This document shows, in pieces, positions 1 to 64,000 of a stretch of 64,000 bases of DNA; the stretch's first letter is position 1, and each line of letters begins with the position of its first letter. This DNA is from Candidatus Nomurabacteria bacterium (GTDB taxonomy: Bacteria > Patescibacteriota > Saccharimonadia > Saccharimonadales > JAGQNJ01): assembly GCA_023898625.1 (NCBI GenBank), contig CP060231.1:801890-865889 (forward strand), in the 5' to 3' direction. The position numbers were made by a program, and so were the translations under genes. Under the pieces are notes generated by a model. That model made no database searches. It was given only the letters and a program-made list of their open reading frames with translations, and had not been told where the DNA came from.

Positions 1-1
1 T

Positions 2-247
2 AATATCGTACTACCTAGATTACGTGACTTTCATGGTGTTAGTAATAAGGCTTTTGACAAGCAAGGCAACTACAGTATTGGGCTGACAGATCAAACTGTG
101 TTCCCAGAAATTAGCTTTGAAGATTCACCGATTACACATGGATTGCAGGTTGTATGTGTAATTAAGTCTGAAAAAGCAGAAGATTCTAAGGCGTTGTTAG
201 TAAAGTTTGGGATGCCTTTTGAAAAGTCAAATAAGGAGACGAAATAA
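2..247 (+). CDS. rplE: 50S ribosomal protein L5, C-terminal part (5' end lies outside the window)
   Basis: Open frame from the window edge translating [40 protein letters not shown].... The TAA stop at 245-247 overlaps the rpsN ATG. It sits upstream of S14-S8-L6. Confidence 0.9.
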
Positions 248-516
248 TGGCTAAGAAATCAATCGTTGCACGTGATAAAAAACGACAAGAAATGATCAAA
301 AAATATGCTTCAAAACGTGAAGCCCTTAAAGCAAGTGGAGATTTTGACGCCCTACATAAGTTACCACGAAATTCATCACCTACTCGTTGGAAGAATCGCT
401 GTTCGGAGACTGGTCGACCCCGAAGCTACATGCGAACATTTGGATTGAGTAGAATTTCATTCAGAGAACACGCATCAAAGGGTGAGATTCCTGGCGTAAC
501 AAAGGCGAGTTGGTAA
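247..516 (+). CDS. rpsN: 30S ribosomal protein S14 (long, Cys-free form)
   Basis: 89-aa [17 protein letters not shown]...[18 protein letters not shown]...W, in the spc operon position. Confidence 0.95.
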
Positions 517-525
517 GGAGTAAAT

Positions 526-921
526 ATGGTTTCAACAGACCCAATAGCAGATATGTTAACAAGAATTCGTAATGCAATTTTAGTTCGAAAAAACGAGATA
601 GAATTGCCATATTCTAAAATTAAAGAATCTGTTGCGAAACTTCTTGTTGATAACAACTTTATAAGTAGTGTTAAAGCAGACGGAGACGGAATAGATAAGA
701 AATTAATCTTGATAATTAATCCAGCTGGCACTAACGCAAATATTACTGAAATTCAACGTTTGAGTACTCCTGGTCGCCGACACTACGTAAATGTTAAGAA
801 TATTCCTGTGGTCAAGAATGGTCGTGGAATTGTAATAATTTCAACCTCGCAAGGTTTAATGACAGGTCAGGACGCTAGGGCTAAACACCTTGGTGGAGAG
901 CTTGTTTGTAAGGTTTATTAA
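526..921 (+). CDS. rpsH: 30S ribosomal protein S8
   Basis: 131 aa with the DPIADMLTRIRNA N-terminus typical of S8; operon context. Confidence 0.95.
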   Translation: MVSTDPIADMLTRIRNAILVRKNEIELPYSKIKESVAKLLVDNNFISSVKADGDGIDKKLILIINPAGTNANITEIQRLSTPGRRHYVNVKNIPVVKNGRGIVIISTSQGLMTGQDARAKHLGGELVCKVY

Positions 922-1025
922 TGAATTCAGCACTCTTTATATTGTTAGGTGGTTTGCTGTCTGCAATAGCATTGGGTGTATCAATATGGAATATAGGAAA
1001 GAATAAGAAAGGAAAGAAGTTATGA
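921..1025 (+). CDS. Putative 34-aa single-pass membrane micropeptide (MNSALFILLGGLLSAIALGVSIWNIGKNKKGKKL)
   Basis: Not in the ORF track because it is under 60 aa. Its ATG overlaps the rpsH stop (TAATG at 919-923) and its TGA overlaps the rplF start (ATGA at 1022-1025). It therefore fills the whole rpsH-rplF gap. The peptide has a hydrophobic helix followed by a Lys-rich tail. Confidence 0.45.
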   Translation: MNSALFILLGGLLSAIALGVSIWNIGKNKKGKKL

Positions 1026-1561
1026 GTCGAATAGGAAAACGACCAATCAAGCTCCCAGCTGGTGTGACAATTACTGTCGATGACAATTTCATAACAGCCA
1101 AAGGGCCTAAAGGTGAATTGCAACAATTCACAATGCCCGGAATTACTGTTGCAGTTGATGGCGATATCGTAAACGTCACGCGCAAAGATGACGAAGCAAT
1201 CCATCGTGCAAAGCATGGTTTGATGAGGTCGCTGGTTAATAATATGGTTACTGGAGTAACCGAAGGGTTCAGCAAAAAGCTAGAGCTTCATGGTGTGGGT
1301 TTTAGAGTAGCGCTGGCTGGAAATCAGCTAAAAATGAACTTGGGCTTTTCACACGAAGTAATATATACACTACCAGAAGGTATTTCAGCAAAAGTCGAGC
1401 AGAATACAATTACAATTTCAGGTATTTCAAAACAACAGGTTGGGCAAGTTTCAGCAGAAATCCGCGCACTAAAGAAACCAGAGCCATACAAAGGTAAAGG
1501 TATCCGTTATGAGGGTGAACATATCATCCGTAAGAGTGGAAAGTCAGGAAAGGATAAGTAG
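1022..1561 (+). CDS. rplF: 50S ribosomal protein L6
   Basis: 179 aa MSRIGKRPIKLPAGV...; operon order. Confidence 0.95.
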   Translation: MSRIGKRPIKLPAGVTITVDDNFITAKGPKGELQQFTMPGITVAVDGDIVNVTRKDDEAIHRAKHGLMRSLVNNMVTGVTEGFSKKLELHGVGFRVALAGNQLKMNLGFSHEVIYTLPEGISAKVEQNTITISGISKQQVGQVSAEIRALKKPEPYKGKGIRYEGEHIIRKSGKSGKDK

Positions 1562-1562
1562 T

Positions 1563-1919
1563 ATGAATCGTCTAGCAAAAACATCTCAGAATTTAGTACG
1601 ACGCAAGAATCGTATCCGACACAACATAAGTGGTACTGCTGATCGACCAAGACTGACTGTATTTATTAGTAATCAACATGTCAGTGCCCAGGTTATTGAC
1701 GATACTACACACAATACGCTGGTTTATGTGACAACTGTAGGCAGTAAATCTGCCAAAGGTAATTTAACGTCTAAAGCAGAATTTGTCGGATCAGAAATAG
1801 CCAAGAAATGTAAGTCAAAGAAAATTAATAAAGTCGTGTTCGATAGAAATGGACGACTGTATCATGGTCGAATTAAGGCGTTAGCCGAAAAAGCCCGAGA
1901 AGGCGGATTGGAGTTTTAA
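1563..1919 (+). CDS. rplR: 50S ribosomal protein L18
   Basis: Start trimmed to the ATG at 1563 (MNRLAKTSQNLVRRKNRIRH...), directly after the rplF stop. The C-terminus reads YHGRIKALAEKAREGGLEF. Confidence 0.93.
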   Translation: MNRLAKTSQNLVRRKNRIRHNISGTADRPRLTVFISNQHVSAQVIDDTTHNTLVYVTTVGSKSAKGNLTSKAEFVGSEIAKKCKSKKINKVVFDRNGRLYHGRIKALAEKAREGGLEF

Positions 1920-1920
1920 T

Positions 1921-2487
1921 ATGGCAGAACGTAATACAAGCACAAATCCAAGGCAAGTTCAGACCGAGCAAGACCCAAATCAATTAGACGAAAGAATGGT
2001 TCATATTGATCGCGTTGCTCGCGTAGTTAAGGGTGGTCGTCGATTTAGGTTTCGAGCATTAGTAATAGTCGGTGATCATAAGGGTAGAGTTGGTGCTGGA
2101 GTATCAAAAGGTCAGGATGTAACTACGGCAGTATCTAAGGCTACAGATGTCGCCAAAAAGAACATGGTTAAAATTTCACTATATAAAGACACTATTCCAC
2201 ATGAGACAGAGGCCAAAGTATCCGGAGCTAAGATTTTATTGAAGCCAGCCAGCCCTGGTACTGGTTTGATTGCTGGGGGAGTTGTCCGAACCGTATTAGA
2301 GGTAGCCGGAATTGGAAACGCTTTATCTAAATCGCTAGGTTCTTCAAACAAAATCAATATCGCTTATGCTACTATTGATGCTCTAAAGAATATGGAACCT
2401 GCCAGTAAGTGGGTCACCAAGAAAGATTCACCGACAAAGAAATCTACGGCAAAGACAACAACTAAGTCAAAGTCGGAGGATAAATAA
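1921..2487 (+). CDS. rpsE: 30S ribosomal protein S5 (with Lys/Thr-rich C-terminal tail)
   Basis: 188 aa containing VVKGGRRFRFRALVIVGD and KILLKPASPGTGLIAGG motifs. Confidence 0.95.
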   Translation: MAERNTSTNPRQVQTEQDPNQLDERMVHIDRVARVVKGGRRFRFRALVIVGDHKGRVGAGVSKGQDVTTAVSKATDVAKKNMVKISLYKDTIPHETEAKVSGAKILLKPASPGTGLIAGGVVRTVLEVAGIGNALSKSLGSSNKINIAYATIDALKNMEPASKWVTKKDSPTKKSTAKTTTKSKSEDK

Positions 2488-2488
2488 G

Positions 2489-2956
2489 ATGAAGTTTAAT
2501 CAGTTACAAACAGCGAAGTCAAAATCAATCACTCGTGTAGGGCGTGGTATTTCTGCTGGTAAAGGAAAGACAGCAGGGCGTGGCACCAAAGGCCAAAATT
2601 CTCGAACAGGTGGTGGTGTGCGACCAGGATTTGAGGGTGGTCAAAATCCATTAGCTCAAAGATTACCAAAGCTTCCAGGGTTTAAGTCCAAAACACCAAA
2701 GGCTGAGAACGTATACACTGGACAACTAGATAGTTTAGGGGCTAACATAGATAATTTTAAACTTGCACAAGCAGGTATTGTCACTAATCCATATACTAGA
2801 GTTAAGTTGATATTAAAAGGTGATGTTACAAAGAAAACGACTATTAAGGTGCAATCTGCAAGCAAATCAGCAGTTAAGGCCGTTGAAAAAGCTGGCGGTA
2901 AGGTAGAGATTATTGAGCGCCAAAAAAGACAAAAGCAAGAAAAAACAACAAAATAA
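2489..2956 (+). CDS. rplO: 50S ribosomal protein L15
   Basis: 155 aa with the Gly/Lys/Arg-rich N-terminus GRGISAGKGKTAGRGTKGQ. It starts 2 nt after the rpsE stop, leaving no room for rpmD (L30). Confidence 0.95.
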   Translation: MKFNQLQTAKSKSITRVGRGISAGKGKTAGRGTKGQNSRTGGGVRPGFEGGQNPLAQRLPKLPGFKSKTPKAENVYTGQLDSLGANIDNFKLAQAGIVTNPYTRVKLILKGDVTKKTTIKVQSASKSAVKAVEKAGGKVEIIERQKRQKQEKTTK

Positions 2957-3013
2957 GTTTTTATTCTGACAATTTATAGATACAATAAGATTAATGAGAG
3001 GGAATAGTCGTTA

Positions 3014-4519
3014 ATGAACTGGAAAATCATCCTTAAATCATTCACAAACAATGATATGCGAAAAAAGATATTTGCTGTCGTTGGAATGATTGTAATTTTT
3101 AGGATTTTGGCACATATACCTATTCCAATTGCTAATGGTGAAACTTTACAGCAAATTCTTGAAACACTTTTTAATTCCACTCAATCTTCACAGTTGTTAG
3201 GATTTATGGATGTTCTTTCGGGCGGGGCATTAGCTAATTTTTCAATAATGCTTGTAGGTTTGGGTCCGTTCATTAATGCCTCGATTATTATGCAGTTGCT
3301 AACAAGAGCAATTCCAAAGCTCGAAGCTCTGAATAAAGAAGGTGAATTTGGGCGAAAAAAAATAAATCAATACACAAGAGTATTGGCACTACCGCTTGCT
3401 ATAATTCAGTCAATAGGCTCAATATATTTGGTACGTCAAACAGCATCTAGTATTGGTGGCTTAGGCGATATCACGGCCAATGCTAGTTTTTCTCAATGGG
3501 TTTTGATGGTTTCCGCGCTTGCTGGAGGTGCAATGCTGTTGATGTGGCTAGGAGAGTTGATTACCGAACAAAATATCGGTAACGGTATTTCGTTAATTAT
3601 TACGATAGGTATCGTTAGTCAACTTCCAACAACCGGGATTAATTTATTAAATAGTGTTATCCAAGATGAAAAGAAATGGACCATTTTCGGTAAACAACTT
3701 CCAATTGATGAAAAGGCATTTTGGCTTAGTCTATTAATAATCTCGATAATTGTTATCACAACGATACTAGTGGTTAAACTAAATGAAGCTGCCAGAAACC
3801 TAACGGTTAACTATGCCAAACGTGTGCAAGGAAACAGAATTTATGGAGGAGTTACAACCATACTTCCGGTAAAATTAATAACAGCAGGTGTTATTCCAAT
3901 AATCTTTGCCGTAGCATTCTTGAGCGTACCTAGCTTTTTAGGACAAATCTTTTCCAATTCATCAAGTGATCGTTTGAAAGAAATTGGAACACACTTAGTT
4001 CAACTATTTCAACCACCAAGCCCTCAGACATTTGCTACGGGAGGCTGGCAACCTTATGTTTACCCCATAGTCTATTTCTTGTTAGTATTTATCTTTACAT
4101 TCTTTTATACATCGATTGCGTTTAACTCCAAAGAAATAGCTGAGAATCTCCAACAACAGGGTGGATTCATTGAAGGCGTAAGATCCGGAAATCAAACAGA
4201 GAAATATCTAAATAAGGTGATGAATAGATTGACGTTGTTTGGGGCTATAGCTCTTGGACTTTTGGCGGTTATGCCAATAATCGCTCAGGCATTTTTAGGT
4301 GCCAATATTTCATTAGGTGGAACCAGCTTGTTGATTTTGGTTGCTGTATCCTTAGAAACACTACGAATGCTCGAATCACAAGCCTTGATGTTAACATATG
4401 ATCAGTACGATCAACCCGATTATTTGTACAAATCATCAGAAACTTTATCAAAGAAACAAAATAGAATAAAGGTTATATCTAAACTTGCATTACCCAAAGG
4501 TAAGAAAAAAACTAAATAA
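3014..4519 (+). CDS. secY: Preprotein translocase subunit SecY
   Basis: 501 aa polytopic protein with GPFINASIIMQLL and GNGISLII motifs; follows rplO. Confidence 0.95.
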   Translation: MNWKIILKSFTNNDMRKKIFAVVGMIVIFRILAHIPIPIANGETLQQILETLFNSTQSSQLLGFMDVLSGGALANFSIMLVGLGPFINASIIMQLLTRAIPKLEALNKEGEFGRKKINQYTRVLALPLAIIQSIGSIYLVRQTASSIGGLGDITANASFSQWVLMVSALAGGAMLLMWLGELITEQNIGNGISLIITIGIVSQLPTTGINLLNSVIQDEKKWTIFGKQLPIDEKAFWLSLLIISIIVITTILVVKLNEAARNLTVNYAKRVQGNRIYGGVTTILPVKLITAGVIPIIFAVAFLSVPSFLGQIFSNSSSDRLKEIGTHLVQLFQPPSPQTFATGGWQPYVYPIVYFLLVFIFTFFYTSIAFNSKEIAENLQQQGGFIEGVRSGNQTEKYLNKVMNRLTLFGAIALGLLAVMPIIAQAFLGANISLGGTSLLILVAVSLETLRMLESQALMLTYDQYDQPDYLYKSSETLSKKQNRIKVISKLALPKGKKKTK

Positions 4520-4572
4520 GTAACGTCTTATTAGGCTAAAGAAGTGGGATTAGCTAGATATTTATTTCCCCC

Positions 4573-5722
4573 TGCATAAGTTCAGAAACATATTGGACTC
4601 CTGAAGGCTAGCGATAGCTAGCTGGGAAGGAGTCTTTTTATGCAACAGATATATACTGAATCATTCTTGAGGGGTTATGCTCGTAAGACTATGAGATCTA
4701 TACAAGACATAACCCAACACCCATATAAACATGTAATTGAGCAAAGACTCAAGATAATTCAGTTCTATGATGATTTCGGGGAACAAGCCACCAGACAAGC
4801 TTTTAGCGTAAGTAGGAGCACTGTGTTCAGCTGGAAGAGGCGTCTAAAGGATAACAATGGCTCACTCAGATGTTTAGCTCCAAAGAGCACTGCACCAAAA
4901 CACAAACGCAAGCGAATGGTAGATATGCGTATTACTAACTTTATTCTAGAACAAAGAAGCTTACACCCTAAGCTAAGTAAAGATAAGCTAGCCGTATTAC
5001 TCAAAGATGAGTGTACAGCTTGGAATCTAAAACCACCTTCGGCATCTACCGTAGGTAGAATCCTCAAAGACCTTAAGTTTCAAGGCCTATTACCAAAATA
5101 TACCAGGTTAACCGTTTCAGGTGCTACCGGCAAACTACTTGAGAAACAAAGTCGTAAGCCAAGACTCAATAAACAACGCAGGAATGGTTATCAGCCTGAG
5201 CAACCAGGAGATATGCTACAGATAGACACTATTGTTAAGTTTATAAACGGTATACGCCGTTATGTACTTACAGCAGTAGATTACAAAGGTAGATTCGGCT
5301 TTGCCTATGGCTATACTAGCCCCAGTAGTACCAACGCAGCAGACTTCCTGAACAAACTGCAAGCTGTTACCCCATTTGAGATCAGACGAGTGCATCATGA
5401 CAATGGTAGTGAGTTCTACAAACACTTCATAAGAGCCTGTGATGAACGAAACATTGAACAGCTCTGGAACTATCCCAAAAGACCTAAGAATAACGGAATG
5501 GTTGAAAGATTTAACCGTAGCATCCAAGAAGAGTTTATAGACTGGAACCTAGATAATCTAGCCTATGACCTTGAGGATTTCAATAATTCATTGATGGACT
5601 GGTGTATATGGTATAACACAAAAAGACCACATTATGGACTTGGTTTAAAAAGTCCAATGCAGTACTTACTAGAAGTGTTACAATTAAGCCAACAGGAGTC
5701 CAGAATGTTATGGACGGATACA
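4573..5722 (+). mobile_element. IS481-family insertion sequence (about 1.15 kb) with imperfect terminal inverted repeats and a 5-bp CCCCC direct repeat
   Basis: The left end is TGCATAAGTTCAGAAACATATTGGACTCCTG (4573-4603). The reverse complement of the right end is TGTATCCGTCCATAACATTCTGGACTCCTG (5693-5722). The inner 10 nt TGGACTCCTG are identical. CCCCC flanks both ends directly (4568-4572 and 5723-5727). Confidence 0.75.
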
Positions 5723-5746
5723 CCCCCTTTCATTCCCCAACCATAA
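4640..5746 (+). CDS. IS481-family DDE transposase (HTH plus rve integrase core)
   Basis: 368 aa. The DDE triad candidates are LQIDT, HHDNGSEF and NGMVERFNRSIQEEF, plus the YNTKRPHYGLG motif. The ORF reads through the right IR and stops 24 nt beyond it. Confidence 0.85.
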   Translation: MQQIYTESFLRGYARKTMRSIQDITQHPYKHVIEQRLKIIQFYDDFGEQATRQAFSVSRSTVFSWKRRLKDNNGSLRCLAPKSTAPKHKRKRMVDMRITNFILEQRSLHPKLSKDKLAVLLKDECTAWNLKPPSASTVGRILKDLKFQGLLPKYTRLTVSGATGKLLEKQSRKPRLNKQRRNGYQPEQPGDMLQIDTIVKFINGIRRYVLTAVDYKGRFGFAYGYTSPSSTNAADFLNKLQAVTPFEIRRVHHDNGSEFYKHFIRACDERNIEQLWNYPKRPKNNGMVERFNRSIQEEFIDWNLDNLAYDLEDFNNSLMDWCIWYNTKRPHYGLGLKSPMQYLLEVLQLSQQESRMLWTDTPPFIPQP

Positions 5747-5993
5747 CCAGTACAATATTACTCAGTACATTAAGTAGTTGAGTGGTACCAACAAGTCGTA
5801 GTTAATAACAGACTTATATCAAATCCTGCACTTACCTATTCTGCCTAAACAAAGTTAGTATTAGTCACATAGTATAGGCTAAGTATCAATAAGCTATACG
5901 ACATAATTCATCAACACCCCATCTCAACAACCAACAAATTAGTAGTACCTAAAATAGCAACTAATTTAGATAAATACCAAATCATTCATTAAT

Positions 5994-8900
5994 ATGAAAC
6001 TAAACCCCAAAGCCCTACTATCCAAACTACCACTACCTTTCTGGGCTTCCTTCTATCTATTTCTCATCATACTTACCATACCAGTACTAGCTTATATAGG
6101 CACACTCAGTAAAGCAGATCCCGGAACCCTAACAGTAACCATCAATCAAAAAACAGGCACAACAGACCCCAATCCTTCTTATACATCAGTATTCACTGTA
6201 GTATTCAATGAAGCCATAAACAGTAACACCTTCACCAACACAGACATTACTCTAGGTGGTACCGCACCAGGGCAAACTATCCAATCTATTACTGAAGCTG
6301 GAGCCTTCAACAAAACCACCTACGAAGTCCGAATCCAAGCCACCGGAGCTGGAACCATCATCCCAACCATAGCCCAAGAACTCATCACTGCCCAAAGCAA
6401 CAACACTAACACCAACCAAGCCTCTAGCTCATCAGACAATACAGTTACCTATGATGGAACCTATGCACCGAATGAATTTGTTACCACCTGGAAGACAGAC
6501 AACCCAGGAATAAGTGCCAGTAATCAAATAACTATACCTACACATTGGACTGGAGGATACAACTACAACGTAGACTGGGGAGACTCTACCACTAGCTCTA
6601 ACCAAACCGGAGACTCCACCCATACTTACTCAACACCAGGAACATACACCGTAAAAATATCCGGAACATTTCCTAGAATACATTTTGGAAAAGGTGTTTC
6701 AGATTATATAAAAATCTTAACTGTAGAGCAGTGGGGTTCAAACCCTTGGACTTCAATGAACGAGTCATTTTACTTCCCATATAATCTAACCATCCCTGCT
6801 ATAGATGCTCCGAACTTATCCAATGTAACTGATATGAGTTCTATGTTCTCGAAGGCAACTTCACTAAATCAATCACTTAATCATTGGGATGTAGGTAACA
6901 TAACTAATATGAGTAGAATGTTTAATGAGGCAAGTACATTTAACCAATCTTTGAACAATTGGAACACATCAAATGTGACAAATATTTCTGGAATGTTTGC
7001 ATACGCCACTTCTTTTAATGGTCTTATAAATGATTGGACCACATCAAACGTAACTGATATGTCTGGAGTGTTTGTAGGCGCTACAATCTTCAATCAGCCA
7101 CTAAACAATTGGGATACCAGTAGTGTAACCGACATGAGTTGGATGTTTTATCAAGCGACTTCTTTCAATCAATCTTTGAGCAATTGGAATACATCAAATG
7201 TGACAAAATTAAATATAATGTTCACCGAAGCGGCAGCTTTCAATCAGCCACTAAATAACTGGAATGTCGTTAATGTACTTGATTTATCAAATCTATTTGC
7301 TCGAGCGACTTCATTCAATCAACCTTTGAATAATTGGAATACCAGTAATGTTACGAATATGTCTGGACTGTTTGCGGGCGCTGCATCATTCAATCAACCT
7401 TTGAATAATTGGAATACCAGTAATGTTACGAATATGTCTGGACTGTTTGTGGGCGCTACGTCGTTTAACCAGCCACTTAGCGGCTGGGACTTGAATAGTG
7501 TGACAAATATGACGATGATGTTTTCTAGTACTTCAATTCAAGTTGCGCCTGGAGTAACATTATCTCCTTCCGGCCTCTCCACCACCAACTATGACTCTAC
7601 CCTAGCCGGTTGGTCATCCCAATCATTACAAAGTGGTGTCACCTTTGATGCCGGCACTAGCAAATACTGTAACTCTGAAACCCAAAGGCAAAGTATAATA
7701 ACCAATCACTCATGGACTATTAACGATGGTGGTAAAGATTGTAGTTCTATTGGCTCAACTGAATTCATTACTACCTGGAAGACAGACAACTCAGGAGTAA
7801 GCGGAAGCAATCAAATAACTGTTCCTACCTTTTCAGGAGAAACCTACAACTACAACGTAGACTGGGGAGACTCTACCACTAGCTCTAACCAAACCGGAGA
7901 CTCCACTCATACTTACTCAACACCAGGAACCTACACAGTCAAGATAACTGGAACCTTTCCTAGAATATATTTCGATGGAACAACCGATCACGATAAGATC
8001 CTAACAGTTGAACAATGGGGAACTAACCCTTGGACATCCATGAATGGTGCATTTTCGGGCGCATCCAACATCACAATCCCTGCAACTGACGCACCAGATT
8101 TATCCGGTGTGACTGATATGAACGGCATGCTCCAGGGGGTAAGTACCTTTAATAGTAATATAAACAACTGGGATGTCAGCAACGTAACTAATATGGGGAG
8201 TATGTTTGCGGGAACAACAAATTTCAACCAACCTCTCAACAGCTGGGATGTCAGCAATGTAACAGCAATGGATGGAATGTTTTTCGGGGCAACGTCTTTT
8301 AACCAAAATATTGACAGTTGGGACGTTAGTTCAGTAATTAATATGAGCGGTATGTTTTCTGGGGCAAGCGATTTCAATCAGCCCTTAAATAGCTGGGATG
8401 TCAGCTCGGTAGAAAATATGACAGGAATGTTTGGCGGTGCACTAGATTTTAACCAACCTCTAAATAATTGGAATACTGAGAATGTAACAGAAATGGTGGG
8501 AATGTTTGCTAGCGCAACTTCTTTTAATCAGTCTCTAGATTCATGGGATGTAGGTAATGTAACATTAATGAATTACATGTTTGGTAATGCTAATGGATAC
8601 TTAGAGCAAGCTTTTGCAGGTGTTCCATATGAAGATTGGCCAGCAATGTTCCAAGCATTATACAATCTTCCGATGTCAGGCTTATCAACCGCTAATTATG
8701 ATGACACTCTCATCTCATGGGCACAGCAAACAGTTCAACAAGGAGTAGTATTTGGTGGTGGAACGAGTAAGTATTGTTTGTCGGAGACTTATAGACAAGC
8801 ATTAATTAGTAACGATTCGTGGTCTATAACTGATGCCGGCAAAGATTGCCAAGGAGTGTCACTAGATAAGCCTCAAAACTTATCAGGCACGCCTTTTACT

Positions 8901-11900
8901 AGAATTGTTGAACTAGACTGGGATTCTGTAACTGGATCACACCATTACGATGTGCAATACAAAAAGACCTCTGAAAGTTCATGGGTTGATTACGTGGATT
9001 CAACAGTTTATGGGTCGTTTATTTCCATCTATGATCTAGATCCACAGACATCCTACGATTTTAGGGTTAAGACAGTTAGAAGTGATAGTATTACTAGTGA
9101 TTGGTCGGATATCCTAACGGTTACAACTCTACCACAATCAACGTATCATATAACAAATTGTCAACAGTTGCAGGCAATAAGTATCGACCCAGTTACTTAT
9201 GAGTTAGGAGATGCCTCCGGGAATTACATCATTGATAATAATATTGATTGTAGTGAGTCATCAAATTGGGATTGGCAAGGACTCCTGCCTGTAGAGATGC
9301 AACAAACTACAGGTTTTGTGAGCATATATAACATTACTAACGGAGGAGATTTTACCGGAAATTTTGAAGGCCAAGGACATACCATTAGTGGACTATACCA
9401 AGATTCTGATAGATATGGTGGGCTATTTTATACTATAAAGTACAGTAGTATCAAAGATATAAATCTCGCCAACATAGATGTAAATTTTACGTCTAATCAT
9501 ATAACGTCAAGTTGTCAGAATGAGTCTTCGTTTAGTGTTATCGATGAATCTAATGTTTGTAGTGCTATAGGTGGATTGGTTGGTGGCATGAGGGAAAACT
9601 CTAAGATTAGTAATATCTCAGTGGGTGGCCAAATACATGTTGACTCTACCCCCATTAGCAATGCGAATGGTTACGAAACAACAAATATTATTGGTGGCCT
9701 TGTTGGCGTTGGGTCTGATACGTCTTTTGATGGTGTTGTTGATATCAATAACTCATCATCTAACGTAAATATTACTGTTTCTAGCTCAAATAAGACGGTA
9801 GCACAGCCTGGGCTTCAAGATTTTGTAGCAAAAATATTTAGCCTGGATGTTGGTTATGAGAATAATGACCCGAACTATACTAGTATTATTGCTGGTGGGG
9901 TTATAGGTTCTGCGTTGGGATTTGAGATTTCAAATGTTCAGGCTAACGGAGGGGTGTCAACTAACGGTTATTATAATGTTAGATCAGTTGGTAATCTAGC
10001 TGGAGTTTTTGCTTCTGCTTTTGATTCTTCTATAAGTAATAGTACTGCAGGGGGAACTATCGAATGTCAGGGCGGAGGATCAATGAGCTCAATTGGTGCA
10101 GGTGTCGGTATTGTTATGAATATGATCCCGCTTAACCTTAGCAACTCTGAGAATATTTTTAGCAATGCATCTATACACGATATCTCAACATCAACAAATA
10201 TAAATTGTAGTGTTGATTATAGTTCATTTAGTGTTGGAGGTGTCATTGGGGCAACCTTTTCAATGGCTCCAGCAATAGAAGCTATCGAGCCAGAAGTTGT
10301 ATATAACAATCTTTCATCGACAGGCAACATAAGTATAGGGGCCAGTAAATATCGATCTTACACAAATTTTGCATACTCCATATTCACATACTTTGGTGGT
10401 CCACATAAAATTTTGGATGGTGTCGGTGGTATTATTGGGTCTGTTGCTGGTGGGCCAAGTGGTGCTGATTTTAAAATAAGTAAAACATCTGTAAAATCCT
10501 CTCACTCTAGTTCTAATATAACAGTAAAGTCTGGTATACCTATCGGTGGTCTTGTTGGTTTAACAGAGGGAAGAGTACTGATTGAGGAGAGCGACTCGTC
10601 AGGCAACATAGTAAGTGATACTACAGAATGGGCACAACAGCCTTCTGAATGTTACTTCGCACCAGATGCCAATAGTGATTGCGCTGGGTACTATTTTAGT
10701 TATGGTATTGCCGGCGGGCTAGTCGGTATGGCAAACGGCAATTGTTCTTATCCAATAACAGAATTCCAAGACGACAATACAAACTGTGAGAATCGTATTG
10801 ATATACAAAATGCAAAAGCAACGGGCAATGTCGAAGCACTCAATGGTAGGGGCATATCGGGCGGGTTAGTCGGGACGGCGAATAATACATTAATAAGCCG
10901 TTCATACTCTTCTGGAGAAGTACAATCGAGGATTGCCGGCGGGCTAGTCGGGGTAATTATCTCCGATTCGGTAAATAATCAAGGTATTGAAAACTCGCAT
11001 TCAACCAGCCAAGTAACTTCAACGTATGACCCAAGTAATCCAACATATTTTGATGAAGGGTTTTTGTTCGGAGGATCCATACCAATCGCTGGTGGACTAG
11101 CGGGGATATCCATGGCGCAAATATCTTCATCATATGCTTCTGGAGATGTTACCATTCAACAATCTGCCAGCCGGATAGGTAACGGAAGGTTATATGGGGT
11201 AGGTAGTGCCGGAGGGCTGGTTGGTTATGGAATCGCTGGCTTAGATACATCTAACTTAATTACCCTACCACCAGAGGATAGGCCAAACCCAGTGAATTTT
11301 GCACCATTCTTTACGCGTCCATCAACGGATCCACTCGGTGTTTTTGGCGTCGTTAACTCTTTTGCTACCGGTAAGGTTAGCGTACCTAGTAACGAGGTTT
11401 ATGTACCTATTATTGATAAGAATGTTCCTGTTATTAGTGCTGGTTTGATTGGTATGTATCCCGAATATCGTGATCCAGATTATATTTCACAGAATAATAT
11501 TTTGCCACTAGATTTTAATAGTTATTATGATGTTGAAAAAACAGGACAAGACGAATGTGTTAAAGATATTTCTGTAATTATTGGGGCACTTGCGTATCCA
11601 GATATGTATTCCGACTGTCACCCCATCAACACCGATGGTTCTCAACCTAACTACTTCAAGAACAACTCTACCAACCCCCCCTTGAACCAATGGAACTTCT
11701 CTACTATATGGAAGACTAACTGTACTAACTATCCAGACTTTGTAGGCTCAACCAACTGTAATCCATCCAACCCTCCAGAAAACCCAGGCAATGGCAATCC
11801 TCCAACAACTCCAACTACCCCAACCACCCCTACAACTCCTACAACCCCAACCAATCCTCCAAAGACTCCTAGTACCACCAAACCACCTACTCCCACAACT

Positions 11901-13769
11901 CCAACCACTCCTCCATCTCCAACAACTCCCACAGAATCAGACACCCCTTCATCTTCATCCAATAATCAGTACTACTCCAACCCTCAATCTACAGCACTAC
12001 CAGCTCCCCTATCTAAAGTAGTCAAAGGTTCCTTCATGCAATCTCTAGTGAACTATACTGCTAACAATATACCTAAACCCGTAGCTAAAGCCATTCCATA
12101 CAGCCTACTCATACTTCTACTAGCTCTCTCAGCCCTCTATGGCTATTCTAGCTATCTAGAAAACAAAAGAAGACAAGCTCTCCAAGCTCTCATCACTCGC
12201 TTTAAATCTCTACTATCGGCTAGAGCTACCTTCCTACGTATTACCTCCCACTACATCAATACACCGATCACTAAGATCCAAGGAACCATAGAACTACTAG
12301 CTATGGGTACTACTTCAACCACAACTGCTAATACCACAACAGCAAGTACCAACACCACAAACAATAACTCAAGTACTAACAATAACTCTACAGGCTCTAA
12401 TACCAACCCTCCTACTAATACCAGCTCTACTCCTCCAAGTAACACTACTAGCTCTACCAGTAATCCAGGCACTACCTACACCCCTAACTCTAGCTCCCAG
12501 ACTAGTTCAGCTTCCGTAAACAGCTCTAGCAATCAGGCTAGTACCACCAGCTCCATCAGTTCTACTCCTAGCTCCCCTAATAGCATTAGTATACCTATTA
12601 ATACTAACTCTAGCTCTCAGTCTGGTTCAGCTTCCGTGTTCACCTCAACCCTAGCCACTACAGCTACCACTCTAACTATCCCAGAAGCCTCTATCGTAGC
12701 CTCTAAGTCAGCCATCAAGAGTCTCACTAACCATGCCAATGAACTACTAGATGAAGGACAATCCCTCACCGGAAGACAACAAGCTAACATCAGAAACCTA
12801 GAACAAAGAAAAGGACTTAGCTTCCTAACCCATCCTTTCTTCTGGCTCCCAGTAGTAGTTATCTCTACCTTAGTAGTACTACTCAACATCATCTTCATTC
12901 AAGCTGAACGCTATACCCCTACAGCTATTACTATTGCTTCTCAACTTATCCTAGGCTTCGTTGGTGTTATAGCTTTAGGTGTCAGCTACTACTTCTACCG
13001 TTCCTTCCAGTCCCAAAGACAAGCTCTACTAACCGAACAAGAAATAGAACAAGAGTTCAATGCTCGCCAAGCTAACTTCATAGCTGATGCCTACAACAAG
13101 CTCAACGATGACATCATAATCCTAGAAGGTGTCAGCCAAGACCTAGCTAAGTATCCTAAAGTCCGTAACTTCAACCAAGGCCTCAATGAACTAAAAGACA
13201 TAGTCTCCCAACTAGAAAAACTCAGCAACCTATCTAAGCATGTCCCAGGACTGCAATACCACACCAACCTAAGCAGTACTATATCTACTACCCTAACTAA
13301 CCTCAGATCCCTAGCTGACCAACAGAACATCACTATAACTACCAACAACATCAAACCCAACCAAAACGTCAACATAGAAGCTAATGCTCTAACCCATCTA
13401 CTGTCAGCTCCACTCAAGAATGCTATCTCAGCTAGTACTGCTGGCTCCAATATAGAACTATCCCAATCCAACCACAAAGCCAACAAATCTAACCAGATAA
13501 ATAAACCCAACACAGTAACTACCAACCTTAGCAATACCAACCTACCTATCCAAATAACTATTACCGATCATGGCAAAGGCATACCCCCAGAACAACTAAA
13601 CAATATCTTTACCCCATTCAACTCAGCCCATAGCCTAGAACACTTCACTGATACCGGACTAGGACTAGACCTCTACCTATGCAAAGTAATTGCCGAACAA
13701 TACAACGCCAACCTAACCATCACCAGCCAACCAGGAGAAGGCACAACAGTGATAGTGGGGATGGGGTGA
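5994..13769 (+). CDS. Giant (2,591 aa) membrane-anchored adhesin-like protein fused to a C-terminal histidine-kinase module
   Basis: Single uninterrupted ORF. Domain order: N-terminal TM anchor; Ig-like segment; two modules of PKD-like (YNYNVDWGDS...HTYSTPGTYTVKI) plus about 25-aa DUF285/BspA-type LRRs (FNQPLNNWNTSNVTNMSGMF); FN3; about a dozen GLUG-type GGLVG repeats; PT-rich stalk; TM; H-box (ATFLRITSHYINTPITKIQGTIELL); S/T-rich tract; two TM helices; HATPase_c boxes (LKNAISAS, DHGKGIP, IFTPF, GLGLDLYLCKVIAEQYNANLTITSQPGEGTTV). Confidence 0.85.
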   Translation: MKLNPKALLSKLPLPFWASFYLFLIILTIPVLAYIGTLSKADPGTLTVTINQKTGTTDPNPSYTSVFTVVFNEAINSNTFTNTDITLGGTAPGQTIQSITEAGAFNKTTYEVRIQATGAGTIIPTIAQELITAQSNNTNTNQASSSSDNTVTYDGTYAPNEFVTTWKTDNPGISASNQITIPTHWTGGYNYNVDWGDSTTSSNQTGDSTHTYSTPGTYTVKISGTFPRIHFGKGVSDYIKILTVEQWGSNPWTSMNESFYFPYNLTIPAIDAPNLSNVTDMSSMFSKATSLNQSLNHWDVGNITNMSRMFNEASTFNQSLNNWNTSNVTNISGMFAYATSFNGLINDWTTSNVTDMSGVFVGATIFNQPLNNWDTSSVTDMSWMFYQATSFNQSLSNWNTSNVTKLNIMFTEAAAFNQPLNNWNVVNVLDLSNLFARATSFNQPLNNWNTSNVTNMSGLFAGAASFNQPLNNWNTSNVTNMSGLFVGATSFNQPLSGWDLNSVTNMTMMFSSTSIQVAPGVTLSPSGLSTTNYDSTLAGWSSQSLQSGVTFDAGTSKYCNSETQRQSIITNHSWTINDGGKDCSSIGSTEFITTWKTDNSGVSGSNQITVPTFSGETYNYNVDWGDSTTSSNQTGDSTHTYSTPGTYTVKITGTFPRIYFDGTTDHDKILTVEQWGTNPWTSMNGAFSGASNITIPATDAPDLSGVTDMNGMLQGVSTFNSNINNWDVSNVTNMGSMFAGTTNFNQPLNSWDVSNVTAMDGMFFGATSFNQNIDSWDVSSVINMSGMFSGASDFNQPLNSWDVSSVENMTGMFGGALDFNQPLNNWNTENVTEMVGMFASATSFNQSLDSWDVGNVTLMNYMFGNANGYLEQAFAGVPYEDWPAMFQALYNLPMSGLSTANYDDTLISWAQQTVQQGVVFGGGTSKYCLSETYRQALISNDSWSITDAGKDCQGVSLDKPQNLSGTPFTRIVELDWDSVTGSHHYDVQYKKTSESSWVDYVDSTVYGSFISIYDLDPQTSYDFRVKTVRSDSITSDWSDILTVTTLPQSTYHITNCQQLQAISIDPVTYELGDASGNYIIDNNIDCSESSNWDWQGLLPVEMQQTTGFVSIYNITNGGDFTGNFEGQGHTISGLYQDSDRYGGLFYTIKYSSIKDINLANIDVNFTSNHITSSCQNESSFSVIDESNVCSAIGGLVGGMRENSKISNISVGGQIHVDSTPISNANGYETTNIIGGLVGVGSDTSFDGVVDINNSSSNVNITVSSSNKTVAQPGLQDFVAKIFSLDVGYENNDPNYTSIIAGGVIGSALGFEISNVQANGGVSTNGYYNVRSVGNLAGVFASAFDSSISNSTAGGTIECQGGGSMSSIGAGVGIVMNMIPLNLSNSENIFSNASIHDISTSTNINCSVDYSSFSVGGVIGATFSMAPAIEAIEPEVVYNNLSSTGNISIGASKYRSYTNFAYSIFTYFGGPHKILDGVGGIIGSVAGGPSGADFKISKTSVKSSHSSSNITVKSGIPIGGLVGLTEGRVLIEESDSSGNIVSDTTEWAQQPSECYFAPDANSDCAGYYFSYGIAGGLVGMANGNCSYPITEFQDDNTNCENRIDIQNAKATGNVEALNGRGISGGLVGTANNTLISRSYSSGEVQSRIAGGLVGVIISDSVNNQGIENSHSTSQVTSTYDPSNPTYFDEGFLFGGSIPIAGGLAGISMAQISSSYASGDVTIQQSASRIGNGRLYGVGSAGGLVGYGIAGLDTSNLITLPPEDRPNPVNFAPFFTRPSTDPLGVFGVVNSFATGKVSVPSNEVYVPIIDKNVPVISAGLIGMYPEYRDPDYISQNNILPLDFNSYYDVEKTGQDECVKDISVIIGALAYPDMYSDCHPINTDGSQPNYFKNNSTNPPLNQWNFSTIWKTNCTNYPDFVGSTNCNPSNPPENPGNGNPPTTPTTPTTPTTPTTPTNPPKTPSTTKPPTPTTPTTPPSPTTPTESDTPSSSSNNQYYSNPQSTALPAPLSKVVKGSFMQSLVNYTANNIPKPVAKAIPYSLLILLLALSALYGYSSYLENKRRQALQALITRFKSLLSARATFLRITSHYINTPITKIQGTIELLAMGTTSTTTANTTTASTNTTNNNSSTNNNSTGSNTNPPTNTSSTPPSNTTSSTSNPGTTYTPNSSSQTSSASVNSSSNQASTTSSISSTPSSPNSISIPINTNSSSQSGSASVFTSTLATTATTLTIPEASIVASKSAIKSLTNHANELLDEGQSLTGRQQANIRNLEQRKGLSFLTHPFFWLPVVVISTLVVLLNIIFIQAERYTPTAITIASQLILGFVGVIALGVSYYFYRSFQSQRQALLTEQEIEQEFNARQANFIADAYNKLNDDIIILEGVSQDLAKYPKVRNFNQGLNELKDIVSQLEKLSNLSKHVPGLQYHTNLSSTISTTLTNLRSLADQQNITITTNNIKPNQNVNIEANALTHLLSAPLKNAISASTAGSNIELSQSNHKANKSNQINKPNTVTTNLSNTNLPIQITITDHGKGIPPEQLNNIFTPFNSAHSLEHFTDTGLGLDLYLCKVIAEQYNANLTITSQPGEGTTVIVGMG
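6471..8849 (+). repeat. Internal tandem duplication of a PKD-like plus LRR plus cap module inside the giant gene (module 1 at 6471-7742, module 2 at 7758-8849)
   Basis: Both modules start (N/T)EF(V/I)TTWKTDN and end GGKDC/AGKDC. An approximately 85-nt stretch is nearly identical (6566-6650 vs 7847-7931). Confidence 0.85.
7312..7461 (+). repeat. Two near-perfect tandem 75-bp (25-aa) LRR units
   Basis: Copies at 7312-7386 and 7387-7461 read cattcaatcaacctttgaataattggaataccagtaatgttacgaatatgtctggactgtttg. They differ only in the last few bases. Confidence 0.9.
8871..9135 (+). other. Fibronectin type III-like domain of the giant protein
   Basis: PQNLSGTPFTRIVELDWDSVTGSHHYDVQYKKTSESSWVDY...YDFRVKTVRSDSITSDWSDILTVTTLP matches the FN3 pattern. 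Confidence 0.7.
9400..11240 (+). other. GLUG-motif repeat region of the giant protein
   Basis: Recurrent (I/V)(G/A)GL(V/A)G followed by N/S-rich turns: IGGLVGGM, IIGGLVGVG, IGGLVGLTEG, IAGGLVGMANG, ISGGLVGTANN, IAGGLVGVI, IAGGLAGIS, AGGLVGYG. Confidence 0.6.
11761..11965 (+). repeat. Pro/Thr-rich low-complexity stalk (PTTPTTPTTPTTPTNPPKTPSTTKPPTPTTPTTPPSPTTPT)
   Basis: Direct reading of the translation. It generates the antisense GVVGVVG shadow ORF at 11729-11962. Confidence 0.9.
12180..12300 (+). other. HisKA-like dimerisation/phosphoacceptor helix with the candidate phospho-His (codon 12249-12251)
   Basis: ENKRRQALQALITRFKSLLSARATFLRITSHYINTPITKIQGTIELL, compared with the canonical FLANVSHELRTPLTSI H-box. 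It lies immediately after the TM helix at 12091-12160. Confidence 0.55.
13383..13766 (+). other. HATPase_c (catalytic ATP-binding) domain of the giant protein
   Basis: N-box LKNAISAS, G1 ITDHGKGIP, F IFTPF, and G2 TGLGLDLYLCKVIAEQYNANLTITSQPGEGTTV. Confidence 0.75.
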
Positions 13770-13779
13770 GAAAAAGTGC

Positions 13780-13808
13780 TTTACATGATCTTGTACATCT
13801 GATAAAAT
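13780..13808 (+). promoter_or_regulatory. Candidate sigma70-type promoter for infA and the downstream alpha operon
   Basis: TTTACA (13780-13785), a 17-nt spacer, then TAAAAT (13803-13808), 20 nt upstream of the infA ATG. Confidence 0.35.
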
Positions 13809-13827
13809 TAAATCTTGTTATATATTT

Positions 13828-14049
13828 ATGGCTAGCAACAAAGAAGTAATCGAGTTAAATGGTGTGATTGTGGAAACCTTACCGGGTACACAATTCAAAG
13901 TTGAACTCGAGAATGGCCATCAAATTATAGCTCATGTTGCTGGAAAGATGCGCAAACACTACATACGTATCGTGCCAGGTGACAGCGTTACGGTTGAGTT
14001 GACCCCTTATGATCTCACTAAGGGAAGAATCACCTATCGCAAATCATAA
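13828..14049 (+). CDS. infA: Translation initiation factor IF-1
   Basis: 73 aa with [46 protein letters not shown]. Confidence 0.95.
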
Positions 14050-14119
14050 ATAATAATACGCAGTGAGTTGCAATATATTGCAATCCGTAATCACCCACGA
14101 TAAGGAGACGATCAAAAGG

Positions 14120-14236
14120 ATGAAAGTACGTGCAAGTGTAAAGAAGATCAGCCCCGACGATAAGATAGTTCGTCGTAAAGGGCGACTTTACGTTATCAAT
14201 AAGCTAAAACCAAAGCATAAGCAGAGGCAAGGTTAA
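14120..14236 (+). CDS. rpmJ: 50S ribosomal protein L36 (Cys-free, non-zinc form)
   Basis: Not in the ORF track (38 aa): [38 protein letters not shown]. An AAGGAG RBS lies upstream, and it sits between infA and rpsM. Confidence 0.9.
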
Positions 14237-14238
14237 TT

Positions 14239-14625
14239 ATGGCAAGAATTTCTGGAGTTACAATTCCAAATGACAAACAAATTGAGACTGCCCTAACTTA
14301 TGTATATGGTATTGGCCCCAAATTCAGCAAAGATATACTGAAACAAGCCAAAATCGATCCGACAATTCGTGTCAATAAATTAACTGATCAAGAAATTTCA
14401 CAAATTCAAGATGTTATAAATAACAATTATACAGTTGAAGGTGAATTACAAAGAATTGTCACGTCTAACATCAAACGACTTAAGGAAATAAATTCTTATC
14501 GTGGAATGCGCCACAAGGCAAACCTACCGTCTCGCGGTCAACAAACTCGAACTAATGCACGGACTCGACGTGGCAAGAAGACTACAGTTGGTGGAACTAA
14601 GAAGAAAGCACCAGCTAAGACTTAG
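14239..14625 (+). CDS. rpsM: 30S ribosomal protein S13
   Basis: 128 aa MARISGVTIPNDKQIETALTYVYGIG... Confidence 0.95.
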   Translation: MARISGVTIPNDKQIETALTYVYGIGPKFSKDILKQAKIDPTIRVNKLTDQEISQIQDVINNNYTVEGELQRIVTSNIKRLKEINSYRGMRHKANLPSRGQQTRTNARTRRGKKTTVGGTKKKAPAKT

Positions 14626-14643
14626 GTCAGGAGAATATAGGAT

Positions 14644-15048
14644 ATGGCAGAGAATACTACAAGTACAACAACTATCAAAAAGAAAAAAGCTAAGCGCGCA
14701 GTTCCATATGGACAAGTTCATGTATTGGCGACTTTTAACAACACAATAATTACTTTCACTGATAGTAAGGGTGGTGCATTAACCTATGCTAGTGCGGGTG
14801 GTTGTGGATTTCGTGGGTCAAAAAAGGGTACGGCATACGCAGCGCAAGTCGCGGCAGAAAAAGCAACACAAGCAGTTAAGCAAATGCATGGTATGAGTAA
14901 AGTTGATGTGTATATTAAAGGTATTGGTCTTGGTCGGGATGCAATCGTCAGAGTTCTAAATACTATGGATGTTCGCGTCGAAAAGTTAATTGATGTAACT
15001 ACCGCTCCACATGGTGGTGTTAGACCAAAGAAAGCACGAAGGGTTTAG
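14644..15048 (+). CDS. rpsK: 30S ribosomal protein S11
   Basis: 134 aa ending TPAPHGGVRPKKARRV, with NNTIITFTDSKG. Confidence 0.95.
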   Translation: MAENTTSTTTIKKKKAKRAVPYGQVHVLATFNNTIITFTDSKGGALTYASAGGCGFRGSKKGTAYAAQVAAEKATQAVKQMHGMSKVDVYIKGIGLGRDAIVRVLNTMDVRVEKLIDVTTAPHGGVRPKKARRV

Positions 15049-15052
15049 TATT

Positions 15053-15670
15053 ATGGCAAGAGATTTACAACCAATTGTTAAAATGAGTCGTCGTGAAGGT
15101 TATGCCTTGCACCCAAAGGCACACAAAGCGTTGGTTAAGCGGGCTACACCAGCAAACCCAGGTGGTCGAAATAGTAGAAACAAACCTAGCCAATATGCGA
15201 TACAATTGCGCGAAAAACAAAAAGTCAAGCGATTGTATGGATTATTAGAACGACAATTCCGTAAATTAATGGCTGAGGCCGACCGTACAGAAGGACAATC
15301 TGGCGAACATCTATTGATATTCTTAGAAAGGCGCTTAGACAACGCGGTTTACCGTAGCGGCCTAGCAGTTAGTAGACGTTCAGCAAGACAGTTAGTTACT
15401 CACGGTCATTTTATGCTAAATGGACGTCGCGTAGACATACCCTCAATCCGTATTAAGCCTGGTGATGAAATCGTTCTTCGAGAAGCGAGCAAATCTAACG
15501 AGTATTTTAAGAAGATTGATGATGTCAGTCCAGGAGGTCAAGAAAATGAAGCCTCATGGCTTACTATAGATAGAAAGAAGTTCAAAATAAGCATCACCGG
15601 TATTCCAACACGTGATGAAGTTGAACCAGATATAAATGAGCAATTAATTGTTGAGTATTACTCACGATAA
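15053..15670 (+). CDS. rpsD: 30S ribosomal protein S4
   Basis: Start trimmed to the ATG at 15053 (MARDLQPIVKMSRREG). Contains the S4 domain LDNAVYRSGLAVSRRSARQLVTHGHF. Confidence 0.93.
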   Translation: MARDLQPIVKMSRREGYALHPKAHKALVKRATPANPGGRNSRNKPSQYAIQLREKQKVKRLYGLLERQFRKLMAEADRTEGQSGEHLLIFLERRLDNAVYRSGLAVSRRSARQLVTHGHFMLNGRRVDIPSIRIKPGDEIVLREASKSNEYFKKIDDVSPGGQENEASWLTIDRKKFKISITGIPTRDEVEPDINEQLIVEYYSR

Positions 15671-15680
15671 GGAGGCAAAG

Positions 15681-16619
15681 ATGTCAAAAAATATATATGT
15701 ACCAGGAGTAGTGTCAGTTGATGAACATTCTGCTACAAGTGCAACTTTTGCAATCGAACCATTACATACAGGCTATGGAATGACACTAGGTAACAGCTTA
15801 CGACGTGTTCTTCTTTCAAGTATTGCTGGCGCAGCGGTAACGGGCTTTAGGATTGAAGGAGCAACACATGAATTCACAACTGTATCTGGAGTCAAAGAAG
15901 ATATTGTTGATATTATGTTGGCACTTAAAGGTGTTCGTTTCAAAGTATTTTCAGACGAACCACAGGTCTTATCTATAAAGAAATCAGGAAAAGGTCCAGT
16001 ATTGGCCAAAGATATTCAAGCTACTGCTGATGTAGAAATAGTTAATGCTGATCACATTATCTGCACAATAGACGACCCTAAAACTAGTTTAAACATTGAA
16101 ATTACGGTTGAAACAGGTCGTGGCTATCGCCCGGTTGACGAAACAGCCCATCGAAAATCTAGTGATATGATATCGGTTGACGCGATCTTTAGTCCTGTAC
16201 AAAGAGTACGATATAAAGTTGAAAACACCCGTGTTGGCCAAATGACCGACCTTGACAAACTAATATTAGTCATCGATACAGACGGAAGCATTACTCCGAA
16301 GGACGCTTTCGAAGAAGCTGCAGCCATTTTAGTTAATCAATATACTGCGCTTGCTGGTCAAACTAAAGTTGAGGCTGCTCCCAGTCTTGTAGCAACTCAA
16401 CCTGTTGAGGAGGAAGCTTCTGAGGACAGTGCAGAGTTGATGACGCCCATCGAAGATCTCAATCTTACGGCTCGCACAAGTAATGCACTTGTTAATAACG
16501 ATATACATACATTGAAGGACTTGTTAAGTTTAGGTGATGCTGAATTACGAGACCTAAAGGGATTTGGAGCAAAAGCTCTTGACGAAGTTAAAGATAAAAT
16601 GGCGGAGTTGGAGATTTAA
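15681..16619 (+). CDS. rpoA: DNA-directed RNA polymerase alpha subunit
   Basis: Start at the ATG at 15681 after a GGAGG RBS. Contains GYGMTLGNSLRRVLLSSI and a C-terminal domain with LNLTARTSNAL. Confidence 0.95.
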   Translation: MSKNIYVPGVVSVDEHSATSATFAIEPLHTGYGMTLGNSLRRVLLSSIAGAAVTGFRIEGATHEFTTVSGVKEDIVDIMLALKGVRFKVFSDEPQVLSIKKSGKGPVLAKDIQATADVEIVNADHIICTIDDPKTSLNIEITVETGRGYRPVDETAHRKSSDMISVDAIFSPVQRVRYKVENTRVGQMTDLDKLILVIDTDGSITPKDAFEEAAAILVNQYTALAGQTKVEAAPSLVATQPVEEEASEDSAELMTPIEDLNLTARTSNALVNNDIHTLKDLLSLGDAELRDLKGFGAKALDEVKDKMAELEI

Positions 16620-16621
16620 TT

Positions 16622-17068
16622 ATGCATCGCCATGGATACGTAGGTCGAAAATTTGGACGTGAACGTGATCAACGCGAAGCTTTAATTAAAAGTCTAGCTG
16701 AGTCGTTAATTGTTCAAGAATCAATTGAAACCACATTACCAAAAGCTAAGGAACTTGTTCCTTATGTTGAAAAATTGATTACTAAAGCAAAAAAGGGGGA
16801 TTTGCACAGTCGACGTCTTGTTGTTAGTAGATTAATGACTAAAGAGACTGCAAATAAATTAGTTGATGCAATTGCGCCTAACCTAACCGATCGCACCAGT
16901 GGTCACTTGAGAATTGAGCGAACACGTTTACGTCGTGGAGATAATGCTCAACTAGCAAAGGTAAGTTTTGTAGACGATCTATCTTTGGATGAAAAGAAAG
17001 AGTCCAAGGATGACGCTAAATCAAAGACTCTCACTTCAAAGTCAAAGAAGAAAGACGAGGTGAAGTAA
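16622..17068 (+). CDS. rplQ: 50S ribosomal protein L17 (with Lys-rich C-terminal tail)
   Basis: 148 aa MHRHGYVGRKFGRERDQREALIKSLA... Confidence 0.95.
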   Translation: MHRHGYVGRKFGRERDQREALIKSLAESLIVQESIETTLPKAKELVPYVEKLITKAKKGDLHSRRLVVSRLMTKETANKLVDAIAPNLTDRTSGHLRIERTRLRRGDNAQLAKVSFVDDLSLDEKKESKDDAKSKTLTSKSKKKDEVK

Positions 17069-17069
17069 T

Positions 17070-17510
17070 ATGAAGACGTATAGCGCAAAGCCAACAGACA
17101 TAAAAAGAGAATGGTTTGTTATTAATGCAAGTCAAGCAACCCTTGGTCGCTTATCAACACAAATAGCTAATATCTTGACCGGAAAGCTAAAACCGCAATA
17201 TACACCTCACATCGATTGCGGTGATTATGTGGTTGTGATCAATAGTGATTCACTAAAGGTAACAGGAAAGAAGTTAACGGACAAAATGTATTATCGACAC
17301 TCTGGATATCCCGGTGGAATAAAGCAGATGACCCTAAATGAAAAGATAGAGAAGGATTCTGCAGATGTAATCATCAAGGCCGTGAGAGGAATGATTCCTG
17401 CCAACAAATTGCGTCCCGGTCGATTAGCAAGACTTAAGGTTTATGCTGGTAACGAACATCAGCATACAGCTCAAAAGCCAAAGCAAGTTAACGTTAAGGA
17501 AGCCAAATAA
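17070..17510 (+). CDS. rplM: 50S ribosomal protein L13
   Basis: 146 aa with REWFVINASQATLGRLSTQIANILTGK. Confidence 0.95.
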   Translation: MKTYSAKPTDIKREWFVINASQATLGRLSTQIANILTGKLKPQYTPHIDCGDYVVVINSDSLKVTGKKLTDKMYYRHSGYPGGIKQMTLNEKIEKDSADVIIKAVRGMIPANKLRPGRLARLKVYAGNEHQHTAQKPKQVNVKEAK

Positions 17511-17908
17511 TGACAAAAAACAGTTATTTCTATGCACTTGGACGACGAAAAAGCTCAACTGCTCGTGTTCGTATCATGAATGGAAAAGGGGTAGTTACTA
17601 TTAATGATAAATCTGCAGAAGACTATTTTTCGGGCAGTAAAACATTATTATCAGAACTTCAAAAACCATTTGCGCTACTTGATCAGATCAATAAGTTTGA
17701 TGTAAGTGCTAAAGTTAGTGGAGGTGGTCATAATGGACAAGCTGAGGCCATAAGACTCGGAATAGCACGTGCATTAGCTACGATGAACGGCGACCTAAAG
17801 GGTACTTTAAAGCGCGCAGATATGCTTGGACGTGACCCTAGGGAAAAAGAACGCAAGAAGTTCGGCCTCAAAGGTGCCCGAAAACAACGCCAGTTCACTA
17901 AGCGATAG
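17510..17908 (+). CDS. rpsI: 30S ribosomal protein S9
   Basis: 132 aa with GRRKSSTARVRI near the N-terminus and ending KKFGLKGARKQRQFTKR. Confidence 0.95.
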   Translation: MTKNSYFYALGRRKSSTARVRIMNGKGVVTINDKSAEDYFSGSKTLLSELQKPFALLDQINKFDVSAKVSGGGHNGQAEAIRLGIARALATMNGDLKGTLKRADMLGRDPREKERKKFGLKGARKQRQFTKR

Positions 17909-18071
17909 TTACCGGACTATATTATTTACCTACATATTGACAATTAGTCACTATCGGTGTATTTTGGTCTAGGATGATGCGCATATTAGATTACATATTT
18001 TTTTGGTTTAATCGCTCAGAAATGGCGGTTGCTAAAGTGCGTATTAAGTAATAAACTCAGCAAAAATTGAT

Positions 18072-18103
18072 ATAACCGCCCTAGCCAAAGGCGGTTATTT
18101 TAA
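18072..18103 (+). terminator. Rho-independent terminator
   Basis: Stem ATAACCGCC (18072-18080) pairs with GGCGGTTAT (18090-18098), followed by TTTTA. Confidence 0.7.
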
Positions 18104-18118
18104 TTGAAAGGAATGTAT

Positions 18119-18316
18119 ATGATAGTAGACAACAGATTAGCTAGAGAAGTACTCAGCGAACATAAGATTGAGATGGATCCAACCGATTCTCGATCAGCAG
18201 AAGAGTATGTACTGCAATTACTGGTTTTGATAGAAGAACTACAAAAGAACGATATTCGGAACGAACAGAATCTAAGAAGTGAATCAGCACAGTCTGACGT
18301 TCCGTATTTTGCATAA
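18119..18316 (+). CDS. Small acidic hypothetical protein
   Basis: The ORF track entry 18104-18316 is trimmed to the ATG at 18119, 6 nt after an AAGGA RBS. No recognisable motifs. Confidence 0.5.
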   Translation: MIVDNRLAREVLSEHKIEMDPTDSRSAEEYVLQLLVLIEELQKNDIRNEQNLRSESAQSDVPYFA

Positions 18317-18336
18317 TATAAAGTATAATTATATCT

Positions 18337-19365
18337 ATGAGTAAATCAGTAGTCTTAACCGGTATTAGGTCAAATGAAGAACCTCAGCTAGGAAATTATT
18401 TTGGAGCAATGCTTCCAATTATTGACATGGCAAAAAAAAATTCTAGTAAATATCAAATAAATTTATTTGTACCGGACCTTCATAGTTTTACTACAGAAAT
18501 CCAATACGATCGACTATATGATCAAACAATCAATACTCTAAAAAAGTTTGTAGCTTCGGGCTTGCCACTAAATGACGACAATGTGCATATTTATAGACAA
18601 AGTTTTGTGCCTGCTCACAGCGAGCTAACGGTAATACTGAACAATTTTACTGGATTTGGTGAAATGTCACGTATGACTCAATTTAAGGATAAATCAAAAG
18701 GTAAAGATTCAATAAGTGTTGGTCTGTTTGACTATCCTGTGTTAATGGCGTCTGATATTTTGTTGTATAACGCTCGGTTCGTTCCAGTAGGGGATGATCA
18801 ATCTCAACATCTTGAGTTTACCAGAGATATTGCAGAGAGAATTAATAGTAAGTTCGGTAATATCTTCACTATTCCTGAGTCCGTAAAAGATCAACACAAA
18901 CTGTTTGGAAACGATCAAGGCTTGAGGATTAAAGATCTACACGACCCGCTCAAAAAAATGAGCAAATCTGATGAAACTGGTAAAGGTGTTATATTCTTAA
19001 GCGATAACCCTGAACTTGCACGAAAAAAGGTAATGAGCGCAACTACAGACAGTATTGGGAAAATTCACTATGACATCATTAACCAACCAGGTATTAGTAA
19101 TTTACTGCAAATTCTTGCCTTATTGCTAGGAGAAGAACTAGATGTAGTGGTAAAGAGATACGTAGGCCAAACCCAATACGGAGCATTAAAACAAGATGTA
19201 GCAGAGCAAGTAGTGATATTCTTATCAGCTTTTCAACAAAAATTATCATTGGTTGACGAAACGGCCTTGATCAGTAAGTTAGAAAAATCCGAAAAGGTTA
19301 TGAATAAGCAGGCAAACACAGTACTATTTAAGCTACAAAAAGCTGTTGGCTTAAGGAGCAAATAA
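18337..19365 (+). CDS. trpS: Tryptophan--tRNA ligase
   Basis: 342 aa with GDDQSQHLEFTRDIAERINSKFG and a KMSKS loop (LKKMSKSD). Confidence 0.9.
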   Translation: MSKSVVLTGIRSNEEPQLGNYFGAMLPIIDMAKKNSSKYQINLFVPDLHSFTTEIQYDRLYDQTINTLKKFVASGLPLNDDNVHIYRQSFVPAHSELTVILNNFTGFGEMSRMTQFKDKSKGKDSISVGLFDYPVLMASDILLYNARFVPVGDDQSQHLEFTRDIAERINSKFGNIFTIPESVKDQHKLFGNDQGLRIKDLHDPLKKMSKSDETGKGVIFLSDNPELARKKVMSATTDSIGKIHYDIINQPGISNLLQILALLLGEELDVVVKRYVGQTQYGALKQDVAEQVVIFLSAFQQKLSLVDETALISKLEKSEKVMNKQANTVLFKLQKAVGLRSK

Positions 19366-19369
19366 CTGT

Positions 19370-19477
19370 ATGCACAAAACTTTAAACTTCAGAGGTATGA
19401 CACCAGAATTAAAACAGATCAGACAGCTATTGTCGCCTATTGAAGTTGATAAAATAGAAGAAATTGAAAAAATATAA
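19370..19477 (+). CDS. Possible 35-aa small protein (MHKTLNFRGMTPELKQIRQLLSPIEVDKIEEIEKI)
   Basis: It fills the trpS-rluD gap, and its TAA stop abuts the next ATG (19475-19480). No homology is recognisable. Confidence 0.25.
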   Translation: MHKTLNFRGMTPELKQIRQLLSPIEVDKIEEIEKI

Positions 19478-20335
19478 ATGAAGAAATGGGAATATAAAGC
19501 TGATTCAAGTGTCCGACTTGACATTGCACTGCAACAACAATTTCCAAATTTATCTAGGAGCTACATAAGAAAACTTTTAGATAATGGCAAGATCTTGGTT
19601 AATAATCAGCGCTATAAGGCTGGATATATGCTCAAGAATAGCGACTTAGTCTTGATTGATTTTGAAGAATCTGATGGGCGGATTGATGATATAAATATAC
19701 CAATTATCTATGAAGATCATGACTGTCTGGTAATAAATAAACCAGTGGGGGTGTTAAGTCACAGTAAAGGCTCGTATAATCCAGAAGCTACAGTGGCAAC
19801 ATATATTGCAAATAAAATTGACGGACTCGAAGGAGAAAGGGCGGGTATAGTCCACCGCCTAGACAGAGCTACATCTGGTGTGATGATTTGTGCAAAAAAT
19901 CAAGAATCACAAAAGTGGCTTCAAAAACAATTTGCCCAAAGAAAAGTCAAAAAAACATATGTAGCAGTAATAAAGACTGGTTTAAAACCCGAGAAAGCAA
20001 GAATCGACATGCCAATAGAGCGCGATCCACGAAGCCCTAAACAATTCAGAGTAGGCGTAAATGGTAAAGAAGCTCAAACAAATTACGAGGTGACTGAATC
20101 GAATAACCTACATTCAACAATAATTCTTAAACCTGAAACTGGCAGAACTCATCAGTTAAGGGTACACTTAAAACAACTTGGCTATCCGATTGTTGGCGAC
20201 ATACTATATGGTGGAGAGGATTATTCCAGATTAATGCTACACGCCAAGGAACTAGAGTTAACTTTGCCAAATAAGCACAGACAAGTTTTTAAAGCACCAC
20301 TACCCAGTGAGTTTAAAGATATAATGGATCTATGA
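19478..20335 (+). CDS. rluD: RluA-family 23S rRNA pseudouridine synthase (RluD-like, with S4 domain)
   Basis: 285 aa with the catalytic HRLDRATSGV motif and GRTHQLRVHL. Confidence 0.85.
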   Translation: MKKWEYKADSSVRLDIALQQQFPNLSRSYIRKLLDNGKILVNNQRYKAGYMLKNSDLVLIDFEESDGRIDDINIPIIYEDHDCLVINKPVGVLSHSKGSYNPEATVATYIANKIDGLEGERAGIVHRLDRATSGVMICAKNQESQKWLQKQFAQRKVKKTYVAVIKTGLKPEKARIDMPIERDPRSPKQFRVGVNGKEAQTNYEVTESNNLHSTIILKPETGRTHQLRVHLKQLGYPIVGDILYGGEDYSRLMLHAKELELTLPNKHRQVFKAPLPSEFKDIMDL

Positions 20336-21189
20336 AAATTCTACTAAGTGCAAATACGCAATCTTCAATAAGAAGTATATGCAGTAAACCCCCTCATGGA
20401 CTTGGGATATTCGCACCGATAGGATTCGGTAAAATGCATGTCGCTAAATATATTGCGTACAAGGTTCTGGGCAATTCACCTGACTTTGAAAGTCAACATA
20501 TGAAAATAATATCTCCAGAAGAGAATAAGAACATGGTAACTATTGATCAGGTTCGTGAAATACATGCTTTTTTTAAGCTAAGGATTAAGTCTGATAAACA
20601 GGTTGCTAGGGTTTTGATAATTGAGGATGCACATAAGATGCATACAGACGCTCAAAACGCGTTGTTAAAGATAGTAGAAGAACCGCCTAGTCATTCTATG
20701 ATAATACTGACAGCCACTTCTACAAGTGGTTTGTTGCCTACTATCCTTTCGCGCATTGAAAGACTGCAACTATCGGAAGTCTCGACCTCAAAGATTCATT
20801 CATATTTTTCTAGCGACTATAATGAAGATGAGATTTCTAGAGCTCAGATAATTGCCAGGGGACGGATTGGGCTGATTGCGTCCATATTGCAAAAAGCCGA
20901 CCATCCTTTGCTTGAATCAATCGAATCTGTCAAGAACTTCTTAAAGGGAGACAAATACACCCAGCTAGCATCTTTAAATGAACACTTAAATTCAATAGAA
21001 ACCTTCTTGGAAGCACTTAAGATTATTAGTTATTCTGCATTTATGCAAAGTGTAAACAAAACTACCTTGCCTAACGAACAAGCTAAAAGATGGTTGAAAA
21101 TATACAAGCAATCATACTTTGGGTTACAAGACATACAACATAATGCTAACCCTAAAATACTTTTAACAAACTTAACCTTAGCAATCTAG
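20332..21189 (+). CDS. holB: DNA polymerase III delta' subunit
   Basis: 285 aa with DAQNALLKIVEEPPSHSMIILTATSTSGLLPTILSRIERLQL. It has an ATGA overlap with rluD. Confidence 0.8.
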   Translation: MKILLSANTQSSIRSICSKPPHGLGIFAPIGFGKMHVAKYIAYKVLGNSPDFESQHMKIISPEENKNMVTIDQVREIHAFFKLRIKSDKQVARVLIIEDAHKMHTDAQNALLKIVEEPPSHSMIILTATSTSGLLPTILSRIERLQLSEVSTSKIHSYFSSDYNEDEISRAQIIARGRIGLIASILQKADHPLLESIESVKNFLKGDKYTQLASLNEHLNSIETFLEALKIISYSAFMQSVNKTTLPNEQAKRWLKIYKQSYFGLQDIQHNANPKILLTNLTLAI

Positions 21190-21208
21190 TGTAGTATAAT
21201 ACAAATAG

Positions 21209-21865
21209 ATGTTTGCTTTAATATTGCTTGGATTTTTTGGGTTTCTGACTTACCGCAGTGCTAGCCATTATGAAGATGACATAGTTCAACTACCAACAAA
21301 GCTTTCTAATCGACTGGGTCAACTTTGGAATGTTGCTCATCAAGGGATGCGTGAAAACAGGTTCTTGCGTGCCGAGAAAGCTTTATTATTGATACTAAGG
21401 ATCGATGAAAAAAATGCTGCGGCATATAATCGGCTTGGAATATTGTATGCAAAACAAAAAGAGTATAAAGATGCGATTGATTGCTTTGAGATTGCTTCAA
21501 GTATCGAGACATCGCCATCAAGTTTACATAACCTTGGTCTTATATATTACGAAACGGAACATTACGACAAAGCTGGCGCGGCCTTCGAGCAGGCACTAAA
21601 ATTAGAAGATGGACTTGCTACTAGACATATTGCGTACGCTAAAGTTCAAGAAAAGCTCGGTAATGATAAGTTGATGTTTCAAGAACTAGAGAAGGCCGTA
21701 GAGTTAGAACCAAACAAAGAATCATTAACTTTACTGCATCGTGCCTATGAGAGTCGTAATCGCGAAGAAGACGCAGATAAAATTCAAAAAAGGCTAGATA
21801 AACTAGTTGTCCCAAGTGGTAAACCGAAAAAGGTCATCAGACATAAGCGCAGAGTTGTAATTTAA
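21209..21865 (+). CDS. Membrane-anchored TPR-repeat protein
   Basis: 218 aa with an N-terminal hydrophobic helix and TPR-like AYNRLGILYAKQKEYKDAIDCFE / LHNLGLIYYETEHYDKAGAAFEQAL. Confidence 0.7.
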   Translation: MFALILLGFFGFLTYRSASHYEDDIVQLPTKLSNRLGQLWNVAHQGMRENRFLRAEKALLLILRIDEKNAAAYNRLGILYAKQKEYKDAIDCFEIASSIETSPSSLHNLGLIYYETEHYDKAGAAFEQALKLEDGLATRHIAYAKVQEKLGNDKLMFQELEKAVELEPNKESLTLLHRAYESRNREEDADKIQKRLDKLVVPSGKPKKVIRHKRRVVI

Positions 21866-21928
21866 CCTCTGTTCTGATAAAATTCTTCGAGTACATTAAT
21901 AATCTGTCAACAAGTGATGATGTATTTT

Positions 21929-22005
21929 GCCGGCATAGCTCAGTTGGTTAGAGCGACGGTTTTGTAAACCGTAGGTCGTGGGTTCGAATCCCTCTGCCGG
22001 CTCCA
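21929..22005 (+). tRNA. tRNA-Thr (anticodon TGT), CCA encoded
   Basis: Cloverleaf read by eye: acceptor GCCGGCA/TGCCGGC and anticodon arm ACGGT-TTTGTAA-ACCGT. There is one T-T mismatch in the T stem. Confidence 0.9.
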
Positions 22006-22086
22006 TTTAGGTATAATGCGAGAATACCTAAATATCCTGAGGAGAGTCAGGTCGGTGTTCTTTGACTAACACCTGTTAGTCAAATT

Positions 22087-22172
22087 GCAGGGATAGTGAA
22101 GCGGTCAAACACGGCAGACTGTAAATCTGCTGGCATATGCCTTCGGGGGTTCGAATCCCTCTCCCTGCACCA
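22087..22172 (+). tRNA. tRNA-Tyr (anticodon GTA), long variable arm, CCA encoded
   Basis: Acceptor GCAGGGA/TCCCTGC, anticodon arm GCAGA-CTGTAAA-TCTGC, T loop GGGGGTTCGAATCCCTC. Confidence 0.9.
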
Positions 22173-22204
22173 CTACTAATTATGATGCTTGCGAGTTACT
22201 ATTT

Positions 22205-22519
22205 ATGAGTCAAAAAAGCAGGAAATGGGATTTTGAATACCCAGAGGACGGATTAGAGTTCTGGCAAGAATCCACTAAAACTGACAGAAGAGTAATGTTG
22301 ACGAGTTTAGGTATAATCATCACCAACGCAACGATGATCGGTGCAGGTGCAGTACTCAGCGTAGAGGGAGATATTGTTAACGGAGCAATATGTGTTTCCG
22401 TAGGGGTCGGTGCTGTAGCATTGTCTACCAAAATCTTCTTAAATGAGCTCGATGAATATTCAAAGTCAACAAGTAAAGTGTCTATGTATCAATCGAAAAT
22501 CGAAGCACAACAAAGATGA
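22205..22519 (+). CDS. Hypothetical membrane protein
   Basis: 104-aa ORF with two hydrophobic segments (LTSLGIIITNATMIGAGAVL and GAICVSVGVGAVALSTKIF). Confidence 0.5.
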   Translation: MSQKSRKWDFEYPEDGLEFWQESTKTDRRVMLTSLGIIITNATMIGAGAVLSVEGDIVNGAICVSVGVGAVALSTKIFLNELDEYSKSTSKVSMYQSKIEAQQR

Positions 22520-22610
22520 ACTCACAAATCGTGTAGTGTAATTTGATTGTTGTAAATATTTAAATAGGATTGCTAGAAGCTTACTGTTGAATATATAATT
22601 CTTATGTTAC

Positions 22611-23015
22611 ATGAGAACAAATATTGAGGGAGACTGGTTTAGAGTGTACGTTGGTACTGAAGCTGAATTCATTACCTATAATCATAGTAAAGATCATGCA
22701 ATAGATTCGGTTAAGGAATATTGCGATGAAAATAGGTTTTTAGGATTAGATCCGACGATGATGTTGCCCCACGGAACAATCAGTAAACCATTACAACCGC
22801 ATGAAAGCCAAATGTATTCGATAATATCAAACGAGAATAATCTCTTTACTCCACGTCTTGTTAATTATCGCGAAAACTCACAAAGTTCAAAGGAGGAAAT
22901 CGGAAGTCAAACCGAATATGTTTCAGCAAACCAACTAGCCTTATTTGGGCTAAAAACCGTAACATCGCTAGGTTTAGCTACGAAAGAAAGTGACTATTCG
23001 TATTTTATCCCCTAG
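22611..23015 (+). CDS. Hypothetical protein
   Basis: 134-aa ORF with no recognisable motifs. Confidence 0.45.
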   Translation: MRTNIEGDWFRVYVGTEAEFITYNHSKDHAIDSVKEYCDENRFLGLDPTMMLPHGTISKPLQPHESQMYSIISNENNLFTPRLVNYRENSQSSKEEIGSQTEYVSANQLALFGLKTVTSLGLATKESDYSYFIP

Positions 23016-23039
23016 TTTGATAAAATTATCCAGGCGTAT

Positions 23040-23114
<75 letters not shown>

Positions 23115-23270
23115 CAACCAAACTTTTTCAGGATGTAATGGTTGCACTGTCATATTTTGCAGTTTCCGGATAATGATTATATCTTAGCAATAGCGAAGCA
23201 TCGACATAATTATGTTAAATGATCGGCACTGTACATAATAGTTTATTTGCTCTTATGTTAAAGTAGTAAA

Positions 23271-24530
23271 ATGAGACAAACTATCTTTCGATTCCGTAGA
23301 CCAATGTTAGTCATTGGAGTGATTGCTACAATTGGAACATTGATACTAGTTATCTCGAGGGCTTCTAGCTCATACATTTCATTAGAAACAGAAGACGGAA
23401 GTACTGTAGGAGCAAATATTAGTTTAGACTCAACGGCATCAGGTGGGAAATATGTACTTTTTGGTGATAGCGCCACTTCAGAGAATTGTTCAAAAGGAGG
23501 TAAATACCTATGGGACAATCTTGAGAAGTGTGGTTGGCCGGGTCCCAACAATACTGGAGTTAATATGTCTGAGTGTCCTAATGGCTTGACGCCTCTAGGT
23601 TCATCTATAGCATCCATAACAACCATAAAAACAGAAAATACAACGATTGAATGTAAAGAAGTAAAAGGCAGTTTGAATATAACTGCACAAAATGTAACTA
23701 TAAAAAATAGTAAAGTATCATATGACGCTGGAGGTCCAACTAAAGGGGGGTCTGGTGTTATTAAGATATTAGATGACGCTAGTGCCACTATCGAACAAGT
23801 AGAATTGGACGGCATGAACAAAACTCATGCATGTATATTTAATCTAGGCGTAAAAGGCAAAACACTGAAGTACAGTATGATTGTAAAAAAAGTTAATTGC
23901 CATAATGCCAGCGACGGTATATTTAGCTGGTACTCTGCACCCGGTAGCGATTATCCGAGTAAATACCCAAACACAGCCAGTGATTCTATTATAGAAGATA
24001 GCTATTTGCATGACTTTACCGAGGGAGCAGCAAATGGACACATAGACGGATACCAGACCCAAGGCACCTCAAACGGTATTATCAGGAGGAATACTTTTAA
24101 TGTATTCATCCGGCCGGGTGATACTCATGTCGAAGGTGGGGGCCTTAATAGTGTCATGGCTATTTGGAATGTATCGAATAATGTTAACAACTATGAAATT
24201 TCAAACAACTTGATAAGCGGTGGTGGCTTTACAATATATGCATATGACCGTCATCCAGAGGTTAAGCCTCCCGAAAAGGGCGGTAATGGTGTTGGTGGTT
24301 ACTACGTAAAGGGTGTCAAAGTATTAAATAATTCCTTCAGTAACTACTTTAATAAATGTGTAGGTAAGTATGGTGTGTGGTTTGAGCGTTCTCAATGGCC
24401 ACCGTTGTTTGGCGGGCCAACTGGTGGTTGGAGTAGTAGCAATACAACAGACTCAAATTATAGATCTGGTAATAAAGTACTAGAAACGGGCCTTAACTTA
24501 GACACGGGCAACCCAGCTGGTTGTAAATAA
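23271..24530 (+). CDS. Secreted or anchored protein, probable right-handed parallel beta-helix (polysaccharide lyase/hydrolase-like)
   Basis: 419 aa with an N-terminal signal anchor. An N-terminal segment (ETEDGSTVGANISLDSTASGGKYVLFG) resembles a carbohydrate-binding module. Asn/Gly-rich repeats (ITAQNVTIKNSKVS and WNVSNNVNNYEISNNLISGGG) follow. The fold assignment is an inference. Confidence 0.5.
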   Translation: MRQTIFRFRRPMLVIGVIATIGTLILVISRASSSYISLETEDGSTVGANISLDSTASGGKYVLFGDSATSENCSKGGKYLWDNLEKCGWPGPNNTGVNMSECPNGLTPLGSSIASITTIKTENTTIECKEVKGSLNITAQNVTIKNSKVSYDAGGPTKGGSGVIKILDDASATIEQVELDGMNKTHACIFNLGVKGKTLKYSMIVKKVNCHNASDGIFSWYSAPGSDYPSKYPNTASDSIIEDSYLHDFTEGAANGHIDGYQTQGTSNGIIRRNTFNVFIRPGDTHVEGGGLNSVMAIWNVSNNVNNYEISNNLISGGGFTIYAYDRHPEVKPPEKGGNGVGGYYVKGVKVLNNSFSNYFNKCVGKYGVWFERSQWPPLFGGPTGGWSSSNTTDSNYRSGNKVLETGLNLDTGNPAGCK

Positions 24531-24635
24531 GCATAACTATTAGAATAATAGCATGTAGGTAGCAGAAGTTTGTAGTGAAATTACCCAAGATGCATATTCT
24601 TGAAAAGAGAGTAATCTTCTGGTAAAATATTCAAA

Positions 24636-24863
24636 ATGAAGAAATATTTATACAAATCCGAGGATGACAAAAAACTCGATGGTGTTTGTTCAGGGATAGC
24701 TGAATATTTCGATTTAGATCCAACTTTGATACGTGCCGGGTACGCATTACTAACGATAGTAACTGGCGTGTTTCCTGGGATATTTGGATATATAGTATTA
24801 TCAATAATAATGCCTAAAAAGAGCGAGGTACAATCAAATGGCAAAAAAATCAGCAAAACGTAA
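24636..24863 (+). CDS. PspC-domain membrane protein
   Basis: 75 aa with [40 protein letters not shown]-17-TAAAAT promoter-like pair at 24600-24628 ends only 7 nt before the ATG. Confidence 0.75.
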
Positions 24864-25044
24864 AGTAATTGGCTTAGTGTCAGAAGAATCAGGCAATAGA
24901 AACTATTACACAAAGAAGAATCATCAGAATACGCCTGATAAATTAGAATTACGTAAATACGATCCAAAGCTTAGAAAACATGTTTTATTTGTGGAAACAA
25001 AAAAGAATTTAGGAAGAAACGAAGTCAAAGCCAAAAAACGGTAA
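24838..25044 (+). CDS. rpmG: 50S ribosomal protein L33 (Cys-free form, extended C-terminus)
   Basis: 68 aa [55 protein letters not shown] matches the L33 pattern with all Zn-binding Cys replaced. Confidence 0.8.
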
Positions 25045-25240
25045 CCATAAATCTAAAGATCCAGTTATATTTATTACAACACAAATTCTACTCTGTAAGG
25101 CTTGACAATATATACACAACAAGTATGATAGAATTTGTGTCTTTTTTATGTGAGGAAAAAGTACACCAATTACCCCAAATGACAAAGAAAAAATATTAGT
25201 GATCATACGAGGGTACTTCAAAAGGTATAAGGAGGAATAA

Positions 25241-25912
25241 ATGCGGAAATCCGTAATAATTGCGGGCTTATTTGTGGCGAGCTATATTTGGTTTGTCAAT
25301 AAACCTGCTGTTAAGGCTCAGGAAGCGAATAATCCTGTAGCACAAGAGCAAACTACACAACCAGAACCAGTTGTTGTGGAAGTACAAAAGGGCGATAATT
25401 TATCAAAAATTGCCAAGAAATACGAAACCACGTATTCGCGTCTTTATGATGCTAACATTCAAATTAATGACCCAGATGTTATACATCCGGGAGATAAGAT
25501 TAGAATACCAACTGCAAACGAACAATTAGTAAGTCGTAAACAACCTACTAACTCAAATGTTGTAACGACCACAAACAGAGTAAATACATCAGTCCGTAAG
25601 ACTACGCCAAAAAATACGAAAGCCAGGAAACGTCAAGTAACAAAGCAAACGACTCAAGCTTCTCCAGTGACTACTGGAAGTGTTTGGGATAATTTAGCTC
25701 GTTGCGAGTCTGGCGGAAACTGGTCAATTAATACCGGAAATGGATATTATGGTGGCCTTCAGTTTACGGCTTCAACATGGAGAGCCGTTGGCGGAACAGG
25801 CTTGCCACATCAAAACTCACGAGAAGAACAGATACATCGTGCACAAATTCTACAAGCTCGTAGTGGCTGGGGGCAGTGGCCAGCATGCACAAAAAAACTT
25901 GGCTTAAGATAA
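25241..25912 (+). CDS. Secreted LysM-domain plus resuscitation-promoting-factor (Rpf-type transglycosylase) protein
   Basis: LysM: VEVQKGDNLSKIAKKYETTYSRLYDANIQINDPDVIHPGDKIRIP. Rpf core: VWDNLARCESGGNWSINTGNGYYGGLQFTASTWRAVGG. Confidence 0.85.
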   Translation: MRKSVIIAGLFVASYIWFVNKPAVKAQEANNPVAQEQTTQPEPVVVEVQKGDNLSKIAKKYETTYSRLYDANIQINDPDVIHPGDKIRIPTANEQLVSRKQPTNSNVVTTTNRVNTSVRKTTPKNTKARKRQVTKQTTQASPVTTGSVWDNLARCESGGNWSINTGNGYYGGLQFTASTWRAVGGTGLPHQNSREEQIHRAQILQARSGWGQWPACTKKLGLR

Positions 25913-25930
25913 TCGCCGTATATTACATTT

Positions 25931-25964
25931 AGCCTTGGTAGCTCACACTATCAAGGCTATTTTA
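25931..25964 (+). terminator. Rho-independent terminator after the rpf-like gene
   Basis: AGCCTTG...CAAGGCT hairpin followed by ATTTTAAG. Confidence 0.55.
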
Positions 25965-26044
25965 AGATTATCTAGACTACAAAATATATGAGAAATTCAC
26001 ATGCTAATGTATAATTGTACTTAATAATAATAAAGGAGGCGTAC

Positions 26045-26749
26045 ATGGGTTTTGGTGAAATACTAGTAGGGATATTTGCGATATTAATTGGAGCGCTGTT
26101 CGCTTTCCAGGGTGGTAACTTACTGCGGATAATGTTCCCATTTGTTGGATTCTTCGTTGGATTTTCAGCAGGTGCTGGTCTTATTTCTGGTGTAACTGGG
26201 GATGGTTTCTTGAGTACATTACTTGGTTGGGTTGTTGGATTTTGTGTAGCGATACTTTTTGCATTTTTGGCATATTTCTTTTATTCTTTTGCGGTTATTT
26301 TAGCTTTCGCAGGTTTAGGGTTTTCTATCGCAGCTGCGATTCTAGGTTTGTTTAATCTTGACTGGAATTGGCTAGTTCTGATTGCTGGCACAGCTCTAGG
26401 TGCTGTTTTTGGATTATTCGCTTTTGTTGGTGGATTGCCAATGATCTTGTTAATTGTGGCGTCATCATTCTTCGGGGCGTCAATGATAATTTATGGTCTA
26501 TTGCTAGTATTCAATGGAGCTAGCTTTGGTGACCTAGCAAATGGTACGGTATACACAATGATACGTGATAGAGCTGGCTTATATATTCTTTGGCTTATGA
26601 TCGGAATCTCATCTAGTATTACCCAAGTCCGTATTCTAGGTGAACAAATGAAAATGGCACAGGAATACTGGAATTCGTCAATGACGTTTGATGAATTTTT
26701 AGTCAGTAACTCATCAAACGTAAAGAAATCAAAAAGTAAGAAAAAATAG
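26045..26749 (+). CDS. Gly-rich polytopic membrane protein of unknown function
   Basis: Start set to the ATG at 26045 after an AAGGAGG RBS. About 7 hydrophobic segments, with a Lys-rich C-terminus. Confidence 0.65.
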   Translation: MGFGEILVGIFAILIGALFAFQGGNLLRIMFPFVGFFVGFSAGAGLISGVTGDGFLSTLLGWVVGFCVAILFAFLAYFFYSFAVILAFAGLGFSIAAAILGLFNLDWNWLVLIAGTALGAVFGLFAFVGGLPMILLIVASSFFGASMIIYGLLLVFNGASFGDLANGTVYTMIRDRAGLYILWLMIGISSSITQVRILGEQMKMAQEYWNSSMTFDEFLVSNSSNVKKSKSKKK

Positions 26750-26850
26750 ATATACAATACTAAACCGTAGGCACTGAATTAGAGATTATCAATATTAACA
26801 CAAACTTGATTACATTCGATTTAGACTAAGATATAATAATCTGTGCTACC

Positions 26851-27615
26851 ATGTCACTATTTACCAAACAATTAACGGACCAGCACGACAATATTAATAA
26901 TGAAACAGATGCAACAGATATTAATTTATCATTAAGTCCATTAGATAATAGTAGTAAAGTCCAATACCAAGAACTACATTTAAAAACCACAAATAAGTTA
27001 CGTATTGTCAATAATTGCCTATTGGCCGTTTTAATAGTTATTAATACCTATATCATCCTAGTGCCTTTGATGCCACAACTTATCTATTCTAATAATATTA
27101 ATTCTGGCACGCAAAAACTGCTTGAGGAAACCATAAAGCAAAGGGTTGATAGCAATAAACCTACCAATAATGTTAGTAATGTAGCTACTTCCATAGCAAA
27201 CAAGAGCACTCCTAATACCTTAACCGTACCTTCTATGTTGTTAGACGAGCCAATTATTGAAGGGCAAAACTCTATCAAAGCATTAAGACAAGGTGTTTGG
27301 CGATGGCCTGGTGGTAGCACACCAGATAAAGGCGGAAATACTGTTTTGGCAGGACATCGTTTTACATATAATAAACCTAAGGGTACTTTTTACTTTCTTA
27401 ACAAGATAACCATAGGAGACACCATTGGTGTTACCTGGAGTGGCCATACATATATGTATAAAGTTATTGAGACCAAGACTGTTAAAACCTCGCAAACTGA
27501 TGTTTTGCATCCAACGGAACAACCAAGATTAACATTATATACCTGCACACCACTTTGGAACCCTAAGGATAGGCTCGTGGTAATTGCTGAGCTTCAGAAG
27601 AAGGATACTAAGTGA
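26851..27615 (+). CDS. Sortase (class E-like transpeptidase)
   Basis: 254 aa with an N-terminal TM, NTVLAGHRFTY, and the catalytic TLYTCTP (TLxTC). Confidence 0.85.
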   Translation: MSLFTKQLTDQHDNINNETDATDINLSLSPLDNSSKVQYQELHLKTTNKLRIVNNCLLAVLIVINTYIILVPLMPQLIYSNNINSGTQKLLEETIKQRVDSNKPTNNVSNVATSIANKSTPNTLTVPSMLLDEPIIEGQNSIKALRQGVWRWPGGSTPDKGGNTVLAGHRFTYNKPKGTFYFLNKITIGDTIGVTWSGHTYMYKVIETKTVKTSQTDVLHPTEQPRLTLYTCTPLWNPKDRLVVIAELQKKDTK

Positions 27616-27722
27616 ACGAAAAACGCCTATTTATTGTGCTGTGCTTGCTGATATTGTTGAGTATCGGACTGATGCTATACATATCAGGCAATGCAAATAA
27701 TGTCATAGTTTCATTGGGATAA
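27612..27722 (+). CDS. Possible 36-aa hydrophobic peptide (VNEKRLFIVLCLLILLSIGLMLYISGNANNVIVSLG)
   Basis: A GTG start overlaps the sortase TGA (GTGA at 27612-27615). It has a single predicted TM helix. It is under 60 aa and has no supporting homology. Confidence 0.2.
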   Translation: MNEKRLFIVLCLLILLSIGLMLYISGNANNVIVSLG

Positions 27723-27737
27723 TAACAGATATTGTCT

Positions 27738-30503
27738 TTATTTATTATTACCTCTACGAACCCACACAAACACCCCAACTCCACAACTAATAAGTACAAT
27801 TGCGGTTAACATGCTAGCAATAAGTACTTGCCCGGTGTTAGCAAATATAGTCGCTGGCTTATTCTTTACTTGATTAGTGCTTGACTGAGGTACAGGAGAG
27901 CTTGTTGTATTTTCTGTGGAATTAGGTGTGGTTGTAGTAGGATTTGTTGTTTCTGAATCCTGAACAGGGGGATTTACTATAGAAGCAGTAGTAAACCCGA
28001 AATCTAGTGTGTGATTATTAGCACCACTTGGTCCGGTATCAAATGTTACAACTGCTGGATTTGATGCAGATAGGGGGGTCTGCAAACTTAAAGTTACGGC
28101 ATTTGAATCGTTCTGTGAGTTACCATCGTTAATCCTAGAATCTGCTGTTGTTAGGTAAAGTCCGTTCAGCCGGTCTTGTGTCATATAATCTGATTCATTT
28201 CTCAATTCTAATCTAAACCCTTGTGTATTAGTAGTTAATCCAGATACGCCGTATATATGGCTACTTGAACTGTTCATGGTATTACCATCTTCATCTTGAA
28301 CTCGATTAGAAAAGATATAATTCCCATTGGAATCTGTTATAGCAGTTGCCAGTACATTATTAGCATTATCAAGTAAGCTTACGGTGACACCAGGGATAAC
28401 TGGCTCGCCTGCATCTTGAATGCCATTGGAGTTTTTATCGTTCCAAACTAAGTTGCCCACCTCGATCGGAGCCATTTTACAAATAGCCTCAATATCACCA
28501 ATACCATTGGCTTTACCGAAGTATGGTGTTCCAGCTACGGCATTCTGGTAATCACTCTGATATAAACGGTAAGCATTATTTTTTGTTCCATTATCGCTAT
28601 TGTACCAACGTAGGCCTCCACTCCATATTCCATCCGGAATGCCTCTCAATGGGTTCATAGCTGAGCTTACAATAGAACTAAATCCTGGTACTTGCGCTAA
28701 GCCACCCTGAGCCCCCTCGTCATGAAATAACGGATTATCGTTATCATCTGCATAGAAGTCGAAATTGTAGAACTCAAAATCACCAGGTCCTTGAGGTAAA
28801 CTATCAACAACTGCATGTACTCCACTACTTCCAGGACCTTTACCATCGCAGAGGCCGGCATTTTCTAAAGTAAATTTTCCATTTACTGAGCAAGCACGTA
28901 ATAAGTCGCCTGTACTGGTGGCTATATATAGAGTATTGTCGGTATTGTTGGTATTAAAAGCTTGGTAGCCCATTTGATCACCGTATCGATCGCGTAACCC
29001 TATTGTCATACTACCATTTGATCCAAATGTAATATCAGTCAAAATTGGTTGCGGTGCGGTTAAGATCTTGACTCCATTTCCCATAGGGGGCTGACCATCA
29101 TTGACTAACGGATCATCAAATGAATCTATCCAAGGAAGCCAGTTGGCTCGTTGCCAACAACCAGTGTTGTTGTTGCCATTTGAACAAGAGCGACCATAAT
29201 TCAATGGAAATTCTAATGTCGGAGCTGTTGAAAATGTCATGGTTTGTGGAATAAAGCTGTATACGTATGCTCGTAGATCGGATTGATTTCTGCTAGTTTG
29301 TGCTGAGCAGGTCATGCCAACGTAACCTGTGCCTTGGTAAACAGTTACAGCAAAAGGCCTAACATCAGAAAGAGTGCAAGGCTGGTGCTGACCTGATGCG
29401 CTACCTTCAGGTAATGCGTCAGCGCCACTATTCGGTAGGTTAAGAGGCAAATTATACTCACTTACACTCTTTGTAGTATCTAAGTTGGATACTTTATATA
29501 TTTTTCTGTTATTTAGATTTATAGTTAATAATGAATCATTAGATGTATTATCTGGATCCGAAAATAATGCCAGACCACCTAGTCCGCGCTTGTTAATTGT
29601 GCTGAACGAAAATTCATCACGAGCCCAACATAAGTTTGTATTCTGGCTTTGCTGTCCATCTCGTGAATCGCAGTTTGTATTGCTGATAGGATGTGGATCT
29701 GTGCCTGTGTCTGGTATTGTAGCCACATGAATTGGAGCAGTAGAGCCTGTTCCAGAATCGGGGACAGGAGAAGCATATATTGCACCGGAACCACCTGGAC
29801 CAAAATCAGCATGTCTTTTCATAAACGCCCCACTATATAACGTTTGCGTTGACCGTCTGTATGCCAACCCCCATGTTGATCCTACCAGACCAACTTTACC
29901 AAGTTGCATGGGCGGGGTAGTAGTGCCAGAGATGTTGAATGGGAAACCCACCAGCGTATCATTATTAGTATTGCTGTCGGCAATATTTCCGAAGCTATAG
30001 CATGAAGTAACTAAATTTGGATTATTTTGGCAGAATTCGTCAGGTCGATTGATCCCTAGGTTTGCTACACCTCCTGAAGCAACGAACTGTGTTGTAGATT
30101 GATTATCTTCCCCTAATTGTGATGGATACGTACTTGCTGGAATATCAGAAAATTCAATACGAAACTGCGTGGAAGTACAGGTACCCATATTAAGAGCGTA
30201 TTCGCCATTTGAGTTAGTTTTTTGCGCCCCACATAATTGCCCATCAGAATCAAAGCCTTTTACTGTAATATCTTTGGCACCTAAGTCTGTTGCAATAGAG
30301 TTATTGATTGTTTGGACATTATCTCGCTTACCATTACCGTTATAATCATAAAAAACAACTCCCGATACCGTTGCGCTATCAGCAAAAGTACTGAGCAAAA
30401 CTATTACACCTATTACGCCAAAAAATAATGCAACCAAACATCCACGAACCATGTTTTGATGTTTTGAAGATATTTTTCCGTATCTAGTAGCTAACTTATC
30501 CAT
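27738..30503 (-). CDS. Large cell-wall-anchored adhesin with SdrD/Cna-B-like domains and a sortase sorting signal
   Basis: 921 aa with an N-terminal signal anchor. B-type repeats: [17 protein letters not shown] and [31 protein letters not shown]...DSNGNYIFS. The C-terminus reads FANTG plus hydrophobic helix plus RRGNNK. Confidence 0.8.
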
Positions 30504-30699
30504 AGTCCCCCCATGATTTTCAATAAATACAGTATATCATCAATGATTGTGTTTTTATGTATGAAAAAACTTTACTAAAAGCATCACAAATAATGTTCTG
30601 GTCTAAGGGGCATCAAATCCGATATGGCAGCAGTTACAGTACGACTATAGAACTTTAATAGGGGTGGCACCTCGTAAAAGTGTTGTAAAAAACCATCGC

Positions 30700-31650
30700 T
30701 ATAGATATTCGTCAAATGGTACTATACATATAGTGAATAATGTTCTAGAACTACGAGAGCTAAAACAGATTTTGAAACTTAGTTCCTGGTCGCAAGAACA
30801 GCTTGCAGCCGTTAGGTGTATCTTTTCCTGCGCTCAATGCTTGATTAACGGTCGTGCCCTAGGCCAAGGCACGAGACCGAATCAATTTACTTTACATTCA
30901 AATAGCAGGAGCAACTGAGGTATCTAAAGATGAAGCCTAACAAAGTCGACAACGGCTCTTGCTCAATCTTTAACCGCCCAACAAATTATCTCAGATAAAG
31001 ATCTCCGAATACCTTACACTGCATTTGACATACCACACGAATACTATCGAGGGCAGTAATACCATGACGTTAGTTGATGTTAACGACGTACTATTCGACG
31101 GCAAGCAGTACTATCTTAATCGACGCATATTGAGCAGCTGAAGCAAAAAAATCAACTAATCTGTTTGTACTGGTTGCTTGATGTAAGCTTGCAGCCACGA
31201 GAGATTCATAATTGGTGAAGATTTACCGCTTAATCTACACCTTAGATTAATGAACGGATTGTAGGTGATGCAGGTCATCTTAGGAAGCACACTGTCAGGA
31301 TCATGGGGGCAAATGTACCGCCTGCAAATTGGCAAGAAGGTTCCTACGCTTAGCAGAAAAGCATTAGGAAGATAATAGTAAAAGCAAAGAAAGTATCATC
31401 TCGAAAATAGCTCATTTTCATGCAAAGTTCGAACAAATTCATCCTTTAGTGATGGCAATGGTCGTACTGGACGTCTATTAATGCTGGCTCAAGCTCTTCA
31501 GTCTAACATCGCACCACCGCTCGTAGTAAAGGAACGCAAACATGCCTACTTTATAAATATCTCGAAGTAGCACAAACCAAAAACAACTATTTACCTTTGG
31601 AATTGTTCGTTTGCTGAACCGATAAAATTTTCAGGAGATCTATTACGAAA
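30700..31650 (+). pseudogene. Decayed Fic/DOC-family (AMPylase-type) gene, multiple stops and frameshifts
   Basis: Fragments in different frames: LRELKQILKLS..QEQLAA (HTH-like), TNTIEGSNTMTLVDVNDVLFDGK, and the core motif FSDGNGRTGRLLMLAQAL at 31447-31500. That motif is preceded by an out-of-frame IHP (HPFxxGNGRxxR broken by 1 nt). Confidence 0.7.
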
Positions 31651-32795
31651 GAAGTGGAATCATATTTACTAATGATTTATTGGGCCAGGCCTCTATAAAC
31701 TCAATGCTCTAACTGTCACTACATTTTCTTCAACAACCTCGACATCAGCAAAGAACATAATTGTATAAGCGGACCCTACTTCTTTCGGATTCATAATATT
31801 TCAACAGGATTTAACAAGTGTAGCTTTCTCATCGTACGTACGTCCACGTTCTCCATTAAAACTACCGTCTTCAATACAGTCTCTATGACGCCTTTTCCAT
31901 CGTTCTGTAGGGATTGCACGTTTATCAAAAGCCATGGTCATTCAACAATTATAACAAACCAAACGGGAAATTTGCTAGTGTAAAACCACCCCAAATGCGA
32001 CTTTTTCGTAACTTTCGCTAGTTCTGAGTGTAGCAGTTTCGGTTCTTTACCCAAAAAGTTGGCAGGGGTAAAGGAAGGGTTTTCTGAAGAACAACCAATC
32101 AGACTTTGATCCAGCAGAGTTAGATGATATCATGAAGATATATGCATAGCTGAGTCACTATGAAAGGGTCTTCGCTTTTTATGGTGATGATTATTGGCTT
32201 GCAACTAATCCCACAAAACGGCCAGGACTTAAGGCAGGTTGCGTTTGGATCTAGAATTTAGACAATAGTTATCCCACTTGTATGGCCTAGCGAATATTCA
32301 AAATCCATCATCAATGGCGAAGATTGCGATTTCTCGGTCTCAAATTTCATTGACTGTAGCAATTACAGAATTATATTTTTCTGAATCTAAGCTTTTCAAA
32401 CATCCTAAACAACAGGGTGATTGCTGCTTCATGATTATTGGAGCAGCTAAGTTCAATGTCGCGCCATTAATCGTTCCGTTGCTGTTGCTAAATACTTGGA
32501 AAATATATACTCTGCCATATCCCAGCTTGATGTTTTCATTAAAACCAACTATAGGTAAAATTATGGAATTAGAATTTGAAATCCAAGCAGCCACAAACTT
32601 GTAATTGCCCACAGTTTTCCAAACTCCAGTCTCCTAGAGTCACTGGAAATAAAAGCGGTTTTGCTAACTCCTGAGCTTGGTGGTTTGAAGAATACACTTT
32701 ATGCCTGCCTTTGTGTCTTTAAGAAGTACATCCGGAAATCTTAGATATCTATATAGCTTGGACGCTATCCATAAGTCGCCAACAGCCCTGTAAAG

Positions 32796-33212
32796 TTACT
32801 CTTGAAAACCTAATAGCGCAATTTGCTGATGCTCAGGAAATAATATAGCGAGCGAGATGAAGAAACAAGATAATACGAAGAAGGTAAATATGCAACGACT
32901 AGCATTGAGGGAATTGAGAGCATCTTGTTTGAAGTAGCGTACGCAATCGGCATTAAATCCGGCTATACTAATATCAAATTTTGGTTTAGCCTTTAGCTAA
33001 CAAAAAATCCAACCATGCAGTAACTCGTGAATAATAATTGTATTTATGTATGTTATAGGTGGGTGACCCAACTGTTGACACTGATATTGTCGGTAACGTA
33101 ATCCTGGTGATAGCTCCAATAAAGAATAAAATATCATCTGTAGAGTTAAAACGTATGACATTTGTTTATCTATTTTGATAGTGCTAATCTTTTTCATTTT
33201 AACTGTATTCAT
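32796..33212 (-). pseudogene. Putative zincin-like membrane peptidase gene interrupted by an in-frame TAG
   Basis: ...NTIIIHELLHGWIFC*LKAKPKFDISIAGFNADCVRYF... carries an HExxH motif. The stop at 32997-32999 splits an otherwise continuous frame. Confidence 0.4.
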
Positions 33213-33418
33213 GAAATAAGTTTAGCATACTCAGATAAGCATTAGGATTCTTTGTAAATACAAAAATTTGGTAAAACTTGAACTTTACTAACTGAAAAAT
33301 AATAGAAGAATGTGTTATTAGATATGAAATACACCTGACCCTATAACATATTGAAGGAAACGATACTTGTCTAAATTTTACAGATCAGTTCGATCAGGAT
33401 AATAGCTTCTTGTAAGTT

Positions 33419-33495
33419 TGGCAGGGGTGGAGGGACTTGAACCCCCGACACCAGGTTTTGGAGACCTGTGCTCTGGCCAGCTGAGCTACACCCCT
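33419..33495 (-). tRNA. tRNA-Trp (anticodon CCA), CCA end encoded
   Basis: The reverse complement reads AGGGGTGTAGCTCAGCTGGCCAGAGCACAGGTCTCCAAAACCTGGTGTCGGGGGTTCAAGTCCCTCCACCCCTGCCA. Confidence 0.9.
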
Positions 33496-33613
33496 ATGTC
33501 TATAAAAGAACAGAGGTAATTATACATTATGCGTTAAATTTTGTCATTATTTTATAATCTACATCCTGATGATACTTTTCAAAATATGGCATATCTGTTA
33601 TACAATATAGTAC

Positions 33614-34267
33614 ATGGCAAAATTAGAGTTAACTAAGCCTACTTTATTTATGCTATATGGCTATCCTGGTTCAGGTAAGTCGTACTTAGCAAAAAATCTG
33701 AGAGACACTATTCAATCTGCGCATGTTCATGCAGACAAAATTCGATATCAGTTATTCGAGAATCCTAGATTTGATCGTGCCGAGAACGAAATTGTTGATC
33801 AGTTAATGGAGTACATGACTGAGGAGTTTTTAGATGCAGGAGTCTCTGTTATTTTTGATACAAATGCAATAAAAAAGTCCCAAAGACGCATTTTACGAGA
33901 TATTGCTAGAAAAAAGAAGGCCGAAAGTATGCTTGTTTGGCTTCAAATAGATGCAGACAGCTCTTTTGCACGTGCATCACAGAGAGATAGACGTAAGACA
34001 GAGGACAAAGTTGCTCAACCGATAGATCGACCGATGTTTGATAGCATAAGTTCAAGGATGCAGAACCCAGGGCATGACGAGGATTACATAGTATTGAGTG
34101 GCAAACATTCGTTCCAAATGCAAAGGAGTGCCATAATCAAAAAACTATATGATCTAAAGTTGATTCGTACGGAAAACGTATCACCTAATGTAGCAAAGCC
34201 TGGCTTAGTGAATCTAGTTCCAAACTCCTATAATGGCGATAGTAGACGAAATATTGCAATTCGGTAA
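33614..34267 (+). CDS. P-loop kinase-like ATP-binding protein (AAA_33 / zeta-toxin-like fold)
   Basis: 217 aa with Walker A YGYPGSGKSYLAKNL. Confidence 0.6.
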   Translation: MAKLELTKPTLFMLYGYPGSGKSYLAKNLRDTIQSAHVHADKIRYQLFENPRFDRAENEIVDQLMEYMTEEFLDAGVSVIFDTNAIKKSQRRILRDIARKKKAESMLVWLQIDADSSFARASQRDRRKTEDKVAQPIDRPMFDSISSRMQNPGHDEDYIVLSGKHSFQMQRSAIIKKLYDLKLIRTENVSPNVAKPGLVNLVPNSYNGDSRRNIAIR

Positions 34268-34270
34268 TTG

Positions 34271-34972
34271 ATGGCTAGTAAAACTATATACTTTGATGAC
34301 ATCGGTGATGTTACTTTTACTAAACGAAGAGATGCAAAGAATATTAAAGTTAGAATCGTTGGTTCTCATGTACGAGTGTCATTACCAACTTGGGTTCCGT
34401 ACTCATCAGCGATATCTTACATTAAACAACGCACGGAATGGATAAATCAGAACAGGCGACAGGCAGTCATTCTAAGAAATGGCACTGTTTTTGGCAAAGA
34501 TCTGCGTCTATTAGTGAAATTAACTGAATCCAGTAGAATTAGTTCAAAATTTATCGCTGGTATTTTAACTGTTAATGTTCCTATCGATAAAGATATTAGT
34601 TCGGATGATGTTCAGAAGAAGATTAAAGAACGAGTCATAAAGATTCTTCAAATGCAGGCAGAACAATTGCTAGTACCAAGAGTAAGACAGCTAGCTAAAA
34701 CTGGTGAATACGATGTTAATCGAATTGAGGTGCGTAGACTTCGAAGTAGGTGGGGAAGTTGTACGAGCGAGAAAAATATGACATTTAATCTCTTCTTGAT
34801 TCAACTACCTTGGCAGTTTATTGATTACGTCATCTACCATGAATTGTCACATACTGTTCACATGAATCACGGAAGTCAATTTTGGGCTTTAGTTGAAAGC
34901 CATGTTCCAAATTATAAATTGATTCGTAAACTAATGGCGAATTATTCACCAGATATAATTCTGCAAACATAA
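34271..34972 (+). CDS. YgjP/DUF45-type metal-dependent hydrolase (M48-like)
   Basis: RLRSRWGSCTSEKNMTFNLFL and the HExxH-like YVIYHELSHTVHMNHGSQFWALVE. Confidence 0.75.
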   Translation: MASKTIYFDDIGDVTFTKRRDAKNIKVRIVGSHVRVSLPTWVPYSSAISYIKQRTEWINQNRRQAVILRNGTVFGKDLRLLVKLTESSRISSKFIAGILTVNVPIDKDISSDDVQKKIKERVIKILQMQAEQLLVPRVRQLAKTGEYDVNRIEVRRLRSRWGSCTSEKNMTFNLFLIQLPWQFIDYVIYHELSHTVHMNHGSQFWALVESHVPNYKLIRKLMANYSPDIILQT

Positions 34973-34993
34973 CAATTATGCAATAATATATAT

Positions 34994-36109
34994 GTGAACG
35001 ACGAAGCAAAACAGTTGACACCAAAACGTGGCTCGCTAGAGCATGAACGATTAAGTAGCTTGATTAACAGCATGGCAGATGGCGTTATTGCCATTGATGA
35101 TCAGATGAATGTAGCTATATATAATGGAGCGGCTCTAAATATCATCAATATAAATACTGCTATTACTAACAAGAGTATAAGCCAGGTTCTTAAACTACAA
35201 GATAAAAATGGTCAACCAATAAATCTAGTAGAACTTATAAACAGCCTAAAGACACAGTATTCAAATAGGGATTTGGTGCTTAGCTATCCAGATGGTAGCC
35301 AGATTAACGTATATCTTAGTATTGCGCCTGTTAGATTAGGCTACGGTATAAATGGAACAAAGGGGCATGTTGTCTTGATTCGTGACATTACTCATGAAAA
35401 ATCACTAGAGGAAGAACAGGCAGAGTTTACAAGTGTCGCGAGTCATGAGCTAAGAACTCCGATTACAATAGCTGAAGGAAACATAAGCAACGCTTTAGTG
35501 CTTGCGGAAAAGTTTGGCAACAATCCATCAATATTAGATGCATTAAAGCAAGCCCATCAGCAGATAGTCTTTTTGAGTGACTTAATAAACGACTTATCAA
35601 CCTTATCGAGAGCTGAACAAAACAAGCTTAAAGTTAATATCGAAAGTATAAATGTACATCAGTTTATATTAGATATCTCAAAGAATTATCAGCCTCAGAT
35701 AGAAGCAAAAGGTCTAAAACTACATCTAGAATTAGCGCCGAATCTAGAACTACTTAATACAAGTAAACTTTATCTTGGTGAAGTATTGCAAAATTTTATT
35801 ACTAACGCCATAAAGTACACAACTGAAGGCAGTGTTACGATTGGTGCTAAACCTCATGTTAAAGGGGTGCAGTTTTATATCAGAGATACAGGTATTGGCA
35901 TTAGCAGGAATGATCAAACAAAAATATTCAATAAATTCTTTAGGTCTGAAGATTTCAGAACAAGACAAAGTAATGGCACTGGTTTAGGTTTATATATAAC
36001 TTTAAAGCTAGCAAAGTTAATACATGCTGAGATTAATGTTCAGAGCGAATTAAATAAGGGCTCGTTATTTACAATATTAATTCCAAATTTAAGCATAGAG
36101 CATCATTGA
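34994..36109 (+). CDS. Cytoplasmic PAS-domain sensor histidine kinase
   Basis: H-box FTSVASHELRTPITIAEG, N-box LQNFITNAIKYT, G1 IRDTGIGI, G2 GTGLGLYITLKLAKL. The GTG start is uncertain. Confidence 0.85.
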   Translation: MNDEAKQLTPKRGSLEHERLSSLINSMADGVIAIDDQMNVAIYNGAALNIININTAITNKSISQVLKLQDKNGQPINLVELINSLKTQYSNRDLVLSYPDGSQINVYLSIAPVRLGYGINGTKGHVVLIRDITHEKSLEEEQAEFTSVASHELRTPITIAEGNISNALVLAEKFGNNPSILDALKQAHQQIVFLSDLINDLSTLSRAEQNKLKVNIESINVHQFILDISKNYQPQIEAKGLKLHLELAPNLELLNTSKLYLGEVLQNFITNAIKYTTEGSVTIGAKPHVKGVQFYIRDTGIGISRNDQTKIFNKFFRSEDFRTRQSNGTGLGLYITLKLAKLIHAEINVQSELNKGSLFTILIPNLSIEHH

Positions 36110-36193
36110 CAATGACATATGTAAGTAGTATTATTGACATGTTTGACCTACTATTAATAGTAGGTTTGTTAAATTTAGGAGGCTAAGCAGGCA

Positions 36194-36565
36194 GTGGCAA
36201 GAACTAGAAAGCTACCAAGTAAAAAAAGCAAGAAATCGCCAAGATTTAAAAAACCCACTGCGGTTGGAAATTTTTTTTCCAAAATATGGAGTGTCATCAA
36301 GAAGCTTTTTAGGCCTTTTCGATTTTTGCTGAAGCCATTTAAACTCCGACCAGTAAGATTTATTGGTAGAGTCTTGCGCAAAATTCTATTAATAGATTAT
36401 TTTATAGCAAGTTGGCGTGAACTTAAGTTAGTTTCATGGCCTGGCAGAAAAGAAACATTTCAACTCACGATCGCTGTTTTTGTTTTCGCTATTGGATTTG
36501 GCGTTTTTATCGCAATTGTCGATTTTGGATTAAGTAAACTATTTCAAGAGGTATTATTAAAATGA
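36194..36565 (+). CDS. secE: Preprotein translocase subunit SecE with a long basic N-terminal extension
   Basis: C-terminal ELKLVSWPGRKETFQLTIAVFVFAIGFGVFIAIVDFGLSKLF; sits upstream of nusG. Confidence 0.8.
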   Translation: MARTRKLPSKKSKKSPRFKKPTAVGNFFSKIWSVIKKLFRPFRFLLKPFKLRPVRFIGRVLRKILLIDYFIASWRELKLVSWPGRKETFQLTIAVFVFAIGFGVFIAIVDFGLSKLFQEVLLK

Positions 36566-37104
36566 GTAAGAGATATGACACAACAAAACATTGGTACGCA
36601 ATTCATACTTATAGTGGTTATGAAGAAAAGGTTGCAGAGAGCATCAGGCAACGAGCTGACAGCCTGGATATGAAAGACAAAATTTTTCAGGTATTAGTGC
36701 CTAAAGAAAAAATGATTGAAGTCAAAAATGGCAAACGTAAGGTAGTAGAAAAGCGAATATTTCAAGGGTATGTTATAGTTCAGATGAAACTGACCGAAGA
36801 TGCTTGGTATATTGTTAGGAATACTCCGGGGGTAACCGGGTTTGTAGGAACTGGCACAAATCCAAGTCCAGTTAGTGAAGCAGAAGTTGAAAAAATCCTA
36901 AAGCGAATGGGTCGTGCTGAACCAAAACACAAAATCGACTATCGTGAGGGAGAGGTTGTAAATATTATTGACGGACCATTTAAGGGATTTGATGGCACGA
37001 TAAACGAAATTGATGCCCAAAAAGGCAAATTAAAAGTACTTGTTAATATGTTTGGTCGTGAAACACCAGTTGAACTAGATAGTTTACAAGTAAAAAGGGT
37101 ATAG
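36562..37104 (+). CDS. nusG: Transcription termination/antitermination factor NusG
   Basis: 180 aa with KHWYAIHTYSGYEEKV, NTPGVTGFVG and a KOW motif GEVVNIIDGPFKGFDGTI. Confidence 0.95.
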   Translation: MSKRYDTTKHWYAIHTYSGYEEKVAESIRQRADSLDMKDKIFQVLVPKEKMIEVKNGKRKVVEKRIFQGYVIVQMKLTEDAWYIVRNTPGVTGFVGTGTNPSPVSEAEVEKILKRMGRAEPKHKIDYREGEVVNIIDGPFKGFDGTINEIDAQKGKLKVLVNMFGRETPVELDSLQVKRV

Positions 37105-37106
37105 AA

Positions 37107-37412
37107 ATGGAAAAACTACCGAATCCAGAAGAACATCTGATTTTTGAGTGGATGGACAACATGATAGACGACAATCTGGATATTGAGCGAAGAAATATTG
37201 GTGAATCTTACCATAAGTTTGGCCTTACCTACGTCTTAGCTGTGTTAGAAGGTGGAACCGCCAAATGGGATCACAGAGTGAGGCTTTACACACCTGCTGA
37301 GTCAATTTTTGCAGATCACGCCACTGGAAATCTGTCATTCAGTGAAGTTTCTGAGATTCTAAATACAATGGTTGATGGAACCTTTAGTGGTTACACTAGA
37401 CAACAGAGGTGA
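37107..37412 (+). CDS. Hypothetical acidic protein (ORFan) inserted between nusG and rplK
   Basis: 101-aa ORF starting 3 nt after the nusG stop. No recognisable motif. Confidence 0.5.
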   Translation: MEKLPNPEEHLIFEWMDNMIDDNLDIERRNIGESYHKFGLTYVLAVLEGGTAKWDHRVRLYTPAESIFADHATGNLSFSEVSEILNTMVDGTFSGYTRQQR

Positions 37413-37486
37413 TCTTTGTTATAGTAAGCTACGTTACACATATTATTTAGCGCAACAAGCTTCGGTTGCAATCAATAAGGAATTAT

Positions 37487-37915
37487 ATGGCACAGAAAGT
37501 AGTAAAAGCAAACTTGAAACTCAAAATACCAGCAGGTAAAGCAAGTGCGGGCCCGCCAGTTGGCAGCACGCTTGGTCAATATGGAGTTAATATGATGGAT
37601 TTCGTTACTCCATTCAATGAACAAACACGAGACATGAAAGGCACTGTTACAGCTCACATCACAGTTTATGACGATCGTTCTATGGATTTTAGAGTAGTTA
37701 GCCAGCCCACAGATGATTTAATCCGAAATGCACTTGGCATTCAAAAAGGATCGGGTAAGCCGAATAGCGAGAAAGTTTCCAAAAAACTGACTGATTCTCA
37801 GCTAACGCAAATTGCCGAAGAAAAAGCTAAAGATATGAATACAGATGACATTGAGGCAGTTAAGAAAATGGTTGCTGGTACGGCCAGAAGTATGGGTGTG
37901 GAGATTGAAGGTTAA
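37487..37915 (+). CDS. rplK: 50S ribosomal protein L11
   Basis: Start at the ATG at 37487 after an AAGGA RBS: MAQKVVKANLKLKIPAGKASAGPPVGSTLGQYGVNMMDF. Confidence 0.95.
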   Translation: MAQKVVKANLKLKIPAGKASAGPPVGSTLGQYGVNMMDFVTPFNEQTRDMKGTVTAHITVYDDRSMDFRVVSQPTDDLIRNALGIQKGSGKPNSEKVSKKLTDSQLTQIAEEKAKDMNTDDIEAVKKMVAGTARSMGVEIEG

Positions 37916-38349
37916 TGATGACTCTCTACGCAGGTCAGACAAAGAACTCTGTTACTCCACTCGAAACAGAAAAGGGGCTGACACTTTTTGATGAGGCTAC
38001 ACGAAAACAAGCCAATAACGCATTAGAGACAGGTGTTGTTTCTTTCGAACTAAAGTCAAAACTTGAATCTATGTATATTGATGGAAGTCATCAAGCAGGA
38101 TATTTTCTTGGCACAATGATTATACAGGGAGTCATTGAGTACCCTATTGCAATAACAAAAAACAAAGTCTCACGTGGAAATGCTGGCCCTGGCATGGAAG
38201 GTCCAGAGTATGAGAGAATGGTTGAAAATATGAGGATGCGTATATTCACAGATATGAATGATAACGAAACCGACTCACCAGTATCTACACTAGATTATTT
38301 ACGAGCTAGAGGTATAGATGACGTATATAGTGCAATTGAAGAGGAATAA
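37915..38349 (+). CDS. Hypothetical protein (ORFan) inserted between rplK and rplA
   Basis: 144-aa ORF whose ATG overlaps the rplK stop (TAATG). No recognisable motif. Confidence 0.5.
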   Translation: MMTLYAGQTKNSVTPLETEKGLTLFDEATRKQANNALETGVVSFELKSKLESMYIDGSHQAGYFLGTMIIQGVIEYPIAITKNKVSRGNAGPGMEGPEYERMVENMRMRIFTDMNDNETDSPVSTLDYLRARGIDDVYSAIEEE

Positions 38350-38401
38350 TTAATACAATTGTGGGAGAGTTAAACTCGCTTGTACCACGAAAGGAGTCAC
38401 A

Positions 38402-39394
38402 ATGACAAAGAAATCGGAACTATTAGAACAAGCTACTGAGCTTGGTTTAGATGCTACAGCAAAGAATACAATTGCCGAGATTGAACAAGCTTTAAGCAAT
38501 GCTACCAACATAAATAATAACGACACACCAGATAAAGAAGAAAAATTAGCAAAATCTGGTAAACATAGCGCCAAAGGGATTAAGGAGTCTGAAGAAAAAC
38601 AGGCAAAAATCGAAAAACAGCATCATCGTGATGAAGTAATGGATAGTGAAGAGCAAGCTTCTAACCCTAAGCCCAAAAAACCCGTAAAGCCAACACGCTC
38701 TAAATTAGAACGCCGTGGGAAAAAATACAAGAGTGTAGCCAAGTTAGTCAATAAAGACAATGAATACTCACTAGATGAAGCGCTTGAATTATCAATTAAA
38801 ACTAATCCTAGTAAGTTTAACGCAAGTGTTGAGCTACACGTAAAATTAGGCGTTGACCCACGACAAGCTGACCAAAACATACGCGGAACAGTCAGCTTGC
38901 CTTCTGGTACTGGTAAAAATGTTAAAGTGGCAGTATTTGCGGATGTTGAGGATGTAAAGAAAGCCAAAGAGGCTGGAGCTGATATTGCTGGAAGTGATGA
39001 ATTCTTGCAAATGCTCGACAAAGAAGACATCCAGTTTGATGTACTAATTTCAACTCCTCAAATGATGGCAAAGCTAGGTAAATATGCCCGTCTACTAGGA
39101 CCAAAAGGATTGATGCCAAACCCCAAGAGTGGGACAGTTACCAAAGACATTGCTGTTGCTGTCAAGGAGGCAAAGGCTGGAAAAGTAGAGTATCGTGTTG
39201 ATTCCACCGGAATTATTCATTTGAGTATCGGTAAGACTGATTTTAGTATTGATGATCTACAAAAAAACGCAAATGCTGTTTTTGGTGCCATAAAATCTGC
39301 CAAACCATCTTCATTAAAAGGAAGTTATGTGCAAAGTATATATATTGCGACTACAATGGGGCCATCAATTAAAGTCAGTCCTAGCGTAATATAG
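38402..39394 (+). CDS. rplA: 50S ribosomal protein L1 with about 93-aa N-terminal extension
   Basis: The L1 core begins at RRGKKYKSVAKLVNKDNEYSLDEALEL (about nt 38680), where no internal Met is available. The N-terminus KKSELLEQATELGLDATAKNTIAEIEQAL resembles a Rho-N/SAP (helix-extension-helix) motif and is followed by a Lys/Glu-rich linker. Confidence 0.9.
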   Translation: MTKKSELLEQATELGLDATAKNTIAEIEQALSNATNINNNDTPDKEEKLAKSGKHSAKGIKESEEKQAKIEKQHHRDEVMDSEEQASNPKPKKPVKPTRSKLERRGKKYKSVAKLVNKDNEYSLDEALELSIKTNPSKFNASVELHVKLGVDPRQADQNIRGTVSLPSGTGKNVKVAVFADVEDVKKAKEAGADIAGSDEFLQMLDKEDIQFDVLISTPQMMAKLGKYARLLGPKGLMPNPKSGTVTKDIAVAVKEAKAGKVEYRVDSTGIIHLSIGKTDFSIDDLQKNANAVFGAIKSAKPSSLKGSYVQSIYIATTMGPSIKVSPSVI

Positions 39395-39462
39395 ACTCTA
39401 CTTTCTCGACGCTATAAAAAGAACAACAGACTAAGAATCGAGCTGTTGCTATAATCTCCCTT

Positions 39463-40167
39463 ATGGGAGTTTATAGCAACAAGCAGATCAACGATGCAAT
39501 TAAGTCTAATCACATTGTCTACCATCCATACAATGCCAAGCATATTGCTGGTAGTAGCGTTGATGTAACTTTAGGTAATTGGTATTACAGAACAGAGAAG
39601 CCAAGCCAAGGTGGGTTTTATAATCCTTTTGATAAGAAATCGGTTGATAGCTATTTTAGCGGTCCATTTAAAGCTGAAATTCATCAAGAATGGGCCGATA
39701 AACACGGAAAGAAACTGTTTACTAATATACCTGCTGATCATCCTATAATAGTATTGCGTCCACAAGAACGTATTTTGGCGCACACACATGAGTTTGTCGG
39801 TATCAGAGCACCTGGGACTAGTACAATGCAGGCCCGAAGTACATGGGGTAGAAATGGTGTTGCTGTTTGTCTTGACGCTGGCTGGGGTGATCCGGGGTAC
39901 ATTAATCGTTGGACAATGGAAGTTTATAATATGAACCAACATGAAAGTGTAATTCTGCCGGTAGGTGAACGGATTGCACAAATTGTGTTTTATGAAACAG
40001 GCCCTGTTGATAACGAATACAAAAAAATTAGTGGTAAATATCAATCAAGTACCAGTGATGATCTTGATTCAATAATTGCAATGTGGACACCAGAACAAAT
40101 GTTGCCACGAGGATATAAAGATTCACGAATCATTCCGGAGGCCATTAAAGGTATAAAATATGAATAA
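39463..40167 (+). CDS. dcd: dCTP deaminase-family protein (dUTPase superfamily)
   Basis: 234 aa with GTSTMQARSTWGRNGVAVCLDAGWGDPGYINRWTMEVYN and ERIAQIVFYE. Confidence 0.75.
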   Translation: MGVYSNKQINDAIKSNHIVYHPYNAKHIAGSSVDVTLGNWYYRTEKPSQGGFYNPFDKKSVDSYFSGPFKAEIHQEWADKHGKKLFTNIPADHPIIVLRPQERILAHTHEFVGIRAPGTSTMQARSTWGRNGVAVCLDAGWGDPGYINRWTMEVYNMNQHESVILPVGERIAQIVFYETGPVDNEYKKISGKYQSSTSDDLDSIIAMWTPEQMLPRGYKDSRIIPEAIKGIKYE

Positions 40168-42478
40168 TGAGCCTACGCCTTATGAAAGTGGTGGGCAAAA
40201 GGGTTTATTCATAGTAATTGAAGGAACTGATGGTTCTGGAAAAAGCACGCAATATAAAAAGCTACGAAAACATCTTGCTGATAGTGGATATGAAGTTGTC
40301 GATATGCATTTTCCTAGATATAAAGAAGATTCTAGCTACTTTGTCAGACAATATCTTGCAGGAAAGTACGGGTCATCTGATGACGTCGGCCCATTCACTG
40401 GTTCACTTTTTTATGCCTTAGATCGCTATCAGGCATCAAATGAGATTCGCAATGCATTATCAGAAGGTAAGATCGTACTATGCGATAGGTTTGTCGGTTC
40501 AAACATGGCGCACCAAGGAACAAAGTTTAGCAATGCTGAAGAGCGTCGTGGATACTTTATTTGGCTTGACAATATCGAGTTTATAACACTTGGCATTCCA
40601 CGCCCTGACCTAAACTTTGTACTCAATACTCCCCTGGATATAATTGTTCGAAGGTTAAATGCAAAAAAACAATCAAGTGAAGCAATTCAAAAGGATATTC
40701 ATGAGACAAACGAGAACCATATTTCTAAGTCAATTGAAGTATATAAAGATTTGTGCAACTTGTTTCCAAAAGATTTCCAAAGAATTGATTCATCTCGAGG
40801 TAACGAAGAGCTAACAGTCGATGAAATACATAATCTAATATGGGAGAAAGTTACACCAATGCTTCAGCCAATCAAAAAAGACTTTGACGATACAGATAAA
40901 GTTTTAGAAAAGACAGACCTAGGTATAATTATTACAGATGCAGGGAAGAGATTACTGAGTGAATCAATAACAAACACAGATGGAAACGTGTATGCATTTA
41001 ATGAAAACATTAGTCCAGTGACAGTGGCTGCCGCAATGGCAAGACTTAGCAGAAGAGGTGATGATATGCGCGTAACACTTCTGGACGAGTTTATTAACAA
41101 AGCCGACAAAGACAAAGGACTGCTTAAACGCGTCATAACAGCGTATGGCGATGACTCGGTTCAACAACTAGTTGGTCAACACGTTGTTGTCGAGAACGCT
41201 TCTAACCTCTTAACTAAAAAACTAGAATGGGGAAGGCTAGCCTCTTATCTTGAACAATCTACTAGATATATATATTTTGACCAGAAAGACCAAAACGGAA
41301 ACTATCGATACCATATTCCAGAGTATTTTGATGATAAAACAAAATCACAATACATAAGTTCCTTGGACAGTATTTTTGATTTGTACTCTACGATAGTTCA
41401 TAGATTAACTGATTATGTTCGCGAAAAATCAAGCATACCACCAGAATCTAGAGACATTGCCTGGAAAGGAGCAACCAGAGCGCAGGCGTGTGACGCTGCT
41501 AGACCACTATTACCGGTAGCAACAACATCTACGGTTGGAATATTTGCATCTGGTCAAGCGCTAGAAAGTCTAATAATGCATCTACTTAGCGATGAACTAC
41601 CAGAAGCTAGAAATGTTGGTCAACAAATTCTTGAAGAATCAAGAAAAGTAATCCCTACATTCTTAGAGCGTGCAGATAAACCGGATCGTGGAGGAGCAAC
41701 TATTGCTTATATGTCCAATACTAAGCGATCAGTCAAAACACTAGTAAGCAGTCTATTGCAAGATTCATACAGCAATGATCACAGATCTGTGACTCTTAGT
41801 AATTATTGGCCAAAGAATGAGCTAGATGTTATTCCACAGATGATATATGAGCATAGCAACTTATCTCTTCACGAAATTAAACATCAAATTAATAACCTAG
41901 ATTATAATCAACGTTGCGACATCTTTAACGCATACATCGGCGAGCGATTAAATCGGCGACACAGGCCAGGGCGGGCGCTTGAAATTCCTCACTATAGCTG
42001 GGATATTGTGTGTGACTATGGGATTTTTCGTGATCTTCAAAGACATAGAATTGTAGATGATTTACAGTGGCAATCCCTAACACCACGATTTGGATACGAT
42101 ATACCTGAATTAATTGAATCTGCTGGCCTGGTCGATTTATTCGAAAAATGTTTTTCAATTAGTCTGGAACTATTTAGCTTACTTCAAGCCAATAACTATG
42201 CCACTGAAGCACAGTACGCAACATTACTAGGTCATAAGATGCGTTGGAAGGTCACCTATAATGCTCGTGAGGCTTTTCATCTGCATGAACTACGAACCAG
42301 TCCACAAGGGCATCCTGGGTATCGCAAGTTAGTGAAAGAAATGCATGATAAGCTATGTGAAGTACACCCTATGTTGGGACAGGCTATGAAGTTCATTAAT
42401 CAAGATGAGGATCCAGAGCTAACTCGATTAGCATCTGAGCGTTACACTCAATTTAAATTGCAACAAATTGACAAGTAA
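40160..42478 (+). CDS. Fusion protein: thymidylate kinase (N-terminal) plus tandem-duplicated FAD-dependent thymidylate synthase ThyX
   Basis: Tmk: GLFIVIEGTDGSGKSTQ and DRFVGSNMAHQG. ThyX half 1 carries a degenerate motif (LEWGRLASYLEQSTRY). ThyX half 2 carries the canonical motif (FRDLQRHRIVDDLQWQS). The ORF is 772 aa and continuous. Confidence 0.8.
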   Translation: MNNEPTPYESGGQKGLFIVIEGTDGSGKSTQYKKLRKHLADSGYEVVDMHFPRYKEDSSYFVRQYLAGKYGSSDDVGPFTGSLFYALDRYQASNEIRNALSEGKIVLCDRFVGSNMAHQGTKFSNAEERRGYFIWLDNIEFITLGIPRPDLNFVLNTPLDIIVRRLNAKKQSSEAIQKDIHETNENHISKSIEVYKDLCNLFPKDFQRIDSSRGNEELTVDEIHNLIWEKVTPMLQPIKKDFDDTDKVLEKTDLGIIITDAGKRLLSESITNTDGNVYAFNENISPVTVAAAMARLSRRGDDMRVTLLDEFINKADKDKGLLKRVITAYGDDSVQQLVGQHVVVENASNLLTKKLEWGRLASYLEQSTRYIYFDQKDQNGNYRYHIPEYFDDKTKSQYISSLDSIFDLYSTIVHRLTDYVREKSSIPPESRDIAWKGATRAQACDAARPLLPVATTSTVGIFASGQALESLIMHLLSDELPEARNVGQQILEESRKVIPTFLERADKPDRGGATIAYMSNTKRSVKTLVSSLLQDSYSNDHRSVTLSNYWPKNELDVIPQMIYEHSNLSLHEIKHQINNLDYNQRCDIFNAYIGERLNRRHRPGRALEIPHYSWDIVCDYGIFRDLQRHRIVDDLQWQSLTPRFGYDIPELIESAGLVDLFEKCFSISLELFSLLQANNYATEAQYATLLGHKMRWKVTYNAREAFHLHELRTSPQGHPGYRKLVKEMHDKLCEVHPMLGQAMKFINQDEDPELTRLASERYTQFKLQQIDK

Positions 42479-42482
42479 GTTT

Positions 42483-42848
42483 TTACGACTCGTCAACAGA
42501 AGTTGTATGAATCTCTAAATGCGTGTCAGAGATGTTAAAAGTTAGATCACTAAAACAATTTTTTACACCGGTCATCTCTGAAAACTTTGTAGCGGTGGAG
42601 TTTATGGTGTTAATGATATTTGCTATACGTTGGGCATTTGCCTGTGAGTCACCAGGAATCAGCTCGATGATTATACCTGATTTTCTGGAGATTAAATCTG
42701 CTAGACCATGAGCCGTAAACAGCTCATTTATGCCTGAAGATTCGGTATCCGATACCGTCAGACTATCAACAGGAGAAATGTCTTCAATATGACAATACAT
42801 GGCGTAATGATGTTCGTATTTTTCTTGTGGTGAGCTATTATCGTGCAT
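42483..42848 (-). CDS. Hypothetical protein
   Basis: 121-aa ORF convergent with tmk-thyX. No recognisable motif. Confidence 0.45.
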   Translation of the reverse strand: MHDNSSPQEKYEHHYAMYCHIEDISPVDSLTVSDTESSGINELFTAHGLADLISRKSGIIIELIPGDSQANAQRIANIINTINSTATKFSEMTGVKNCFSDLTFNISDTHLEIHTTSVDES

Positions 42849-43496
42849 ATATTTGAATTTATGGAGGAAGATTTGGGATATTAATCGATGATTTGAGGCT
42901 TAGGTGGGGTCTATTTGTGAAGTTCAAAAAAACTTCTAGACGCAAATGAGCTTGCTTCACAAGGCCTTCTTGTGAACCCACCTGTACCGCGAGCCTATCT
43001 TCAACCTTGAACAGGCTACCTGCAAATGCCTCGCAGATTCTGTTCCTGCCTTTGCAGACGAAGCTCCCAAATCCTCTTCAGGTCTGGAGAATCCTCTGCC
43101 TTCTGCGACTGGAGCAACCGCCTGGTGCGCTTGATTGCCTCTTCAAGCAACTTTGCACTCGCCATACGGCGTGCGCTGGCCTCATCGACATCCATCAGGA
43201 TATCAACCACTTTCTTCCCCCATTGTTAATCACCCTACTCAGGTGGCTAATGACATGATTGTCACTAGACTTGCTTGGAAGCAATGCTTCCATGAACATC
43301 TTGCTACAAAACGCTCATCGAAACACTGCATTATAAAAGCCGAACTTTTGGTTGGAGTTCGGCTTGTAATTTCTGATCTTGAAGCTACTCCAACACACTA
43401 TTCATAAATAATCACAAAGCAAAACGCTTTGTTCATATTGAGTCGGTATGTGTGTTGTGTCTTCACAGTTGAATAATTTACTCTGCTATACTAGAT

Positions 43497-43660
43497 TTGT
43501 CAATACAATATATTGAGTATACAATACTAATAGATGAAAAATTTCGTAAATAGACTACAGCTACTCCTCTTAACTCACCTTAAAGGGCTGTGTTTAGCAT
43601 TTGCGAAAGCCTGATTGATAAGAGATTCAACGAACACAGCCCGAACTATCGGGCTTTTTT
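43497..43660 (+). promoter_or_regulatory. Candidate promoter plus structured leader with mutually exclusive antiterminator/terminator helices
   Basis: Promoter TTGTCA (43497-43502), 17-nt spacer, TACAAT (43520-43525). The 10-bp helix GGGCTGTGTT (43585-43594)/AACACAGCCC (43633-43642) shares AGCCC with the terminator stem AGCCCGA (43638-43644)/TCGGGCT (43649-43655), which is followed by T6. A GGAG RBS and the ATG at 43679 follow. Confidence 0.4.
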
Positions 43661-43678
43661 ATTAGCAAAGGAGAATAT

Positions 43679-44053
43679 ATGAAATACATTAATGACAGTC
43701 AGTGGGAGGCTGAATATGAACAAATGCCTAGAGTCAGGGGATATACTGAAGCCGAACGAAGTATTATCGACTCTGAACCCCAAAACTCCCAACAGCGAAT
43801 TGCGAAAATTCAAAAGGTTATGGAAATTGATCAAAATAGATACCAGGAGTTCAAAGAGATATACCCAGATCAATCGGTACACATGGATAAGTTGATTGAA
43901 GCTTGCGCATTTTTTGCACAAGCAATGGTACGTATTTATAGTCAAGATTGGGGTGTAACGACAAGCGAAAATAGCGAATCTTGCCCAGAAGATATTCCAA
44001 CTAAAGGTATACTTACGCTATTAAACGTAGAGTTTATCGATAGACCGGCTTGA
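43679..44053 (+). CDS. Hypothetical acidic protein
   Basis: 124-aa ORF with a good RBS (AAAGGAG). No recognisable motif. Confidence 0.55.
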   Translation: MKYINDSQWEAEYEQMPRVRGYTEAERSIIDSEPQNSQQRIAKIQKVMEIDQNRYQEFKEIYPDQSVHMDKLIEACAFFAQAMVRIYSQDWGVTTSENSESCPEDIPTKGILTLLNVEFIDRPA

Positions 44054-44126
44054 CAAACGTGCTTACACGGAGTACAAATAGTTTCATAATGACTAAAATG
44101 ATAATTTCAACAATTATTATCAGCTC

Positions 44127-44187
44127 GCATTTGCGGGATTAGTTGTTATATTTAGTAACAAATTAACCCCGCAAACGCGGGGTTTTT
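44127..44187 (+). terminator. Terminator hairpin with an upstream competing (antiterminator-like) strand
   Basis: Terminator CCCCGC (44167-44172)/GCGGGG (44177-44182) plus T5. The upstream CGCATTTGCGGG (44127-44138) is complementary to CCCGCAAACGCG (44168-44179) at 11 of 12 positions. Confidence 0.5.
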
Positions 44188-44205
44188 AAATTGGAGGATT
44201 TAATA

Positions 44206-44397
44206 ATGACGATATTTGAACAAGAACTAAAATATGATTTTTATACAGAAGCATCAGATAAGATGTCGGATAGCACATTACAAAATGAGCTAGAAAATTT
44301 CTTGGAAACAACAGGGAATCCTGAAGTCAAGCAACATCTTACAAACCACAAATTACGTGCTGATTTTATACTAAAAGTAACAGATTTTATGGACTAA
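44206..44397 (+). CDS. Small acidic hypothetical protein
   Basis: Start trimmed to the ATG at 44206, 8 nt after GGAGG: MTIFEQELKYDFYTEASDK... Confidence 0.5.
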   Translation: MTIFEQELKYDFYTEASDKMSDSTLQNELENFLETTGNPEVKQHLTNHKLRADFILKVTDFMD

Positions 44398-44403
44398 TTT
44401 GAT

Positions 44404-44847
44404 ATGGAGGTTTTGTTACAAGAAATGACAGTAAGTGGATACGAAATCCATAAAAGTATACAAAATGACATAAAGTTGACTGCTCAAGATCGTTTGTATT
44501 TTACAAGATTTAACGCATTAGAGTCACTCGATAAAGAATCATACATAAAAGGCCTCGCATCTCTAGCTATTTCGGTAAGCGATAACTGTGAAACACACGA
44601 AAACATTACTAGTCAGAAACGACTAGAGCGCATGTATGCATCTCTGAGCATAAATATTGAACCATATGACGAAACAAGGCTACTTAGTCTGGAGACTGTT
44701 GACTCTATTCTTTTAAACGTAATTGAGTATATTGATTCTAATTGTGATGGTTACTATGGATTAGATTTTATCGATAGAATAAGAACCGCTCGACGTAGTG
44801 GACTAGCCCCCACAAAACAAGACAGCAATCCATTTACTGACATATAG
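44404..44847 (+). CDS. Hypothetical protein
   Basis: 147-aa ORF starting 6 nt after the previous stop. No recognisable motif. Confidence 0.5.
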   Translation: MEVLLQEMTVSGYEIHKSIQNDIKLTAQDRLYFTRFNALESLDKESYIKGLASLAISVSDNCETHENITSQKRLERMYASLSINIEPYDETRLLSLETVDSILLNVIEYIDSNCDGYYGLDFIDRIRTARRSGLAPTKQDSNPFTDI

Positions 44848-44879
44848 TGTTTTTGAATCATGTAAAAGTTTACGCCAAG

Positions 44880-45075
44880 TTGACCAACATGCAAGTATTT
44901 GATAAAATAAGCTTACATTTACCAAAGAAAGTGGCGCTATCAATCATAGTTAAGAATGCTACCGAGGTACGAGAAGTCACAATAAAACTGATTCGTATAA
45001 TATAGCCTCTGGTAAACCCGGAGGCCTTTTTGGTAATAGCAAGGTCGATAAATATCAATAATAATAGGATAAATT
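44880..45075 (+). promoter_or_regulatory. rplJ promoter and probable L10(L12)4 autoregulatory leader with attenuator hairpin
   Basis: Promoter TTGACC (44880-44885), 17-nt spacer, TAAAAT (44903-44908). An 8-bp hairpin GCCTCTGG/CCGGAGGC (44995-45015) is followed by CTTTTT. The leader is about 165 nt before the rplJ ATG. Confidence 0.45.
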
Positions 45076-45600
45076 ATGGCATTAACTAAAGATCAAAAAC
45101 AGTTGGTGGTCGACGAAGTTAGCTCGTTACTTGAAGGCTCAAAAATGACAATCGCTGTCGAGTATAAAGGCATCGGAGTAAAGTCATTGCAACAACTACG
45201 CAAATCTGCCAAAAATAACGGCACAGTAATAAAGGTTATTAAAAACCGTTTAGTTGTAAAAGCACTGCAAAGTAACTCGAAGTTAAAAGATGTTGACATT
45301 AATGATTTAAAAGGTCAGCTTCTATACGCCTTCAACGGCGAAGATGAAGTTGCACCCGCTCAAACTTTAGCAACGTTTGCAAAAACTAATCCGTCATTAA
45401 GATTTGTGGGCGCAATCACTGCAGAAGGACAGTTTATGAGTCCTGACGAAGTAAAGGTTCTAGCCTCGTTACCAAGCAAGAACGAACTAGTTGCACAAGT
45501 TATAGCAACATTGACATCACCACTTAATGACGTAACAAATGCACTTTCCGGAAACTTACACGCCCTACTTGACGGTGTGGAGTCAAAAGTGAGCGCTTAA
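45076..45600 (+). CDS. rplJ: 50S ribosomal protein L10
   Basis: 174 aa [42 protein letters not shown]... Confidence 0.95.
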
Positions 45601-45619
45601 TAATACTAAGGAGATAATT

Positions 45620-46003
45620 ATGGCAAAAGATTTAAAGAAAATTGCAGAAGAACTTACCAGTTTAACTGTACTAGAAGTAAATGAACTTAAGACAATCTTA
45701 AAAGATGAATACGGTATCGAACCTGCCGCAGCGGCAGTAGCCGTAGCTGGACCTGCTACAGGTGGAGACGACGCTGGATCCGCTGAAGAAAAGAGCGAAT
45801 TCAATGTCGTACTTAAAGACGCTGGAGCTCAAAAAGTGGCCGTGATCAAGGCAGTAAAAGAAATAACTGGTCTTGGTCTTGGTGAAGCTAAGGCGATTGT
45901 TGATGGTGCACCAAAAGCTGTACTAGAAAACGCCAAAAAAGAAGACGCTGATAACGCAAAGAAAACGTTAGAAGAAGCTGGAGCTACCGTAGAGCTTTCA
46001 TAA
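45620..46003 (+). CDS. rplL: 50S ribosomal protein L7/L12
   Basis: 127 aa with an Ala-rich hinge and C-terminal [28 protein letters not shown]. Confidence 0.95.
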
Positions 46004-46023
46004 AGTCTATAGCTACAAGAGAA

Positions 46024-46060
46024 AAGGTCACCATGTCGAAGGCATAGGTGACCTTAATTT
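46024..46060 (+). terminator. Probable terminator after rplL
   Basis: 9-bp stem AAGGTCACC/GGTGACCTT. The trailing T tract is weak (TTAATTT). Confidence 0.5.
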
Positions 46061-46162
46061 ATGCGTTTTCCACAGGATTATTTATGAAATCTTTGACAAT
46101 TACAATGGGACGTGGTAATTTTACATCAGAGAGTGTAGGAAAATAAAGAGAGGCGAGGATAT

Positions 46163-46672
46163 ATGCCAGATGTACCAGATAAACAAATCAAAAGACTCAG
46201 AATCTTAATACAAGAGGCTGAAACTTCACTTGCTGCCGCCAAAGAGTTATTAATAAGTGTGGTTGGTGAAGACAGCTCACAGGCTGTTAAACTTCAAGAA
46301 GAAGCAATAGGTAAAATTATTGAGGGTGTATTTGATGGCCAAACAATGGTCGGTAGTGATGGAAAAACCTATCCTGTACCTGCCAACTATGCGTCTAAGT
46401 CAAAATTAGTACAAGGTGACATTTTAAAGCTTACGATTGCTGATGACGGAACTTTCTTATACAAACAGATCGGTCCTGTATCGAGGGTTCAAAAAGTAGG
46501 TTTGCTTGTGCTTGAAAACGGACAATATTATGTAGAGATTGATAAAAAACAATACCGGGTATTATTAGCTAGTGTTACCTATTTCAAGGCTAAGCCTGGG
46601 GATCAAGTTAGTGTTGACCTACCTGAAGACCATAAAGATGCCGAATGGGCAGCACTCGAAGCAGCATTATAA
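46163..46672 (+). CDS. Hypothetical protein
   Basis: 169-aa ORF preceded by TTGACA (46093-46098), 17-nt spacer, TAATTT (46116-46121). Confidence 0.55.
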   Translation: MPDVPDKQIKRLRILIQEAETSLAAAKELLISVVGEDSSQAVKLQEEAIGKIIEGVFDGQTMVGSDGKTYPVPANYASKSKLVQGDILKLTIADDGTFLYKQIGPVSRVQKVGLLVLENGQYYVEIDKKQYRVLLASVTYFKAKPGDQVSVDLPEDHKDAEWAALEAAL

Positions 46673-46720
46673 GAAACTACAACAAATCAAAGCAAAATAT
46701 TAAGGTATAATTATATATCC

Positions 46721-48163
46721 ATGAGGGAGGCACTATACCGTAAACACCGACCAAAACGTCTTGATGATGTTGTTGGGCAACCACATATTACCAAGACGCT
46801 TCAGAATGCAATCGATTCTAATCGTATTAGCCATGGATACTTGTTTGCCGGCCCTAGAGGAGTGGGGAAAACGAGCGTTGCGCGAATCTTAGCTCATCAA
46901 ATCAATGATTTTACTTATGATAGCAACAATAGTAATATTCTCGACATTGTTGAGATTGATGCCGCAAGTAACCGGCGAATAGACGAAATACGCGAACTCA
47001 GAGATAAGATTCATACTGCCCCAGTGTCTGGTAAATACAAAGTTTATATTATTGATGAGGTTCATATGCTTACAAAAGAAGCATTCAATGCACTTCTAAA
47101 AACCCTTGAGGAACCACCAGAACATGTCGTATTCATATTAGCAACGACAGAAATCCATAAAGTTCCCGAAACTATTATAAGCCGTACGCAACACTTTACT
47201 TTCAGATCCGTCGAAAGCGAATCTGTCATTGCTCACCTAGATACCATTGCTAATCAAGAAGGGATAAGCATAGATAGAGCTTCCTTAGAATTAATTGCAA
47301 ATTATGGTCAAGGAAGTTTTAGGGATAGCATTGGACTGCTCGACCAGTTAAGTTCTCTTACTGAAATAAATGAAGATTCCGTAAACACTCTCCTCGGATT
47401 GCCACCCCATAGACTTGTGCGTGACATTTCAGAGGCGCTACATAACAATAAACTCACCGACCTAATTAGTTTACTCGATCAATCAAGATTCAGTGGAATC
47501 AGCGCAAATCATTTGTCAAGCGCGTTAATCGACTACATGAAGAAAGAGTTGGATAATTCGCTATCAGAGGAGACAATTGCGTTAGCCCTCAAATTATTAA
47601 ACACCAGTTCTTCAACAGATCCTGACCGATACCTGGAATTAATCTTGATTGACTATATTGTCAATAGAACAGTTGTTAATACTCCGGCACAAAAATCATA
47701 CACAGATGCTAATGAATCAAAGCCAAATAAAGATACTAGCAATACCGATATAGACACCAAATCATTAAGCAAGTCTAAAATTTCGTCAAAGCAAAATGTA
47801 GTTAGTCAAGAAACTGATGAACCGGTAAGTCTGGATGAGGAATCTTGGAATAAAATTCTTAGTGAGTTAAAAAAACAATATAATACACTTTATGGAATTG
47901 CCAGAATGGGCCGAACCGAGATCAACAACAACACATTAACTATATACGTTAGGTTTCCATTTCATCAAAAACGCCTAAAAGAAGATAAGAATGCCAAAAT
48001 TATTCATAAAGTGGCATCCCAGATTATTGGTAGTTCTGTAAAAATTAACATTGAGATAGATGACGGCGTTTCTAAGCAAATCGATCATTCCGATACCCCA
48101 GATAAATCCGATATATCAAATGTGACTAAGATTTTTGAAGGCGCTGAGTTATTGGAGTCTTAA
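46721..48163 (+). CDS. dnaX: DNA polymerase III gamma/tau subunit
   Basis: YRKHRPKRLDDVVGQ, GPRGVGKTS, IIDEVHMLT and SRTQHF. Confidence 0.92.
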   Translation: MREALYRKHRPKRLDDVVGQPHITKTLQNAIDSNRISHGYLFAGPRGVGKTSVARILAHQINDFTYDSNNSNILDIVEIDAASNRRIDEIRELRDKIHTAPVSGKYKVYIIDEVHMLTKEAFNALLKTLEEPPEHVVFILATTEIHKVPETIISRTQHFTFRSVESESVIAHLDTIANQEGISIDRASLELIANYGQGSFRDSIGLLDQLSSLTEINEDSVNTLLGLPPHRLVRDISEALHNNKLTDLISLLDQSRFSGISANHLSSALIDYMKKELDNSLSEETIALALKLLNTSSSTDPDRYLELILIDYIVNRTVVNTPAQKSYTDANESKPNKDTSNTDIDTKSLSKSKISSKQNVVSQETDEPVSLDEESWNKILSELKKQYNTLYGIARMGRTEINNNTLTIYVRFPFHQKRLKEDKNAKIIHKVASQIIGSSVKINIEIDDGVSKQIDHSDTPDKSDISNVTKIFEGAELLES

Positions 48164-49515
48164 TGGATACTCAAAATAAAATTCCCCCACAAAACATCGA
48201 CGCCGAAACTAGCCTGTTAGGTGCAATATTAATTGACAGTGATGCTATTGTAAAAATTGCCGACATCATTGTTCCTGATGATTTTTATGACCAAAAAAAT
48301 GGATTAATTTATCAAAGCATTAAACAGCTATATGAAAGTCATAGCCCTATTGATGTTCTTACAGTAGCAGATAAATTAAGGTCAGAAGGCAATTTGGATG
48401 TTGTTGGAGGTGCCGGATATCTAACAGAGCTAACCAATTATGTTCCAACAGCGGCCCACGTAGAACAATATGCTAATTTGGTTAATCAAAAGGCCTTACG
48501 TCGACGTCTAATAAAAGCCAGTCAAAACATAACTTCACTTGGTTTTGATGAGGCAAAAAGTTTACAAGAATTAATTGAAGAAGCAGAAGCAACGCTTTTT
48601 GAGGTCAGCCAGAAACATGTTAAACAAGATATCGTTAGTCTTGAAACTATTCTTGGAGATAGTTTCGATCGTTTAGATGAACTGCATAAAGACAAGGGCA
48701 AAATTAGGGGAGTACCGACAGGGTTTAAGGATTTAGACGGGATTCTTGCCGGACTTCAAAGATCTGATCTTTTCATCCTGGCCGCCCGTCCTAGTATGGG
48801 TAAAACTGCTTTGGCATTAAATCTTGCCCACAATGTAGCAACAAAGGCGGGTGAACCAGTGTTGGTATTTAGCTTAGAAATGAGCAAAGAGCAATTAGTA
48901 GATCGTATGTTAGCAATGGAATCTGGAGTTGATGCCTGGGCACTTCGTACTGGAAATTTGAGTGATCAGGATTTTGAGTTAATCGCACAAGCAATGGGAA
49001 CCTTAAGTGAAGCGCAGATATACATTGATGATACCCCAGGCATAACTGTTAGTGATTTACGAACCAAAGCACGTCGAGAAATGCATCAAAGACCATTAGG
49101 CTTGATTATTGTTGATTATTTGCAACTGATGAGTGGTGGTTCAAAATTTGGTGGCGATGGTAATCGTGTACAAGAAATTTCCGAAATATCCAGAGGACTA
49201 AAAGGAATTGCGCGTGAGCTCAATGTTCCACTGATTGCCTTAAGTCAGCTTAGTCGTTCAGTTGAGAGTCGTAGTCCTCAGATACCTCAATTGTCAGACC
49301 TAAGAGAATCAGGATCTATTGAGCAAGATGCCGATGTTGTAGCATTCATATATCGAGAGGACTACTATAATAAAGAATCTGAACGTCAGAATATTACTGA
49401 TATATTTATCAAAAAACATCGTAACGGTCCGACAGGCGCAGTAGAGTTGTTTTTTGAAAAAGACAAACAAAGGTTTAGATCTCTTGATACTAGACATACT
49501 GTGCCTTTCGAATAA
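48163..49515 (+). CDS. dnaB: Replicative DNA helicase DnaB
   Basis: PPQNIDAETSLLGAIL, Walker A ARPSMGKTALALN, IVDYLQLM and SQLSRSVE. Confidence 0.95.
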   Translation: MDTQNKIPPQNIDAETSLLGAILIDSDAIVKIADIIVPDDFYDQKNGLIYQSIKQLYESHSPIDVLTVADKLRSEGNLDVVGGAGYLTELTNYVPTAAHVEQYANLVNQKALRRRLIKASQNITSLGFDEAKSLQELIEEAEATLFEVSQKHVKQDIVSLETILGDSFDRLDELHKDKGKIRGVPTGFKDLDGILAGLQRSDLFILAARPSMGKTALALNLAHNVATKAGEPVLVFSLEMSKEQLVDRMLAMESGVDAWALRTGNLSDQDFELIAQAMGTLSEAQIYIDDTPGITVSDLRTKARREMHQRPLGLIIVDYLQLMSGGSKFGGDGNRVQEISEISRGLKGIARELNVPLIALSQLSRSVESRSPQIPQLSDLRESGSIEQDADVVAFIYREDYYNKESERQNITDIFIKKHRNGPTGAVELFFEKDKQRFRSLDTRHTVPFE

Positions 49516-49555
49516 ATTAATGGTTAGCGAAACCATAATGGTATACTAAATAAGA

Positions 49556-50755
49556 ATGAAACAATACTTTTTGTGGCTTAAAGATAATTGGGTGCAGATA
49601 TTTGTTACGATAATAAGTATAGTTATTTTGATAATTGTATGTAGCTACAATTTATCCGGAATTACAAATAATCAGTTAAGCAAACCAGAGGTAGCTACTA
49701 TTGAAGGATCATCAAGTGGTAGGCGTATTTGGAGTAATCCATTATTTTTGCCAATAAAACTACCACAATACGCTTTAATTAAAACCAACTTGGCATCAGT
49801 ATCGTCAATGCGCGCTATTTCAGCTTTTTATGGGGTGATATTCGTCATCATCTTCTTTTTGTTGGCAAAAATATGGTTTTCGCCCAAAATCGCATGGGTG
49901 ACAAGTGCCATGTTGTTAAGTAGTGGATTATTTTTAAACTACACACGACTTGCAACTACAGATATTCTTGTGCCACTAGGCTTACTGGGCTTAATGTGGT
50001 CTGGTTGGTGGATATTTCAAAGCAAAAATACAAATATCAAAATTGTATCGTCAATGATTATTTTAGCGTCTTGTATCTACATACCAGGATTAATATGGTT
50101 TGTGGGGTTAATTGTTCTTGCGCTGGGCAAACGAATTACTAAAATACTTAAGAAGACTAACGTCACCTCTATTGTTATTGCTAGTTTACTTTTGGTCGTA
50201 TTACTTACGCCTCTGCTTAGATCGTTGTTTTTAAATCCAAAACTTATAATCGAGTGGTTAGCGTTACCGTCGACATTAAGCATTCACGATTTCATCAAGA
50301 ATCTAATTATGGTGCCGGCCTCGCTGGTTGTTCGTTCCACATTTGACCCGATATATAATTTAGGGCGTTTGCCGTATCTTGATATATTAACAATTGCCCT
50401 ATTAGTACTAGGAGTATACGCATTTCTACTCAGGTATAGTCTAGTCCGAACCAGAATGCTCATTGGTGCACTATGTATAGCATGGTTACTAATTGCTACC
50501 CAAAATGAAATACGAATTAATCTGCTCCTTCCTCTGATATATCTGATGGTTGCGGGAGGTATAATGTTTATTCTTCAACAATGGTATAGTGTTTTCCCCA
50601 AAAATCCTATAGCACGAATGCTAGCGATAATTATGGTTTTAGCAGTTGTTTCCATTAGCATATTCTATAATTCAACTCGATACTTTGTGGCATGGTCAAA
50701 TAATCCAATAACTAATAAGGTTTTTAAGTACAAAGTTCCGCCAAATCTGTTATAA
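49556..50755 (+). CDS. Polytopic membrane protein (possibly a GT-C-type glycosyltransferase)
   Basis: 399 aa with at least 10 hydrophobic segments. The family assignment is a guess. Confidence 0.45.
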   Translation: MKQYFLWLKDNWVQIFVTIISIVILIIVCSYNLSGITNNQLSKPEVATIEGSSSGRRIWSNPLFLPIKLPQYALIKTNLASVSSMRAISAFYGVIFVIIFFLLAKIWFSPKIAWVTSAMLLSSGLFLNYTRLATTDILVPLGLLGLMWSGWWIFQSKNTNIKIVSSMIILASCIYIPGLIWFVGLIVLALGKRITKILKKTNVTSIVIASLLLVVLLTPLLRSLFLNPKLIIEWLALPSTLSIHDFIKNLIMVPASLVVRSTFDPIYNLGRLPYLDILTIALLVLGVYAFLLRYSLVRTRMLIGALCIAWLLIATQNEIRINLLLPLIYLMVAGGIMFILQQWYSVFPKNPIARMLAIIMVLAVVSISIFYNSTRYFVAWSNNPITNKVFKYKVPPNLL

Positions 50756-50776
50756 TTGTTACGTAAAGGAGAATGT

Positions 50777-51070
50777 ATGAGTCGTTTTGATCAGGCTAAA
50801 ATGCTACTTAAAGTAAAGAAAGTCCAGAAAGAGCTACAAAAACAAATCATTACCGTTGAGCAAGGTGATGGCGCTGTTAAGGTTGAAATTACCGGAGAGC
50901 AGAAAATACGCAAAATCCACATTGATCCAGATAGTGTTGACCTTGATGATATTGGTGAACTTGAGCGCTGGATAGAAGATGCAGTAAAGGACGCAATATC
51001 CCAAAGTCAAAAGATTGCTGCCGAAAAAATGCAACCATTTATGAGCATGCTTGGCGATTTAGGACTTTAG
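50777..51070 (+). CDS. ybaB: Nucleoid-associated protein YbaB/EbfC
   Basis: Start at the ATG at 50777 after an AAGGAG RBS: MSRFDQAKMLLKVKKVQKELQKQ...VKVEITGEQKIRKIHIDP. Confidence 0.88.
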   Translation: MSRFDQAKMLLKVKKVQKELQKQIITVEQGDGAVKVEITGEQKIRKIHIDPDSVDLDDIGELERWIEDAVKDAISQSQKIAAEKMQPFMSMLGDLGL

Positions 51071-51076
51071 CTATCC

Positions 51077-51685
51077 ATGGCGTCAGCTTTGCCACCCGCC
51101 TTATTACGAGTTATTGAGTCGCTACGAGTATTGCCTGGTGTAGGCCCTCGTAGCGCAGAGCGTTATGCATATTACCTCCTAAAAACAAATCCAGATAAGT
51201 CAAAACAACTTGCAGAAACCCTTCAAAAATTACACGATGAAGTGTCCTACTGCGAAGTAACTTTTGCATTAATAGAGAAGGGGCAAAAATTATCTCCACT
51301 TTACACCAACCCAAGTCGAGATAAGCAAACTATTGCTGTAGTAGCCGAACCTTTTGATATTATTGCTATCGAAAAAACCAGCACATACAAAGGCACGTAT
51401 CATGTTCTAGGTGGTTTAATTTCTCCTATGGATGGAATTGGCCCTGATCAATTAACAATAACACAATTGCTTAGTAGGGTTGAAAAAGACCAAGTAAAAG
51501 AAGTTATCTTAGCCACAAACGCAAGCGTGGAAGGTGAATCAACAGCTTTATACATTCAGCAACAACTAGAAGGCATCAACACTAAGCTAACACGCCTAGC
51601 TAGAGGTTTGCCAATTGGTGTAGACTTAGAGTATGCCGATCAAATTACTTTGACAAGAGCACTAGAAGGAAGGCAAAGTCTATGA
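51077..51685 (+). CDS. recR: Recombination protein RecR (zinc-finger cysteines lost)
   Basis: LPGVGPRSAERYAYYLL HhH motif and a Toprim region (YHVLGGLISPMDGIGPDQL, VILATNASVEGESTALYI). The finger region reads YCEVTFALIEKGQKLSPLYTNP and retains one Cys only. Confidence 0.9.
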   Translation: MASALPPALLRVIESLRVLPGVGPRSAERYAYYLLKTNPDKSKQLAETLQKLHDEVSYCEVTFALIEKGQKLSPLYTNPSRDKQTIAVVAEPFDIIAIEKTSTYKGTYHVLGGLISPMDGIGPDQLTITQLLSRVEKDQVKEVILATNASVEGESTALYIQQQLEGINTKLTRLARGLPIGVDLEYADQITLTRALEGRQSL

Positions 51686-52695
51686 ATCTAAAAGGCCTTA
51701 AAGAATTATTATCAAGCAAGAAAAAGATTTTAATAGCACAAGCTGATAACCCCGATGGTGATAGCGTCGCTAGTGCCTTGGCACTAGAACAAATCCTCTA
51801 TGACATGGGGAATGAGCCTTTATTATACTGTGCAATCGACATACCGAAGCATTTACGACATTTGCCGGGATGGGACAGAATCGATCAAGAAATACCAACA
51901 AATTTTGAAGCAACAATAATAGTTGACTGTAGTTCTAAAAGTTTATTTGAAATAGCAGAAAAATCCGGTGAATTATCCTGGATATTATCTAAACCTGTAA
52001 TAATCATTGACCATCATGACGTATCACCCACACTTGATGCTACCATCACCTGTAATGATATAAAAGCTGTGTCTACGGGTGAAGTGGTCTACAAGATAGC
52101 GCAAGAATTGAACTGGCCTCTTTCAATTGAAGCCAAGAATATGATTGCTGTTTCTATATTATCGGACAGCTTAGGGCTAATGACAGAATCTACTACCGCT
52201 CAAAGCATTCATATTATCGCTGAACTTGTAGAATCTGGCGTTAAACTAGCTGAACTTGAGGAAACTAGAAGACAAACAATGAAGAAAAGTATTGAACTAA
52301 CGCGATATAAAGGGGAATTACTGCAACGAATACAATATTCAAGTGACGACCGCATTGCAACAATAGTGATTCCTTGGGAAGAGATTGAAAAATATAGCTC
52401 TCAATTTAACCCATCCATACTTGTCCTTGACGACATGAGACTTACGGATAATGTACAAATAGCAATTGCATTCAAGACATACAATAATAATCGTATAACC
52501 GCCAAGATTCGTTCGAATTATGGATTCCCAATTGCGAATAAACTAGCAGAACATTTTGGTGGTGGTGGGCATCAGTATGCTAGTGGGTTCAAAGTAAATA
52601 CTACTGATTATAATCAAATCATATCTGAATGTATTGAATATACAAAAAAACTATTAGATCAACGTAAAGAAAAGACTTCGGATGAAACTATATAA
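51682..52695 (+). CDS. DHH/DHHA1 phosphoesterase (NrnA-like oligoribonuclease/pAp phosphatase)
   Basis: NPDGDSVASALAL, IIIDHH and GGGGHQYASGF. Confidence 0.8.
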   Translation: MNLKGLKELLSSKKKILIAQADNPDGDSVASALALEQILYDMGNEPLLYCAIDIPKHLRHLPGWDRIDQEIPTNFEATIIVDCSSKSLFEIAEKSGELSWILSKPVIIIDHHDVSPTLDATITCNDIKAVSTGEVVYKIAQELNWPLSIEAKNMIAVSILSDSLGLMTESTTAQSIHIIAELVESGVKLAELEETRRQTMKKSIELTRYKGELLQRIQYSSDDRIATIVIPWEEIEKYSSQFNPSILVLDDMRLTDNVQIAIAFKTYNNNRITAKIRSNYGFPIANKLAEHFGGGGHQYASGFKVNTTDYNQIISECIEYTKKLLDQRKEKTSDETI

Positions 52696-54085
52696 TTCAT
52701 TAACTAAAACAATCGATGTAGTCAAGCCACTTGAAGGCAATACTATCAGGATGTACACCTGTGGTCCGACTGTTTATGATAGCGCTCATATAGGTAATTT
52801 AAGTTCATATATATTTGCGGACACACTAAAAAGAACATTAAAATCCGCAGGCTTTAAGGTTGAGCACGTAATGAACTTTACCGACGTTGATGATAAAACT
52901 ATTAAACGTAGCCAAGAAATGCACCCAGACCAATCGCCATTAATGGCGTTACGCAAACTTACTCGTTACTATGAGCAAAAATTCCTTCAAGATATGAAAG
53001 ATATAGGGAATTCCATAGAAGATATCGAGTTTGTTCGTGCTACTGATATGATTCCTGCGATACAAGTGCTCATCTCGTCACTTTATGAAAAGGGTTTTGC
53101 ATATATTGCTGAAGACGGTATATATTTTTCGATTGATGCTTACAAAAAATCTGGTAAAACATACGGACAGTTATTGAACCTTGATGATATGAATATCCAA
53201 AAAGAACGCATCTCAAACGATGAATATGACAAAGAATACATACATGATTTTGTGCTATGGAAGAAGAAAAAATCGAGCGAACCAAGCTGGGAATTTCATA
53301 TTGACAATCAGAATATCCCTGGTAGACCTGGCTGGCATATTGAATGCTCCGCCATGAGCACATCACACTTAGGTCAACCGTTCGATATACATACGGGAGG
53401 GATTGACTTAACATTTCCGCATCATGAGAACGAAATCGCACAAAGTACAGCCGGACGCGAAGATAAACTTTACGCTAAATTCTTTGCGCACAACGAACAT
53501 CTACTTGTTGGTGGCAAAAAAATGAGTAAATCATTGGGTAACTTTTATACCCTCGATGATATTAAACAGAAAGGCATAGATCCGAAGGCATTCAGGTTAA
53601 TGGTTCTTCAGTCTCATTACACCAAACAGTCTAACTTCACCTGGGATAATCTACAATCAGCAAGCTCAAGACTAAAAGATTTAAAATCTATCGCTGATCT
53701 AAGATGGCAACCAGACGCGACCCAACAATCCAATGTTGATATTTCGATCAAAGATATATCTTTTGCCCTCTACAACAATATAGACACCCCGAAGGCACTC
53801 AGCAATTTGTCACTTCAACTTGATAGGATAGTGAATGATTCGATTAGTGATTCCGATGTTAAGGTTATTAGTTCCTTTCTGCAATCAATAGATGAGTTGT
53901 TCGGACTACAATTACTAAATTCTACCGATATCAAACCTGAACAAAAAGAATTAATCCAAAAAAGAGAACAAGCAAGAAGATCCAAGGATTGGATATTAGC
54001 GGACAAAATCCGTAAGCAGTTAGCTCAAGAAGGGATTGAGCTTAAAGACTATCCAGATCGATCAATTTGGAGCCGTAGTCGATAA
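52682..54085 (+). CDS. cysS: Cysteine--tRNA ligase
   Basis: MYTCGPTVYDSAHIGN, WHIECSAM and KMSKSLGN. Confidence 0.95.
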   Translation: MKLYNSLTKTIDVVKPLEGNTIRMYTCGPTVYDSAHIGNLSSYIFADTLKRTLKSAGFKVEHVMNFTDVDDKTIKRSQEMHPDQSPLMALRKLTRYYEQKFLQDMKDIGNSIEDIEFVRATDMIPAIQVLISSLYEKGFAYIAEDGIYFSIDAYKKSGKTYGQLLNLDDMNIQKERISNDEYDKEYIHDFVLWKKKKSSEPSWEFHIDNQNIPGRPGWHIECSAMSTSHLGQPFDIHTGGIDLTFPHHENEIAQSTAGREDKLYAKFFAHNEHLLVGGKKMSKSLGNFYTLDDIKQKGIDPKAFRLMVLQSHYTKQSNFTWDNLQSASSRLKDLKSIADLRWQPDATQQSNVDISIKDISFALYNNIDTPKALSNLSLQLDRIVNDSISDSDVKVISSFLQSIDELFGLQLLNSTDIKPEQKELIQKREQARRSKDWILADKIRKQLAQEGIELKDYPDRSIWSRSR

Positions 54086-54090
54086 CAATA

Positions 54091-55173
54091 TTATTCTTTT
54101 AACGAAGGCGCAAGTGTTTCGCCGTAAGTACTTTTTAGATATATTCGAATACATCCAGCAACCGGTATTGCAATAAGCGCACCTAAAAATCCAGCGATGC
54201 TTACTCCAATAATTGCCGAAACAAAAACGGTTAAAGGGGTAAGTTCGTTATATCTAGACTGAATATATGGCTGTAGTGTTGCATTCTCTACCTGTTGGTA
54301 AATGATGAAGAAAATCGTCATAACAATTGCTAAAGGCAATGACACAAATAAACAAGAAATTACTACAATAACCGAAGCCATTATATTGCCGATCATCGGG
54401 ATTAACCCAAGCAATCCTACAATACCAGCCATAGCTATCGGATTAATATTTACATGCAAAATAGTACTAGCAATAGAAAGCGCAAAGAAGGCAAAAATTG
54501 AAGCAATGGTTGCAACCACTAATTGACCGATCACATAACCAGTTACCATTCTATACATACTTGAGATCATCTGTTTATGTTTTTCTAATTTTTTCGAGGA
54601 AATCATTGTGTAGTACCTTGCCAGCCACCTTGGCCCTTCGATCAACATCATAAATGTCATAACTAAAACTGTAATAACAGACACTAAGCCACTACCTATA
54701 AGGGTTGCTAAAGAAAAGGCTCGATTAGTAACACTCCCCAGATTATCCTTAATATCACTAATTGATTGAGTATATGCATTAGTTAAATTATGAGTTTGAA
54801 TAAATTCGACTATTGGTGAGTCGTTATTTCTAAAATCTTCTACACTGATTGGAATTTGATCGACGAAATCCACGCTTTGACTAACCAGCGGTGGAATAAC
54901 CAGCGCCACAAACCCAACAAATACTAATAACGCACATAAATATGTTACTATTGTGGCTTGCACCCTACTTTTGTTAGGTAATTGCTTACAAACAAAGCTA
55001 ACTATAGGGTTTAACGCTAATGCCAGAAATGCCGAAATCAAGACTAACTTAAGTGCGGTAGATATTCTTGAAATAAAACCAATCAACAAAAAGGCAACCG
55101 CTACAAAAATTACAACCCTAATAACCGTCTTGTTGGTAAAGGTTATCGTAACTGTTTCGTTATGCTTGCTCAT
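54091..55173 (-). CDS. AI-2E family transporter (PerM/UPF0118-like permease)
   Basis: 360 aa and about 8 TM helices, with C-terminal LGLIPMIGNIMASVIVV...FIIYQQVENATLQPYI typical of the family. Confidence 0.7.
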   Translation of the reverse strand: MSKHNETVTITFTNKTVIRVVIFVAVAFLLIGFISRISTALKLVLISAFLALALNPIVSFVCKQLPNKSRVQATIVTYLCALLVFVGFVALVIPPLVSQSVDFVDQIPISVEDFRNNDSPIVEFIQTHNLTNAYTQSISDIKDNLGSVTNRAFSLATLIGSGLVSVITVLVMTFMMLIEGPRWLARYYTMISSKKLEKHKQMISSMYRMVTGYVIGQLVVATIASIFAFFALSIASTILHVNINPIAMAGIVGLLGLIPMIGNIMASVIVVISCLFVSLPLAIVMTIFFIIYQQVENATLQPYIQSRYNELTPLTVFVSAIIGVSIAGFLGALIAIPVAGCIRIYLKSTYGETLAPSLKE

Positions 55174-56278
55174 GATTTGACCTAACTTCCTGATTGTACA
55201 ATTTTAGTATAGCACTACCAACCCGGTTTATATCAAATTGATCAAGTAAATTTTGTTGCAGATCGTTAAGGTGTTTGCGCTTTGCATCGTTAGTTAATAG
55301 CGAGTAAAGTTTTTCAGCTAATTCATCAGACAAATAAGGATTAAACATTGATTCTGACACCGATCCTAACACTGACGCATAACCTGGATTACCCCCTGCA
55401 AGCACCGTAGCACCGCTAGCTAAAGCTTCGATCAAGACAATACCGAAACTCTCTCCGCCTGTTGACGGGAACACTGCTAACTTGCTACGACTTAACAGCT
55501 TCATTTTTTCATCATCAGACACAAAACCCTTAAATTCACAATTTGCACTTAGGTTATTAGTGTGTACATAATTTTGTAATTTAGCTCTTTCAGTACCATC
55601 ACCTACAATTACAACCTTAATGTCATCTAGTAGGTCTCTCTGCTTTAATTTACTGATGGCATTTAGTAGATATATACAACCTTTGCGTTTCACGAGTCTT
55701 CCTACGAATACTATGTCTATGTCTCTCTTTGATAAATTAACAGCACTGGATTGAATATTAACCGCATTAGGAATAACTATACTGTCTACTCCATAAACTT
55801 GCTTAGCAAATTCTTGAGCAACTGAAGATACGCTAATAATTTTGTTAAATTTGCTAATCGACTGTTTTTGTACTGTTCCTAAAATCTTGCTCCCCAAAAC
55901 TACACTTTTACTATGAGGTGCAATATGAAAGGTTCCTATTAATACTGTACCCTTTGGGGCGAGTTGAATAATCTTGCCTGCCAACAATGGACTATAAGGC
56001 ATTTGTATATGCAAAACGTCAAAGTTGTATCTATCAAAGATACTTTGAATTTTATTTGATGATACTGGTAAGGGAATAGAAAGACGATTTTTATTAAATC
56101 GAACACGTATGTTCTTGGATAAGCTATGTAGATTATTTATATCGGTGCGCTTCGATTGTCCGGTGAGATATACCACTTTATAGCCTTTACTGCTAAGCCA
56201 GTCACCAAGCAATAAGACGTATTGCTGAACCCCGTCTGTCGAATCTAAGGTATCATCAATTACGAAACCAATAGTCAC
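55160..56278 (-). CDS. Glycosyltransferase family 4 (GT-B)
   Basis: 372 aa with FVGRLVKRKG and PSTGGESFGIVLIEALASG. Confidence 0.85.
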   Translation of the reverse strand: MTIGFVIDDTLDSTDGVQQYVLLLGDWLSSKGYKVVYLTGQSKRTDINNLHSLSKNIRVRFNKNRLSIPLPVSSNKIQSIFDRYNFDVLHIQMPYSPLLAGKIIQLAPKGTVLIGTFHIAPHSKSVVLGSKILGTVQKQSISKFNKIISVSSVAQEFAKQVYGVDSIVIPNAVNIQSSAVNLSKRDIDIVFVGRLVKRKGCIYLLNAISKLKQRDLLDDIKVVIVGDGTERAKLQNYVHTNNLSANCEFKGFVSDDEKMKLLSRSKLAVFPSTGGESFGIVLIEALASGATVLAGGNPGYASVLGSVSESMFNPYLSDELAEKLYSLLTNDAKRKHLNDLQQNLLDQFDINRVGSAILKLYNQEVRSNHEQA

Positions 56279-57393
56279 TTCTTGGCTTTCATAGTTTTTT
56301 CATATATATCAAGATACTGCTGAGCTATACGAGCGTACTCAAACTGTTGTACATAATTCTTCGCCCACTTAACCCATAAATCACGCATTTTAGTGTCAAC
56401 CATCATTAACTGCAAACGTCTAGCAAATTCTGCAGTATCTTTGACGTTTACAATAGATATCGCACCTGTTTCTTTAAGAACACTTTCATATCCAGGGTTA
56501 TTACTGGCAACTGTAACTGTACCCGCCGACATAGCTTCTAGTAAAACAATTCCGAAGCTTTCGCCATAGATGGCTGGAGAGCAGAATATTGTAGCACTAT
56601 GCAGTAACTCAATTTTTGTTGCTTCATCAACAAAACCCAAAAATTCAACGTGTTCAATATTATTATCGTCAACAAACATTTCCAACTTTTGACGATCCGG
56701 ACCATCTCCTGCAATAACTAACTGAGCTTGGCTATTTATCTTTTGTAATTCAGCAAATGCCTTTAATAAATATAGGACGCCCTTTCTTTTTTCTAGACGT
56801 CCAATATACAGAATTGTTGACTCATGCCTCTGCGTACCAGACTTTGGTGTAAACTTTTTGATGTCGATGCCATTTGGTATTAGTTCAATATTTGAATCAG
56901 TAAGTGTTTTTATATACTCCGATGCCGGTTCTGAAACAGCAGTATAAGAGTCAATATATTTTAAGATTGATTTGGTATAAGGAGTAATGACTTTTTCGAT
57001 AGTTTTACTAACCATGGTTTCGGGCAATTTTGCATGGAATGTAGCAACATTAACAGTGTTTGATTTAGCTAGGATCTGCCTACTAACAATTGGAACCCAA
57101 GGTTCATGAAAGTGCAAAATATCAAATTTATGTTCCTCGAGTATTTTTTCTATAGCTCCATTCTCAAGACTAACAGAAACTTGAGCTGTTGTGTGAAAAG
57201 GCGATTTAAAATCACGAGATTCACCAACTAATATAATTCCATCGATTTGTTCAGTCTCAACACCCTTTGGGCGGGGAGTAATAATGTACGCCTCATGACC
57301 AGTTTTAGTATATTCATGCTTGAGAGCTAAGACACATTCTTGTACGCCACCATTCTTAAATATGTCATAAGGGCATATTAATCCAATTTTCAT
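56275..57393 (-). CDS. Glycosyltransferase family 4 (GT-B), paralog of the adjacent gene
   Basis: 372 aa with YIGRLEKRKG and PAIYGESFGIVLLEAMSAG. It overlaps the downstream GT4 gene by 4 nt. Confidence 0.85.
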   Translation of the reverse strand: MKIGLICPYDIFKNGGVQECVLALKHEYTKTGHEAYIITPRPKGVETEQIDGIILVGESRDFKSPFHTTAQVSVSLENGAIEKILEEHKFDILHFHEPWVPIVSRQILAKSNTVNVATFHAKLPETMVSKTIEKVITPYTKSILKYIDSYTAVSEPASEYIKTLTDSNIELIPNGIDIKKFTPKSGTQRHESTILYIGRLEKRKGVLYLLKAFAELQKINSQAQLVIAGDGPDRQKLEMFVDDNNIEHVEFLGFVDEATKIELLHSATIFCSPAIYGESFGIVLLEAMSAGTVTVASNNPGYESVLKETGAISIVNVKDTAEFARRLQLMMVDTKMRDLWVKWAKNYVQQFEYARIAQQYLDIYEKTMKAKK

Positions 57394-57417
57394 TATGAAC
57401 TAAGTATACCAAAATTG

Positions 57418-58344
57418 TTATGATTTGCTTAATATACGTCGGAGCTCTCTAGGGATAAACGGTGCAGCTTCTTTTGCTGTAGCTACAACAGTTGGAGCAT
57501 GCACCTTTTCTTTTGATTTAATGATATATACATTTTTATAGATAATCGCCAGATGTTGCTCAACACGATGATTATCAAAATACCTATCAACATCTATTGC
57601 GACATGATAAACATCAAGGTCTACACGAACATCACATGTATCAGCCTTTAGCATAGAAATTGTAGTATCCATATATGTCCTTATATCATTGGATTGCCAC
57701 AATCCGATTTCAAAATTGATGCGTTTATCTACTTCTTGCTTATCTGCCCCCGCAAGCTTACTATGACTACTGCCTTGCAGTTTATAGCAAGCACGAATAA
57801 TAGGAGCTCGAAGAACAAAAGTTCGCATAAACCAAGCAGGATATTTTCTTGAAAAGATTTCCGCCATCGTACGCAAGGGCCACTTAATTCTTCTTGGCAA
57901 AATAAAATCATCACGATGAGCAAAGCCAACAACACTAACCAGAATATCGACTCGTTTTGCAATTTCTGGATACTTCTGAAGCATTTTTGTTGTTATTAAA
58001 AATCCTAATGACATCGCCATGATAGTAATTCGTCGTCTTTTATATCTTAATTTTATGAATGCAGCTAGGTAATCTGCGAGGTTATCTAACGACGGTTTTT
58101 CGCCAATACTATAGAAGCTTTCCATACCACCAAATCCCGGTAAATCAGGTACTGTTACGGCACCGTATTTGTTAAGTTCTTCCACGAAACCTATCATCCT
58201 CTCGATACTGGCATGATGCCCATAGACCATAAGTATCTCTCGGCGTTTTTTGTTTTGCGGAGCAACTCTAAGCATACGACCATGTAAGCCATTTATATTT
58301 AATGGAATAATAGCCTCGTTGAGGTTATACCTTTCTTTTGACAT
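57418..58344 (-). CDS. Alpha/beta-fold hydrolase
   Basis: Nucleophile elbow AMSLG and VYGHHASIERM. The start is set to the ATG at 58344, downstream of TTGACG-17-TACAGT. The track start at 58371 is a GTG inside that promoter. Confidence 0.6.
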   Translation of the reverse strand: MSKERYNLNEAIIPLNINGLHGRMLRVAPQNKKRREILMVYGHHASIERMIGFVEELNKYGAVTVPDLPGFGGMESFYSIGEKPSLDNLADYLAAFIKLRYKRRRITIMAMSLGFLITTKMLQKYPEIAKRVDILVSVVGFAHRDDFILPRRIKWPLRTMAEIFSRKYPAWFMRTFVLRAPIIRACYKLQGSSHSKLAGADKQEVDKRINFEIGLWQSNDIRTYMDTTISMLKADTCDVRVDLDVYHVAIDVDRYFDNHRVEQHLAIIYKNVYIIKSKEKVHAPTVVATAKEAAPFIPRELRRILSKS

Positions 58345-58406
58345 CTTGTTTTGACTGTACCCGAAACACACACTAGCGTCAAGAATATAATGCTACAATA
58401 TAAGAC

Positions 58407-59162
58407 GTGAAACGAATAATAACAATATCGCTAATTATTGTATCTATACTGTGCGCCGTTGGTTTTCTTATTCTCAACAAAAACAAATCTCCAGCAAAAA
58501 GCCCAACACCACAAGAAACTCAGCAACCACAGAACACAACCCAGAACTCTTTTGATAAAACAAAATATTCTACATCAGATCCAACTAGTATCTGGGTTGT
58601 CGTCAACAAGAAAAACGGTATTCCAGAGTCATTCATACCAGAGCTTGTTGTCCCTGACGTTAAGCTTCGCCTCTCTCCAAACGAAGAACAAATGCAGATC
58701 AATAAACCTACGGCTACTGCAATAAAAGAGTTATTTGATGGAGCCGAAAAAGAAGGTGTCACATTAGTATTCGGTAGTGGATACCGCTCTGGAGTATTAC
58801 AAAAACAATTCTATGACTCCTACAAAGCTAAAGATGGTCAAAAAGGGGCCGATACATATAGCGCTAGACCAGGACATAGCGAGCATCAGACAGGTTTCTC
58901 TGCAGATCTTGATAGCGTAGGAAACAAATGCCATCTTGAAATTTGTTGGGAGGATACAATTGAAGGTAAGTGGATTAAAGACAATGCTTACAAGTATGGT
59001 TTTATTATTCGCTACCCAAAAGACAAACAATCTATAACAGGGTACCAGTATGAGCCTTGGCATATTCGATACGTTGGCAAAGAATTATCTCAAGAACTAC
59101 ATAAGACAAACAAAACACTTGAAGAGTTTTTTGATATGCCACCGGCGCCAGATTACAACTGA
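58407..59162 (+). CDS. VanY-type D-Ala-D-Ala carboxypeptidase (peptidase M15B)
   Basis: Signal anchor, then SGYRSGVLQKQFY, HSEHQTGFSADL and YEPWHIRYVG. Confidence 0.88.
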   Translation: MKRIITISLIIVSILCAVGFLILNKNKSPAKSPTPQETQQPQNTTQNSFDKTKYSTSDPTSIWVVVNKKNGIPESFIPELVVPDVKLRLSPNEEQMQINKPTATAIKELFDGAEKEGVTLVFGSGYRSGVLQKQFYDSYKAKDGQKGADTYSARPGHSEHQTGFSADLDSVGNKCHLEICWEDTIEGKWIKDNAYKYGFIIRYPKDKQSITGYQYEPWHIRYVGKELSQELHKTNKTLEEFFDMPPAPDYN

Positions 59163-60452
59163 TTAAGATTGAAGGAATTCATCTTTAGATATTAGTTTGA
59201 TTTGTGTTAACTTGTTGAGAGTTTGCGTAATGCGTGCCTTTTGTTCTTCGAATGTTGTATTGTTTTGAGACTTTTCTAAAGCTTCTTGTCCATCTTCAAA
59301 AGTATACATTCTAAAATTATGTCTTGCCATCAAGTCACCTTGAGCTTTTTCCTGTGCTGTCCATTCATAGTGCATATAGACCGGCAAATACTCTGTAGTC
59401 TGAATCTTTTTAGAATCGGGATCGATATCCATAGTAGCAATACCATTAAAGAGAGAAGGAGGGTCAAGTTGAGCATTAAGAAAGTTGCCAAGGCTATACC
59501 AAACAATCGCCTCTCTACCGTCATCAAGTTTGATCTTATCAACAGGTTCAAGCACGTGAGGGCCATGACCTAAAATAATATCCGCACCATAATTTGCTAG
59601 TTTGGGTGCTAGATTTTTTTGAGCAGTATTAACATCTGTAGAATATTCTGTACCCCAGCGCAAAGAAGCAATCACAATATCGGCATTTTGGCGTGCTTCT
59701 GTAAGCTGTTGCTTTGCTAATGAATCACTATACATCGTAACACTATATCCATTCGGCGACGGCTCGTTAGTATATGTCGTATATGACACAAATGCAAATT
59801 TTACACCTTTAACTTCAAAGTATCTAACTTTATTCATCTCTTCAGGTGACCGATTAGCACCAGCAACTGCTTTCACGCCCGGCAGTCCATCCCAAGCGCT
59901 CACTGAGGCAGAAATAACGTCTTGACTGAAATCGTTAACATGATTGCTACCTGTATTTATCACGTTACACCCAAGTTCTGCCATATCGCGCGCAAATTCT
60001 GTTGGAGAGTTAAACTTTGGATAGCCACTAATTCCAAATTCTGTACCACCACCAAGCACCGCCTGGTTGCAAAATTTAACATCACTATTGTCAAAATACT
60101 TCTTCATGTCTCCATACATCTGTGTATATTCATAGCTACCATCTGCCTGTTTGGCTTCTTGGTTTATGGCGTCATGAGGAATGAAATCGCCAGTAGCTAT
60201 TACTCTAATACGTTTCTTGTTTTGGTTTGACGCCTGATCGGTTTGTTGTTCTTTAACAGAACTTGATGTATTATTTGATGTTTTGTTGTTTTTGAAAAAC
60301 ACCAACCATACACTTACGATAATTAATGCTAGAATAATAATCCCAAAAATTATCATTGGAGTCTTACGCCTACTCTTTTTATATGGTTGTGGTGACATAT
60401 GTTCTATATTATAACCTTGTTCTGAAGTTGATTCTATGGGAGTATTCTTCAT
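59163..60452 (-). CDS. CapA/PgsA-family metallophosphatase-like protein (poly-gamma-glutamate/capsule synthesis family)
   Basis: VIATGDFIPHD, NTGSNHVND and LGHGPHVLEP. The start is set to the ATG at 60452, which overlaps the upstream stop as ATGA. Confidence 0.75.
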   Translation of the reverse strand: MKNTPIESTSEQGYNIEHMSPQPYKKSRRKTPMIIFGIIILALIIVSVWLVFFKNNKTSNNTSSSVKEQQTDQASNQNKKRIRVIATGDFIPHDAINQEAKQADGSYEYTQMYGDMKKYFDNSDVKFCNQAVLGGGTEFGISGYPKFNSPTEFARDMAELGCNVINTGSNHVNDFSQDVISASVSAWDGLPGVKAVAGANRSPEEMNKVRYFEVKGVKFAFVSYTTYTNEPSPNGYSVTMYSDSLAKQQLTEARQNADIVIASLRWGTEYSTDVNTAQKNLAPKLANYGADIILGHGPHVLEPVDKIKLDDGREAIVWYSLGNFLNAQLDPPSLFNGIATMDIDPDSKKIQTTEYLPVYMHYEWTAQEKAQGDLMARHNFRMYTFEDGQEALEKSQNNTTFEEQKARITQTLNKLTQIKLISKDEFLQS

Positions 60453-61276
60453 AGGTTGTTTGCACCTAGCCAATAAAATTGATTTAATCTTGCTTTTGTC
60501 ATTGATTGGTCAGTGCCAACTAGTATTGGAATCCAGCCAAATCGCTTTGCATTAGCATAATTATCTGTTGATAGCCATTTGTAACAGGTTGTCGTTTGAA
60601 AGTCTTGAACTCCATTACCACAGCTAAACACAACTCCATAACCAGTATGAAGCCACGAATACCCAGGAGGATCAACTTCGCCAATAATTTTAAGAATCTG
60701 ATTATCAGCTGAACCGTCGATAATCTGCTGTACTTGAATACCTTGATTAACTATTGCCTCGGCGAACAAACTTTTACTCTCATCAACCGAAACTTCACCT
60801 TTAATAGCAATCAAAGGGGTGTTATTTTTATGCGCATCATCAATAAGATCATTTAACGCTCGTCTTGCTAATGGTTGCAATACCACTTCTTTACCTGGAT
60901 TATTGTTGGAAATATCTGCCTTTGGTACGTTTGTGAGCTTAAATCCACGACTCTCAATAATCTGTTTGATTCTGCTATTCGCTTGTTCGTTTGATGTAAA
61001 TTGGGGCGTGTACACTATTGGCTTAGTGTTAGGAAGGCGCGAACTTTGTAGTAGTTTCACAAACTCTTGCTCTGTGTAATTTTGTTTTTTTGTTACATTG
61101 TTCTGTAAAGATTGTGCAATTACTAAGCTAGCCGAAACGTCATTAAGGTTATTAGTTCTGAGTACATATACTCCAACGATGACAGGTATTAAAATAATTG
61201 TCGCAAATATCCACCAAGTTGTTCTTTTTGTTGGTTTGTGGGTCTTTGTTTTTCTTGGCGCTTGAATAACACGCAT
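60449..61276 (-). CDS. Membrane-anchored VanY-like protein with degenerate active site
   Basis: Trimmed to MRVIQAPRKTK...WWIFATIILIPVIVGVYVL, because the track ORF runs on over tRNA-like DNA. PPGYSWLHTGYGVVF aligns with PGHSEHQTGFSADL, and NAKRFGWI...NQFYWLGAN aligns with NAYKYGFI...YEPWHIRYVG of the neighbouring VanY. The metal ligands are replaced. Confidence 0.55.
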   Translation of the reverse strand: MRVIQAPRKTKTHKPTKRTTWWIFATIILIPVIVGVYVLRTNNLNDVSASLVIAQSLQNNVTKKQNYTEQEFVKLLQSSRLPNTKPIVYTPQFTSNEQANSRIKQIIESRGFKLTNVPKADISNNNPGKEVVLQPLARRALNDLIDDAHKNNTPLIAIKGEVSVDESKSLFAEAIVNQGIQVQQIIDGSADNQILKIIGEVDPPGYSWLHTGYGVVFSCGNGVQDFQTTTCYKWLSTDNYANAKRFGWIPILVGTDQSMTKARLNQFYWLGANNL

Positions 61277-61362
61277 ACGCTTATATTGTACTCTATTGGT
61301 TGTTATTAGCGATAATATACTGTAAAATAAACAGGTTAAAACACATAGTATAACGAATTCAA

Positions 61363-61415
61363 TGGGATGTGGCCAACGCCGCACCGGCACCAGGTTTTGG
61401 TACTGGCATTCGGGG
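61363..61415 (+). pseudogene. Truncated copy of tRNA-Gln(TTG): 5' acceptor strand, scrambled D arm, anticodon arm
   Basis: TGGGATGTGGCCAA...GCACCAGGTTTTGGTACTGGCATTCGGGG is nearly identical to the intact gene at 61545. It then diverges and has no 3' acceptor strand. Confidence 0.7.
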
Positions 61416-61544
61416 TGAGAAATGCCGGTGGCATTTTGCAAGGAAATCTTCCGATGAAAACTTGTTTTCAATCGTGAAGTTTCGGGCTCGCCGAAGGTGA
61501 GTCGAGTCGGATTCGAACCCAATATAAGGTATAATTTAACATGA

Positions 61545-61619
61545 TGGGATGTGGCCAAGTGGTAAGGCACCAGGTTTTGGTCCTGGCATTCGGGGGTTCG
61601 AATCCCTCCATCCCAGCCA
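61545..61619 (+). tRNA. tRNA-Gln (anticodon TTG), CCA encoded
   Basis: Acceptor TGGGATG/CATCCCA, anticodon arm CCAGG-TTTTGGT-CCTGG, T arm GGGGGTTCGAATCCCTC. Confidence 0.9.
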
Positions 61620-61638
61620 ACTTCCTTAGTCTAGATTT

Positions 61639-61712
61639 TGGGGATTAGCCAAGCGGTAAGGCAGTGGGTTCTGGTCCCATGATCGGGGGTTCGAATCCCT
61701 CATCCCCAGCCA
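61639..61712 (+). tRNA. tRNA-Gln (anticodon CTG), CCA encoded
   Basis: Acceptor TGGGGAT/ATCCCCA, anticodon loop TTCTGGT, T arm GGGGGTTCGAATCCCTC. Confidence 0.9.
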
Positions 61713-61800
61713 GGCTTTTTGCTAAACTTAACCGATAGATATGTTGACTAATTCGCAACAGAATAGTTCGAGTCCCTTTTGGCCCTCCGTTAAGAAAACA

Positions 61801-61823
61801 GCTCACCAATGGTGGGCTTTTTT
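61801..61823 (+). terminator. Rho-independent terminator downstream of the tRNA-Gln pair
   Basis: GCTCACC-AAT-GGTGGGC (one G-U pair) followed by TTTTTT. Confidence 0.6.
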
Positions 61824-61989
61824 CTTGGTTGACGTGTTAACCGAGACTTGAACCCAATGCGGTTCGATAATCCCCCACCAACTTGTTGGCAAACGGGCGG
61901 ACTATACTCCAGTATTCCCAGATAGCCCTCCAATCCGCTTATGCTTAAAATAGAGATGTGATAATCTCTGTTTTTGTTACAATCAGAGT

Positions 61990-62229
61990 ATGAGAAAAAG
62001 ATGGGAAATGCCAGGCGATGTGCAAGAAGCAATCACATCGAGCGGCCTACAGCAAGAATATGATAGTCGTCCGCCCTATCAAAGAAACGACTACATTGGC
62101 TGGATTACTAAGGCTAAACGAACTGAAACAAGACAAAAAAGAATAGAACAAATGCTATCCGAATTAAAAGTCGGGAACGTTTATATGAAAATGTCCTGGA
62201 GCGGACAAAATAAATATTCTAATAAATAA
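61990..62229 (+). CDS. YdeI/OmpD-associated family small protein
   Basis: 79 aa with PPYQRNDYIGWITKAKRTETRQKRIEQMLSEL. Confidence 0.65.
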   Translation: MRKRWEMPGDVQEAITSSGLQQEYDSRPPYQRNDYIGWITKAKRTETRQKRIEQMLSELKVGNVYMKMSWSGQNKYSNK

Positions 62230-62380
62230 CGTTCGATCTCTGTCATTAAGATACCAATATCGAAATTTGGAACTTAGTTGCAACAAGAAGCACAGTGGCC
62301 CTCCAAAGTAAATTACAACACTTCTTGTGTAAAAACGTCTCTGTGTAGGGGCGTTTTTTGTTGCATGAGTAGTTGCATGA

Positions 62381-62397
62381 ATACCCCCCTTGGGTAT
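62381..62397 (+). promoter_or_regulatory. Candidate CsoR operator (ATACCC-N5-GGGTAT palindrome) within the csoR promoter
   Basis: ATACCCCCCTTGGGTAT lies between TTGCAT (62374-62379) and an A/T-rich -10-like TATATA/TATAGT, immediately upstream of the csoR ATG. The GTTGCATGA direct repeat at 62360-62380 is adjacent. Confidence 0.45.
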
Positions 62398-62402
62398 ATA
62401 GT

Positions 62403-62690
62403 ATGTCTATGATTCAAGATATTAAAAAACGCGCTACACATCGATCAAAGATTATTGAGGGACAGTTCAAGGGACTGGTTAAAGCTATTGAAAACGAGGA
62501 ATATTGCATAGATATTCTCACCCAAAGCTTGGCCATTCAGCAGTCCCTCCGTTCACTAAATAAACTCGTGCTGGAAAATCACATGAAGACCCACGTAAAA
62601 GAAGGTATGCGTGAAGGAGACGATAAGACTCAGCAGGAAATTATTGATGAGATGTTAAAGATTTATGACTTAACCAACATACGAGGTTAA
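62403..62690 (+). CDS. csoR: CsoR/RcnR-family metal-sensing transcriptional repressor
   Basis: HRSKIIEGQFKGLVKAIENEEYCIDILTQSLAIQQSLRSLNKLVLENHMKTH (DUF156 pattern). The start is set to the ATG at 62403. Confidence 0.85.
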   Translation: MSMIQDIKKRATHRSKIIEGQFKGLVKAIENEEYCIDILTQSLAIQQSLRSLNKLVLENHMKTHVKEGMREGDDKTQQEIIDEMLKIYDLTNIRG

Positions 62691-62693
62691 GTC

Positions 62694-64000
62694 ATGGATC
62701 ACCACGAACATCATAGTCACTCGAACCAAGGTGAGCACGATCACGACAAACATGCTGGCCATAGCCCAGACATGTTCAAGCAGAAATTTTGGTTGTCATT
62801 CTTTTTAACACTCCCTGTTCTATACTTTTCACAGACCATACAAGATTTACTTGGATATAAAGCTATTACATTCAATGGTAGTGAGTACATACCAGCAATA
62901 TTTGGCATCTTCATATTCTTCTATGGTGGCTTGGTATTTCTAAAGAGCGCCAAAACTGAGCTTGCATCCAGAAAACCCGGCATGATGACGCTTATATCGC
63001 TAGCAATTAGTGTCGCTTTTGTTTATAGCTCACTTATCACGCTAAACATAGTTGATGGCATGGACTTTTGGTGGGAGTTGGCCTCGCTGGTCACTATTAT
63101 GTTGCTCGGGCACTGGCTGGAGATGGCATCAGTCATGAATGCACAAGGGGCATTAAACGAGCTTGCAAAACTACTTCCGGATGAGGCAGAGCGAATAATT
63201 AAAGATGGTACGGAAAAAGTAGCGGTTTCTGAGCTAGAGGTTGGCGACATAGTGTTGGTTCGGCCAGGTGCTCAAATTCCTGTTGATGGAACTGTTATTA
63301 AGGGCGAGTCCAAGGTGAACGAGTCGATGCTCACCGGTGAGTCAAAGCCAGTCGATAAATCTAAAGATGATAATTTGGCAGCTGGGACAGTCAACGGCAG
63401 CGGTTCATTAACTATGAAAGTAACGAAGGTCGGTAACGACACCGCTCTTGCAGGGATTATGCGACTTGTTTCTGATGCACAGTCCAGCAAGTCAAAGACA
63501 CAGTTATTGGCAGATCAGGCAGCTGCTTACCTTTTCTACATTGCCCTAGGTGCCGCTTTTGTTACAGCAATTGGCTGGTCAGCTGCAGGAGAGTCAAGCG
63601 GTTATGTTTTAGAGCGAGTAGTGACTGTTCTCATAATAGCTTGCCCTCATGCACTTGGCTTGGCTATTCCGCTCGTTACTGCAATTTCAACCAGTAAAGC
63701 GGCTAGTGCAGGTGTCATAGTGCGTGAACGCAGCGCCCTTGAACTTTCTCGAAATGTGGACGTCGTGCTATTCGATAAAACCGGAACTTTAACAACTGGC
63801 GAACAAGGCGTTGTCGATATTATTACTGATAATGAAGAAGAATTGCTCGCTATTGCTGCTGGTATTGAAAACGACTCAGAACACCCCATAGCTCGAGCAA
63901 TAATTGCGAAAGCAGAAGACAAGAAAATTAAACCCAAGCTTGCTAAGAATTTCAGCGCACTCGAAGGCCGTGGTGCTAAGGCATCGATCGGTAAAGACAC
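62694..64000 (+). CDS. copB: Copper-translocating P1B-type ATPase, CopB-like (His-rich N-terminus, CPH motif); 3' end outside the window
   Basis: Absent from the ORF track because no stop is reached. It reads MDHHEHHSHSNQGEHDHDKHAGHS..., with TGESKPV, IACPHALGLA and the phosphorylation site DKTGTLT. The listed minus-strand ORFs at 63023-64000 are shadows. Confidence 0.9.
   Translation, partial: MDHHEHHSHSNQGEHDHDKHAGHSPDMFKQKFWLSFFLTLPVLYFSQTIQDLLGYKAITFNGSEYIPAIFGIFIFFYGGLVFLKSAKTELASRKPGMMTLISLAISVAFVYSSLITLNIVDGMDFWWELASLVTIMLLGHWLEMASVMNAQGALNELAKLLPDEAERIIKDGTEKVAVSELEVGDIVLVRPGAQIPVDGTVIKGESKVNESMLTGESKPVDKSKDDNLAAGTVNGSGSLTMKVTKVGNDTALAGIMRLVSDAQSSKSKTQLLADQAAAYLFYIALGAAFVTAIGWSAAGESSGYVLERVVTVLIIACPHALGLAIPLVTAISTSKAASAGVIVRERSALELSRNVDVVLFDKTGTLTTGEQGVVDIITDNEEELLAIAAGIENDSEHPIARAIIAKAEDKKIKPKLAKNFSALEGRGAKASIGKD

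Follow-up and report, generated by a model that had tools for sequence, protein, structure and literature searches.

Few gene arrays of bacteria are as conserved as the spc operon, which is used as a phylogenetic marker set, yet it is still able to gain genes. In the copy of this operon from a genome of the Saccharibacteria (TM7/CPR), rpsH and rplF, which encode the ribosomal proteins S8 and L6, are separated by 100 nucleotides, and this spacer contains an open reading frame (ORF) of its own. The locus raises the question of whether the spacer is a gene, how it originated, and what its product might do. The window, which denotes the whole stretch of 64,000 nucleotides that was analyzed, and the corresponding loci of related genomes were used to answer it.

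Organization of the rpsH–rplF junction

In the window, the S5 gene is followed by the L15 gene without an L30 gene in between (ORF list), which is typical of CPR bacteria. The gene rpsH ends with the codons AAG GTT TAT TAA, and its stop codon occupies positions 919–921. As proposed in the first-pass annotation, the gap to rplF is filled exactly by an ORF, which is evident from both the sequence and the ORF list (Table 1). The two proposed overlaps can be read directly in the sequence: the ATG of the ORF at 921–923 shares one base with the stop codon of S8 (TAATG), and its TGA at 1023–1025 lies within the ATGA of the rplF start. The resemblance of this geometry to that of neighboring genes also holds, with the one-base TAATG overlap recurring in the gene table at the L5/S14 and S17/L14 junctions. 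In composition-preserving shuffles of the spacer, an ORF that started no more than 5 nt from the S8 stop and remained open through to the ATGA arose in 151 of 20,000 cases (0.75%).

Table 1 Features of the rpsH–rplF junction, with positions counted from the first nucleotide of the window.
Feature	Position	Strand	Basis
rpsH, S8, 131 aa	526..921	+	ORF list; PF00410 on the identical gene in L081
SD-like TAAGGT at the end of rpsH, 6 nt 5' of the micropeptide ATG	909..914	+	sequence
Probable micropeptide gene, 34 codons and TGA, product MNSALFILLGGLLSAIALGVSIWNIGKNKKGKKL	921..1025	+	sequence, ORF list, conservation in L001, L085 and L083/L084
Predicted transmembrane helix, codons 4–24, ALFILLGGLLSAIALGVSIWN	930..992	+	Kyte-Doolittle (KD) hydropathy, AlphaFold2 (AF2), invariant columns
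98-nt unit, present as a tandem duplicate in certain strains of the species (L087, L088)	936..1033	+	contig sequences
Polybasic tail IGKNKKGKKL, codons 25–34, net charge +5	993..1022	+	charge count, low pLDDT
SD-like AAAGGAAAG for rplF, within the K-G-K codons of the tail	1008..1016	+	codon alignment
rplF, L6, 179 aa, conserved ATGAGT start	1022..1561	+	ORF list; the start provides the TGA of the micropeptide gene

The description of the ORF as unannotated is correct only in part: it has been given no name, but automatic gene calling had already entered the exact peptide of the window for contigs from 46 blocks of a public collection. The gene callers skipped the ORF on the three contigs L083–L085, and the variant encoded by L001 is absent from the gene-collection records. 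Peptides of this kind are missed by annotation or left without a name.

The Shine-Dalgarno-like TAAGGT at the end of rpsH is probably the ribosome-binding site of the micropeptide gene, and AAAGGAAAG in the codons of the tail probably serves rplF in the same way. In the codon alignment, the string AAA GGA AAG AAG is nucleotide-invariant across all four lineages that carry the ORF, which suggests a dual constraint imposed by the tail of the peptide and by the SD-like sequence of L6. The last four to five codons may double as the ribosome-binding site of L6, and their conservation may be exerted at the level of RNA.

Homologous ORFs in related genomes

Relatives with L6 identities between 94% and 74% were found by a search of the protein collection with L6 and by the contexts of the retrieved loci. 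In the closest species representative (L001), the L6 and S8 of which are 94% and 80% identical to those of the window, the spacer is also 100 nt long and is occupied in the same geometry by an ORF of 34 codons, which encodes the homologue MNPTAFIVIGILLSSIGLGVSIWQIGKNKKGKKL. A third 34-residue variant, MNPTPFIVIGILLSSIGLGVSIWNIGKNKKGKKL, is encoded by L085 (L6 94% identical). In L083 and L084 (L6 88% identical), the spacer is 5 nt longer, at 105 nt, and encodes a 35-residue homologue, MELFPIFILIGGLLCAVALGISLWQIGENRKGKKK; the ATG of this ORF is located 2 nt past the stop codon of S8, and its end is still on the ATGA of L6. When the proposed gene was followed through the relatives, the same frame was open in every one with a spacer of similar length (L001, L085, and L083/L084). 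The frame of the ORF relative to that of S8 is +2 in the window and +1 in L083, which excludes a conserved frameshift or read-through fusion of the peptide with S8.

The sister relatives L086 and L089–L092, with L6 identities of 82–84%, have spacers of only 9–17 nt, for example TAAAACGAGGTAATAAGATGAGTCGA. In a neighbor-joining tree of S8 and L6, the carriers of the ORF are one clade of four lineages and the non-carriers are its sister. The simplest reading of this distribution is a single gain of the micropeptide gene in the ancestor of a small clade of about genus rank. The gene is limited to this one small clade and is not general to Saccharibacteria. Therefore, the peptide is not essential to Saccharibacteria in general.

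Selection on the reading frame

Between the window and L083, the ORF has a synonymous divergence pS of 0.66, a non-synonymous divergence pN of 0.21, and an omega of 0.157; the corresponding values are 0.65, 0.089, and 0.063 for S8, and 0.70, 0.059, and 0.029 for L6. The synonymous divergence of the ORF thus equals that of its flanking genes. Values of omega from 0.13 to 0.22 were obtained in all comparisons with L083 and in that of L001 with L085, an estimate that rests on few substitutions because only four different sequences, of three to four lineages, are available. By contrast, omega is 0.48–0.67 when the window is compared with L001 or L085, where pS is lowered by a conserved block. The comparison with L001 alone (omega 0.67) is of little use for judging selection, because the 3' half of the ORF is nearly invariant in nucleotides despite saturated synonymous sites in S8.

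The conserved block extends from about 967 to about 1087 and spans the 3' half of the ORF and the first ~60 nt of rplF. Within it, the window and L001 are 93–98% identical in nucleotides, whereas S8 beside it is 58–75% identical; in L083, substitutions occupy 16 of 54 nt there, mostly at synonymous sites. The block is probably a recent recombination tract between species or a product of shared ancestry rather than of deep RNA constraint; alternatively, the initiation region of L6 may be strongly constrained among the members of the subclade.

Several properties of the divergence between the window and L083 point to selection on the encoded peptide. Synonymous and non-synonymous counts are unequal (Fisher p = 1.9e-4), and 10 of the 22 differing codons are synonymous in frame 0; in the two alternative frames, this applies to 2 of 23 and to 2 of 21 codons. 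Differences are distributed over the three codon positions as 11:4:17. When 30 random substitutions were simulated, the probability that no stop codon arose was 0.155 and that of 12 or fewer amino acid changes was 0.0013, and hydrophobicity was retained in stop-free trials with a probability of 0.021. The replacements among the variants are conservative (L/I/V, S/C, A/G, N/Q, and K/R), and 16 positions besides the start are invariant: F6, I7, G10, L12, L13, L18, G19, S21, W23, I25, G26, N28, and K30-G31-K32-K33. The ORF at 921–1025 is very probably a genuine protein-coding gene, under purifying selection and with a membrane peptide as its product.

Predicted structure of the micropeptide

The first-pass annotation described the product as a single-pass helix with a positively charged tail, and Kyte-Doolittle hydropathy, the charge of the tail, and AlphaFold2 all predict this architecture. 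The best 19-residue Kyte-Doolittle mean of the window peptide is 2.42, for residues 4–22, and the net charge of its final 11 residues is +5. In all four variants, the 19-residue mean is 2.06–2.64 (starting at residue 3 or 4 and ending at residue 21 or 22), and the net charge of the tail is +4 or +5. AlphaFold2 in single-sequence mode predicts one helix of residues 3–28 with a mean pLDDT of 83; past residue 28, the pLDDT is low and the chain has no helix and a disordered end.

The invariant residues of the helix are G10, L12, L13, L18, G19, S21, and W23. In the numbering of the window peptide, G10, S14, A17, S21, N24, and N28, spaced 4-3-4-3-4, line up on one small and polar face, and positions 11/15/19 display a G/A/S-xxx-G pattern. 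Faces of small residues serve helix-helix packing in membranes, and that of the micropeptide is probably used in the same manner. The positive-inside rule predicts that the lysine tail is cytoplasmic and that the three N-terminal residues are outside. Small membrane proteins are delimited by a length of at most 50 codons, evidence of selection, and a transmembrane segment; the micropeptide has 34–35 codons in four lineages, the divergence described above, and one predicted transmembrane helix.

Orphan status and origin of the gene

The micropeptide has no recognizable relatives outside its clade in the collections that were searched. No Pfam family scored over its curated cut-off, the only hits being HIG_1_N (E = 0.063) and IBIN (E = 0.22), both of which are far below, and NCBIfam contained no match at E ≤ 10. 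An exhaustive HMMER search of 1.84 billion protein representatives returned only the cluster of the peptide itself and one other sequence, P0123, a repetitive low-complexity ORF of 859 residues that was rejected as spurious. A concatenated query of two variants shared words with 14 candidates in the protein collection, none of them at E ≤ 10. A peptide-alignment scan of metagenome contigs matched 484 stretches, 0 of which were confirmed by tblastn, and a degenerate DNA pattern over the invariant residues had 0 matches in the metagenome collection, which indicates that the clade is missing from this collection or infrequent in it. Neither a paralogue nor similar DNA or peptide that could have been the source of the insert was found in the 64-kb window or in 92 loci.

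The signals at the two ends of the gene also occur where the gene does not. The AAGGT core in the K-V-Y codons of S8, 6–7 nt before the ATG, is present in the outgroups lacking the peptide; the sequence AAGGTTTATTA(A/G) at the end of S8 is common to L089, L091, and L092, which are without the gene; and ATGAGTCGA at the start of rplF is likewise found in peptide-less outgroups. Both ends of the gene thus appear to reuse older signals, the K-V-Y-stop codons of S8 and the ATGAGT start of L6. With such signals in place, a translated ORF could have emerged easily, and their reuse, together with the lack of a real homologue, fits either an origin de novo or the capture of a sequence that is no longer recognizable. 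Birth of the gene would have been cheap: besides an ATG, the insert had to supply nothing but a T-rich frame free of stop codons.

The S8–L6 junction across Saccharibacteria

A scan with the L6 protein of one genome per species yielded 80 loci, nearly all of them labelled Saccharibacteria or Saccharimonadales. Among the 70 species that have both genes, the S8–L6 spacer has a median length of 19 nt and is shorter than 45 nt in 56; the statement of the first-pass annotation that these genes are normally separated by a short spacer is therefore true for this phylum. The spacer is expanded to 59–2470 nt in the other 14 of the 70 species, and eight further species do not have S8 inside 3 kb upstream of L6. 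Taken together, 22 of 78 species show an expansion or disruption of the S8–L6 junction. Expansions affect 1 of 78 L6–L18 junctions, 3 of 76 S5–L15 junctions, and 7 of 70 S14–S8 junctions. The S8–L6 junction is a recurrent insertion point in Saccharibacteria, and it is worth checking when genes are concatenated or synteny is used in this group.

Sequences unrelated to one another have been inserted independently between S8 and L6 in L016 (2787-2999), L055 (2765-3004), L057 (582-776), L028 (2882-3001), L077 (1491-1676), and L075 (531-3000), where the insertion reaches 2.4 kb. In four of these loci, the gap is filled or nearly filled by an ORF, of 70 aa in L016, 39 aa in L028, 79 aa in L055, and 64 aa in L057, and these ORFs begin 2–3 nt past the S8 stop. 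Spacers of 59–165 nt without a gap-filling ORF are present in six lineages (L045, L046, L047, L049, L062, and L070).

A lineage with L6 about 60–62% identical to that of the window has a membrane protein of ~180 aa after S8 (L063:2379-2909, 176 aa), and a homologous ORF of 182 aa is located at L065:193-741. In L065 (193-741 and 2462-2875), more than 2 kb of extra genes lie between the membrane protein and L6, with no S8 within 3 kb. A separation of more than 2 kb is also observed in six or seven species similar to L065 (L067, L069, L071, L073, L074, and L078). The extra genes of the L065 type include ORFs on the opposite strand and a 137-aa HU-like ORF, and the spc operon appears to be split in this lineage.

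The insertions of other lineages resemble the micropeptide gene in occupying the same junction, and in several of them an ORF that is coupled to the flanking genes takes up all or nearly all of the inserted length; those of L063 and L065 encode a membrane protein too. They differ from it in being unrelated sequences, with predicted products of 39–182 aa, several of which would be hydrophilic, and with lengths of up to several kilobases. A search of the literature returned no description of a peptide gene located between rpsH and rplF, nor of insertions into the ribosomal protein operons of CPR bacteria.

Tandem duplication and variation within the species

A tandem duplication of a 98-nt unit is recorded on four contigs of the same species. 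The two that were read derive from different samples and have different styles of names (NODE_ and k141_), and the strains concerned are 100% identical to the window in S8 and 99.8% in L6. The second copy opens with the L6 start and its first four codons and then continues in phase with the peptide frame. It encodes a chimeric peptide of 33 aa, MSRI+FILLGG..., which is a cluster-mate of the window peptide. The resulting order is S8, the 34-aa peptide, the 33-aa peptide, and L6, with the junctions coupled by ATGA or GTGA. A single base distinguishes the two copies (ATGA in one and GTGA in the other), and this difference speaks against a simple artefact of assembly. The duplication indicates that the S8–L6 locus is still changing within the species.

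The start codon of rplF is polymorphic within the species, being ATG in the window and L082 and GTG in L081 (position 3102). GTG is also the start in the distal copy of the duplication (L087:1599), as compared with ATG at position 1022 of the window.

Proposed synthesis and function of the micropeptide

It is highly probable that the spacer is a young, lineage-restricted gene of a small single-pass membrane protein, coupled to the genes of S8 and L6. The gene would have been created by an insertion of ~100 nt into a rpsH–rplF spacer of ~10–20 nt. Ribosomes that end the synthesis of S8 would reinitiate at the overlapping ATG, aided by the SD-like TAAGGT, and after 34 codons they would terminate on the TGA inside the ATGA of L6 and reinitiate on L6. 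With reinitiation at both junctions, any translation of the spc operon would also yield the peptide, and this coupling geometry is the basis for the proposal of the first-pass annotation that the peptide would be made stoichiometrically with the ribosomal proteins. A chain of 34 residues has about the length of the ribosomal tunnel and would be released before its helix emerges; its insertion into the membrane would therefore be post-translational, by the SRP/YidC or the SecYEG route, or spontaneous. Post-translational insertion has reportedly been observed for E. coli YohP. In the membrane, the three-residue N-terminus would be outside and the lysine tail at the cytoplasmic face, against anionic lipids, and the face formed by Gly, Ser, and Ala may pack on another helix, belonging to a second copy of the peptide or to a larger membrane protein.

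The identity of any specific partner is far less certain than the existence of the gene. A link to the Sec translocon is conceivable but doubtful; secY is located 2 kb downstream in the same operon. It is quite unlikely that the peptide is a newborn adaptor, coupled to growth rate, that connects translation with the membrane of an ultra-small episymbiont; the helix, in the membrane alone or against SecYEG or YidC, and the lysine tail, placed on ribosomes or rRNA, would then form a lineage-specific tether or accessory of the translocon, encoded and produced together with the ribosomal proteins. If there is a partner, the peptide would be a protein whose production keeps pace with that of ribosomes, in an organism that has a very small proteome.

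Instead of encoding a functional peptide, the ORF might be only a translational bridge, which keeps the spacer translated from S8 to L6, thus maintaining coupling and avoiding polarity, with a peptide that is merely harmless. The reuse of existing signals at both ends, including an ATGA end forced by the conserved start of L6, would be expected of such a bridge, as would the orphan status and narrow distribution of the peptide, and the unrelated inserts of L016, L028, L055, and L057 are likewise filled or nearly filled by ORFs. However, a bridge requires nothing but an open frame, yet the ORF has an omega of about 0.15, invariant Gly, Ser, Trp, and Asn residues, and retained hydrophobicity, and L6 carries its own SD-like sequence. 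The six lineages that have 59–165-nt spacers and no gap-filling ORF imply that bridging is not required at this junction. The bridge on its own, the main rival explanation, is unlikely.

It is very improbable that the ORF arose by chance in a non-coding spacer, which could be an RNA element such as an operator that binds S8. The ORF is short, and the window and L001 are nearly identical from the 3' half of the spacer to the 60th nucleotide of rplF, next to a much more divergent S8, which could be taken for the footprint of an RNA. However, the RNA of the spacer folds worse than shuffled sequences (z = +1.57, its fold being matched or surpassed by 193 of 200 shuffles), and a search of Rfam with positions 1–6000 returned no match at E ≤ 1 except one chance snoRNA elsewhere. 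The substitutions of L083 in the conserved block, mostly synonymous, and the survival of the frame through a 5-nt change of length are those of a coding sequence, and shuffling rarely yields a gap-filling ORF. The spacer is explained by neither RNA structure nor a known family.

The architecture alone, a hydrophobic helix followed by a basic C-terminus, would also be that of a membrane-damaging peptide, that is, a type I toxin or an antimicrobial peptide. Ldr and PepA1-type toxins share this architecture, and Ldr, PepA1, and Fst toxins are similar to the micropeptide in having ~30–35 residues, with a hydrophobic helix and then basic residues. Unlike type I toxins, the micropeptide is embedded in and coupled to a constitutive, highly expressed, essential operon, and it has neither a promoter of its own nor the signals of an antisense RNA: no promoter- or terminator-like site was found in or beside 921–1025 on either strand, and the counts for the region equal those expected from shuffles. 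The natural duplication, moreover, doubles the dose of the peptide. A toxic function is very improbable. A bacteriocin with a double-glycine leader was rejected, because G10-G11 of the window peptide is G-I in L001 and L085 and the "leader" would consist of 11 hydrophobic residues.

The position upstream of secY in the operon and the lysine-rich codons right before the L6 start might suggest a regulatory upstream ORF, or an arrest peptide, by which translation from rplF to secY is adjusted in the manner of SecM or MifM, but this is the least probable explanation of all, because the force on a stalled chain in SecM and MifM needs a helix outside the tunnel, whereas the helix of a 34-residue chain stays in the tunnel until termination and its insertion cannot pull on the chain, conservation covers the hydrophobic helix and not the C-terminus alone, and the next gene is rplF, which encodes no secretion factor. 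In SecM, MifM, and VemP, the targeting helix precedes the arrest motif by tens of residues, whereas that of the micropeptide ends 10 residues from the stop codon.

Comparison with known small membrane proteins

A small single-pass membrane protein, which is the favored reading of the locus, has many counterparts. Small membrane proteins of up to 50 residues, the class studied by Hemm, Storz, and colleagues, include YohP, KdpF, CydX, AcrZ, and MgtS of E. coli; KdpF, CydX, and AcrZ function by packing of their helix against a larger membrane complex. The micropeptide is like them in size, in having one hydrophobic helix whose topology is set by a charged end, and in frequent omission from annotation, and its gene, like many of theirs, is located next to larger genes with which it would be co-transcribed. 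It has no sequence relationship to YohP, KdpF, CydX, AcrZ, or MgtS at the cut-offs of Pfam and NCBIfam, and differs from them in being encoded in a ribosomal protein operon, rather than in an operon of a membrane complex, and in one small CPR clade only. The micropeptide is a new orphan family within the well-known class of small single-pass membrane proteins and represents no new mechanism.

The presence of secY in the same operon invites comparison with SecE, SecG, and YajC, which are also small membrane proteins. The micropeptide has no homology to them in Pfam, NCBIfam, or the 1.84 billion representatives, and its topology and length are different. By reading of the ORF list, SecE is probably encoded elsewhere in the window, by the ORF at 36194–36565 that precedes a NusG-like ORF.

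Other features of the window

A hydrophobic ORF of 26 aa, MTMTYVSSIIDMFDLLLIVGLLNLGG, is located at 36106–36186 (+), where it overlaps the end of a 371-aa ORF just 5' of the SecE-like and NusG-like pair; it may be due to chance. Another hydrophobic micro-ORF at 27612–27722 (+), of 36 aa and with a GTG start, encodes MNEKRLFIVLCLLILLSIGLMLYISGNANNVIVSLG, which has a 19-residue Kyte-Doolittle mean of 3.02. It overlaps the end of an upstream ORF of 254 aa, and its exact product is absent from the gene collection.

A match to the Rfam family L10_leader at 44904–45040 (+), with 48 bits compared to a gathering score of 44, lies just 5' of an L10-like ORF at 45076. The match indicates that a classical autoregulatory leader of ribosomal proteins exists in this CPR genome.

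The ribosomal supercluster also contains a giant ORF of 2591 aa with a hydrophobic N-terminus at 5994–13769 (+). It is flanked by a 368-aa ORF after secY on one side, and on the other by an infA-like gene at 13828–14049 and an rpmJ-like gene within 14063–14236, which precede S13-, S11-, S4-, and rpoA-like ORFs.

Follow-up and report, generated by a model that had tools for sequence, protein, structure and literature searches.

The secY-infA interval

The window (the whole 64-kb stretch of DNA analysed) carries a transposase gene and a gene encoding a protein of 2591 aa between the ribosomal genes of two clusters. According to Pfam matches, genes are ordered rplO, secY, transposase, giant gene, infA, rpmJ, rpsM, rpsK, rpsD, rpoA, which bears out the order proposed in the original prediction. 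infA opens a downstream unit made by infA, rpmJ, rpsM, rpsK, rpsD, rpoA and rplQ, and its start codon is 9308 nt away from the secY stop codon. Features of the region are:

2489-2956, rplO (Pfam)
3014-4519, plus strand, secY, with which the S10/spc ribosomal cluster ends (Pfam SecY, 2.3e-95)
4568-4572, no strand, left 5-bp copy (CCCCC) of the target site duplication (empty-site comparison)
4573-5722, plus strand, IS481-like insertion sequence of 1150 bp (breakpoints from alignment to empty-site contigs)
4640-5746, plus strand, transposase ORF, 368 aa (Pfam rve_3, rve, HTH_32)
5723-5727, no strand, right copy (CCCCC) of the target site duplication (empty-site comparison)
5723-5993, plus strand, giant-gene 5' region, moving together with the gene (alignment of secY-linked and dus-linked loci)
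5994-13769, plus strand, giant gene, ORF of 2591 aa (Pfam DUF285 in 5 stretches, PKD, C-terminal HATPase_c)
5994-6847, plus strand, conserved 5' part of the giant gene, N-terminal membrane anchor (aa 13-41) and first module
6848-11614, plus strand, hypervariable ectodomain, two PKD-like and PARCEL/DUF285 repeat modules (Pfam and NCBIfam)
11615-13769, plus strand, conserved 3' part of the giant gene, kinase end with HATPase_c at aa 2464-2588
13780-13808, plus strand, ancestral predicted promoter of infA and the alpha operon, TTTACA and TG-extended TAAAAT at 17-nt spacing, 19 nt from the ATG of infA
13828-14049, plus strand, infA (Pfam eIF-1a, 2.2e-26)
ending at 14236, rpmJ (Pfam)

The secY-giant gene-infA arrangement is reproduced by the independent assembly GCA_046350715.1, the left junction of the insertion sequence (IS) by contig L015, and the junction between IS and giant gene by contigs L103 and L106. 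Since independent assemblies show the same junctions, an artefact of assembly is excluded. The secY gene of the window is 100% identical in GCA_046350715.1 and in several metagenome contigs. No RNA family was detected by Rfam at E ≤ 0.1 in the region 2400-16700. The 9.3 kb are the outcome of two unrelated events, the insertion of the IS and the older, lineage-restricted arrival of a copy of the giant gene.

The CCCCC run duplicated by the IS starts 49 nt past the secY stop (4519), just upstream of the 5' region of the giant gene. IS ends read TG and CA; the terminal inverted repeats, about 37 nt long and imperfect (4573-4609 and 5687-5722), match, as judged by eye, at 27 of 37 positions with one indel. 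Five other insertions, all abutting TGCATAAGTTC, establish where the left end lies. The transposase displays a DD(35)E triad (D196, D254, E289); its ORF has no stop codon within the IS, and runs 24 nt into the flank. The site is empty, with one CCCCC, in contigs L011, L012, L013 and L014, and occupied in the window and in L015; the window corresponds to L011/L012 plus 1150 bp and the 5-bp duplication, and the L012 flanks are 100% identical. The element, already viewed as an insertion in the original prediction, is demonstrably so given the empty site in otherwise identical contigs, and is polymorphic for the same reason. At least five other left flanks are joined to IS copies 99-100% identical, though a low-coverage repeat join may underlie some of the contigs, and the element is multicopy and mobile. 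Identity among the copies from other samples is 99.2-100%. No target motif common to the five other left flanks was found in the bases next to the left end, these copies having no confirmed duplications. The best NCBIfam match is to IS481 (NF033577), and the element is regarded as a divergent relative of the family because the score (178 bits) is below the curated cut-off of 224; IS3 scored 91.8 against 160. A literature search for IS481, DUF285 or adenylate kinase in Saccharibacteria yielded nothing useful. An active IS481-like element is here documented in a Saccharibacteria population.

The giant protein matches DUF285 (PF03382; 4.7e-156, 510.9 bits, cut-off 25) and TIGR02167 (2.9e-44, 148 bits, cut-off 30), and the Mbov_0838 family at a score (8.6e-117, 390.7 bits) below the cut-off of 500. 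A possible fibronectin-like unit, spotted by eye, and a GGLVG-repeat region weakly matching the GLUG motif (E 0.097) are also found in the ectodomain. The 3' part encodes, in order, a Pro/Thr linker, a transmembrane (TM) segment (aa 2030-2048), an H-box at His2086, an insert rich in Ser, Thr and Asn, a TM hairpin (aa 2277-2332) and HATPase_c (PF02518; 2.3e-15, 57-59 bits against 26.4). HisKA (PF00512) scored 20.1 bits against 26.9, and the H-box, SHYINTP, lies upstream of the TM hairpin. The best NCBIfam kinase matches are of the PhoR, PnpS and WalK types, all far under their cut-offs. A search for homologues of the kinase module returned 6 proteins; a stand-alone homologue of 517 aa (P0123), 55% identical to the kinase part, resides in a non-ribosomal context, and no second downstream context came out of the search. 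No receiver domain was found in the 64-kb window by tblastn with OmpR. A promoter scan of the 5' region of the giant gene revealed no qualifying site. Upstream of the gene a weak candidate, TTCATT-16-TACAAT, may be read at 5729-5756.

Strain variation and origin of the giant gene

The three parts of the giant gene vary to a different extent. The 5' part is 91% identical at the nucleotide level to GCA_046350715.1 and 85% to L005, the 3' part 98-99.7% identical to L001, L003 and L005. The ectodomain, compared with the L001/L011 and L005 alleles, is either unalignable or 67-81% identical in scrambled order, whereas the flanks are 98-100% identical, and protein identity between alleles is 49-61% in this region. 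In GCA_046350715.1 the giant gene is present without the IS. In support of the original prediction, residence of the gene between secY and infA is confined to a narrow lineage. In contig L002, from a sister lineage 83% identical in the secY region (nucleotides), secY and infA are 184 nt apart, and 49 nt from the 3' end of the kinase are kept (score 28, versus 17.2 ± 2.0 in shuffles, 0/300 of which reach it). The sister lineage deleted the giant gene, leaving this scar. A left-hand remnant of the 5' region is visible by eye in the L002 alignment, and has not been relied upon because it is not significant (score 16 versus 17.7 ± 2.3).

A second locus, identified in L096, L099, L102 and L005, features dus, a gene of 87/89 aa, and a giant gene with the same 5' region before it. 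Homology between secY-linked and dus-linked loci starts at the C-run, and the first ~110 nt of the 5' region are common to both. The homology boundary falls within ~1-3 nt of the target site duplication, a coincidence whose chance is roughly estimated at ~2% in the 320-nt spacer. A target preference of the IS, considered as its source, finds no support, as no motif is common to the other five left flanks. In L018 (SecY 80%) the secY/infA junction is intact, and the same assembly carries at the dus locus a homologue of 4065 aa (L118; the first 3034 aa were read, the kinase end lying outside). Since a dus-linked homologue is found in a relative with an intact junction, the secY copy looks derived, and the dus neighbourhood is probably the older home of the family, a direction of duplication suggested by two relatives (L117, L118). 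Contigs from the same samples (L096 with L004, L101 with L015) suggest that the window organism also has a dus-linked paralogue.

In contig L005 the dus locus, the 87-aa gene and the giant gene are followed by infA; the contig may be chimeric, or the rearrangement may be real. If real, this junction is not predicted by the explanation favoured below.

Two other histories of the giant gene have been weighed. The arrangement may be an old, stable trait of the lineage, the IS alone being new. The giant gene is found in every conspecific assembly spanning the site (the window and GCA_046350715.1; partially L012-L014 and L016), and the scar marks a sister lineage at ~83-86% nucleotide identity; the gene therefore predates the species. 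Nonetheless, the reading is unlikely, as in L017-L020 (80% SecY) and in ~70 more distant species secY abuts the promoter of infA so closely that no remnant would fit, one such relative carrying the dus-linked homologue, which points to the secY copy as derived. An ancient, conserved state with adk and map always elsewhere, envisaged as an alternative in the original prediction, holds for the position of adk and map; according to synteny comparison, the arrangement itself is not ancient.

Mobilisation of the giant gene by the IS, through one-ended or composite transposition, would explain why homology starts at the C-run. The near coincidence of the paralogue boundary with the duplication, the activity and copy number of the element, and a transposase ORF reading through the right IS end all fit. 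We consider this very improbable, however: conspecifics featuring the giant gene, a single CCCCC and no IS are as expected for a site never occupied, the window shows a simple insertion between two clean copies of the 5-bp duplication, the dus-linked junction has no IS in L005, L096, L099 or L102, and the five other left flanks share no sequence in the bases adjoining the left end.

The secY/infA junction in Saccharibacteria

In 76 Saccharibacteria species loci the median distance from secY to infA is 75.5 nt, and the gap is ≤ 300 nt in 68, which agrees with the accessory nature assigned to the secY-infA DNA in the original prediction. Cargo in this position had also been called unusual. This stands for size, 9.3 kb being the largest secY/infA gap among the loci compared, and not for occurrence, since other genes are found at secY/infA in 7/76 species and at rplO/secY in 7/72. 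The two junctions are recurrent landing places of cargo in reduced genomes, each in ~9% of species.

The order secY-adk-map-infA is found in Bacillus and in many other phyla. It is not universal, and E. coli too has adk, map and infA elsewhere. Both genes are absent from the 64-kb window, as the original prediction stated: tblastn queries, namely Adk from E. coli and from B. subtilis and Map from E. coli, gave a best E of 2.9, and neither ADK nor Peptidase_M24 was found by Pfam in ten further window ORFs (174-254 aa). Neither gene was found between secY and infA in any of the 76 species loci, or in their flanks (up to 10 kb a side), and E. coli and B. subtilis queries had no match in all 119 retrieved loci. 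In Southlakia epibionticum secY (SEML1_0453) adjoins infA (SEML1_0452), L36, IF-1, SecY and L15 genes are contiguous, and adk and map (SEML1_0172 and SEML1_0173) reside beside ftsA, far from secY (PMC10633639 supplement). The insertion displaced nothing, as neither adk nor map ever occupied this position in the phylum. Their lack after secY is a clade-wide trait of Saccharibacteria and no insertion scar, which corrects a tempting misreading.

The hexamer pair TTTACA-17-TAAAAT at 13780-13808 is present as claimed, and TG precedes the -10 hexamer. Promoter-like sites in 2400-16700 are as many as in shuffles (41 versus 39.2 ± 6.3); on its own the match of the pair is not above chance, and significance comes only from conservation in relatives. 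The pattern CTTTACA-N17/18-TGnTAnAAT is found 15-19 nt before the infA ATG in 63/76 species loci, most of the others featuring TTTGCA-type variants, and the same promoter is present in 11/11 window-like loci, with or without giant gene or insertion. The site is hence ancestral and not a fresh one, and its conservation suggests that it functions as a sigma-70-type promoter with extended -10. Since infA has its own conserved promoter, the secY/infA junction is probably a boundary between two transcription units, at which extra DNA can plausibly be tolerated.

That a recent insertion displaced or replaced adk and map, and that a newly made promoter restored transcription of infA and the alpha operon, would suit a window with 9.3 kb of non-ribosomal DNA between secY and infA, no adk or map, and the order usual in Bacillus and many phyla, but is scarcely credible when none of the 76 loci has either gene there or in the flanks covered, a cultivated relative keeps both beside ftsA, and relatives free of the insertion carry the promoter at the same place.

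The explanation favoured, which we regard as probable as a whole, starts from an ancestral secY-infA order. In Saccharibacteria infA normally lies directly after secY, preceded by its own conserved sigma-70-type extended -10 promoter. In the ancestor of the species group a copy of the giant gene, whose product joins an adhesin-like PARCEL/DUF285 ectodomain to a histidine kinase, would have been duplicated from its dus home into the gap between secY and infA, along with its own 5' region. This species has retained the copy, and the ectodomain has diversified strongly from strain to strain, most probably because its repeats recombine with each other and with the paralogue; the sister lineage lost the copy by deletion. 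Much later the IS481-like element, active and multicopy, entered the CCCCC run in this strain alone, duplicating 5 bp and interrupting no gene. infA and the alpha-operon genes have kept the ancestral promoter all along, adk and map never having been at the position.

Searches and folds revealed no terminator-like structure better than shuffles after secY or after the giant gene. A broader reading may be drawn, though it is quite unlikely: the giant protein would be a sensor of the host surface in this epibiotic bacterium, the secY-linked copy, with no terminator visible on either side, would be transcribed along with the ribosomal operons, its ectodomain re-assorted by exchange with the dus-linked paralogue, and the IS, lying just before the 5' region of the gene, would modulate or uncouple expression. 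If so, the level of the giant protein would be tied to growth rate, and the secY-linked and dus-linked copies would form a two-locus system of variable receptors.

As adk and map were never at the junction, and infA has an ancient promoter, we regard the case as fairly ordinary, an instance of genome plasticity though a neat example, and none of the results changes current concepts. The two-locus family of giant, strain-variable adhesin-kinase genes could include candidates for host recognition in epibiotic Saccharibacteria.

Comparison with known systems

The locus resembles the spc/alpha junction of the Bacillus type in its flanking genes, rplO-secY before the junction and infA-rpmJ-rpsM-rpsK-rpsD-rpoA-rplQ after it. 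It differs because adk and map are missing there throughout the Saccharibacteria clade, as is rpmD (L30) between rpsE and rplO.

As members of the IS481 family, the IS encodes its DDE (rve) transposase, with the HTH at the N-terminus, in one ORF without programmed frameshift, and has a length (1150 bp) within the ~1-1.3 kb range, imperfect inverted repeats, TG and CA ends, and a short target site duplication. In contrast, its model score is under the cut-off, the transposase ORF has no stop codon within the element, and no target motif is common to the five other left flanks.

The ectodomain of the giant protein strongly matches PARCEL/DUF285 (BspA-like) proteins of Mycoplasma, Listeria and others, and its allelic variation between strains is reminiscent of variable surface proteins. 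Unlike the former, it carries its repeats in the same ORF as a membrane-anchored histidine kinase module, and there is no lipoprotein anchor. The C-terminal HATPase_c, a candidate H-box (SHYINTP) and the TM segments are shared with membrane sensor histidine kinases, from which the giant protein differs in having an ectodomain of ~2000 aa, and a low-complexity insert and a TM hairpin between the H-box and the ATPase domain.

Gene order and the insertion sequence

An IS481-like insertion sequence (IS) and a giant gene had been placed between secY and infA by the original prediction, and ORF listing and Pfam found this gene order and its coordinates to be correct.

Features of the segment, in window coordinates (genes from rplO onward, ORF listing and Pfam; IS, empty-site alignment and left-flank junctions)
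1921-2487, rpsE, directly upstream of rplO
2489-2956, rplO
3014-4519, secY
4568-4572 and 5723-5727, target duplication CCCCC
4573-5722, IS, 1150 bp, TG..CA ends
4640-5746, transposase ORF, 368 aa, HTH and rve/rve_3
5723-5830, giant-gene 5' region shared with L096:11211-11330 and L102:1930-2040; homology begins at the C-run duplicated on IS insertion
5994-13769, giant gene, 2591-aa ORF
13828-14049, infA
Downstream of infA, rpmJ (end 14236), then rpsM, rpsK, rpsD and rpoA

The rpmD gene (L30) is missing between rpsE and rplO, and gene tables of relatives have the identical order; CPR/Patescibacteria are known for the loss of L30.

The 9.3 kb between secY and infA result from two events of different ages, the IS and the giant gene. 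Assembly GCA_046350715.1 (locus L011) and contigs L012-L014 match the window as far as 4573, and the match resumes at 5723, with an overlap of 6 nt. The other left flanks, in five contigs, all abut TGCATAAGTTC. The empty-site breakpoints and the shared left end therefore set the IS at 4573-5722. As L012 has flanks 100% identical to those of the window, the population is polymorphic at this site; a contig from another sample (L015) has the identical left IS junction. Inverted repeats measure ~37 nt and are imperfect. The transposase features a DD(35)E motif (D196, D254, E289), and its best model is IS481, at 178 bits, under the cut-off of 224. No stop codon is found in the transposase ORF within the IS (end 5722); a TAA occurs 24 nt into flanking DNA, so that the C-terminal tail differs at every insertion site. 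IS copies are 99.2-100% identical across samples, suggesting that the element is active and multicopy. Located between the secY stop and the 5' region of the giant gene, the IS interrupts no ORF, and is a true recent insertion.

The secY-infA junction in Saccharibacteria

The absence of adk and map from the window was confirmed by tblastn searches with Adk of E. coli and B. subtilis and with Map of E. coli (best E = 2.9), and by Pfam on ten more window ORFs (174-254 aa), which belong to other families only. The view that both genes normally sit between secY and infA does not hold in this clade. A SecY protein scan, taking one genome per species, yielded 80 Saccharibacteria loci (SecY identity 64-95%), and no Saccharibacteria locus had a match to adk or map in the flanks fetched, up to 10 kb per side. 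In the cultivated Southlakia epibionticum ML1, L36 (SEML1_0451), IF-1 (SEML1_0452, 430047-430271), SecY (SEML1_0453, 430389-432020) and L15 (SEML1_0454) are contiguous, and an adenylate-kinase-family NMP kinase (SEML1_0172, PF00406) and a type I methionyl aminopeptidase (SEML1_0173) are instead paired next to ftsA (SEML1_0174) (PMC10633639 supplement). Absence of adk and map from secY-infA is therefore a clade trait, and nothing has been displaced.

In the 76 loci carrying both secY and infA, the median distance from secY stop to infA start is 75.5 nt. The gap is ≤300 nt in 68 loci, and exceeds 600 nt (0.87-2.6 kb) in 7; the 9.3 kb of the window is the largest among the loci surveyed. Other cargo at secY/infA, found in 7/76 species, includes one P-type ATPase, one AstE/AspA-like protein and several unknown ORFs, part of them in opposite orientation. 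Cargo of 1.2-3.3 kb resides at rplO/secY in 7 of 72 species (L027, L052, L056, L062, L067, L071, L075), and includes ABC transporters, an AIR-synthase-like protein and a 2-hydroxyacid dehydrogenase. The junctions on both sides of secY are insertion-tolerant. The DNA at this site is accessory, as predicted, but the presence of cargo is not rare in the phylum.

The infA gene is preceded by TTTACA-17-TAAAAT at 13780-13808, with TG before the -10, regarded in the original prediction as a fresh promoter-like pair that could restore transcription. Promoter-like sites in 2400-16700 number 41, compared to 39.2 +/- 6.3 in shuffles, and a match by itself is thus uninformative. When the 70 nt upstream of infA were compared at every locus, a consensus emerged, made by CTTTACA, 17-18 nt, TGnTAnAAT, and the conserved leader GTTATAT(A)TTTATG. 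The consensus promoter lies 15-19 nt upstream of the infA ATG in 63/76 species loci, and was found in 11/11 window-like loci; most loci without it carry TTTGCA-type variants. In L002 and L017-L020, relatives which lack the insertion and in which secY abuts infA, the promoter is found at equal distance from infA. The predicted infA promoter is ancestral, not fresh, and its conservation in these relatives suggests that infA heads its own transcription unit clade-wide. secY/infA would be a unit boundary, and plausibly tolerates insertions for this reason. Of the 9.3 kb insertion as originally conceived, the accessory nature of the DNA and the recent arrival of the IS stand; displacement of adk and map and a new promoter do not.

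The infA leader is near-invariant (window 13809-13830 and equivalents in L017-L095, SecY identity 64-97%) and has no visible Shine-Dalgarno sequence, and may for these reasons be a conserved signal for translation or regulation. No terminator-like structure was found after secY or after the giant gene, and Rfam detected nothing in 2400-16700. Transcription could run on from secY into the IS and the giant gene, and likewise out of the giant gene into infA.

The giant gene and its dus-linked paralogue

The N-terminal part of the giant protein features, in order, a membrane anchor and two PKD-like plus PARCEL/DUF285 repeat modules, followed by a possible fibronectin-like unit, recognized by eye, and a GGLVG-repeat region with a weak GLUG-motif match (E 0.097). 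The C-terminal part is made by a Pro/Thr linker, a TM segment, the H-box (His2086), a Ser/Thr/Asn-rich insert, a TM hairpin and HATPase_c. The kinase layout (window 12081-13769, aa 2030-2591) is unusual, as the insert (~150 aa) and the hairpin (aa 2277-2332) separate H-box and HATPase_c; a second H-box-like helix past the hairpin has Tyr at the histidine position. A stand-alone homologue of 517 aa (P0123), encoded in a non-ribosomal context, aligns over 96% of the 602-aa kinase module. No response regulator was found within the 64-kb window. Elsewhere in the window, genes at 25241-27615 for a LysM/transglycosylase-like protein, a sortase and a membrane protein of TM7S3/TM198 type adjoin a 921-aa minus-strand ORF (27738-30503), with which they may form a cell-surface cluster.

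In GCA_046350715.1 the giant gene, devoid of the IS, is a 2751-aa allele. The alleles are 91% identical at the 5' end (5723-6847) and 98% at the 3' end (11615-13769); the central 4.8 kb are not colinearly alignable, and protein identity is 49-61%. Numerous metagenome contigs end just past secY or within the giant gene, as expected for a variable and repetitive gene. A further strain-variable spot follows the TPR gene (21209-21865), at ~22 kb, where a conspecific contig (L007:8452-10149) encodes a 565-aa large serine recombinase and the window small unknown ORFs.

L002 has a secY region 83% identical to the window at the nucleotide level, an identical InfA protein, and 184 nt between secY and infA. 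Directly 5' of the infA promoter, this spacer retains a 49-nt remnant of the kinase gene, covering its final codons and stop (alignment score 28, compared to 17.2 +/- 2.0 in shuffles; 0/300 as high). The remnant argues that the giant gene was present in the common ancestor with L002, and was later deleted in the L002 lineage. In L017-L020 (SecY identity 80%) the spacer is too short for any remnant.

A second locus, found in several assemblies (L096, L099, L102, L005), includes dus, a gene of 87/89 aa, a matching 5' region and a giant gene. Homology between secY-linked and dus-linked copies starts at the C-run, as seen by aligning their 5' regions; a weak candidate promoter of the giant gene (TTCATT-16-TACAAT, 5729-5756) falls inside the common block. 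In the assembly of L018, where secY/infA is intact, the dus locus (L118) encodes a 4065-aa homologue sharing the N-terminal anchor, the GGLVG-repeat region and the pre-linker block with the window protein. A giant gene is located near dus also in the assembly of L016 (L117). These homologues suggest that the dus-linked locus is the older home, and the secY-linked gene would be a lineage-specific duplicate which brought its own 5' region along. Repeat units of dus-linked L096 (13906-14159) are up to 95.7% identical to those of secY-linked L011 (12878-13131), while their identity to the window allele is only 73-77%; the closer similarity to L011 hints at sequence exchange between the loci.

In L005 (1-10745), dus and the 87-aa gene run straight into a giant gene of 2707 aa, after which comes infA. 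The dus region is 87% identical to L096, the right half 98.6% identical to the window. L005 is probably a chimera across paralogues; a real rearrangement, by which the ribosomal cluster was broken in some strain, is possible. The IS target (CCCCC) and the left end of the duplicated stretch coincide within a few nt (rough chance estimate ~2%), as if the IS had mobilised the giant gene. This is very improbable, however, as the empty site has a single CCCCC and dus-linked junctions lack the IS.

The segment combines an IS481-like insertion with a giant surface/sensor gene, hypervariable and lineage-specific, set at a permissive operon boundary. Both belong to known kinds, and the most interesting remainder is a two-locus family of giant adhesin-kinases, possible host-recognition sensors.

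Follow-up and report, generated by a model that had tools for sequence, protein, structure and literature searches.

A giant adhesin-like surface protein with a predicted tandem-DHp histidine-kinase module and its relatives in Saccharibacteria

Described sensor kinases and adhesins

Classical HisKA-type sensor kinases (EnvZ, PhoR, WalK, SrrB, HK853, ZraS, CpxA) carry an outside sensor between an N-terminal transmembrane (TM) helix and a second TM helix that enters the DHp hairpin, which is joined to a CA domain with N, G1, F, and G2 boxes. An acidic residue (E/D) directly following the phospho-acceptor histidine (H+1) serves as the general base in these enzymes, and the cognate response regulator is usually encoded adjacent to the kinase gene. 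The protein described here, encoded in the 64-kb stretch of DNA that was analyzed (the window), has the same outside sensor, DHp hairpin, and CA domain, and classical HisKA kinases were the best PDB matches of its C-terminal module in both sequence and fold. However, the ectodomains of classical kinases comprise ~100 to 300 amino acids (aa), whereas ~2,000 aa of adhesin modules are present here. The window protein also differs in having tandem DHps split by a TM hairpin, with the His on the first (DHp1) and not on the CA-attached second (DHp2), a Tyr instead of Glu/Asp at H+1, and no HAMP or PAS domain between the second TM segment (TM2) and DHp1.

Three other types of kinase share single features with this module. 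CheA is generally known to keep its phospho-His domain apart from a His-less helical domain bearing the CA, a likeness that is a functional analogy only; unlike in CheA, both helical domains are here HisKA-type DHp hairpins tethered to the membrane, and no Hpt fold, P2, P5, or chemoreceptor array is present. DivL and other His-less pseudo-DHp kinases likewise have a DHp-CA core with a substituted acceptor position, but in the window protein the same chain adds an intact DHp with a conserved His. The monomeric HWE-type kinase EL346 is a well-known precedent for working without a homodimeric DHp bundle. However, EL346 is soluble and builds its DHp-like bundle within the chain from a single hairpin, whereas in the window protein a duplicated DHp would provide the second half.

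With regard to the ectodomain, the hybrid two-component systems of Bacteroides also join a kinase to a large glycan-binding-type sensor (beta-propeller/Y_Y_Y) that is extracytoplasmic. In contrast to these, the giant protein ends with its CA domain and has no fused receiver or AraC-type output domain, its kinase core is of another kind, the ectodomains are up to 3-fold larger, and the phylum is different. The ectodomain repeats matched the DUF285 and PARCEL models of BspA-like proteins of Mycoplasma and Listeria and resemble GLUG/M26-type adhesins, but those proteins are lipoproteins or wall-anchored adhesins without a cytoplasmic signaling module. Literature on histidine kinases of Saccharibacteria and Patescibacteria and on tandem DHp/HisKA domains yielded no description of the family reported here, which is apparently undescribed.

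Gene, ectodomain, and family

A single open reading frame (ORF) at 5994..13769 (+ strand, as for all features below) encodes 2,591 aa without an internal stop, comprising a giant ectodomain and a histidine-kinase-type module. The sequence-only reading had described this ORF as one uninterrupted chimera of an adhesin-like ectodomain covalently joined to a histidine-kinase transmitter. The frame was indeed open throughout, its continuity and the domain matches bear out the covalent join, and the gene is confirmed as real. The protein does not stand alone, however, since a large conserved family has the same layout. An IS transposase gene (rve DDE; 4640..5746) lies between secY and the giant gene, outside the protein. 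A scan for promoters and terminators returned matches at chance level.

The protein contains four hydrophobic segments (aa 16-38, 2033-2055, 2281-2303, and 2312-2335). The first (6039..6107), identified by hydropathy and flanking charges with the K-rich N-terminus inside, would act as a signal anchor or signal peptide and was also present in 70 of 79 full-length family members. No Cys, and hence no lipobox Cys of a lipoprotein signal, occurs within the N-terminal 45 aa, and the NF045896 model (Mbov_0838-type lipoproteins) scored 390 bits, below its cutoff of 500. Two tandem modules with a mutual identity of 51% follow (aa 161-585, 6474..7748; aa 590-954, 7761..8855), each combining a PKD-like domain with DUF285/PARCEL repeats. 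Pfam DUF285 (PF03382) matched in 5 stretches (E 5e-156) and PKD matched twice, while NCBIfam PARCEL (TIGR02167) reached 148 bits against a cutoff of 30. The next domain is an FN3 (aa 960-1043, 8871..9122; Pfam fn3 E 1.1e-5), which when scanned alone scored 25.9 bits, just over the cutoff of 25. A GLUG-like region (aa 1193-1748, 9570..11237) with 11 GG[LVI]xG motifs, counted as G[GA][LVI][VIAL]G, leads to a conserved motif of the extracellular tail, WNFSTIWKTNCTNYPDF (aa 1900-1916, 11691..11741), which directly precedes a Pro/Thr-rich stalk read directly from the sequence (aa ~1923-1998, 11760..11987). Of 66 giant family members, 22 carry the tail motif, which lies ~125 aa ahead of the H-box; contigs L001 and L003 have it too. 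Across the family, P/T/S/G/N residues made up a median of 51% of the 100 aa preceding TM2. Judging by these domain types, the ectodomain may serve in ligand binding and adhesion.

The N-terminal TM anchor, the two PKD-like plus DUF285 modules, the FN3 domain, and the PT stalk had all been predicted in the sequence-only reading and were recovered. Where it had counted about a dozen GLUG repeats, 11 motifs were found, but the Pfam GLUG model (PF07581) stayed below its threshold in this region (13.9 bits; cutoff, 20.5), as did M26_N. An Ig-like segment proposed near the N-terminus received no Pfam support.

An exhaustive profile search with the C-terminal module, with results collected as 50%-identity cluster representatives, located the same module at the extreme C-terminus in dozens of clusters, 55 representatives having E values of ≤1e-30. 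Among the best 149 representatives, in all of which the module was C-terminal, 86 had a length of 900 aa or more and 34 reached 2,000 aa or more (maximum, 4,413 aa), so that a search for the fused architecture elsewhere, as had been suggested, found it recurring in these 86. The organism-level names of family members were exclusively Candidatus Saccharibacteria, at least two paralogues occurred in one Saccharibacteria metagenome-assembled genome (MAG), and current labels read "hypothetical protein," "FN3 domain-containing," or "Ig domain-containing." A scan of genome contigs recovered only a 63-aa HATPase remnant (L004) in another Saccharibacteria MAG, and a metagenome scan provided two short contigs informative for the in-frame fusion. 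Two further homologue searches with family profiles were dominated by generic kinases or hydrophobic words and added no members.

Ectodomains are diverse across the family, including DUF285/PARCEL, FN3, NHL propellers, DUF11, and Y_Y_Y; among 25 giant members, 9 had NHL propellers and 4 had Y_Y_Y. The closest full-length relative (P0009; 2,291 aa) has the N- and C-terminal regions in common with the window protein. In strain L003, the module was 99% identical to that of the window protein and the ectodomain ~38% identical. These comparisons show an ectodomain that is freely swapped on a conserved module, even between 99%-identical strains.

The predicted kinase module

The C-terminal module consists, in order, of a TM helix, DHp1, a TM hairpin, DHp2, and CA. 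TM2 (aa 2033-2055, 12090..12158) contains a conserved IPY motif and is immediately followed by DHp1 helix alpha1 (aa 2056-2104, 12159..12305) with the H-box TSHYINTP, in which the codon of His2086 occupies 12249-12251. Helix 1 of HisKA matched here, on a fragment, with an E value of 2e-6 (28.1 bits; cutoff, 26.9). DHp1 is a complete helical hairpin: both of its helices are covered in the alignment of the family profile with the DHp of HK853 (PDB), and helix alpha2 (aa 2231-2271, 12684..12806), recognized by alignment and in the AlphaFold2 (AF2) model, bears the highly conserved motif LTNHxxELLxEGQSLTG. The loop between the two helices holds an S/T/N/P-rich stretch of 126 aa (aa 2105-2230, 12306..12683), 80% of which is S/T/N/P and for which AF2 gave a pLDDT of 31 to 41. 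Varying in length among close relatives and absent from distant ones, the tract is a disordered, lineage-specific insertion that interrupts the alpha1-alpha2 loop of DHp1. An interpretation of this tract as a spacer between two half-domains was ruled out, as it is inserted within a complete DHp1. A 126-aa S/T-rich tract located in the cytoplasm is unusual and was counted against the best explanation.

The TM3-TM4 hairpin (aa 2281-2303 and 2312-2335, 12834..12998), assigned by hydropathy and family conservation, separates DHp1 from DHp2-CA, and the His-bearing DHp is therefore not adjacent to the CA. Pro2286 of TM3 ("WLP" motif) is invariant and Gln2317 of TM4 near-invariant; polar or Pro residues are conserved within TM2, TM3, and TM4 across the family. 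DHp2 (aa 2336-2414, 12999..13235) is a degenerate DHp hairpin identified by alignment to SrrB and by hhalign. Together with the CA it aligns to SrrB residues 2-227 (PDB), with DHp2 covered over its full length. The residue aligned with the phospho-His is Asn2368 (codon 13095-13097); this position is variable in the family and was His in just 12 of 131 members. hhalign aligned DHp1 with DHp2 as homologous in register (E 7.5e-5, probability 62%). The CA/HATPase_c domain (aa 2464-2588, 13383..13757), supported by Pfam, family conservation, and fold match, scored E values of 2e-15 to 5e-17, over the Pfam cutoff, and contains the N (13413-13436), G1 (13566-13586), F (13605-13625), and G2 (13656-13673) boxes. 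All NCBIfam kinase models scored far under their cutoffs for this module.

Most of this layout had been anticipated. The TM helix before the H-box, the H-box helix and its His codon, the TM hairpin, an S/T-rich tract of about 130 aa, and a complete HATPase_c domain were all found where expected, and the location of H-box and ATPase domain on the same cytoplasmic side is consistent with the positive-inside rule. A second DHp-like segment was likewise confirmed, but the residue at its His position is Asn2368 and not, as proposed, a Tyr (Tyr2367). The internal duplication suggested on the basis of a shared (R)RQAL motif holds for the segments, which are homologous according to hhalign; the motif itself is no evidence for it, as even close relatives do not conserve it.

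The AF2 model of the module (579 residues, 25-sequence alignment) had a mean pLDDT of 72 and a pTM of 0.65 despite 125 disordered residues, with helices where predicted and with TM2 and DHp1 alpha1 forming one continuous helix. A pTM of this size over 579 residues would require most ordered parts to be held in one fixed frame. The best Foldseek matches were DHp-CA cores, including ZraS (TMt 0.75), HK853, CpxA, and DivL (4q20).

Conservation was assessed in an alignment of 131 sequences (130 top representatives plus the window protein). The phospho-acceptor His was kept in 119 members (91%) in a box of the form S-H-Y-x-N/R-T-P, the Thr at H+4 in 115, and the Pro of the box is also kept. In the CA, the N-box Asn was present in 130/131, the G1 Asp in 124/131, and the G1/G2 glycines in 128 to 129 of 131 sequences. 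The conservation of both acceptor His and ATP-binding boxes points to selection for both. As the acidic H+1 residue is replaced by Tyr in 117 of the 131, including the window protein, the autokinase chemistry may differ or be weak. The DHp1 His plus exactly two hydrophobic segments ahead of DHp2 was found in 112/131, and, with a single exception, the 83 members scored as having the full architecture space His and pseudo-His 154 to 164 aa apart; the S/T insertion stretches this distance to 282 aa in the window protein. The geometry of the two hairpins matches: His2086 is 30 residues from TM2 and 18 from the hairpin tip that follows it, and the corresponding distances of Asn2368 are 33 residues (from TM4) and 16. 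The window protein has every defining element (S-H-Y-x-N/R-T-P box, two TMs, His-less DHp, CA), and the best explanation is that it is a member of a distinct, Saccharibacteria-associated family of predicted transmembrane sensor histidine kinases.

Phosphotransfer models and possible host-contact sensing

We favor, with moderate confidence, a sensor kinase that works as a single-chain pseudo-dimer, its CA phosphorylating His2086 of the neighboring DHp1. A ligand on the host cell surface would bind or pull the ectodomain and displace TM2, which would run on as one helix into DHp1 alpha1, His2086 being only ~30 residues from the membrane. The TM3-TM4 hairpin would hold both DHp hairpins at equal depth below the membrane, where DHp1 and DHp2 most likely pack as one four-helix bundle, the usual homodimer thus being mimicked by a single chain. 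The CA, carried on the His-less DHp2, would then phosphorylate His2086, and the phosphoryl group would be passed on to a response regulator whose gene lies in another part of the genome. The activity as a kinase, this partner, and the arrangement of DHp1 against DHp2 are inferred.

Alternatively, the protein could be a signaling kinase built like CheA, in which DHp2 pairs with DHp2' of a second chain as a four-helix bundle and DHp1 is a separate substrate domain, as P1 is to P3-P4. The DHp2 beside the CA has lost its His and retains a full DHp fold, DHp domains are normally dimeric, and the His is located on a domain other than the CA-attached one, as this arrangement would have it. However, DHp1 is fixed to the membrane at both ends by TM2 and TM3 and so cannot swing as P1 does, while His and pseudo-His lie at matching depths and keep a tightly fixed distance from each other, both of which suit side-by-side packing. 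As the pTM of the monomer model also suggests an intramolecular arrangement, a CheA-like homodimer appears rather unlikely, although it retains some weight.

At the sensitivity afforded by a three-sequence receiver profile, applied to all six-frame ORFs, and by Pfam scans of 30 ORFs, the 64-kb window contains no receiver domain, as the sequence-only reading had reported; none was found in L001 either, and both results weigh against the favored model. The lack of a nearby regulator, the conserved Tyr in place of a catalytic acid, and a HisKA match (E ≤ 1e-4) in only 2 of the 25 giant members would all fit a module that mainly anchors the surface protein in the membrane and binds or hydrolyzes ATP for another purpose, such as conformational control of the adhesin or scaffolding, with no His-Asp phosphotransfer. 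We consider such a pseudokinase unlikely, as the acceptor and the catalytic site are conserved together, which a working kinase or phosphatase predicts, with the H-box His, Thr, and Pro kept and all ATP-binding boxes near-invariant. Orphan kinases are, moreover, generally common.

It is far less probable that the module is (also) made as a separate product, translated from Met2015 inside the ORF (ATG 12036). In L001, a gene caller placed the start of the homologue at the corresponding Met, and a weak AAAGG lies 8 to 12 nucleotides upstream of ATG 12036, but this may be mere coding sequence, because the K-G-S-F-M peptide is itself conserved. A stand-alone 517-aa kinase in L001 was rejected, since the frame is open upstream through adhesin tail and stalk; with a truncated AAA_33 gene adjoining, L001 is taken to be a deletion or chimera. 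In P0009, L008, L009, and dozens of giant representatives, as in the window, module and ectodomain moreover share one reading frame.

That adhesin and kinase genes were misjoined at the PT repeat, or a frameshift missed, is hardly credible: the join does adjoin repeats that assemblers handle poorly, contig L002 is chimeric at both ends, and the exact 2,591-aa protein is absent from the protein collection, but the fused architecture in 86/149 best representatives comes from many samples and pipelines, L008, L009, and P0009 are in frame, L003 joins a GLUG ectodomain tail to the module (though across a 100-N gap), and the independently assembled L002 is open across window positions 11895-13570 at 98.6% identity, with no stop between stalk and H-box. 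As window positions 12263-12421 are duplicated at its 3' end, L002 was judged chimeric and used solely for the junction it spans (stalk/TM/H-box). Taken as a whole, the earlier interpretation was partly supported, including its supposition of a Saccharibacteria-like source organism.

The Saccharibacteria and other Patescibacteria that have been cultivated live on other bacteria, to which they attach as hosts, and to our knowledge both host recognition and life-cycle regulation in Patescibacteria are largely unexplained. For the family described here, contact or ligand sensing of the host cell is plausible, and host-surface contact may be coupled to a phosphorelay. Transposon sequencing (Tn-seq) of Southlakia epibionticum identified several adhesin-type surface proteins as essential for epibiotic growth (PMC10633639).

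With large, fast-changing adhesin ectodomains physically coupled to a conserved kinase core, the family offers a concrete candidate for the sensing of host contact, and one that can be tested. This core departs from the textbook layout in that a TM hairpin separates its tandem DHps, the His is located on the distal one, and H+1 is Tyr; it could reveal a new, possibly monomeric, kinase construction. As labels are uninformative and HisKA passes so few giant members, two-component inventories of such genomes are probably undercounted. We tentatively suggest, as a possibility, that these proteins are single-chain "adhesion histidine kinases" in which DHp duplication gives an intramolecular four-helix phosphotransfer bundle, host binding or pull on a monomeric giant adhesin leads directly to His phosphorylation, and a repertoire of paralogues with rapidly swapped ectodomains serves episymbiotic Saccharibacteria in host recognition and the switch between free and attached life. 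Eukaryotic adhesion GPCRs are generally known to have a similarly large, modular adhesive ectodomain covalently tied to a membrane signaling unit, although folds and chemistry are unrelated; if the suggestion is true, single-chain adhesion histidine kinases would be their bacterial counterpart.

Gene, ectodomain and genomic setting

The giant gene (window 5994..13769, + strand) was read as 2,591 codons without interruption, as claimed in the sequence-only reading, whose description was accurate apart from the second-DHp residue, the (R)RQAL motif, the GLUG repeats and the Ig-like segment. A Pfam search of the whole protein found five DUF285 stretches (E 4.7e-156), named PARCEL repeats by NCBIfam, and two stretches each of PKD and PKD_4. 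The two PKD-plus-DUF285 modules described earlier are present and share 51% identity. The proposed FN3 segment passed the fn3 cut-off when scanned alone (25.9 versus 25 bits), and the S/T-rich tract was confirmed (126 aa; 80% S/T/N/P). The GLUG repeats were recovered as 11 GG[LVI]xG motifs (aa 1193-1748), but the Pfam GLUG model remained sub-threshold, and no Pfam profile supported the N-terminal segment described as Ig-like.

The gene sits within a ribosomal-protein cluster in the order S5, L15, SecY, IS transposase, giant gene, InfA, S13, S11, S4, RpoA and L17. The IS-type DDE transposase (rve, HTH_32; window 4640-5746, + strand) lies between secY and the giant gene. It is multi-copy: the same 876-kb contig contributes at least four further proteins (USN95448, 95600, 95780 and the fragment 95147) to its 90%-identity cluster. 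Neither adk nor map, the usual genes after secY, is present between secY and the giant gene. Housekeeping proteins of the window have identical counterparts in NCBI, recorded on an 876,243-bp MAG contig under the name Candidatus Nomurabacteria (USN95xxx); the same proteins also match entries of a 939,581-bp contig that is named Candidatus Saccharibacteria or Saccharimonadales. Identical proteins carry conflicting labels, and the one naming Nomurabacteria is probably wrongly assigned.

A sortase gene (window 26851-27615, + strand) adjoins the gene of a 921-aa surface protein (window 27738-30503, - strand) that combines an SdrD_B-like domain with an S/T/P-rich stalk and ends in a TM at the C-terminal side; this second large surface protein of the window carries no kinase module. 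Between the latter gene and tRNA-Trp, about 2.9 kb (window 30504-33418; GC 0.377) contain no ORF of at least 110 aa on either strand. Even at E<=0.1 nothing in Rfam matched this interval, which resembles none of the other window ORFs and is not repeated elsewhere in the window. An apparent gene fusion of 772 aa (window 40160-42478, + strand) joins thymidylate kinase (aa 20-218) to ThyX-type thymidylate synthase (aa 288-500).

The C-terminal kinase module

The module consists of TM2, DHp1 (His2086), a TM3-TM4 hairpin, DHp2 (Asn2368) and CA. Hydropathy located exactly four hydrophobic segments (aa 16-38, 2033-2055, 2281-2303 and 2312-2335). Flanking charges favour an inside N-terminus, an outside ectodomain, a short outside loop between the last two segments, and an H-box and ATPase that are both cytoplasmic, as had been claimed. 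Pfam placed HATPase_c at aa 2464-2588 (E 2.3e-15) in the whole protein, confirming the reported ATPase domain; HisKA was sub-threshold there (aa 2077-2105, profile positions 2-30 of 66 only). Taken alone, the juxtamembrane fragment reached the HisKA cut-off (28.1 versus 26.9 bits), which upholds the assignment of the first H-box. No NCBIfam kinase model scored near its cut-off on the giant protein.

Conservation was assessed in 131 C-termini, of which one is the window sequence and the other 130 belong to top representatives of 50%-identity clusters. The first His is present in 119/131, within an S-H-Y-x-(N/R)-T-P box (H+1 Tyr, 117/131; H+4 Thr, 115/131; Pro, 117/131), and CA has near-invariant boxes (N-box Asn, 130/131; G1 Asp, 124/131; G1 and G2 glycines, 128-129/131). 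The alignment therefore shows a putative acceptor His and ATP-binding site that are conserved jointly. The pseudo-His position in the second helical segment varies freely (S17, K16, E15, Q13, D12 and H12 among the 131); the window residue is Asn2368 and not Tyr as first read, Tyr2367 being aligned with the Ser that precedes His.

When the family profile was compared with PDB sequences, the first segment aligned with both DHp helices of HK853 (profile 51-117 to chain 10-77), and the second segment plus ATPase aligned with SrrB (residues 2-227, E 5e-37), from which each segment is judged to be a complete DHp domain. DHp1 and DHp2 align in register, His facing pseudo-His (hhalign E 7.5e-5, probability 62%). 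This profile-profile alignment supports the suggested internal duplication, but the (R)RQAL motif cited for it is not conserved, even in close relatives.

The S/T tract is absent from distant members, of which one, P0011, has a Pfam HisKA match covering positions 2-62 of 66. As HisKA is near-full without the tract, the latter is a lineage-specific insertion, variable in length, in the DHp1 alpha1-alpha2 loop. This insertion accounts for the 282 aa between His and pseudo-His in the window protein. By crude hydropathy, a His-bearing H-box followed by exactly two hydrophobic segments before DHp2 was found in 112/131 aligned sequences. Of these, 83 additionally showed the upstream TM, and with a single exception their His and pseudo-His lie 154-164 aa apart; 70/79 full-length members had an N-terminal hydrophobic segment. 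Topology and domain order are shown.

AF2 prediction of the module from a 25-sequence alignment (mean pLDDT 72, pTM 0.65) gave TM2 and DHp1 alpha1 as a single unbroken helix (aa 2028-2104), a disordered stretch (aa 2105-2230), DHp1 alpha2 (aa 2231-2271), TM3 (aa 2281-2303), TM4 with DHp2 alpha1 (aa 2311-2384), DHp2 alpha2 (aa 2390-2414) and an alpha/beta CA domain. The best PDB matches in Foldseek were DHp-CA cores, led by ZraS (TMt 0.75) and followed by HK853, CpxA, WalK and DivL.

A family with exchangeable ectodomains

The giant protein is not a one-off chimera. When 1.84 billion cluster representatives were searched exhaustively by HMMER with the module profile, 55 proteins reached E<=1e-30. 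In the top 149 representatives, the match always lay at the extreme C-terminus, with an almost constant distance from H-box to C-terminal end (365-374 aa). Their lengths extend to 4,413 aa: 86 measure 900 aa or more, 68 of them 1,400 aa or more and 34 of them 2,000 aa or more. The family also includes smaller members, of about 600-650 aa.

The last 562 aa have close relatives at 54-99% identity. On L002, a contig from another sample that is chimeric at both ends, 98.6% identity over window 11895-13570 spans the stalk, TM2, H-box, S/T tract and TM hairpin into the ATPase, and the open frame supports the continuity of the stalk-to-H-box junction. Contigs L008 and L009 (about 64% identity) are likewise open to the contig start, an FN3 end and Pro-rich stalk leading into TM2. 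L003, from a 99% identical strain sharing the downstream infA-rpsM context, encodes a different, GLUG-type ectodomain (L003 1-1298 versus window ~10400-11788) and has a 100-N scaffold gap ahead of the module. The GLUG-type part of its ectodomain is only about 38% identical, beside a kinase module and downstream ribosomal genes at 98-99% identity, and the two sequences converge abruptly at window 11615; the comparison suggests that ectodomain cassettes are replaced by recombination.

The 55% identical relative on L001, whose locus adjoins tRNA-Trp, was considered as a stand-alone 517-aa gene or ancestral solo kinase and rejected, the upstream frame being open through an adhesin tail motif and stalk. 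There (L001 300-860), an AAA_33 gene truncated to 88 aa, the window counterpart (33614-34267) having 217 aa, abuts the tail, stalk and module, which points to either an ectodomain deletion by large rearrangement or a chimeric contig. In another Saccharibacteria MAG (L004), all that is left of the family ATPase domain is a C-terminal stretch of 63 aa (L004 3498-3686; 65% identity). Flanked by metG and a TatD-like gene, it looks like a decayed member.

In 25 giant members scanned together, HATPase_c was found in 25/25 and HisKA at E<=1e-4 in only 2/25. Their ectodomains carried NHL or other beta-propellers (9/25), FN3 (9/25), DUF11 (6/25), Y_Y_Y (4/25), Big_7 (3/25), M26_N (3/25) and DUF285 (1/25), and a W-x-F-x-x-W...Y-P-x-F tail motif preceded the stalk in 22/66 giant members. 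Free exchange of ectodomains on a conserved module is shown.

Database names include 'hypothetical protein [Candidatus Saccharibacteria bacterium]' (two paralogues in MAG EKI60), 'fibronectin type III domain-containing protein [Candidatus Saccharibacteria...]', 'putative Ig domain-containing protein [bacterium]' and 'uncharacterized repeat protein'; one IMG entry reads 'signal transduction histidine kinase/sugar lactone lactonase YvrE'. A literature search found no description of the family. A Tn-seq study of Southlakia epibionticum reported essential adhesin-type surface proteins and no kinase of this kind (PMC10633639). The sequences are already in databases, neither annotated nor described as an adhesin-kinase family.

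Proposed mechanism and meaning

The giant protein is proposed to work like transmembrane HisKA-type sensor kinases, from which its architecture departs in two respects: the His-bearing DHp is not the CA-adjacent one, and H+1 lacks the acidic residue. Ligand binding or tension at the ectodomain would move TM2, and hence DHp1 alpha1 in the same helix, and CA, tethered to the His-less DHp2, would phosphorylate His2086 on DHp1. The TM3-TM4 hairpin would hold the two DHp hairpins at equal depth: the distance to the membrane helix above is 30 residues for His2086 (TM2) and 33 for Asn2368 (TM4), and that to the hairpin tip below is 18 and 16 residues, respectively. Because of this equal depth, we favour a predicted intramolecular four-helix bundle of DHp1 and DHp2, which would mimic the usual homodimer. 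One rigid assembly is compatible with the pTM of 0.65, obtained for 579 residues of which 125 are disordered. The main mechanistic rival is a CheA-like dimeric arrangement of the module.

A role as pseudokinase or anchor is kept alive by two observations. HisKA kinases have a catalytic Glu/Asp at H+1; in contrast, this position is a conserved Tyr here. In addition, there is no response regulator nearby: as previously stated for the 64-kb window, none was found there by a three-sequence receiver profile over all six-frame ORFs and Pfam scans of 30 ORFs, and none was found on L001. Conventional two-component kinases also occur in the genome, as indicated by a 371-aa PAS-HisKA-HATPase_c gene (window 34994-36109, + strand) with a full HisKA match and no adjacent receiver; its product is a small, canonical and apparently cytoplasmic kinase.

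To our knowledge, extracytoplasmic sensors of remotely comparable size occur among kinases only in the Bacteroides hybrid systems, which are smaller than this ectodomain and built differently. Overall, the family has an unorthodox kinase core and, in ultrasmall bacteria that live as episymbionts, offers a direct connection of adhesion with signalling that can be tested.

Follow-up and report, generated by a model that had tools for sequence, protein, structure and literature searches.

Positions 39463–42478 of the 64,000 nt stretch analysed here (the window) very probably carry a self-contained bicistronic thymidylate operon, in which a dCTP-deaminase-family gene (dcd) would supply substrate to a double-length FAD-dependent thymidylate synthase (ThyX), the product of which would be phosphorylated by a thymidylate kinase (Tmk) on the same polypeptide, and in which the two ThyX halves would form a pseudo-dimer giving two complete active sites per dimer of chains. 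The genome is of the Saccharibacteria type (Patescibacteria). The components are known enzymes, the Tmk-ThyX-ThyX architecture is catalogued in databases and already annotated automatically, and the operon is a refinement rather than a surprise. The fusion protein is 100% identical to an NCBI protein from a metagenome-assembled genome named 'FAD-dependent thymidylate synthase', and the automatic JGI annotation of this architecture reads 'thymidylate kinase/thymidylate synthase ThyX'. A literature search found no paper on a Tmk-ThyX fusion, on ThyX of Saccharibacteria, or on duplicated or tandem ThyX.

Open reading frames and Pfam matches place dcd at nt 39463–40167 (plus strand, 234 aa) and the tmk::thyX-thyX fusion at nt 40160–42478 (plus strand, 772 aa). 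The overlap of 8 nt between the dcd stop and the fusion start (ATGAATAA, nt 40160–40167, plus strand), described in the sequence-only reading of this DNA, is present at those positions and is of a kind indicating translational coupling; among related loci the commonest arrangements are an overlap of 4 nt (23 loci) and one of 8 nt (14–17 loci). An extended −10-like element, TGcTATAAT (nt 39447–39455, plus strand), can be read directly from the sequence as a candidate promoter. It lies 7 nt upstream of the dcd ATG with no Shine-Dalgarno sequence between, and a dcd-tmk::thyX transcript started there is a candidate leaderless or near-leaderless message. A consensus promoter scan did not call the site at nt 39447–39455 because it has no −35 element. 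Most relatives carry TTGACA...cgTACAAT upstream of dcd followed by a leader of about 20 nt with GGAGG, and the dcd-fusion module therefore appears to have its own promoter.

The module occupies a slot between rplA of the L11-L1 operon (ribosomal protein L1, nt 38402–39394, plus strand; Pfam Ribosomal_L1, E 9e-60) and the L10 leader RNA (nt 44904–45040, plus strand; Rfam RF00557, 48 bits, gathering score 44), which closely precedes rplJ (nt 45076–45600). This position is fixed across essentially all Saccharimonadia loci: L1 is the conserved upstream neighbour in 69 of 80 loci, the remainder being mostly truncated, and on the downstream side 67 of the 80 have L10 and 64 have L7/L12. Between the end of the fusion and rplJ (nt 42479–45075), no DNA conserved in relatives was found except the L10 leader.

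The order of domains proposed earlier for the 772-aa protein is borne out by profile searches. Pfam places Thymidylate_kin (PF02223) at aa 20–218 (E 1.9e-22) and Thy1 (PF02511) in two stretches (112 bits, the cut-off being 24.8), and when the ThyX halves are scanned separately, aa 239–508 (E 6.3e-17, 62.4 bits) and aa 509–772 (E 9.8e-15, 55.3 bits) each score far above that cut-off. The protein thus has two ThyX domains and not one domain with an unrelated insertion. The alignment of the N-half with the C-half is not significant (hhalign probability 9%), and the duplication is therefore ancient; the call of two ThyX domains rests on Pfam and PDB profiles and not on self-similarity. A variable linker (nt 40862–40924, plus strand, about aa 235–255) joins the kinase to the synthase; it is poorly conserved in alignments, and pLDDT falls below 50 at aa 239–245. 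No stop codon separates the tmk and thyX parts, either here or in relatives. The source is a metagenome-assembled genome, and the long frame might in principle be an artefact of assembly or gene calling, i.e., a frameshift or a chimera of separate tmk and thyX genes, but the same ORF, unbroken and about 770 aa long, is shared by more than 120 protein clusters, which come from NCBI, JGI, ENA and Logan projects independent of one another, and by at least 582 species-level (species-representative) genomes, nearly all of Saccharimonadia. After clustering at 50%, Tmk is present in 32 of the 37 long representatives. Given this conservation the artefact was rejected, its probability being negligible.

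All three enzyme parts score under the NCBIfam equivalog cut-offs, and on this ground they are divergent members of their families. The Dcd product reaches 89.4 bits with TIGR02274 (dCTP_deam), narrowly under the cut-off of 92.8; the Tmk part reaches 119–124 bits against 193 with NF005923 (E 1.5e-34) and 76–80 bits against 83.25 with TIGR00041 (DTMP_kinase); and the fusion protein reaches 52.9 bits against 87.9 with TIGR02170 (thyX).

The kinase domain (nt 40160–40861, plus strand, aa 1–234) is of the M. tuberculosis/PRK07933-like type. Scanned alone it matches PF02223 with E 1.7e-23 (80–84 bits, taking the scan of the full ORF and of the domain together, against a cut-off of 27), and it carries the P-loop EGTDGSGKST (aa 21–30; nt 40220–40249, exactly as quoted earlier), FPRY, ALDR (aa 86–89) and CDRF (aa 108–111). 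The P-loop GxxGxGK[ST], the DR[YHF] motif and the arginine of (A)LDR are thus all present and align with those of M. tuberculosis TMPK, and G22, D24, G27, K28, D88, R89 and R110 are invariant among 58 homologues. M. tuberculosis TMPK (1g3u) is also the best PDB match by sequence (E 2e-16), and a Foldseek search with the AlphaFold2 (AF2) model shows that the domain folds like the M. tuberculosis and Plasmodium enzymes (1g3u, E 9e-10, TM-target 0.79; T. thermophilus TMPK, 0.86). The window kinase shares the P-loop, FPRY, ALDR and DR[YF] motifs with the M. tuberculosis-type enzymes (NF005923/PRK07933), but Y103 of the M. tuberculosis enzyme is replaced by His118, and a covalent link joins the kinase to ThyX. 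A kinase of the canonical bacterial TIGR00041 type takes its place in 20 of 78 related loci. The two kinase types, found in different lineages, are 26% identical while the ThyX-ThyX parts attached to them are 65–73% identical, a pattern that speaks for selection acting on the linkage as such. In a neighbour-joining tree of the ThyX parts, 15 of the 20 loci with the second kinase type cluster and five are scattered; the tree is star-like, and the number of Tmk exchanges cannot be read from it.

The ThyX N-half (nt 40925–41683, plus strand, about aa 256–508) and C-half (nt 41684–42475, plus strand, aa 509–772), each matched by Pfam Thy1, appear complementary in the alignments, each keeping its own subset of the canonical residues. 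The N-half retains the dUMP-binding loop (R359, S362, E365, S367, R369 and Y370, in the pattern S..E.S.RY) and R448 (corresponding to T. maritima R147). Its signature, WGRLASYLEQSTRY (nt 41228–41269), reads WGR-LAS-YLEQ-S-T-RY, and this half has lost H53 (D331), R78 and H79 (W357 and G358), R165 (Q466) and R174 (L476). The C-half retains E608 (E58), R624 (R74), R628-H629-R630 (the RHR motif), N701-A-R703 (N163 and R165) and L711-R712 (L173 and R174); its signature, LQRHRIVDDLQWQS (nt 42035–42076), continues from RHR into IVD without equivalents of S83 and S88, and R147 is replaced by Q685. Both signature peptides translate exactly as quoted in the sequence-only reading. The canonical pattern RHRxxSxxxxSxRY is found within neither domain and is complete only when the halves are combined. 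The earlier description of a degenerate first half and a canonical second half therefore holds for RHR, which is missing from the N-half and present in the C-half, but not for the serine and arginine of S88-x-R90, which are in the N-half and not in the C-half.

This residue map is read from weak profile alignments (hhalign probability 33–46%, HMMER E 1e-13 to 4e-5). Single-sequence phmmer searches of each half against the PDB returned no ThyX match, and HMM and hhalign comparisons built from Saccharimonadia sequences alone gave marginal alignments only; the mapping needed a profile built from a diverse set of 49 tandem ThyX proteins, which matches M. tuberculosis ThyX through the N-half (E 1e-13) and T. 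maritima ThyX through the C-half (E about 4e-5). Across the 49 sequences R359, S367, R369 and R448 of the N-half are invariant, as are R628, R630, R703 and R712 of the C-half across the tandem family, and together with the invariant P-loop and DR motifs of the kinase these positions point to purifying selection. Another division of labour, in which the N-half is a catalytically dead scaffold that merely stands in for a partner subunit in the structure and the C-half performs all the chemistry including dUMP binding, would account for the absence of RHR, H53, R165 and R174 from the N-half, and hhalign can align R643/F644 of the C-half with R90/Y91, so that this half might carry a loop of its own. 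In the HMMER alignment, however, the C-half has no counterpart of the S88-G-R90-Y91 segment, and R359, S367, R369, Y370 and R448, which occupy canonical dUMP-contacting positions, are invariant in a family whose members are 32–54% identical. We regard a dead N-half as unlikely, and prefer two halves that each contribute to the active site.

Structure prediction agrees with the assignment of the tandem part to ThyX. In the AF2 model of the full-length protein both ThyX signature loops have pLDDT below 50, and among the matches listed by Foldseek for that model there were kinases only; the tandem part was therefore modelled separately. As a monomer, it is predicted with pLDDT 83.9 and pTM 0.85 and has the ThyX fold, its PDB matches being ThyX enzymes together with PolB (4p5b); none of the PDB entries that this model matched by fold is a tandem ThyX. 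The presence of PolB raises the question of whether the tandem part is another flavin- and folate-dependent pyrimidine methylase (a PolB-like UMP/dUMP methylase or a base-modifying enzyme), with the kinase acting on the modified nucleotide. The position of all three parts below the equivalog cut-offs would fit this, as would the ThyA homologue and DHFR found near the module in three related loci (L053, L057 and L067), where the thymidylate synthase families would then be represented by more than ThyX. In most loci, on the other hand, no second thymidylate synthase lies within 5 kb, the nearest structural matches are true ThyX enzymes, the kinase belongs to the Tmk family by Pfam and NCBIfam and occurs in two independent types, the gene upstream specifies a dUMP-supplying deaminase (Dcd or dCMP deaminase), and the module is housekeeping-like, holding a fixed slot in the ribosomal protein cluster in essentially all Saccharimonadia loci. 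Such an alternative activity is very improbable, and the tandem part is taken here as a thymidylate synthase.

The Dcd product matches Pfam DCD (PF22769) with E 2.3e-33 (115.9 bits against a cut-off of 27). Its segments ARSTWGR and WTMEVYN (with the Glu) align with the Ser/Arg/Glu segments of 4xjc and 1ogh, so that the catalytic Ser and Arg (RSSxxR) and Glu (TLE), which separate deaminases from plain dUTPases, are present; we take S111, R115 and E138 of the E. coli enzyme to be the residues with these roles. In a ranking of PDB entries 4xjc was best, followed by the M. jannaschii 'dCTP deaminase, dUMP-forming', and E. coli Dcd was the weakest match. The PDB names 4xjc (B. halodurans) and 2qxx (M. 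tuberculosis) only 'Deoxycytidine triphosphate deaminase', and both are presumably dUMP-forming. The closest solved relatives of the window Dcd are dUMP-forming (DCD:DUT) enzymes, namely that of M. jannaschii (1ogh) and presumably 4xjc and 2qxx, which share its catalytic Ser/Arg/Glu set; it differs from them in length (234 aa against 177–204 aa), some 50 residues being inserted near aa 45–95 and the C-terminus being longer.

In 69 of 77 related loci Dcd lies directly upstream of the fusion and is read in the same direction, mostly with an overlap of 4 or 8 nt, and at least four of the other eight have its slot filled by a non-homologous dCMP deaminase (Pfam PF00383 in L003, L039, L044 and L053; in L057 by sequence similarity only). 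The dCMP deaminases have another fold than Dcd and also make dUMP, directly. In L003 and L044 a MazG-like pyrophosphohydrolase is encoded alongside this variant. The earlier proposal of a pathway running from deoxyuridine supply to dTMP and dTDP is supported by this gene arrangement, and Dcd would be the supplier of deoxyuridine nucleotides, probably as a bifunctional, dUMP-forming enzyme. There is an appreciable though smaller chance that it is monofunctional and releases dUTP, with dUMP coming from a separate dUTPase encoded elsewhere, in which case the operon alone would not connect to ThyX. The family signature does not separate mono- from bifunctional enzymes by sequence, and the MazG-like proteins of L003 and L044 show that helper enzymes exist at the locus. 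Against this, the M. jannaschii enzyme and 4xjc rank above the monofunctional E. coli enzyme, the dCMP deaminase that replaces Dcd elsewhere makes dUMP directly, and no dut gene was seen in the scanned part of the 64-kb window.

Canonical ThyX (also FDTS) is a homotetramer with bound FAD and active sites at a three-subunit interface. The window protein shares PF02511 and the fold with such enzymes (T. maritima TM0449, 1o26; M. tuberculosis, 2af6 and 3gwc), and its two halves together keep the canonical RHR, S88/R90 loop, R147, N163/R165 and R174 positions, but it has two ThyX domains (about 220–250 aa each) per chain plus a kinase, neither half has the full residue set, and H53 is an Asp in the N-half. 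A second related group is the double-length ThyX proteins of about 530 aa, which have the same tandem architecture and complementary motif pattern (YGDDSV...E..RL.SYLEQSTRY in the N-half; NRRHKPGRAFE...FRDLQRHR...NAREA.H..ELRT in the C-half) and share 32–55% identity with the window protein across the full 534 residues; they lack the N-terminal thymidylate kinase that the window protein adds. The biochemically studied ThyX of Chlamydia trachomatis (about 529 aa) presumably belongs to this family. The pseudo-dimeric ThyX had been thought unusual, but its family is very large and spans many phyla, and most members have no Tmk: at 50% identity the proteins of about 530 aa without the kinase form 686 clusters (E<1e-30), at 90% identity at least 7,914, and named members come from Binatia, Actinomycetota, Acidimicrobiia, Methylomirabilota and Vicinamibacterales. 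The fusion with Tmk was seen only in Patescibacteria, mainly Saccharimonadia, and the survey shows it to be a hallmark of that whole class and not peculiar to this organism. A phage origin of the fusion was considered and rejected; no phage record carries it, and a tandem ThyX without Tmk is encoded by one jumbo phage.

The reading that best joins these observations is as follows. Dcd would deaminate dCTP, most likely releasing dUMP directly as DCD:DUT enzymes do; the double ThyX part would convert dUMP to dTMP with FAD, NAD(P)H and methylene-tetrahydrofolate; and the kinase domain at the N-terminus of that chain would phosphorylate dTMP to dTDP. The ThyX halves would pair as an intramolecular pseudo-dimer, and two chains would rebuild the canonical tetramer. 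As the N-half would bring only the dUMP-loop and R147 residues, and the C-half only the flavin- and uracil-binding RHR, NAR and R174 residues, two of the four sites of the tetramer would be complete, so that a dimer with two sites is to be expected in place of the canonical ThyX tetramer with its four. The gene overlap would couple translation of dcd and the fusion gene, and the fusion would set a 1:1 ratio of synthase to kinase and may favour the hand-over of dTMP.

A stronger version, which we hold only tentatively and consider rather doubtful, is that the dimer, with a pseudo-tetrameric ThyX core whose two complete sites combine N-half dUMP loops with C-half flavin sites and are each served by a tethered kinase, is a dedicated channelling machine that turns dTMP into dTDP without equilibration with the cytoplasm. 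Under this version two Tmk families were recruited to, or swapped at, one fusion point, and their presence together with the fixed position in the ribosomal cluster suggests strong selection for physical coupling of synthesis and phosphorylation. Consecutive thymidylate enzymes on one chain are also known from the bifunctional DHFR-TS of protozoa and plants, for which substrate channelling is a classical proposal. The likeness is one of analogy, not homology: DHFR-TS joins ThyA to DHFR and its intermediate is dihydrofolate, whereas the window protein joins synthase and kinase with dTMP as intermediate, and ThyX needs no DHFR.

ThyX, whose unusual mechanism depends on its tetramer, is a target for antibacterial drugs. 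The tandem ThyX is a natural, very widespread and ready-made asymmetric form of the enzyme, and because its active-site residues appear to be split between non-identical halves it should be useful for dissecting the contribution of each subunit, while the kinase fusion offers a test case for possible channelling of dTMP. Saccharimonadia are host-dependent, nucleotide-scavenging episymbionts with very limited nucleotide metabolism and members in the human oral microbiome, and for this class the fusion is a clean marker trait.

The dCTP-deaminase-family gene dcd (39463-40167, + strand, 234 aa) and the 772-aa tmk::thyX-thyX fusion gene (40160-42478, + strand) share the 8 nt ATGAATAA at 40160-40167, as both the ORF listing and the sequence itself confirm. 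Pfam assigned the first product to the dCTP-deaminase-like family (E = 2.3e-33); in the full fusion ORF it recognised Thymidylate_kin at aa 20-218 (E = 1.9e-22) along with two stretches matching Thy1/ThyX. When scanned alone, the kinase (E = 1.7e-23), the first ThyX domain (N-half, about aa 239-508; 6.3e-17) and the second (C-half, aa 509-772; 9.8e-15) were each significant, which rules out a single ThyX with an unrelated insertion and bears out the two ThyX domains proposed in an earlier, sequence-only reading. The three peptides quoted there are exact translations of 40220-40249, 41228-41269 and 42035-42076, and its outline of the locus was real and correctly read. The Dcd, Tmk and ThyX parts alike pass the Pfam family thresholds and score below the NCBIfam equivalog cut-offs. 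The kinase domain (aa 1-234) is closest to M. tuberculosis TMPK in both sequence (E = 2e-16) and modelled fold (TM-target 0.79), and matches the actinobacterial-type NCBIfam model NF005923 (E = 1.5e-34); three of its elements, the P-loop, ALDR and DRF, do not vary among homologues.

NCBI lists a MAG protein, encoded on an 876-kb contig, with 100% identity to the fusion protein, and the Tmk+Thy1 architecture is common to more than 120 clusters (760-795 aa, 63-98% identity), many of them labelled 'thymidylate kinase/thymidylate synthase ThyX' by JGI. A Tmk domain was present in 32 of 37 long cluster representatives. When one genome was scanned for each GTDB species, at least 582 loci proved to encode the fusion, nearly all of them titled Saccharibacteria, Saccharimonadales or Saccharimonadia, and remoter fusions (33-49% identity) come from Patescibacteria/Saccharimonadales wherever a name is given. 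An artefact is rejected by this recurrence across clusters and species; the fusion is a class-wide trait of Saccharimonadia and is not peculiar to this genome. None of the phage records searched carries Tmk-ThyX-ThyX. The fusion has already been labelled by automatic annotation but is apparently uncharacterised, and a literature search on the kinase fusion found no paper. The identical NCBI protein carries the label 'Candidatus Nomurabacteria bacterium', and every close relative of the gene comes from Saccharibacteria/Saccharimonadia, as does the surrounding synteny; the source MAG may be mislabelled taxonomically.

A profile was built from 49 diverse tandem proteins, the first of them being the window protein, and searched against PDB. 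Its N-half matched M. tuberculosis ThyX (E = 1e-13) and its C-half T. maritima ThyX (E about 4e-5). The map uses T. maritima numbering (reference sequence checked to be identical to PDB 1kq4/1o26) and holds the points on which these alignments, of moderate significance, agree with hhalign. The C-half keeps E58 (E608; not mapped in the N-half) and six residues that the N-half has lost: R74 (R624; K353 in the N-half), R78 (R628; W357), H79 (H629; G358), N163 (N701; S464), R165 (R703; Q466) and R174 (R712; L476). The N-half keeps S83 (S362, Ser/Ala in relatives) and R147 (R448), which are lost from the C-half (D633 and Q685), as well as E86 (E365) and S88 (S367), not conserved in the C-half, and R90 (R369) and Y91 (Y370), whose C-half equivalents are uncertain. 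R80 is kept in both (R359 and R630), while H53 is lost from the N-half (D331) and not mapped in the C-half. The S88-R90 loop of the C-half is absent in the HMMER alignment and remodelled in hhalign, with R643 opposite R90; the signature loops have low confidence in the full-length structural model. Across the tandem family (32-54% identical), R359, S367, R369 and R448 are invariant in the N-half, and E608, R628, R630, R703 and R712 in the C-half.

Active-site residues thus appear to be split complementarily between the two halves, and the canonical ThyX motif is absent from each single domain. The earlier description of a degenerate first and a canonical second half is therefore incomplete: the RHR residues (R628/H629/R630) do lie in the C-half, but the equivalents of S88, R90 and R147 sit in the N-half. 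For the parts played by R147, R165 and R174 we assume those seen in T. maritima structures. Two chains would rebuild the tetramer as N1, C1, N2 and C2, in which complete sites would combine the flavin residues of two C-halves with the loop of one N-half, and the two reciprocal sites would lack everything. Because the map is complementary, we infer that a dimer would hold two active sites and two FAD. As all parts fall below the equivalog cut-offs and neither domain has the canonical motif, the protein is best filed as a divergent tandem ThyX variant joined to Tmk, and not as a canonical ThyX.

A pseudo-dimeric ThyX had been thought unusual, a view that does not hold since tandem ThyX proteins are common in sequence databases. 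With the ThyX-ThyX part as query, exhaustive HMMER searching of 50%-identity clusters gave 3,578 below E = 1e-3 and 686 below 1e-30; many matches are kinase-free proteins of 520-560 aa that cover the full 534-residue query, and some kinase-free tandem proteins reach 50-55% identity to it. At the 90% clustering level, a profile built from 16 kinase-free double-length sequences found at least 7,914 clusters. Their members are annotated as FAD-dependent thymidylate synthase, and their sources include Binatia, Actinomycetota, Acidimicrobiia, Methylomirabilota and Vicinamibacterales. The ThyX of Chlamydia trachomatis, presumably about 529 aa long, may also belong to this family. A jumbo phage that infects an acidobacterium, Tunturiibacter phage Tunturi_5 (PP885688.1, 309 kb), also has a tandem ThyX gene (46495-47979), whose product aligns with query aa 272-744 without a break and bears no annotation beyond thymidylate synthase. 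An AF2 model of the tandem ThyX (pLDDT 83.9, pTM 0.85) matched only single-domain ThyX chains in PDB, with a query-normalised TM of at most 0.27 (Foldseek). No solved tandem structure turned up in the PDB search despite the very large family, a literature search on tandem ThyX found no paper, and characterisation of these proteins seems to be missing.

Unexpectedly, a different kinase, of the canonical bacterial TIGR00041 type, occupies the same position in 20 of 78 related loci (L058-L064 and L068-L080; for example 4995-5699 in L072). Matches to TIGR00041 at L072 and L080 (E = 9e-34 and 1.5e-31) are above the cut-off. This kinase is only 26% identical to that of the window, while the attached ThyX-ThyX parts are still 65-73% identical. 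The two kinase types at one fusion point could reflect either replacement of the module in situ or repeated origin of the fusion; a neighbour-joining tree of the ThyX parts has too low a resolution to separate the two. By whichever route, the Tmk-ThyX linkage itself appears to be under selection.

Dcd has retained its catalytic Ser/Arg/Glu elements. Among solved structures it is most similar to 4xjc, followed by the M. jannaschii 'dCTP deaminase, dUMP-forming', M. tuberculosis 2qxx and, most weakly, the E. coli enzyme. We take 4xjc (B. halodurans) and the M. tuberculosis enzyme to be bifunctional and dUMP-forming, and E. coli Dcd to be monofunctional, so that this ranking suggests direct formation of dUMP by the window Dcd. 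The comparison among loci tells us more: of the 77 whose upstream sequence is available, 69 have a Dcd homologue (53-78% identical) directly 5' of the fusion on the same strand, most commonly with a 4-nt (23 loci) or 8-nt (14-17 loci) overlap. In L003, L039, L044 and L053 the slot holds a zinc dCMP deaminase (PF00383), as it does in L057 by sequence similarity only; in L003 and L044 a MazG-like gene follows. Zinc dCMP deaminase is non-homologous to Dcd and likewise yields dUMP; such replacement of one enzyme by an unrelated one gives good grounds for assigning the upstream gene the role of supplying the fusion with dUMP. Where the usual Dcd is missing, the rplA-fusion island (L053 2425-4944, L057 2431-4953, L067 2064-4865, L024 3975-4568, L003 3410-4943) houses other pyrimidine-deoxynucleotide genes; taken over these loci they comprise dCMP deaminase, MazG-like pyrophosphohydrolase, ThyA-family thymidylate synthase, DHFR and an opposite-strand canonical-type Dcd, with an additional stand-alone Tmk in L003. 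ThyA/DHFR coexist with the ThyX fusion in some species. Genes related to thymidylate metabolism thus gather at this locus as at a hot spot. Most relatives have a TTGACA...cgTACAAT promoter and a leader of about 20 nt with GGAGG before dcd. In the window, an extended -10 TGcTATAAT (39447-39465 region) ends 7 nt upstream of the ATG; the spacer, CTCCCTT, is rich in pyrimidines and lacks a Shine-Dalgarno sequence, an arrangement that suggests a possibly leaderless dcd transcript.

The genes secE (start 36194), nusG (36562), rplK (37466) and rplA (38402) precede dcd and the fusion, which are followed by a non-conserved stretch of about 2.4 kb, the L10 leader (44904-45040, Rfam), rplJ (45076) and rplL (45620). 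Since the order nusG-L11-L1-dcd-fusion-L10-L7/L12 recurs in essentially every one of 80 loci with a long enough contig, the thymidylate operon is in Saccharimonadia a fixed insertion that separates the L11-L1 operon from the L10-L7/L12 operon. The secE-nusG-rplKA/rplJL cluster (36194-46003) thereby carries a metabolic operon permanently inserted between rplA and the L10 leader. Small ORFs of 101-147 aa sit between nusG, rplK and rplA (37107-37412, 37915-38349) and between the fusion gene and rplJ (42483-42848 on the - strand, 43679-44053, 44404-44847). They have no Pfam match and, save one weak match each for two, no homologue in the 80 loci; these gaps form variable islands, with different contents in different species. 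At 43007-43407, ORFs overlap on both strands, within 2 kb where G+C is slightly raised (0.404), and a strong hairpin resembling a terminator lies at 43337-43365. This stretch gave no match to Rfam and is not conserved in relatives. The L1 protein has 330 aa, and its Pfam domain begins only at aa 133; before it stands a Lys/Glu-rich N-terminal extension (38402-38800), whose start ELLEQATELGLDATAKNTIAEIEQAL resembles a helix-extension-helix/SAP-type motif. Relatives have L1 proteins of comparable length (332 aa in L003, 335 in L039, 351 in L053). Two ribosomal-protein operons flank a giant 2,591-aa ORF (5994-13769) with a hydrophobic segment at its N-terminus.

Sequence, profile and fold evidence establish the three enzyme families, their intact catalytic motifs, the tandem ThyX fold, the conservation and the synteny. 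From what is known of these families, Dcd would convert dCTP to dUMP (or dUTP), the ThyX part dUMP to dTMP via FAD/NAD(P)H/CH2H4folate, and the Tmk part dTMP to dTDP; as ThyX would release H4folate, DHFR would not be needed. Channelling of dTMP to the tethered kinase is speculative. The interest of the system lies in the putative complementary split of the active site, in a very large family without a solved structure in the PDB search, and further in the two kinase types at one fusion point, the displacement of Dcd by dCMP deaminase, and the fixed position within the ribosomal-protein cluster.
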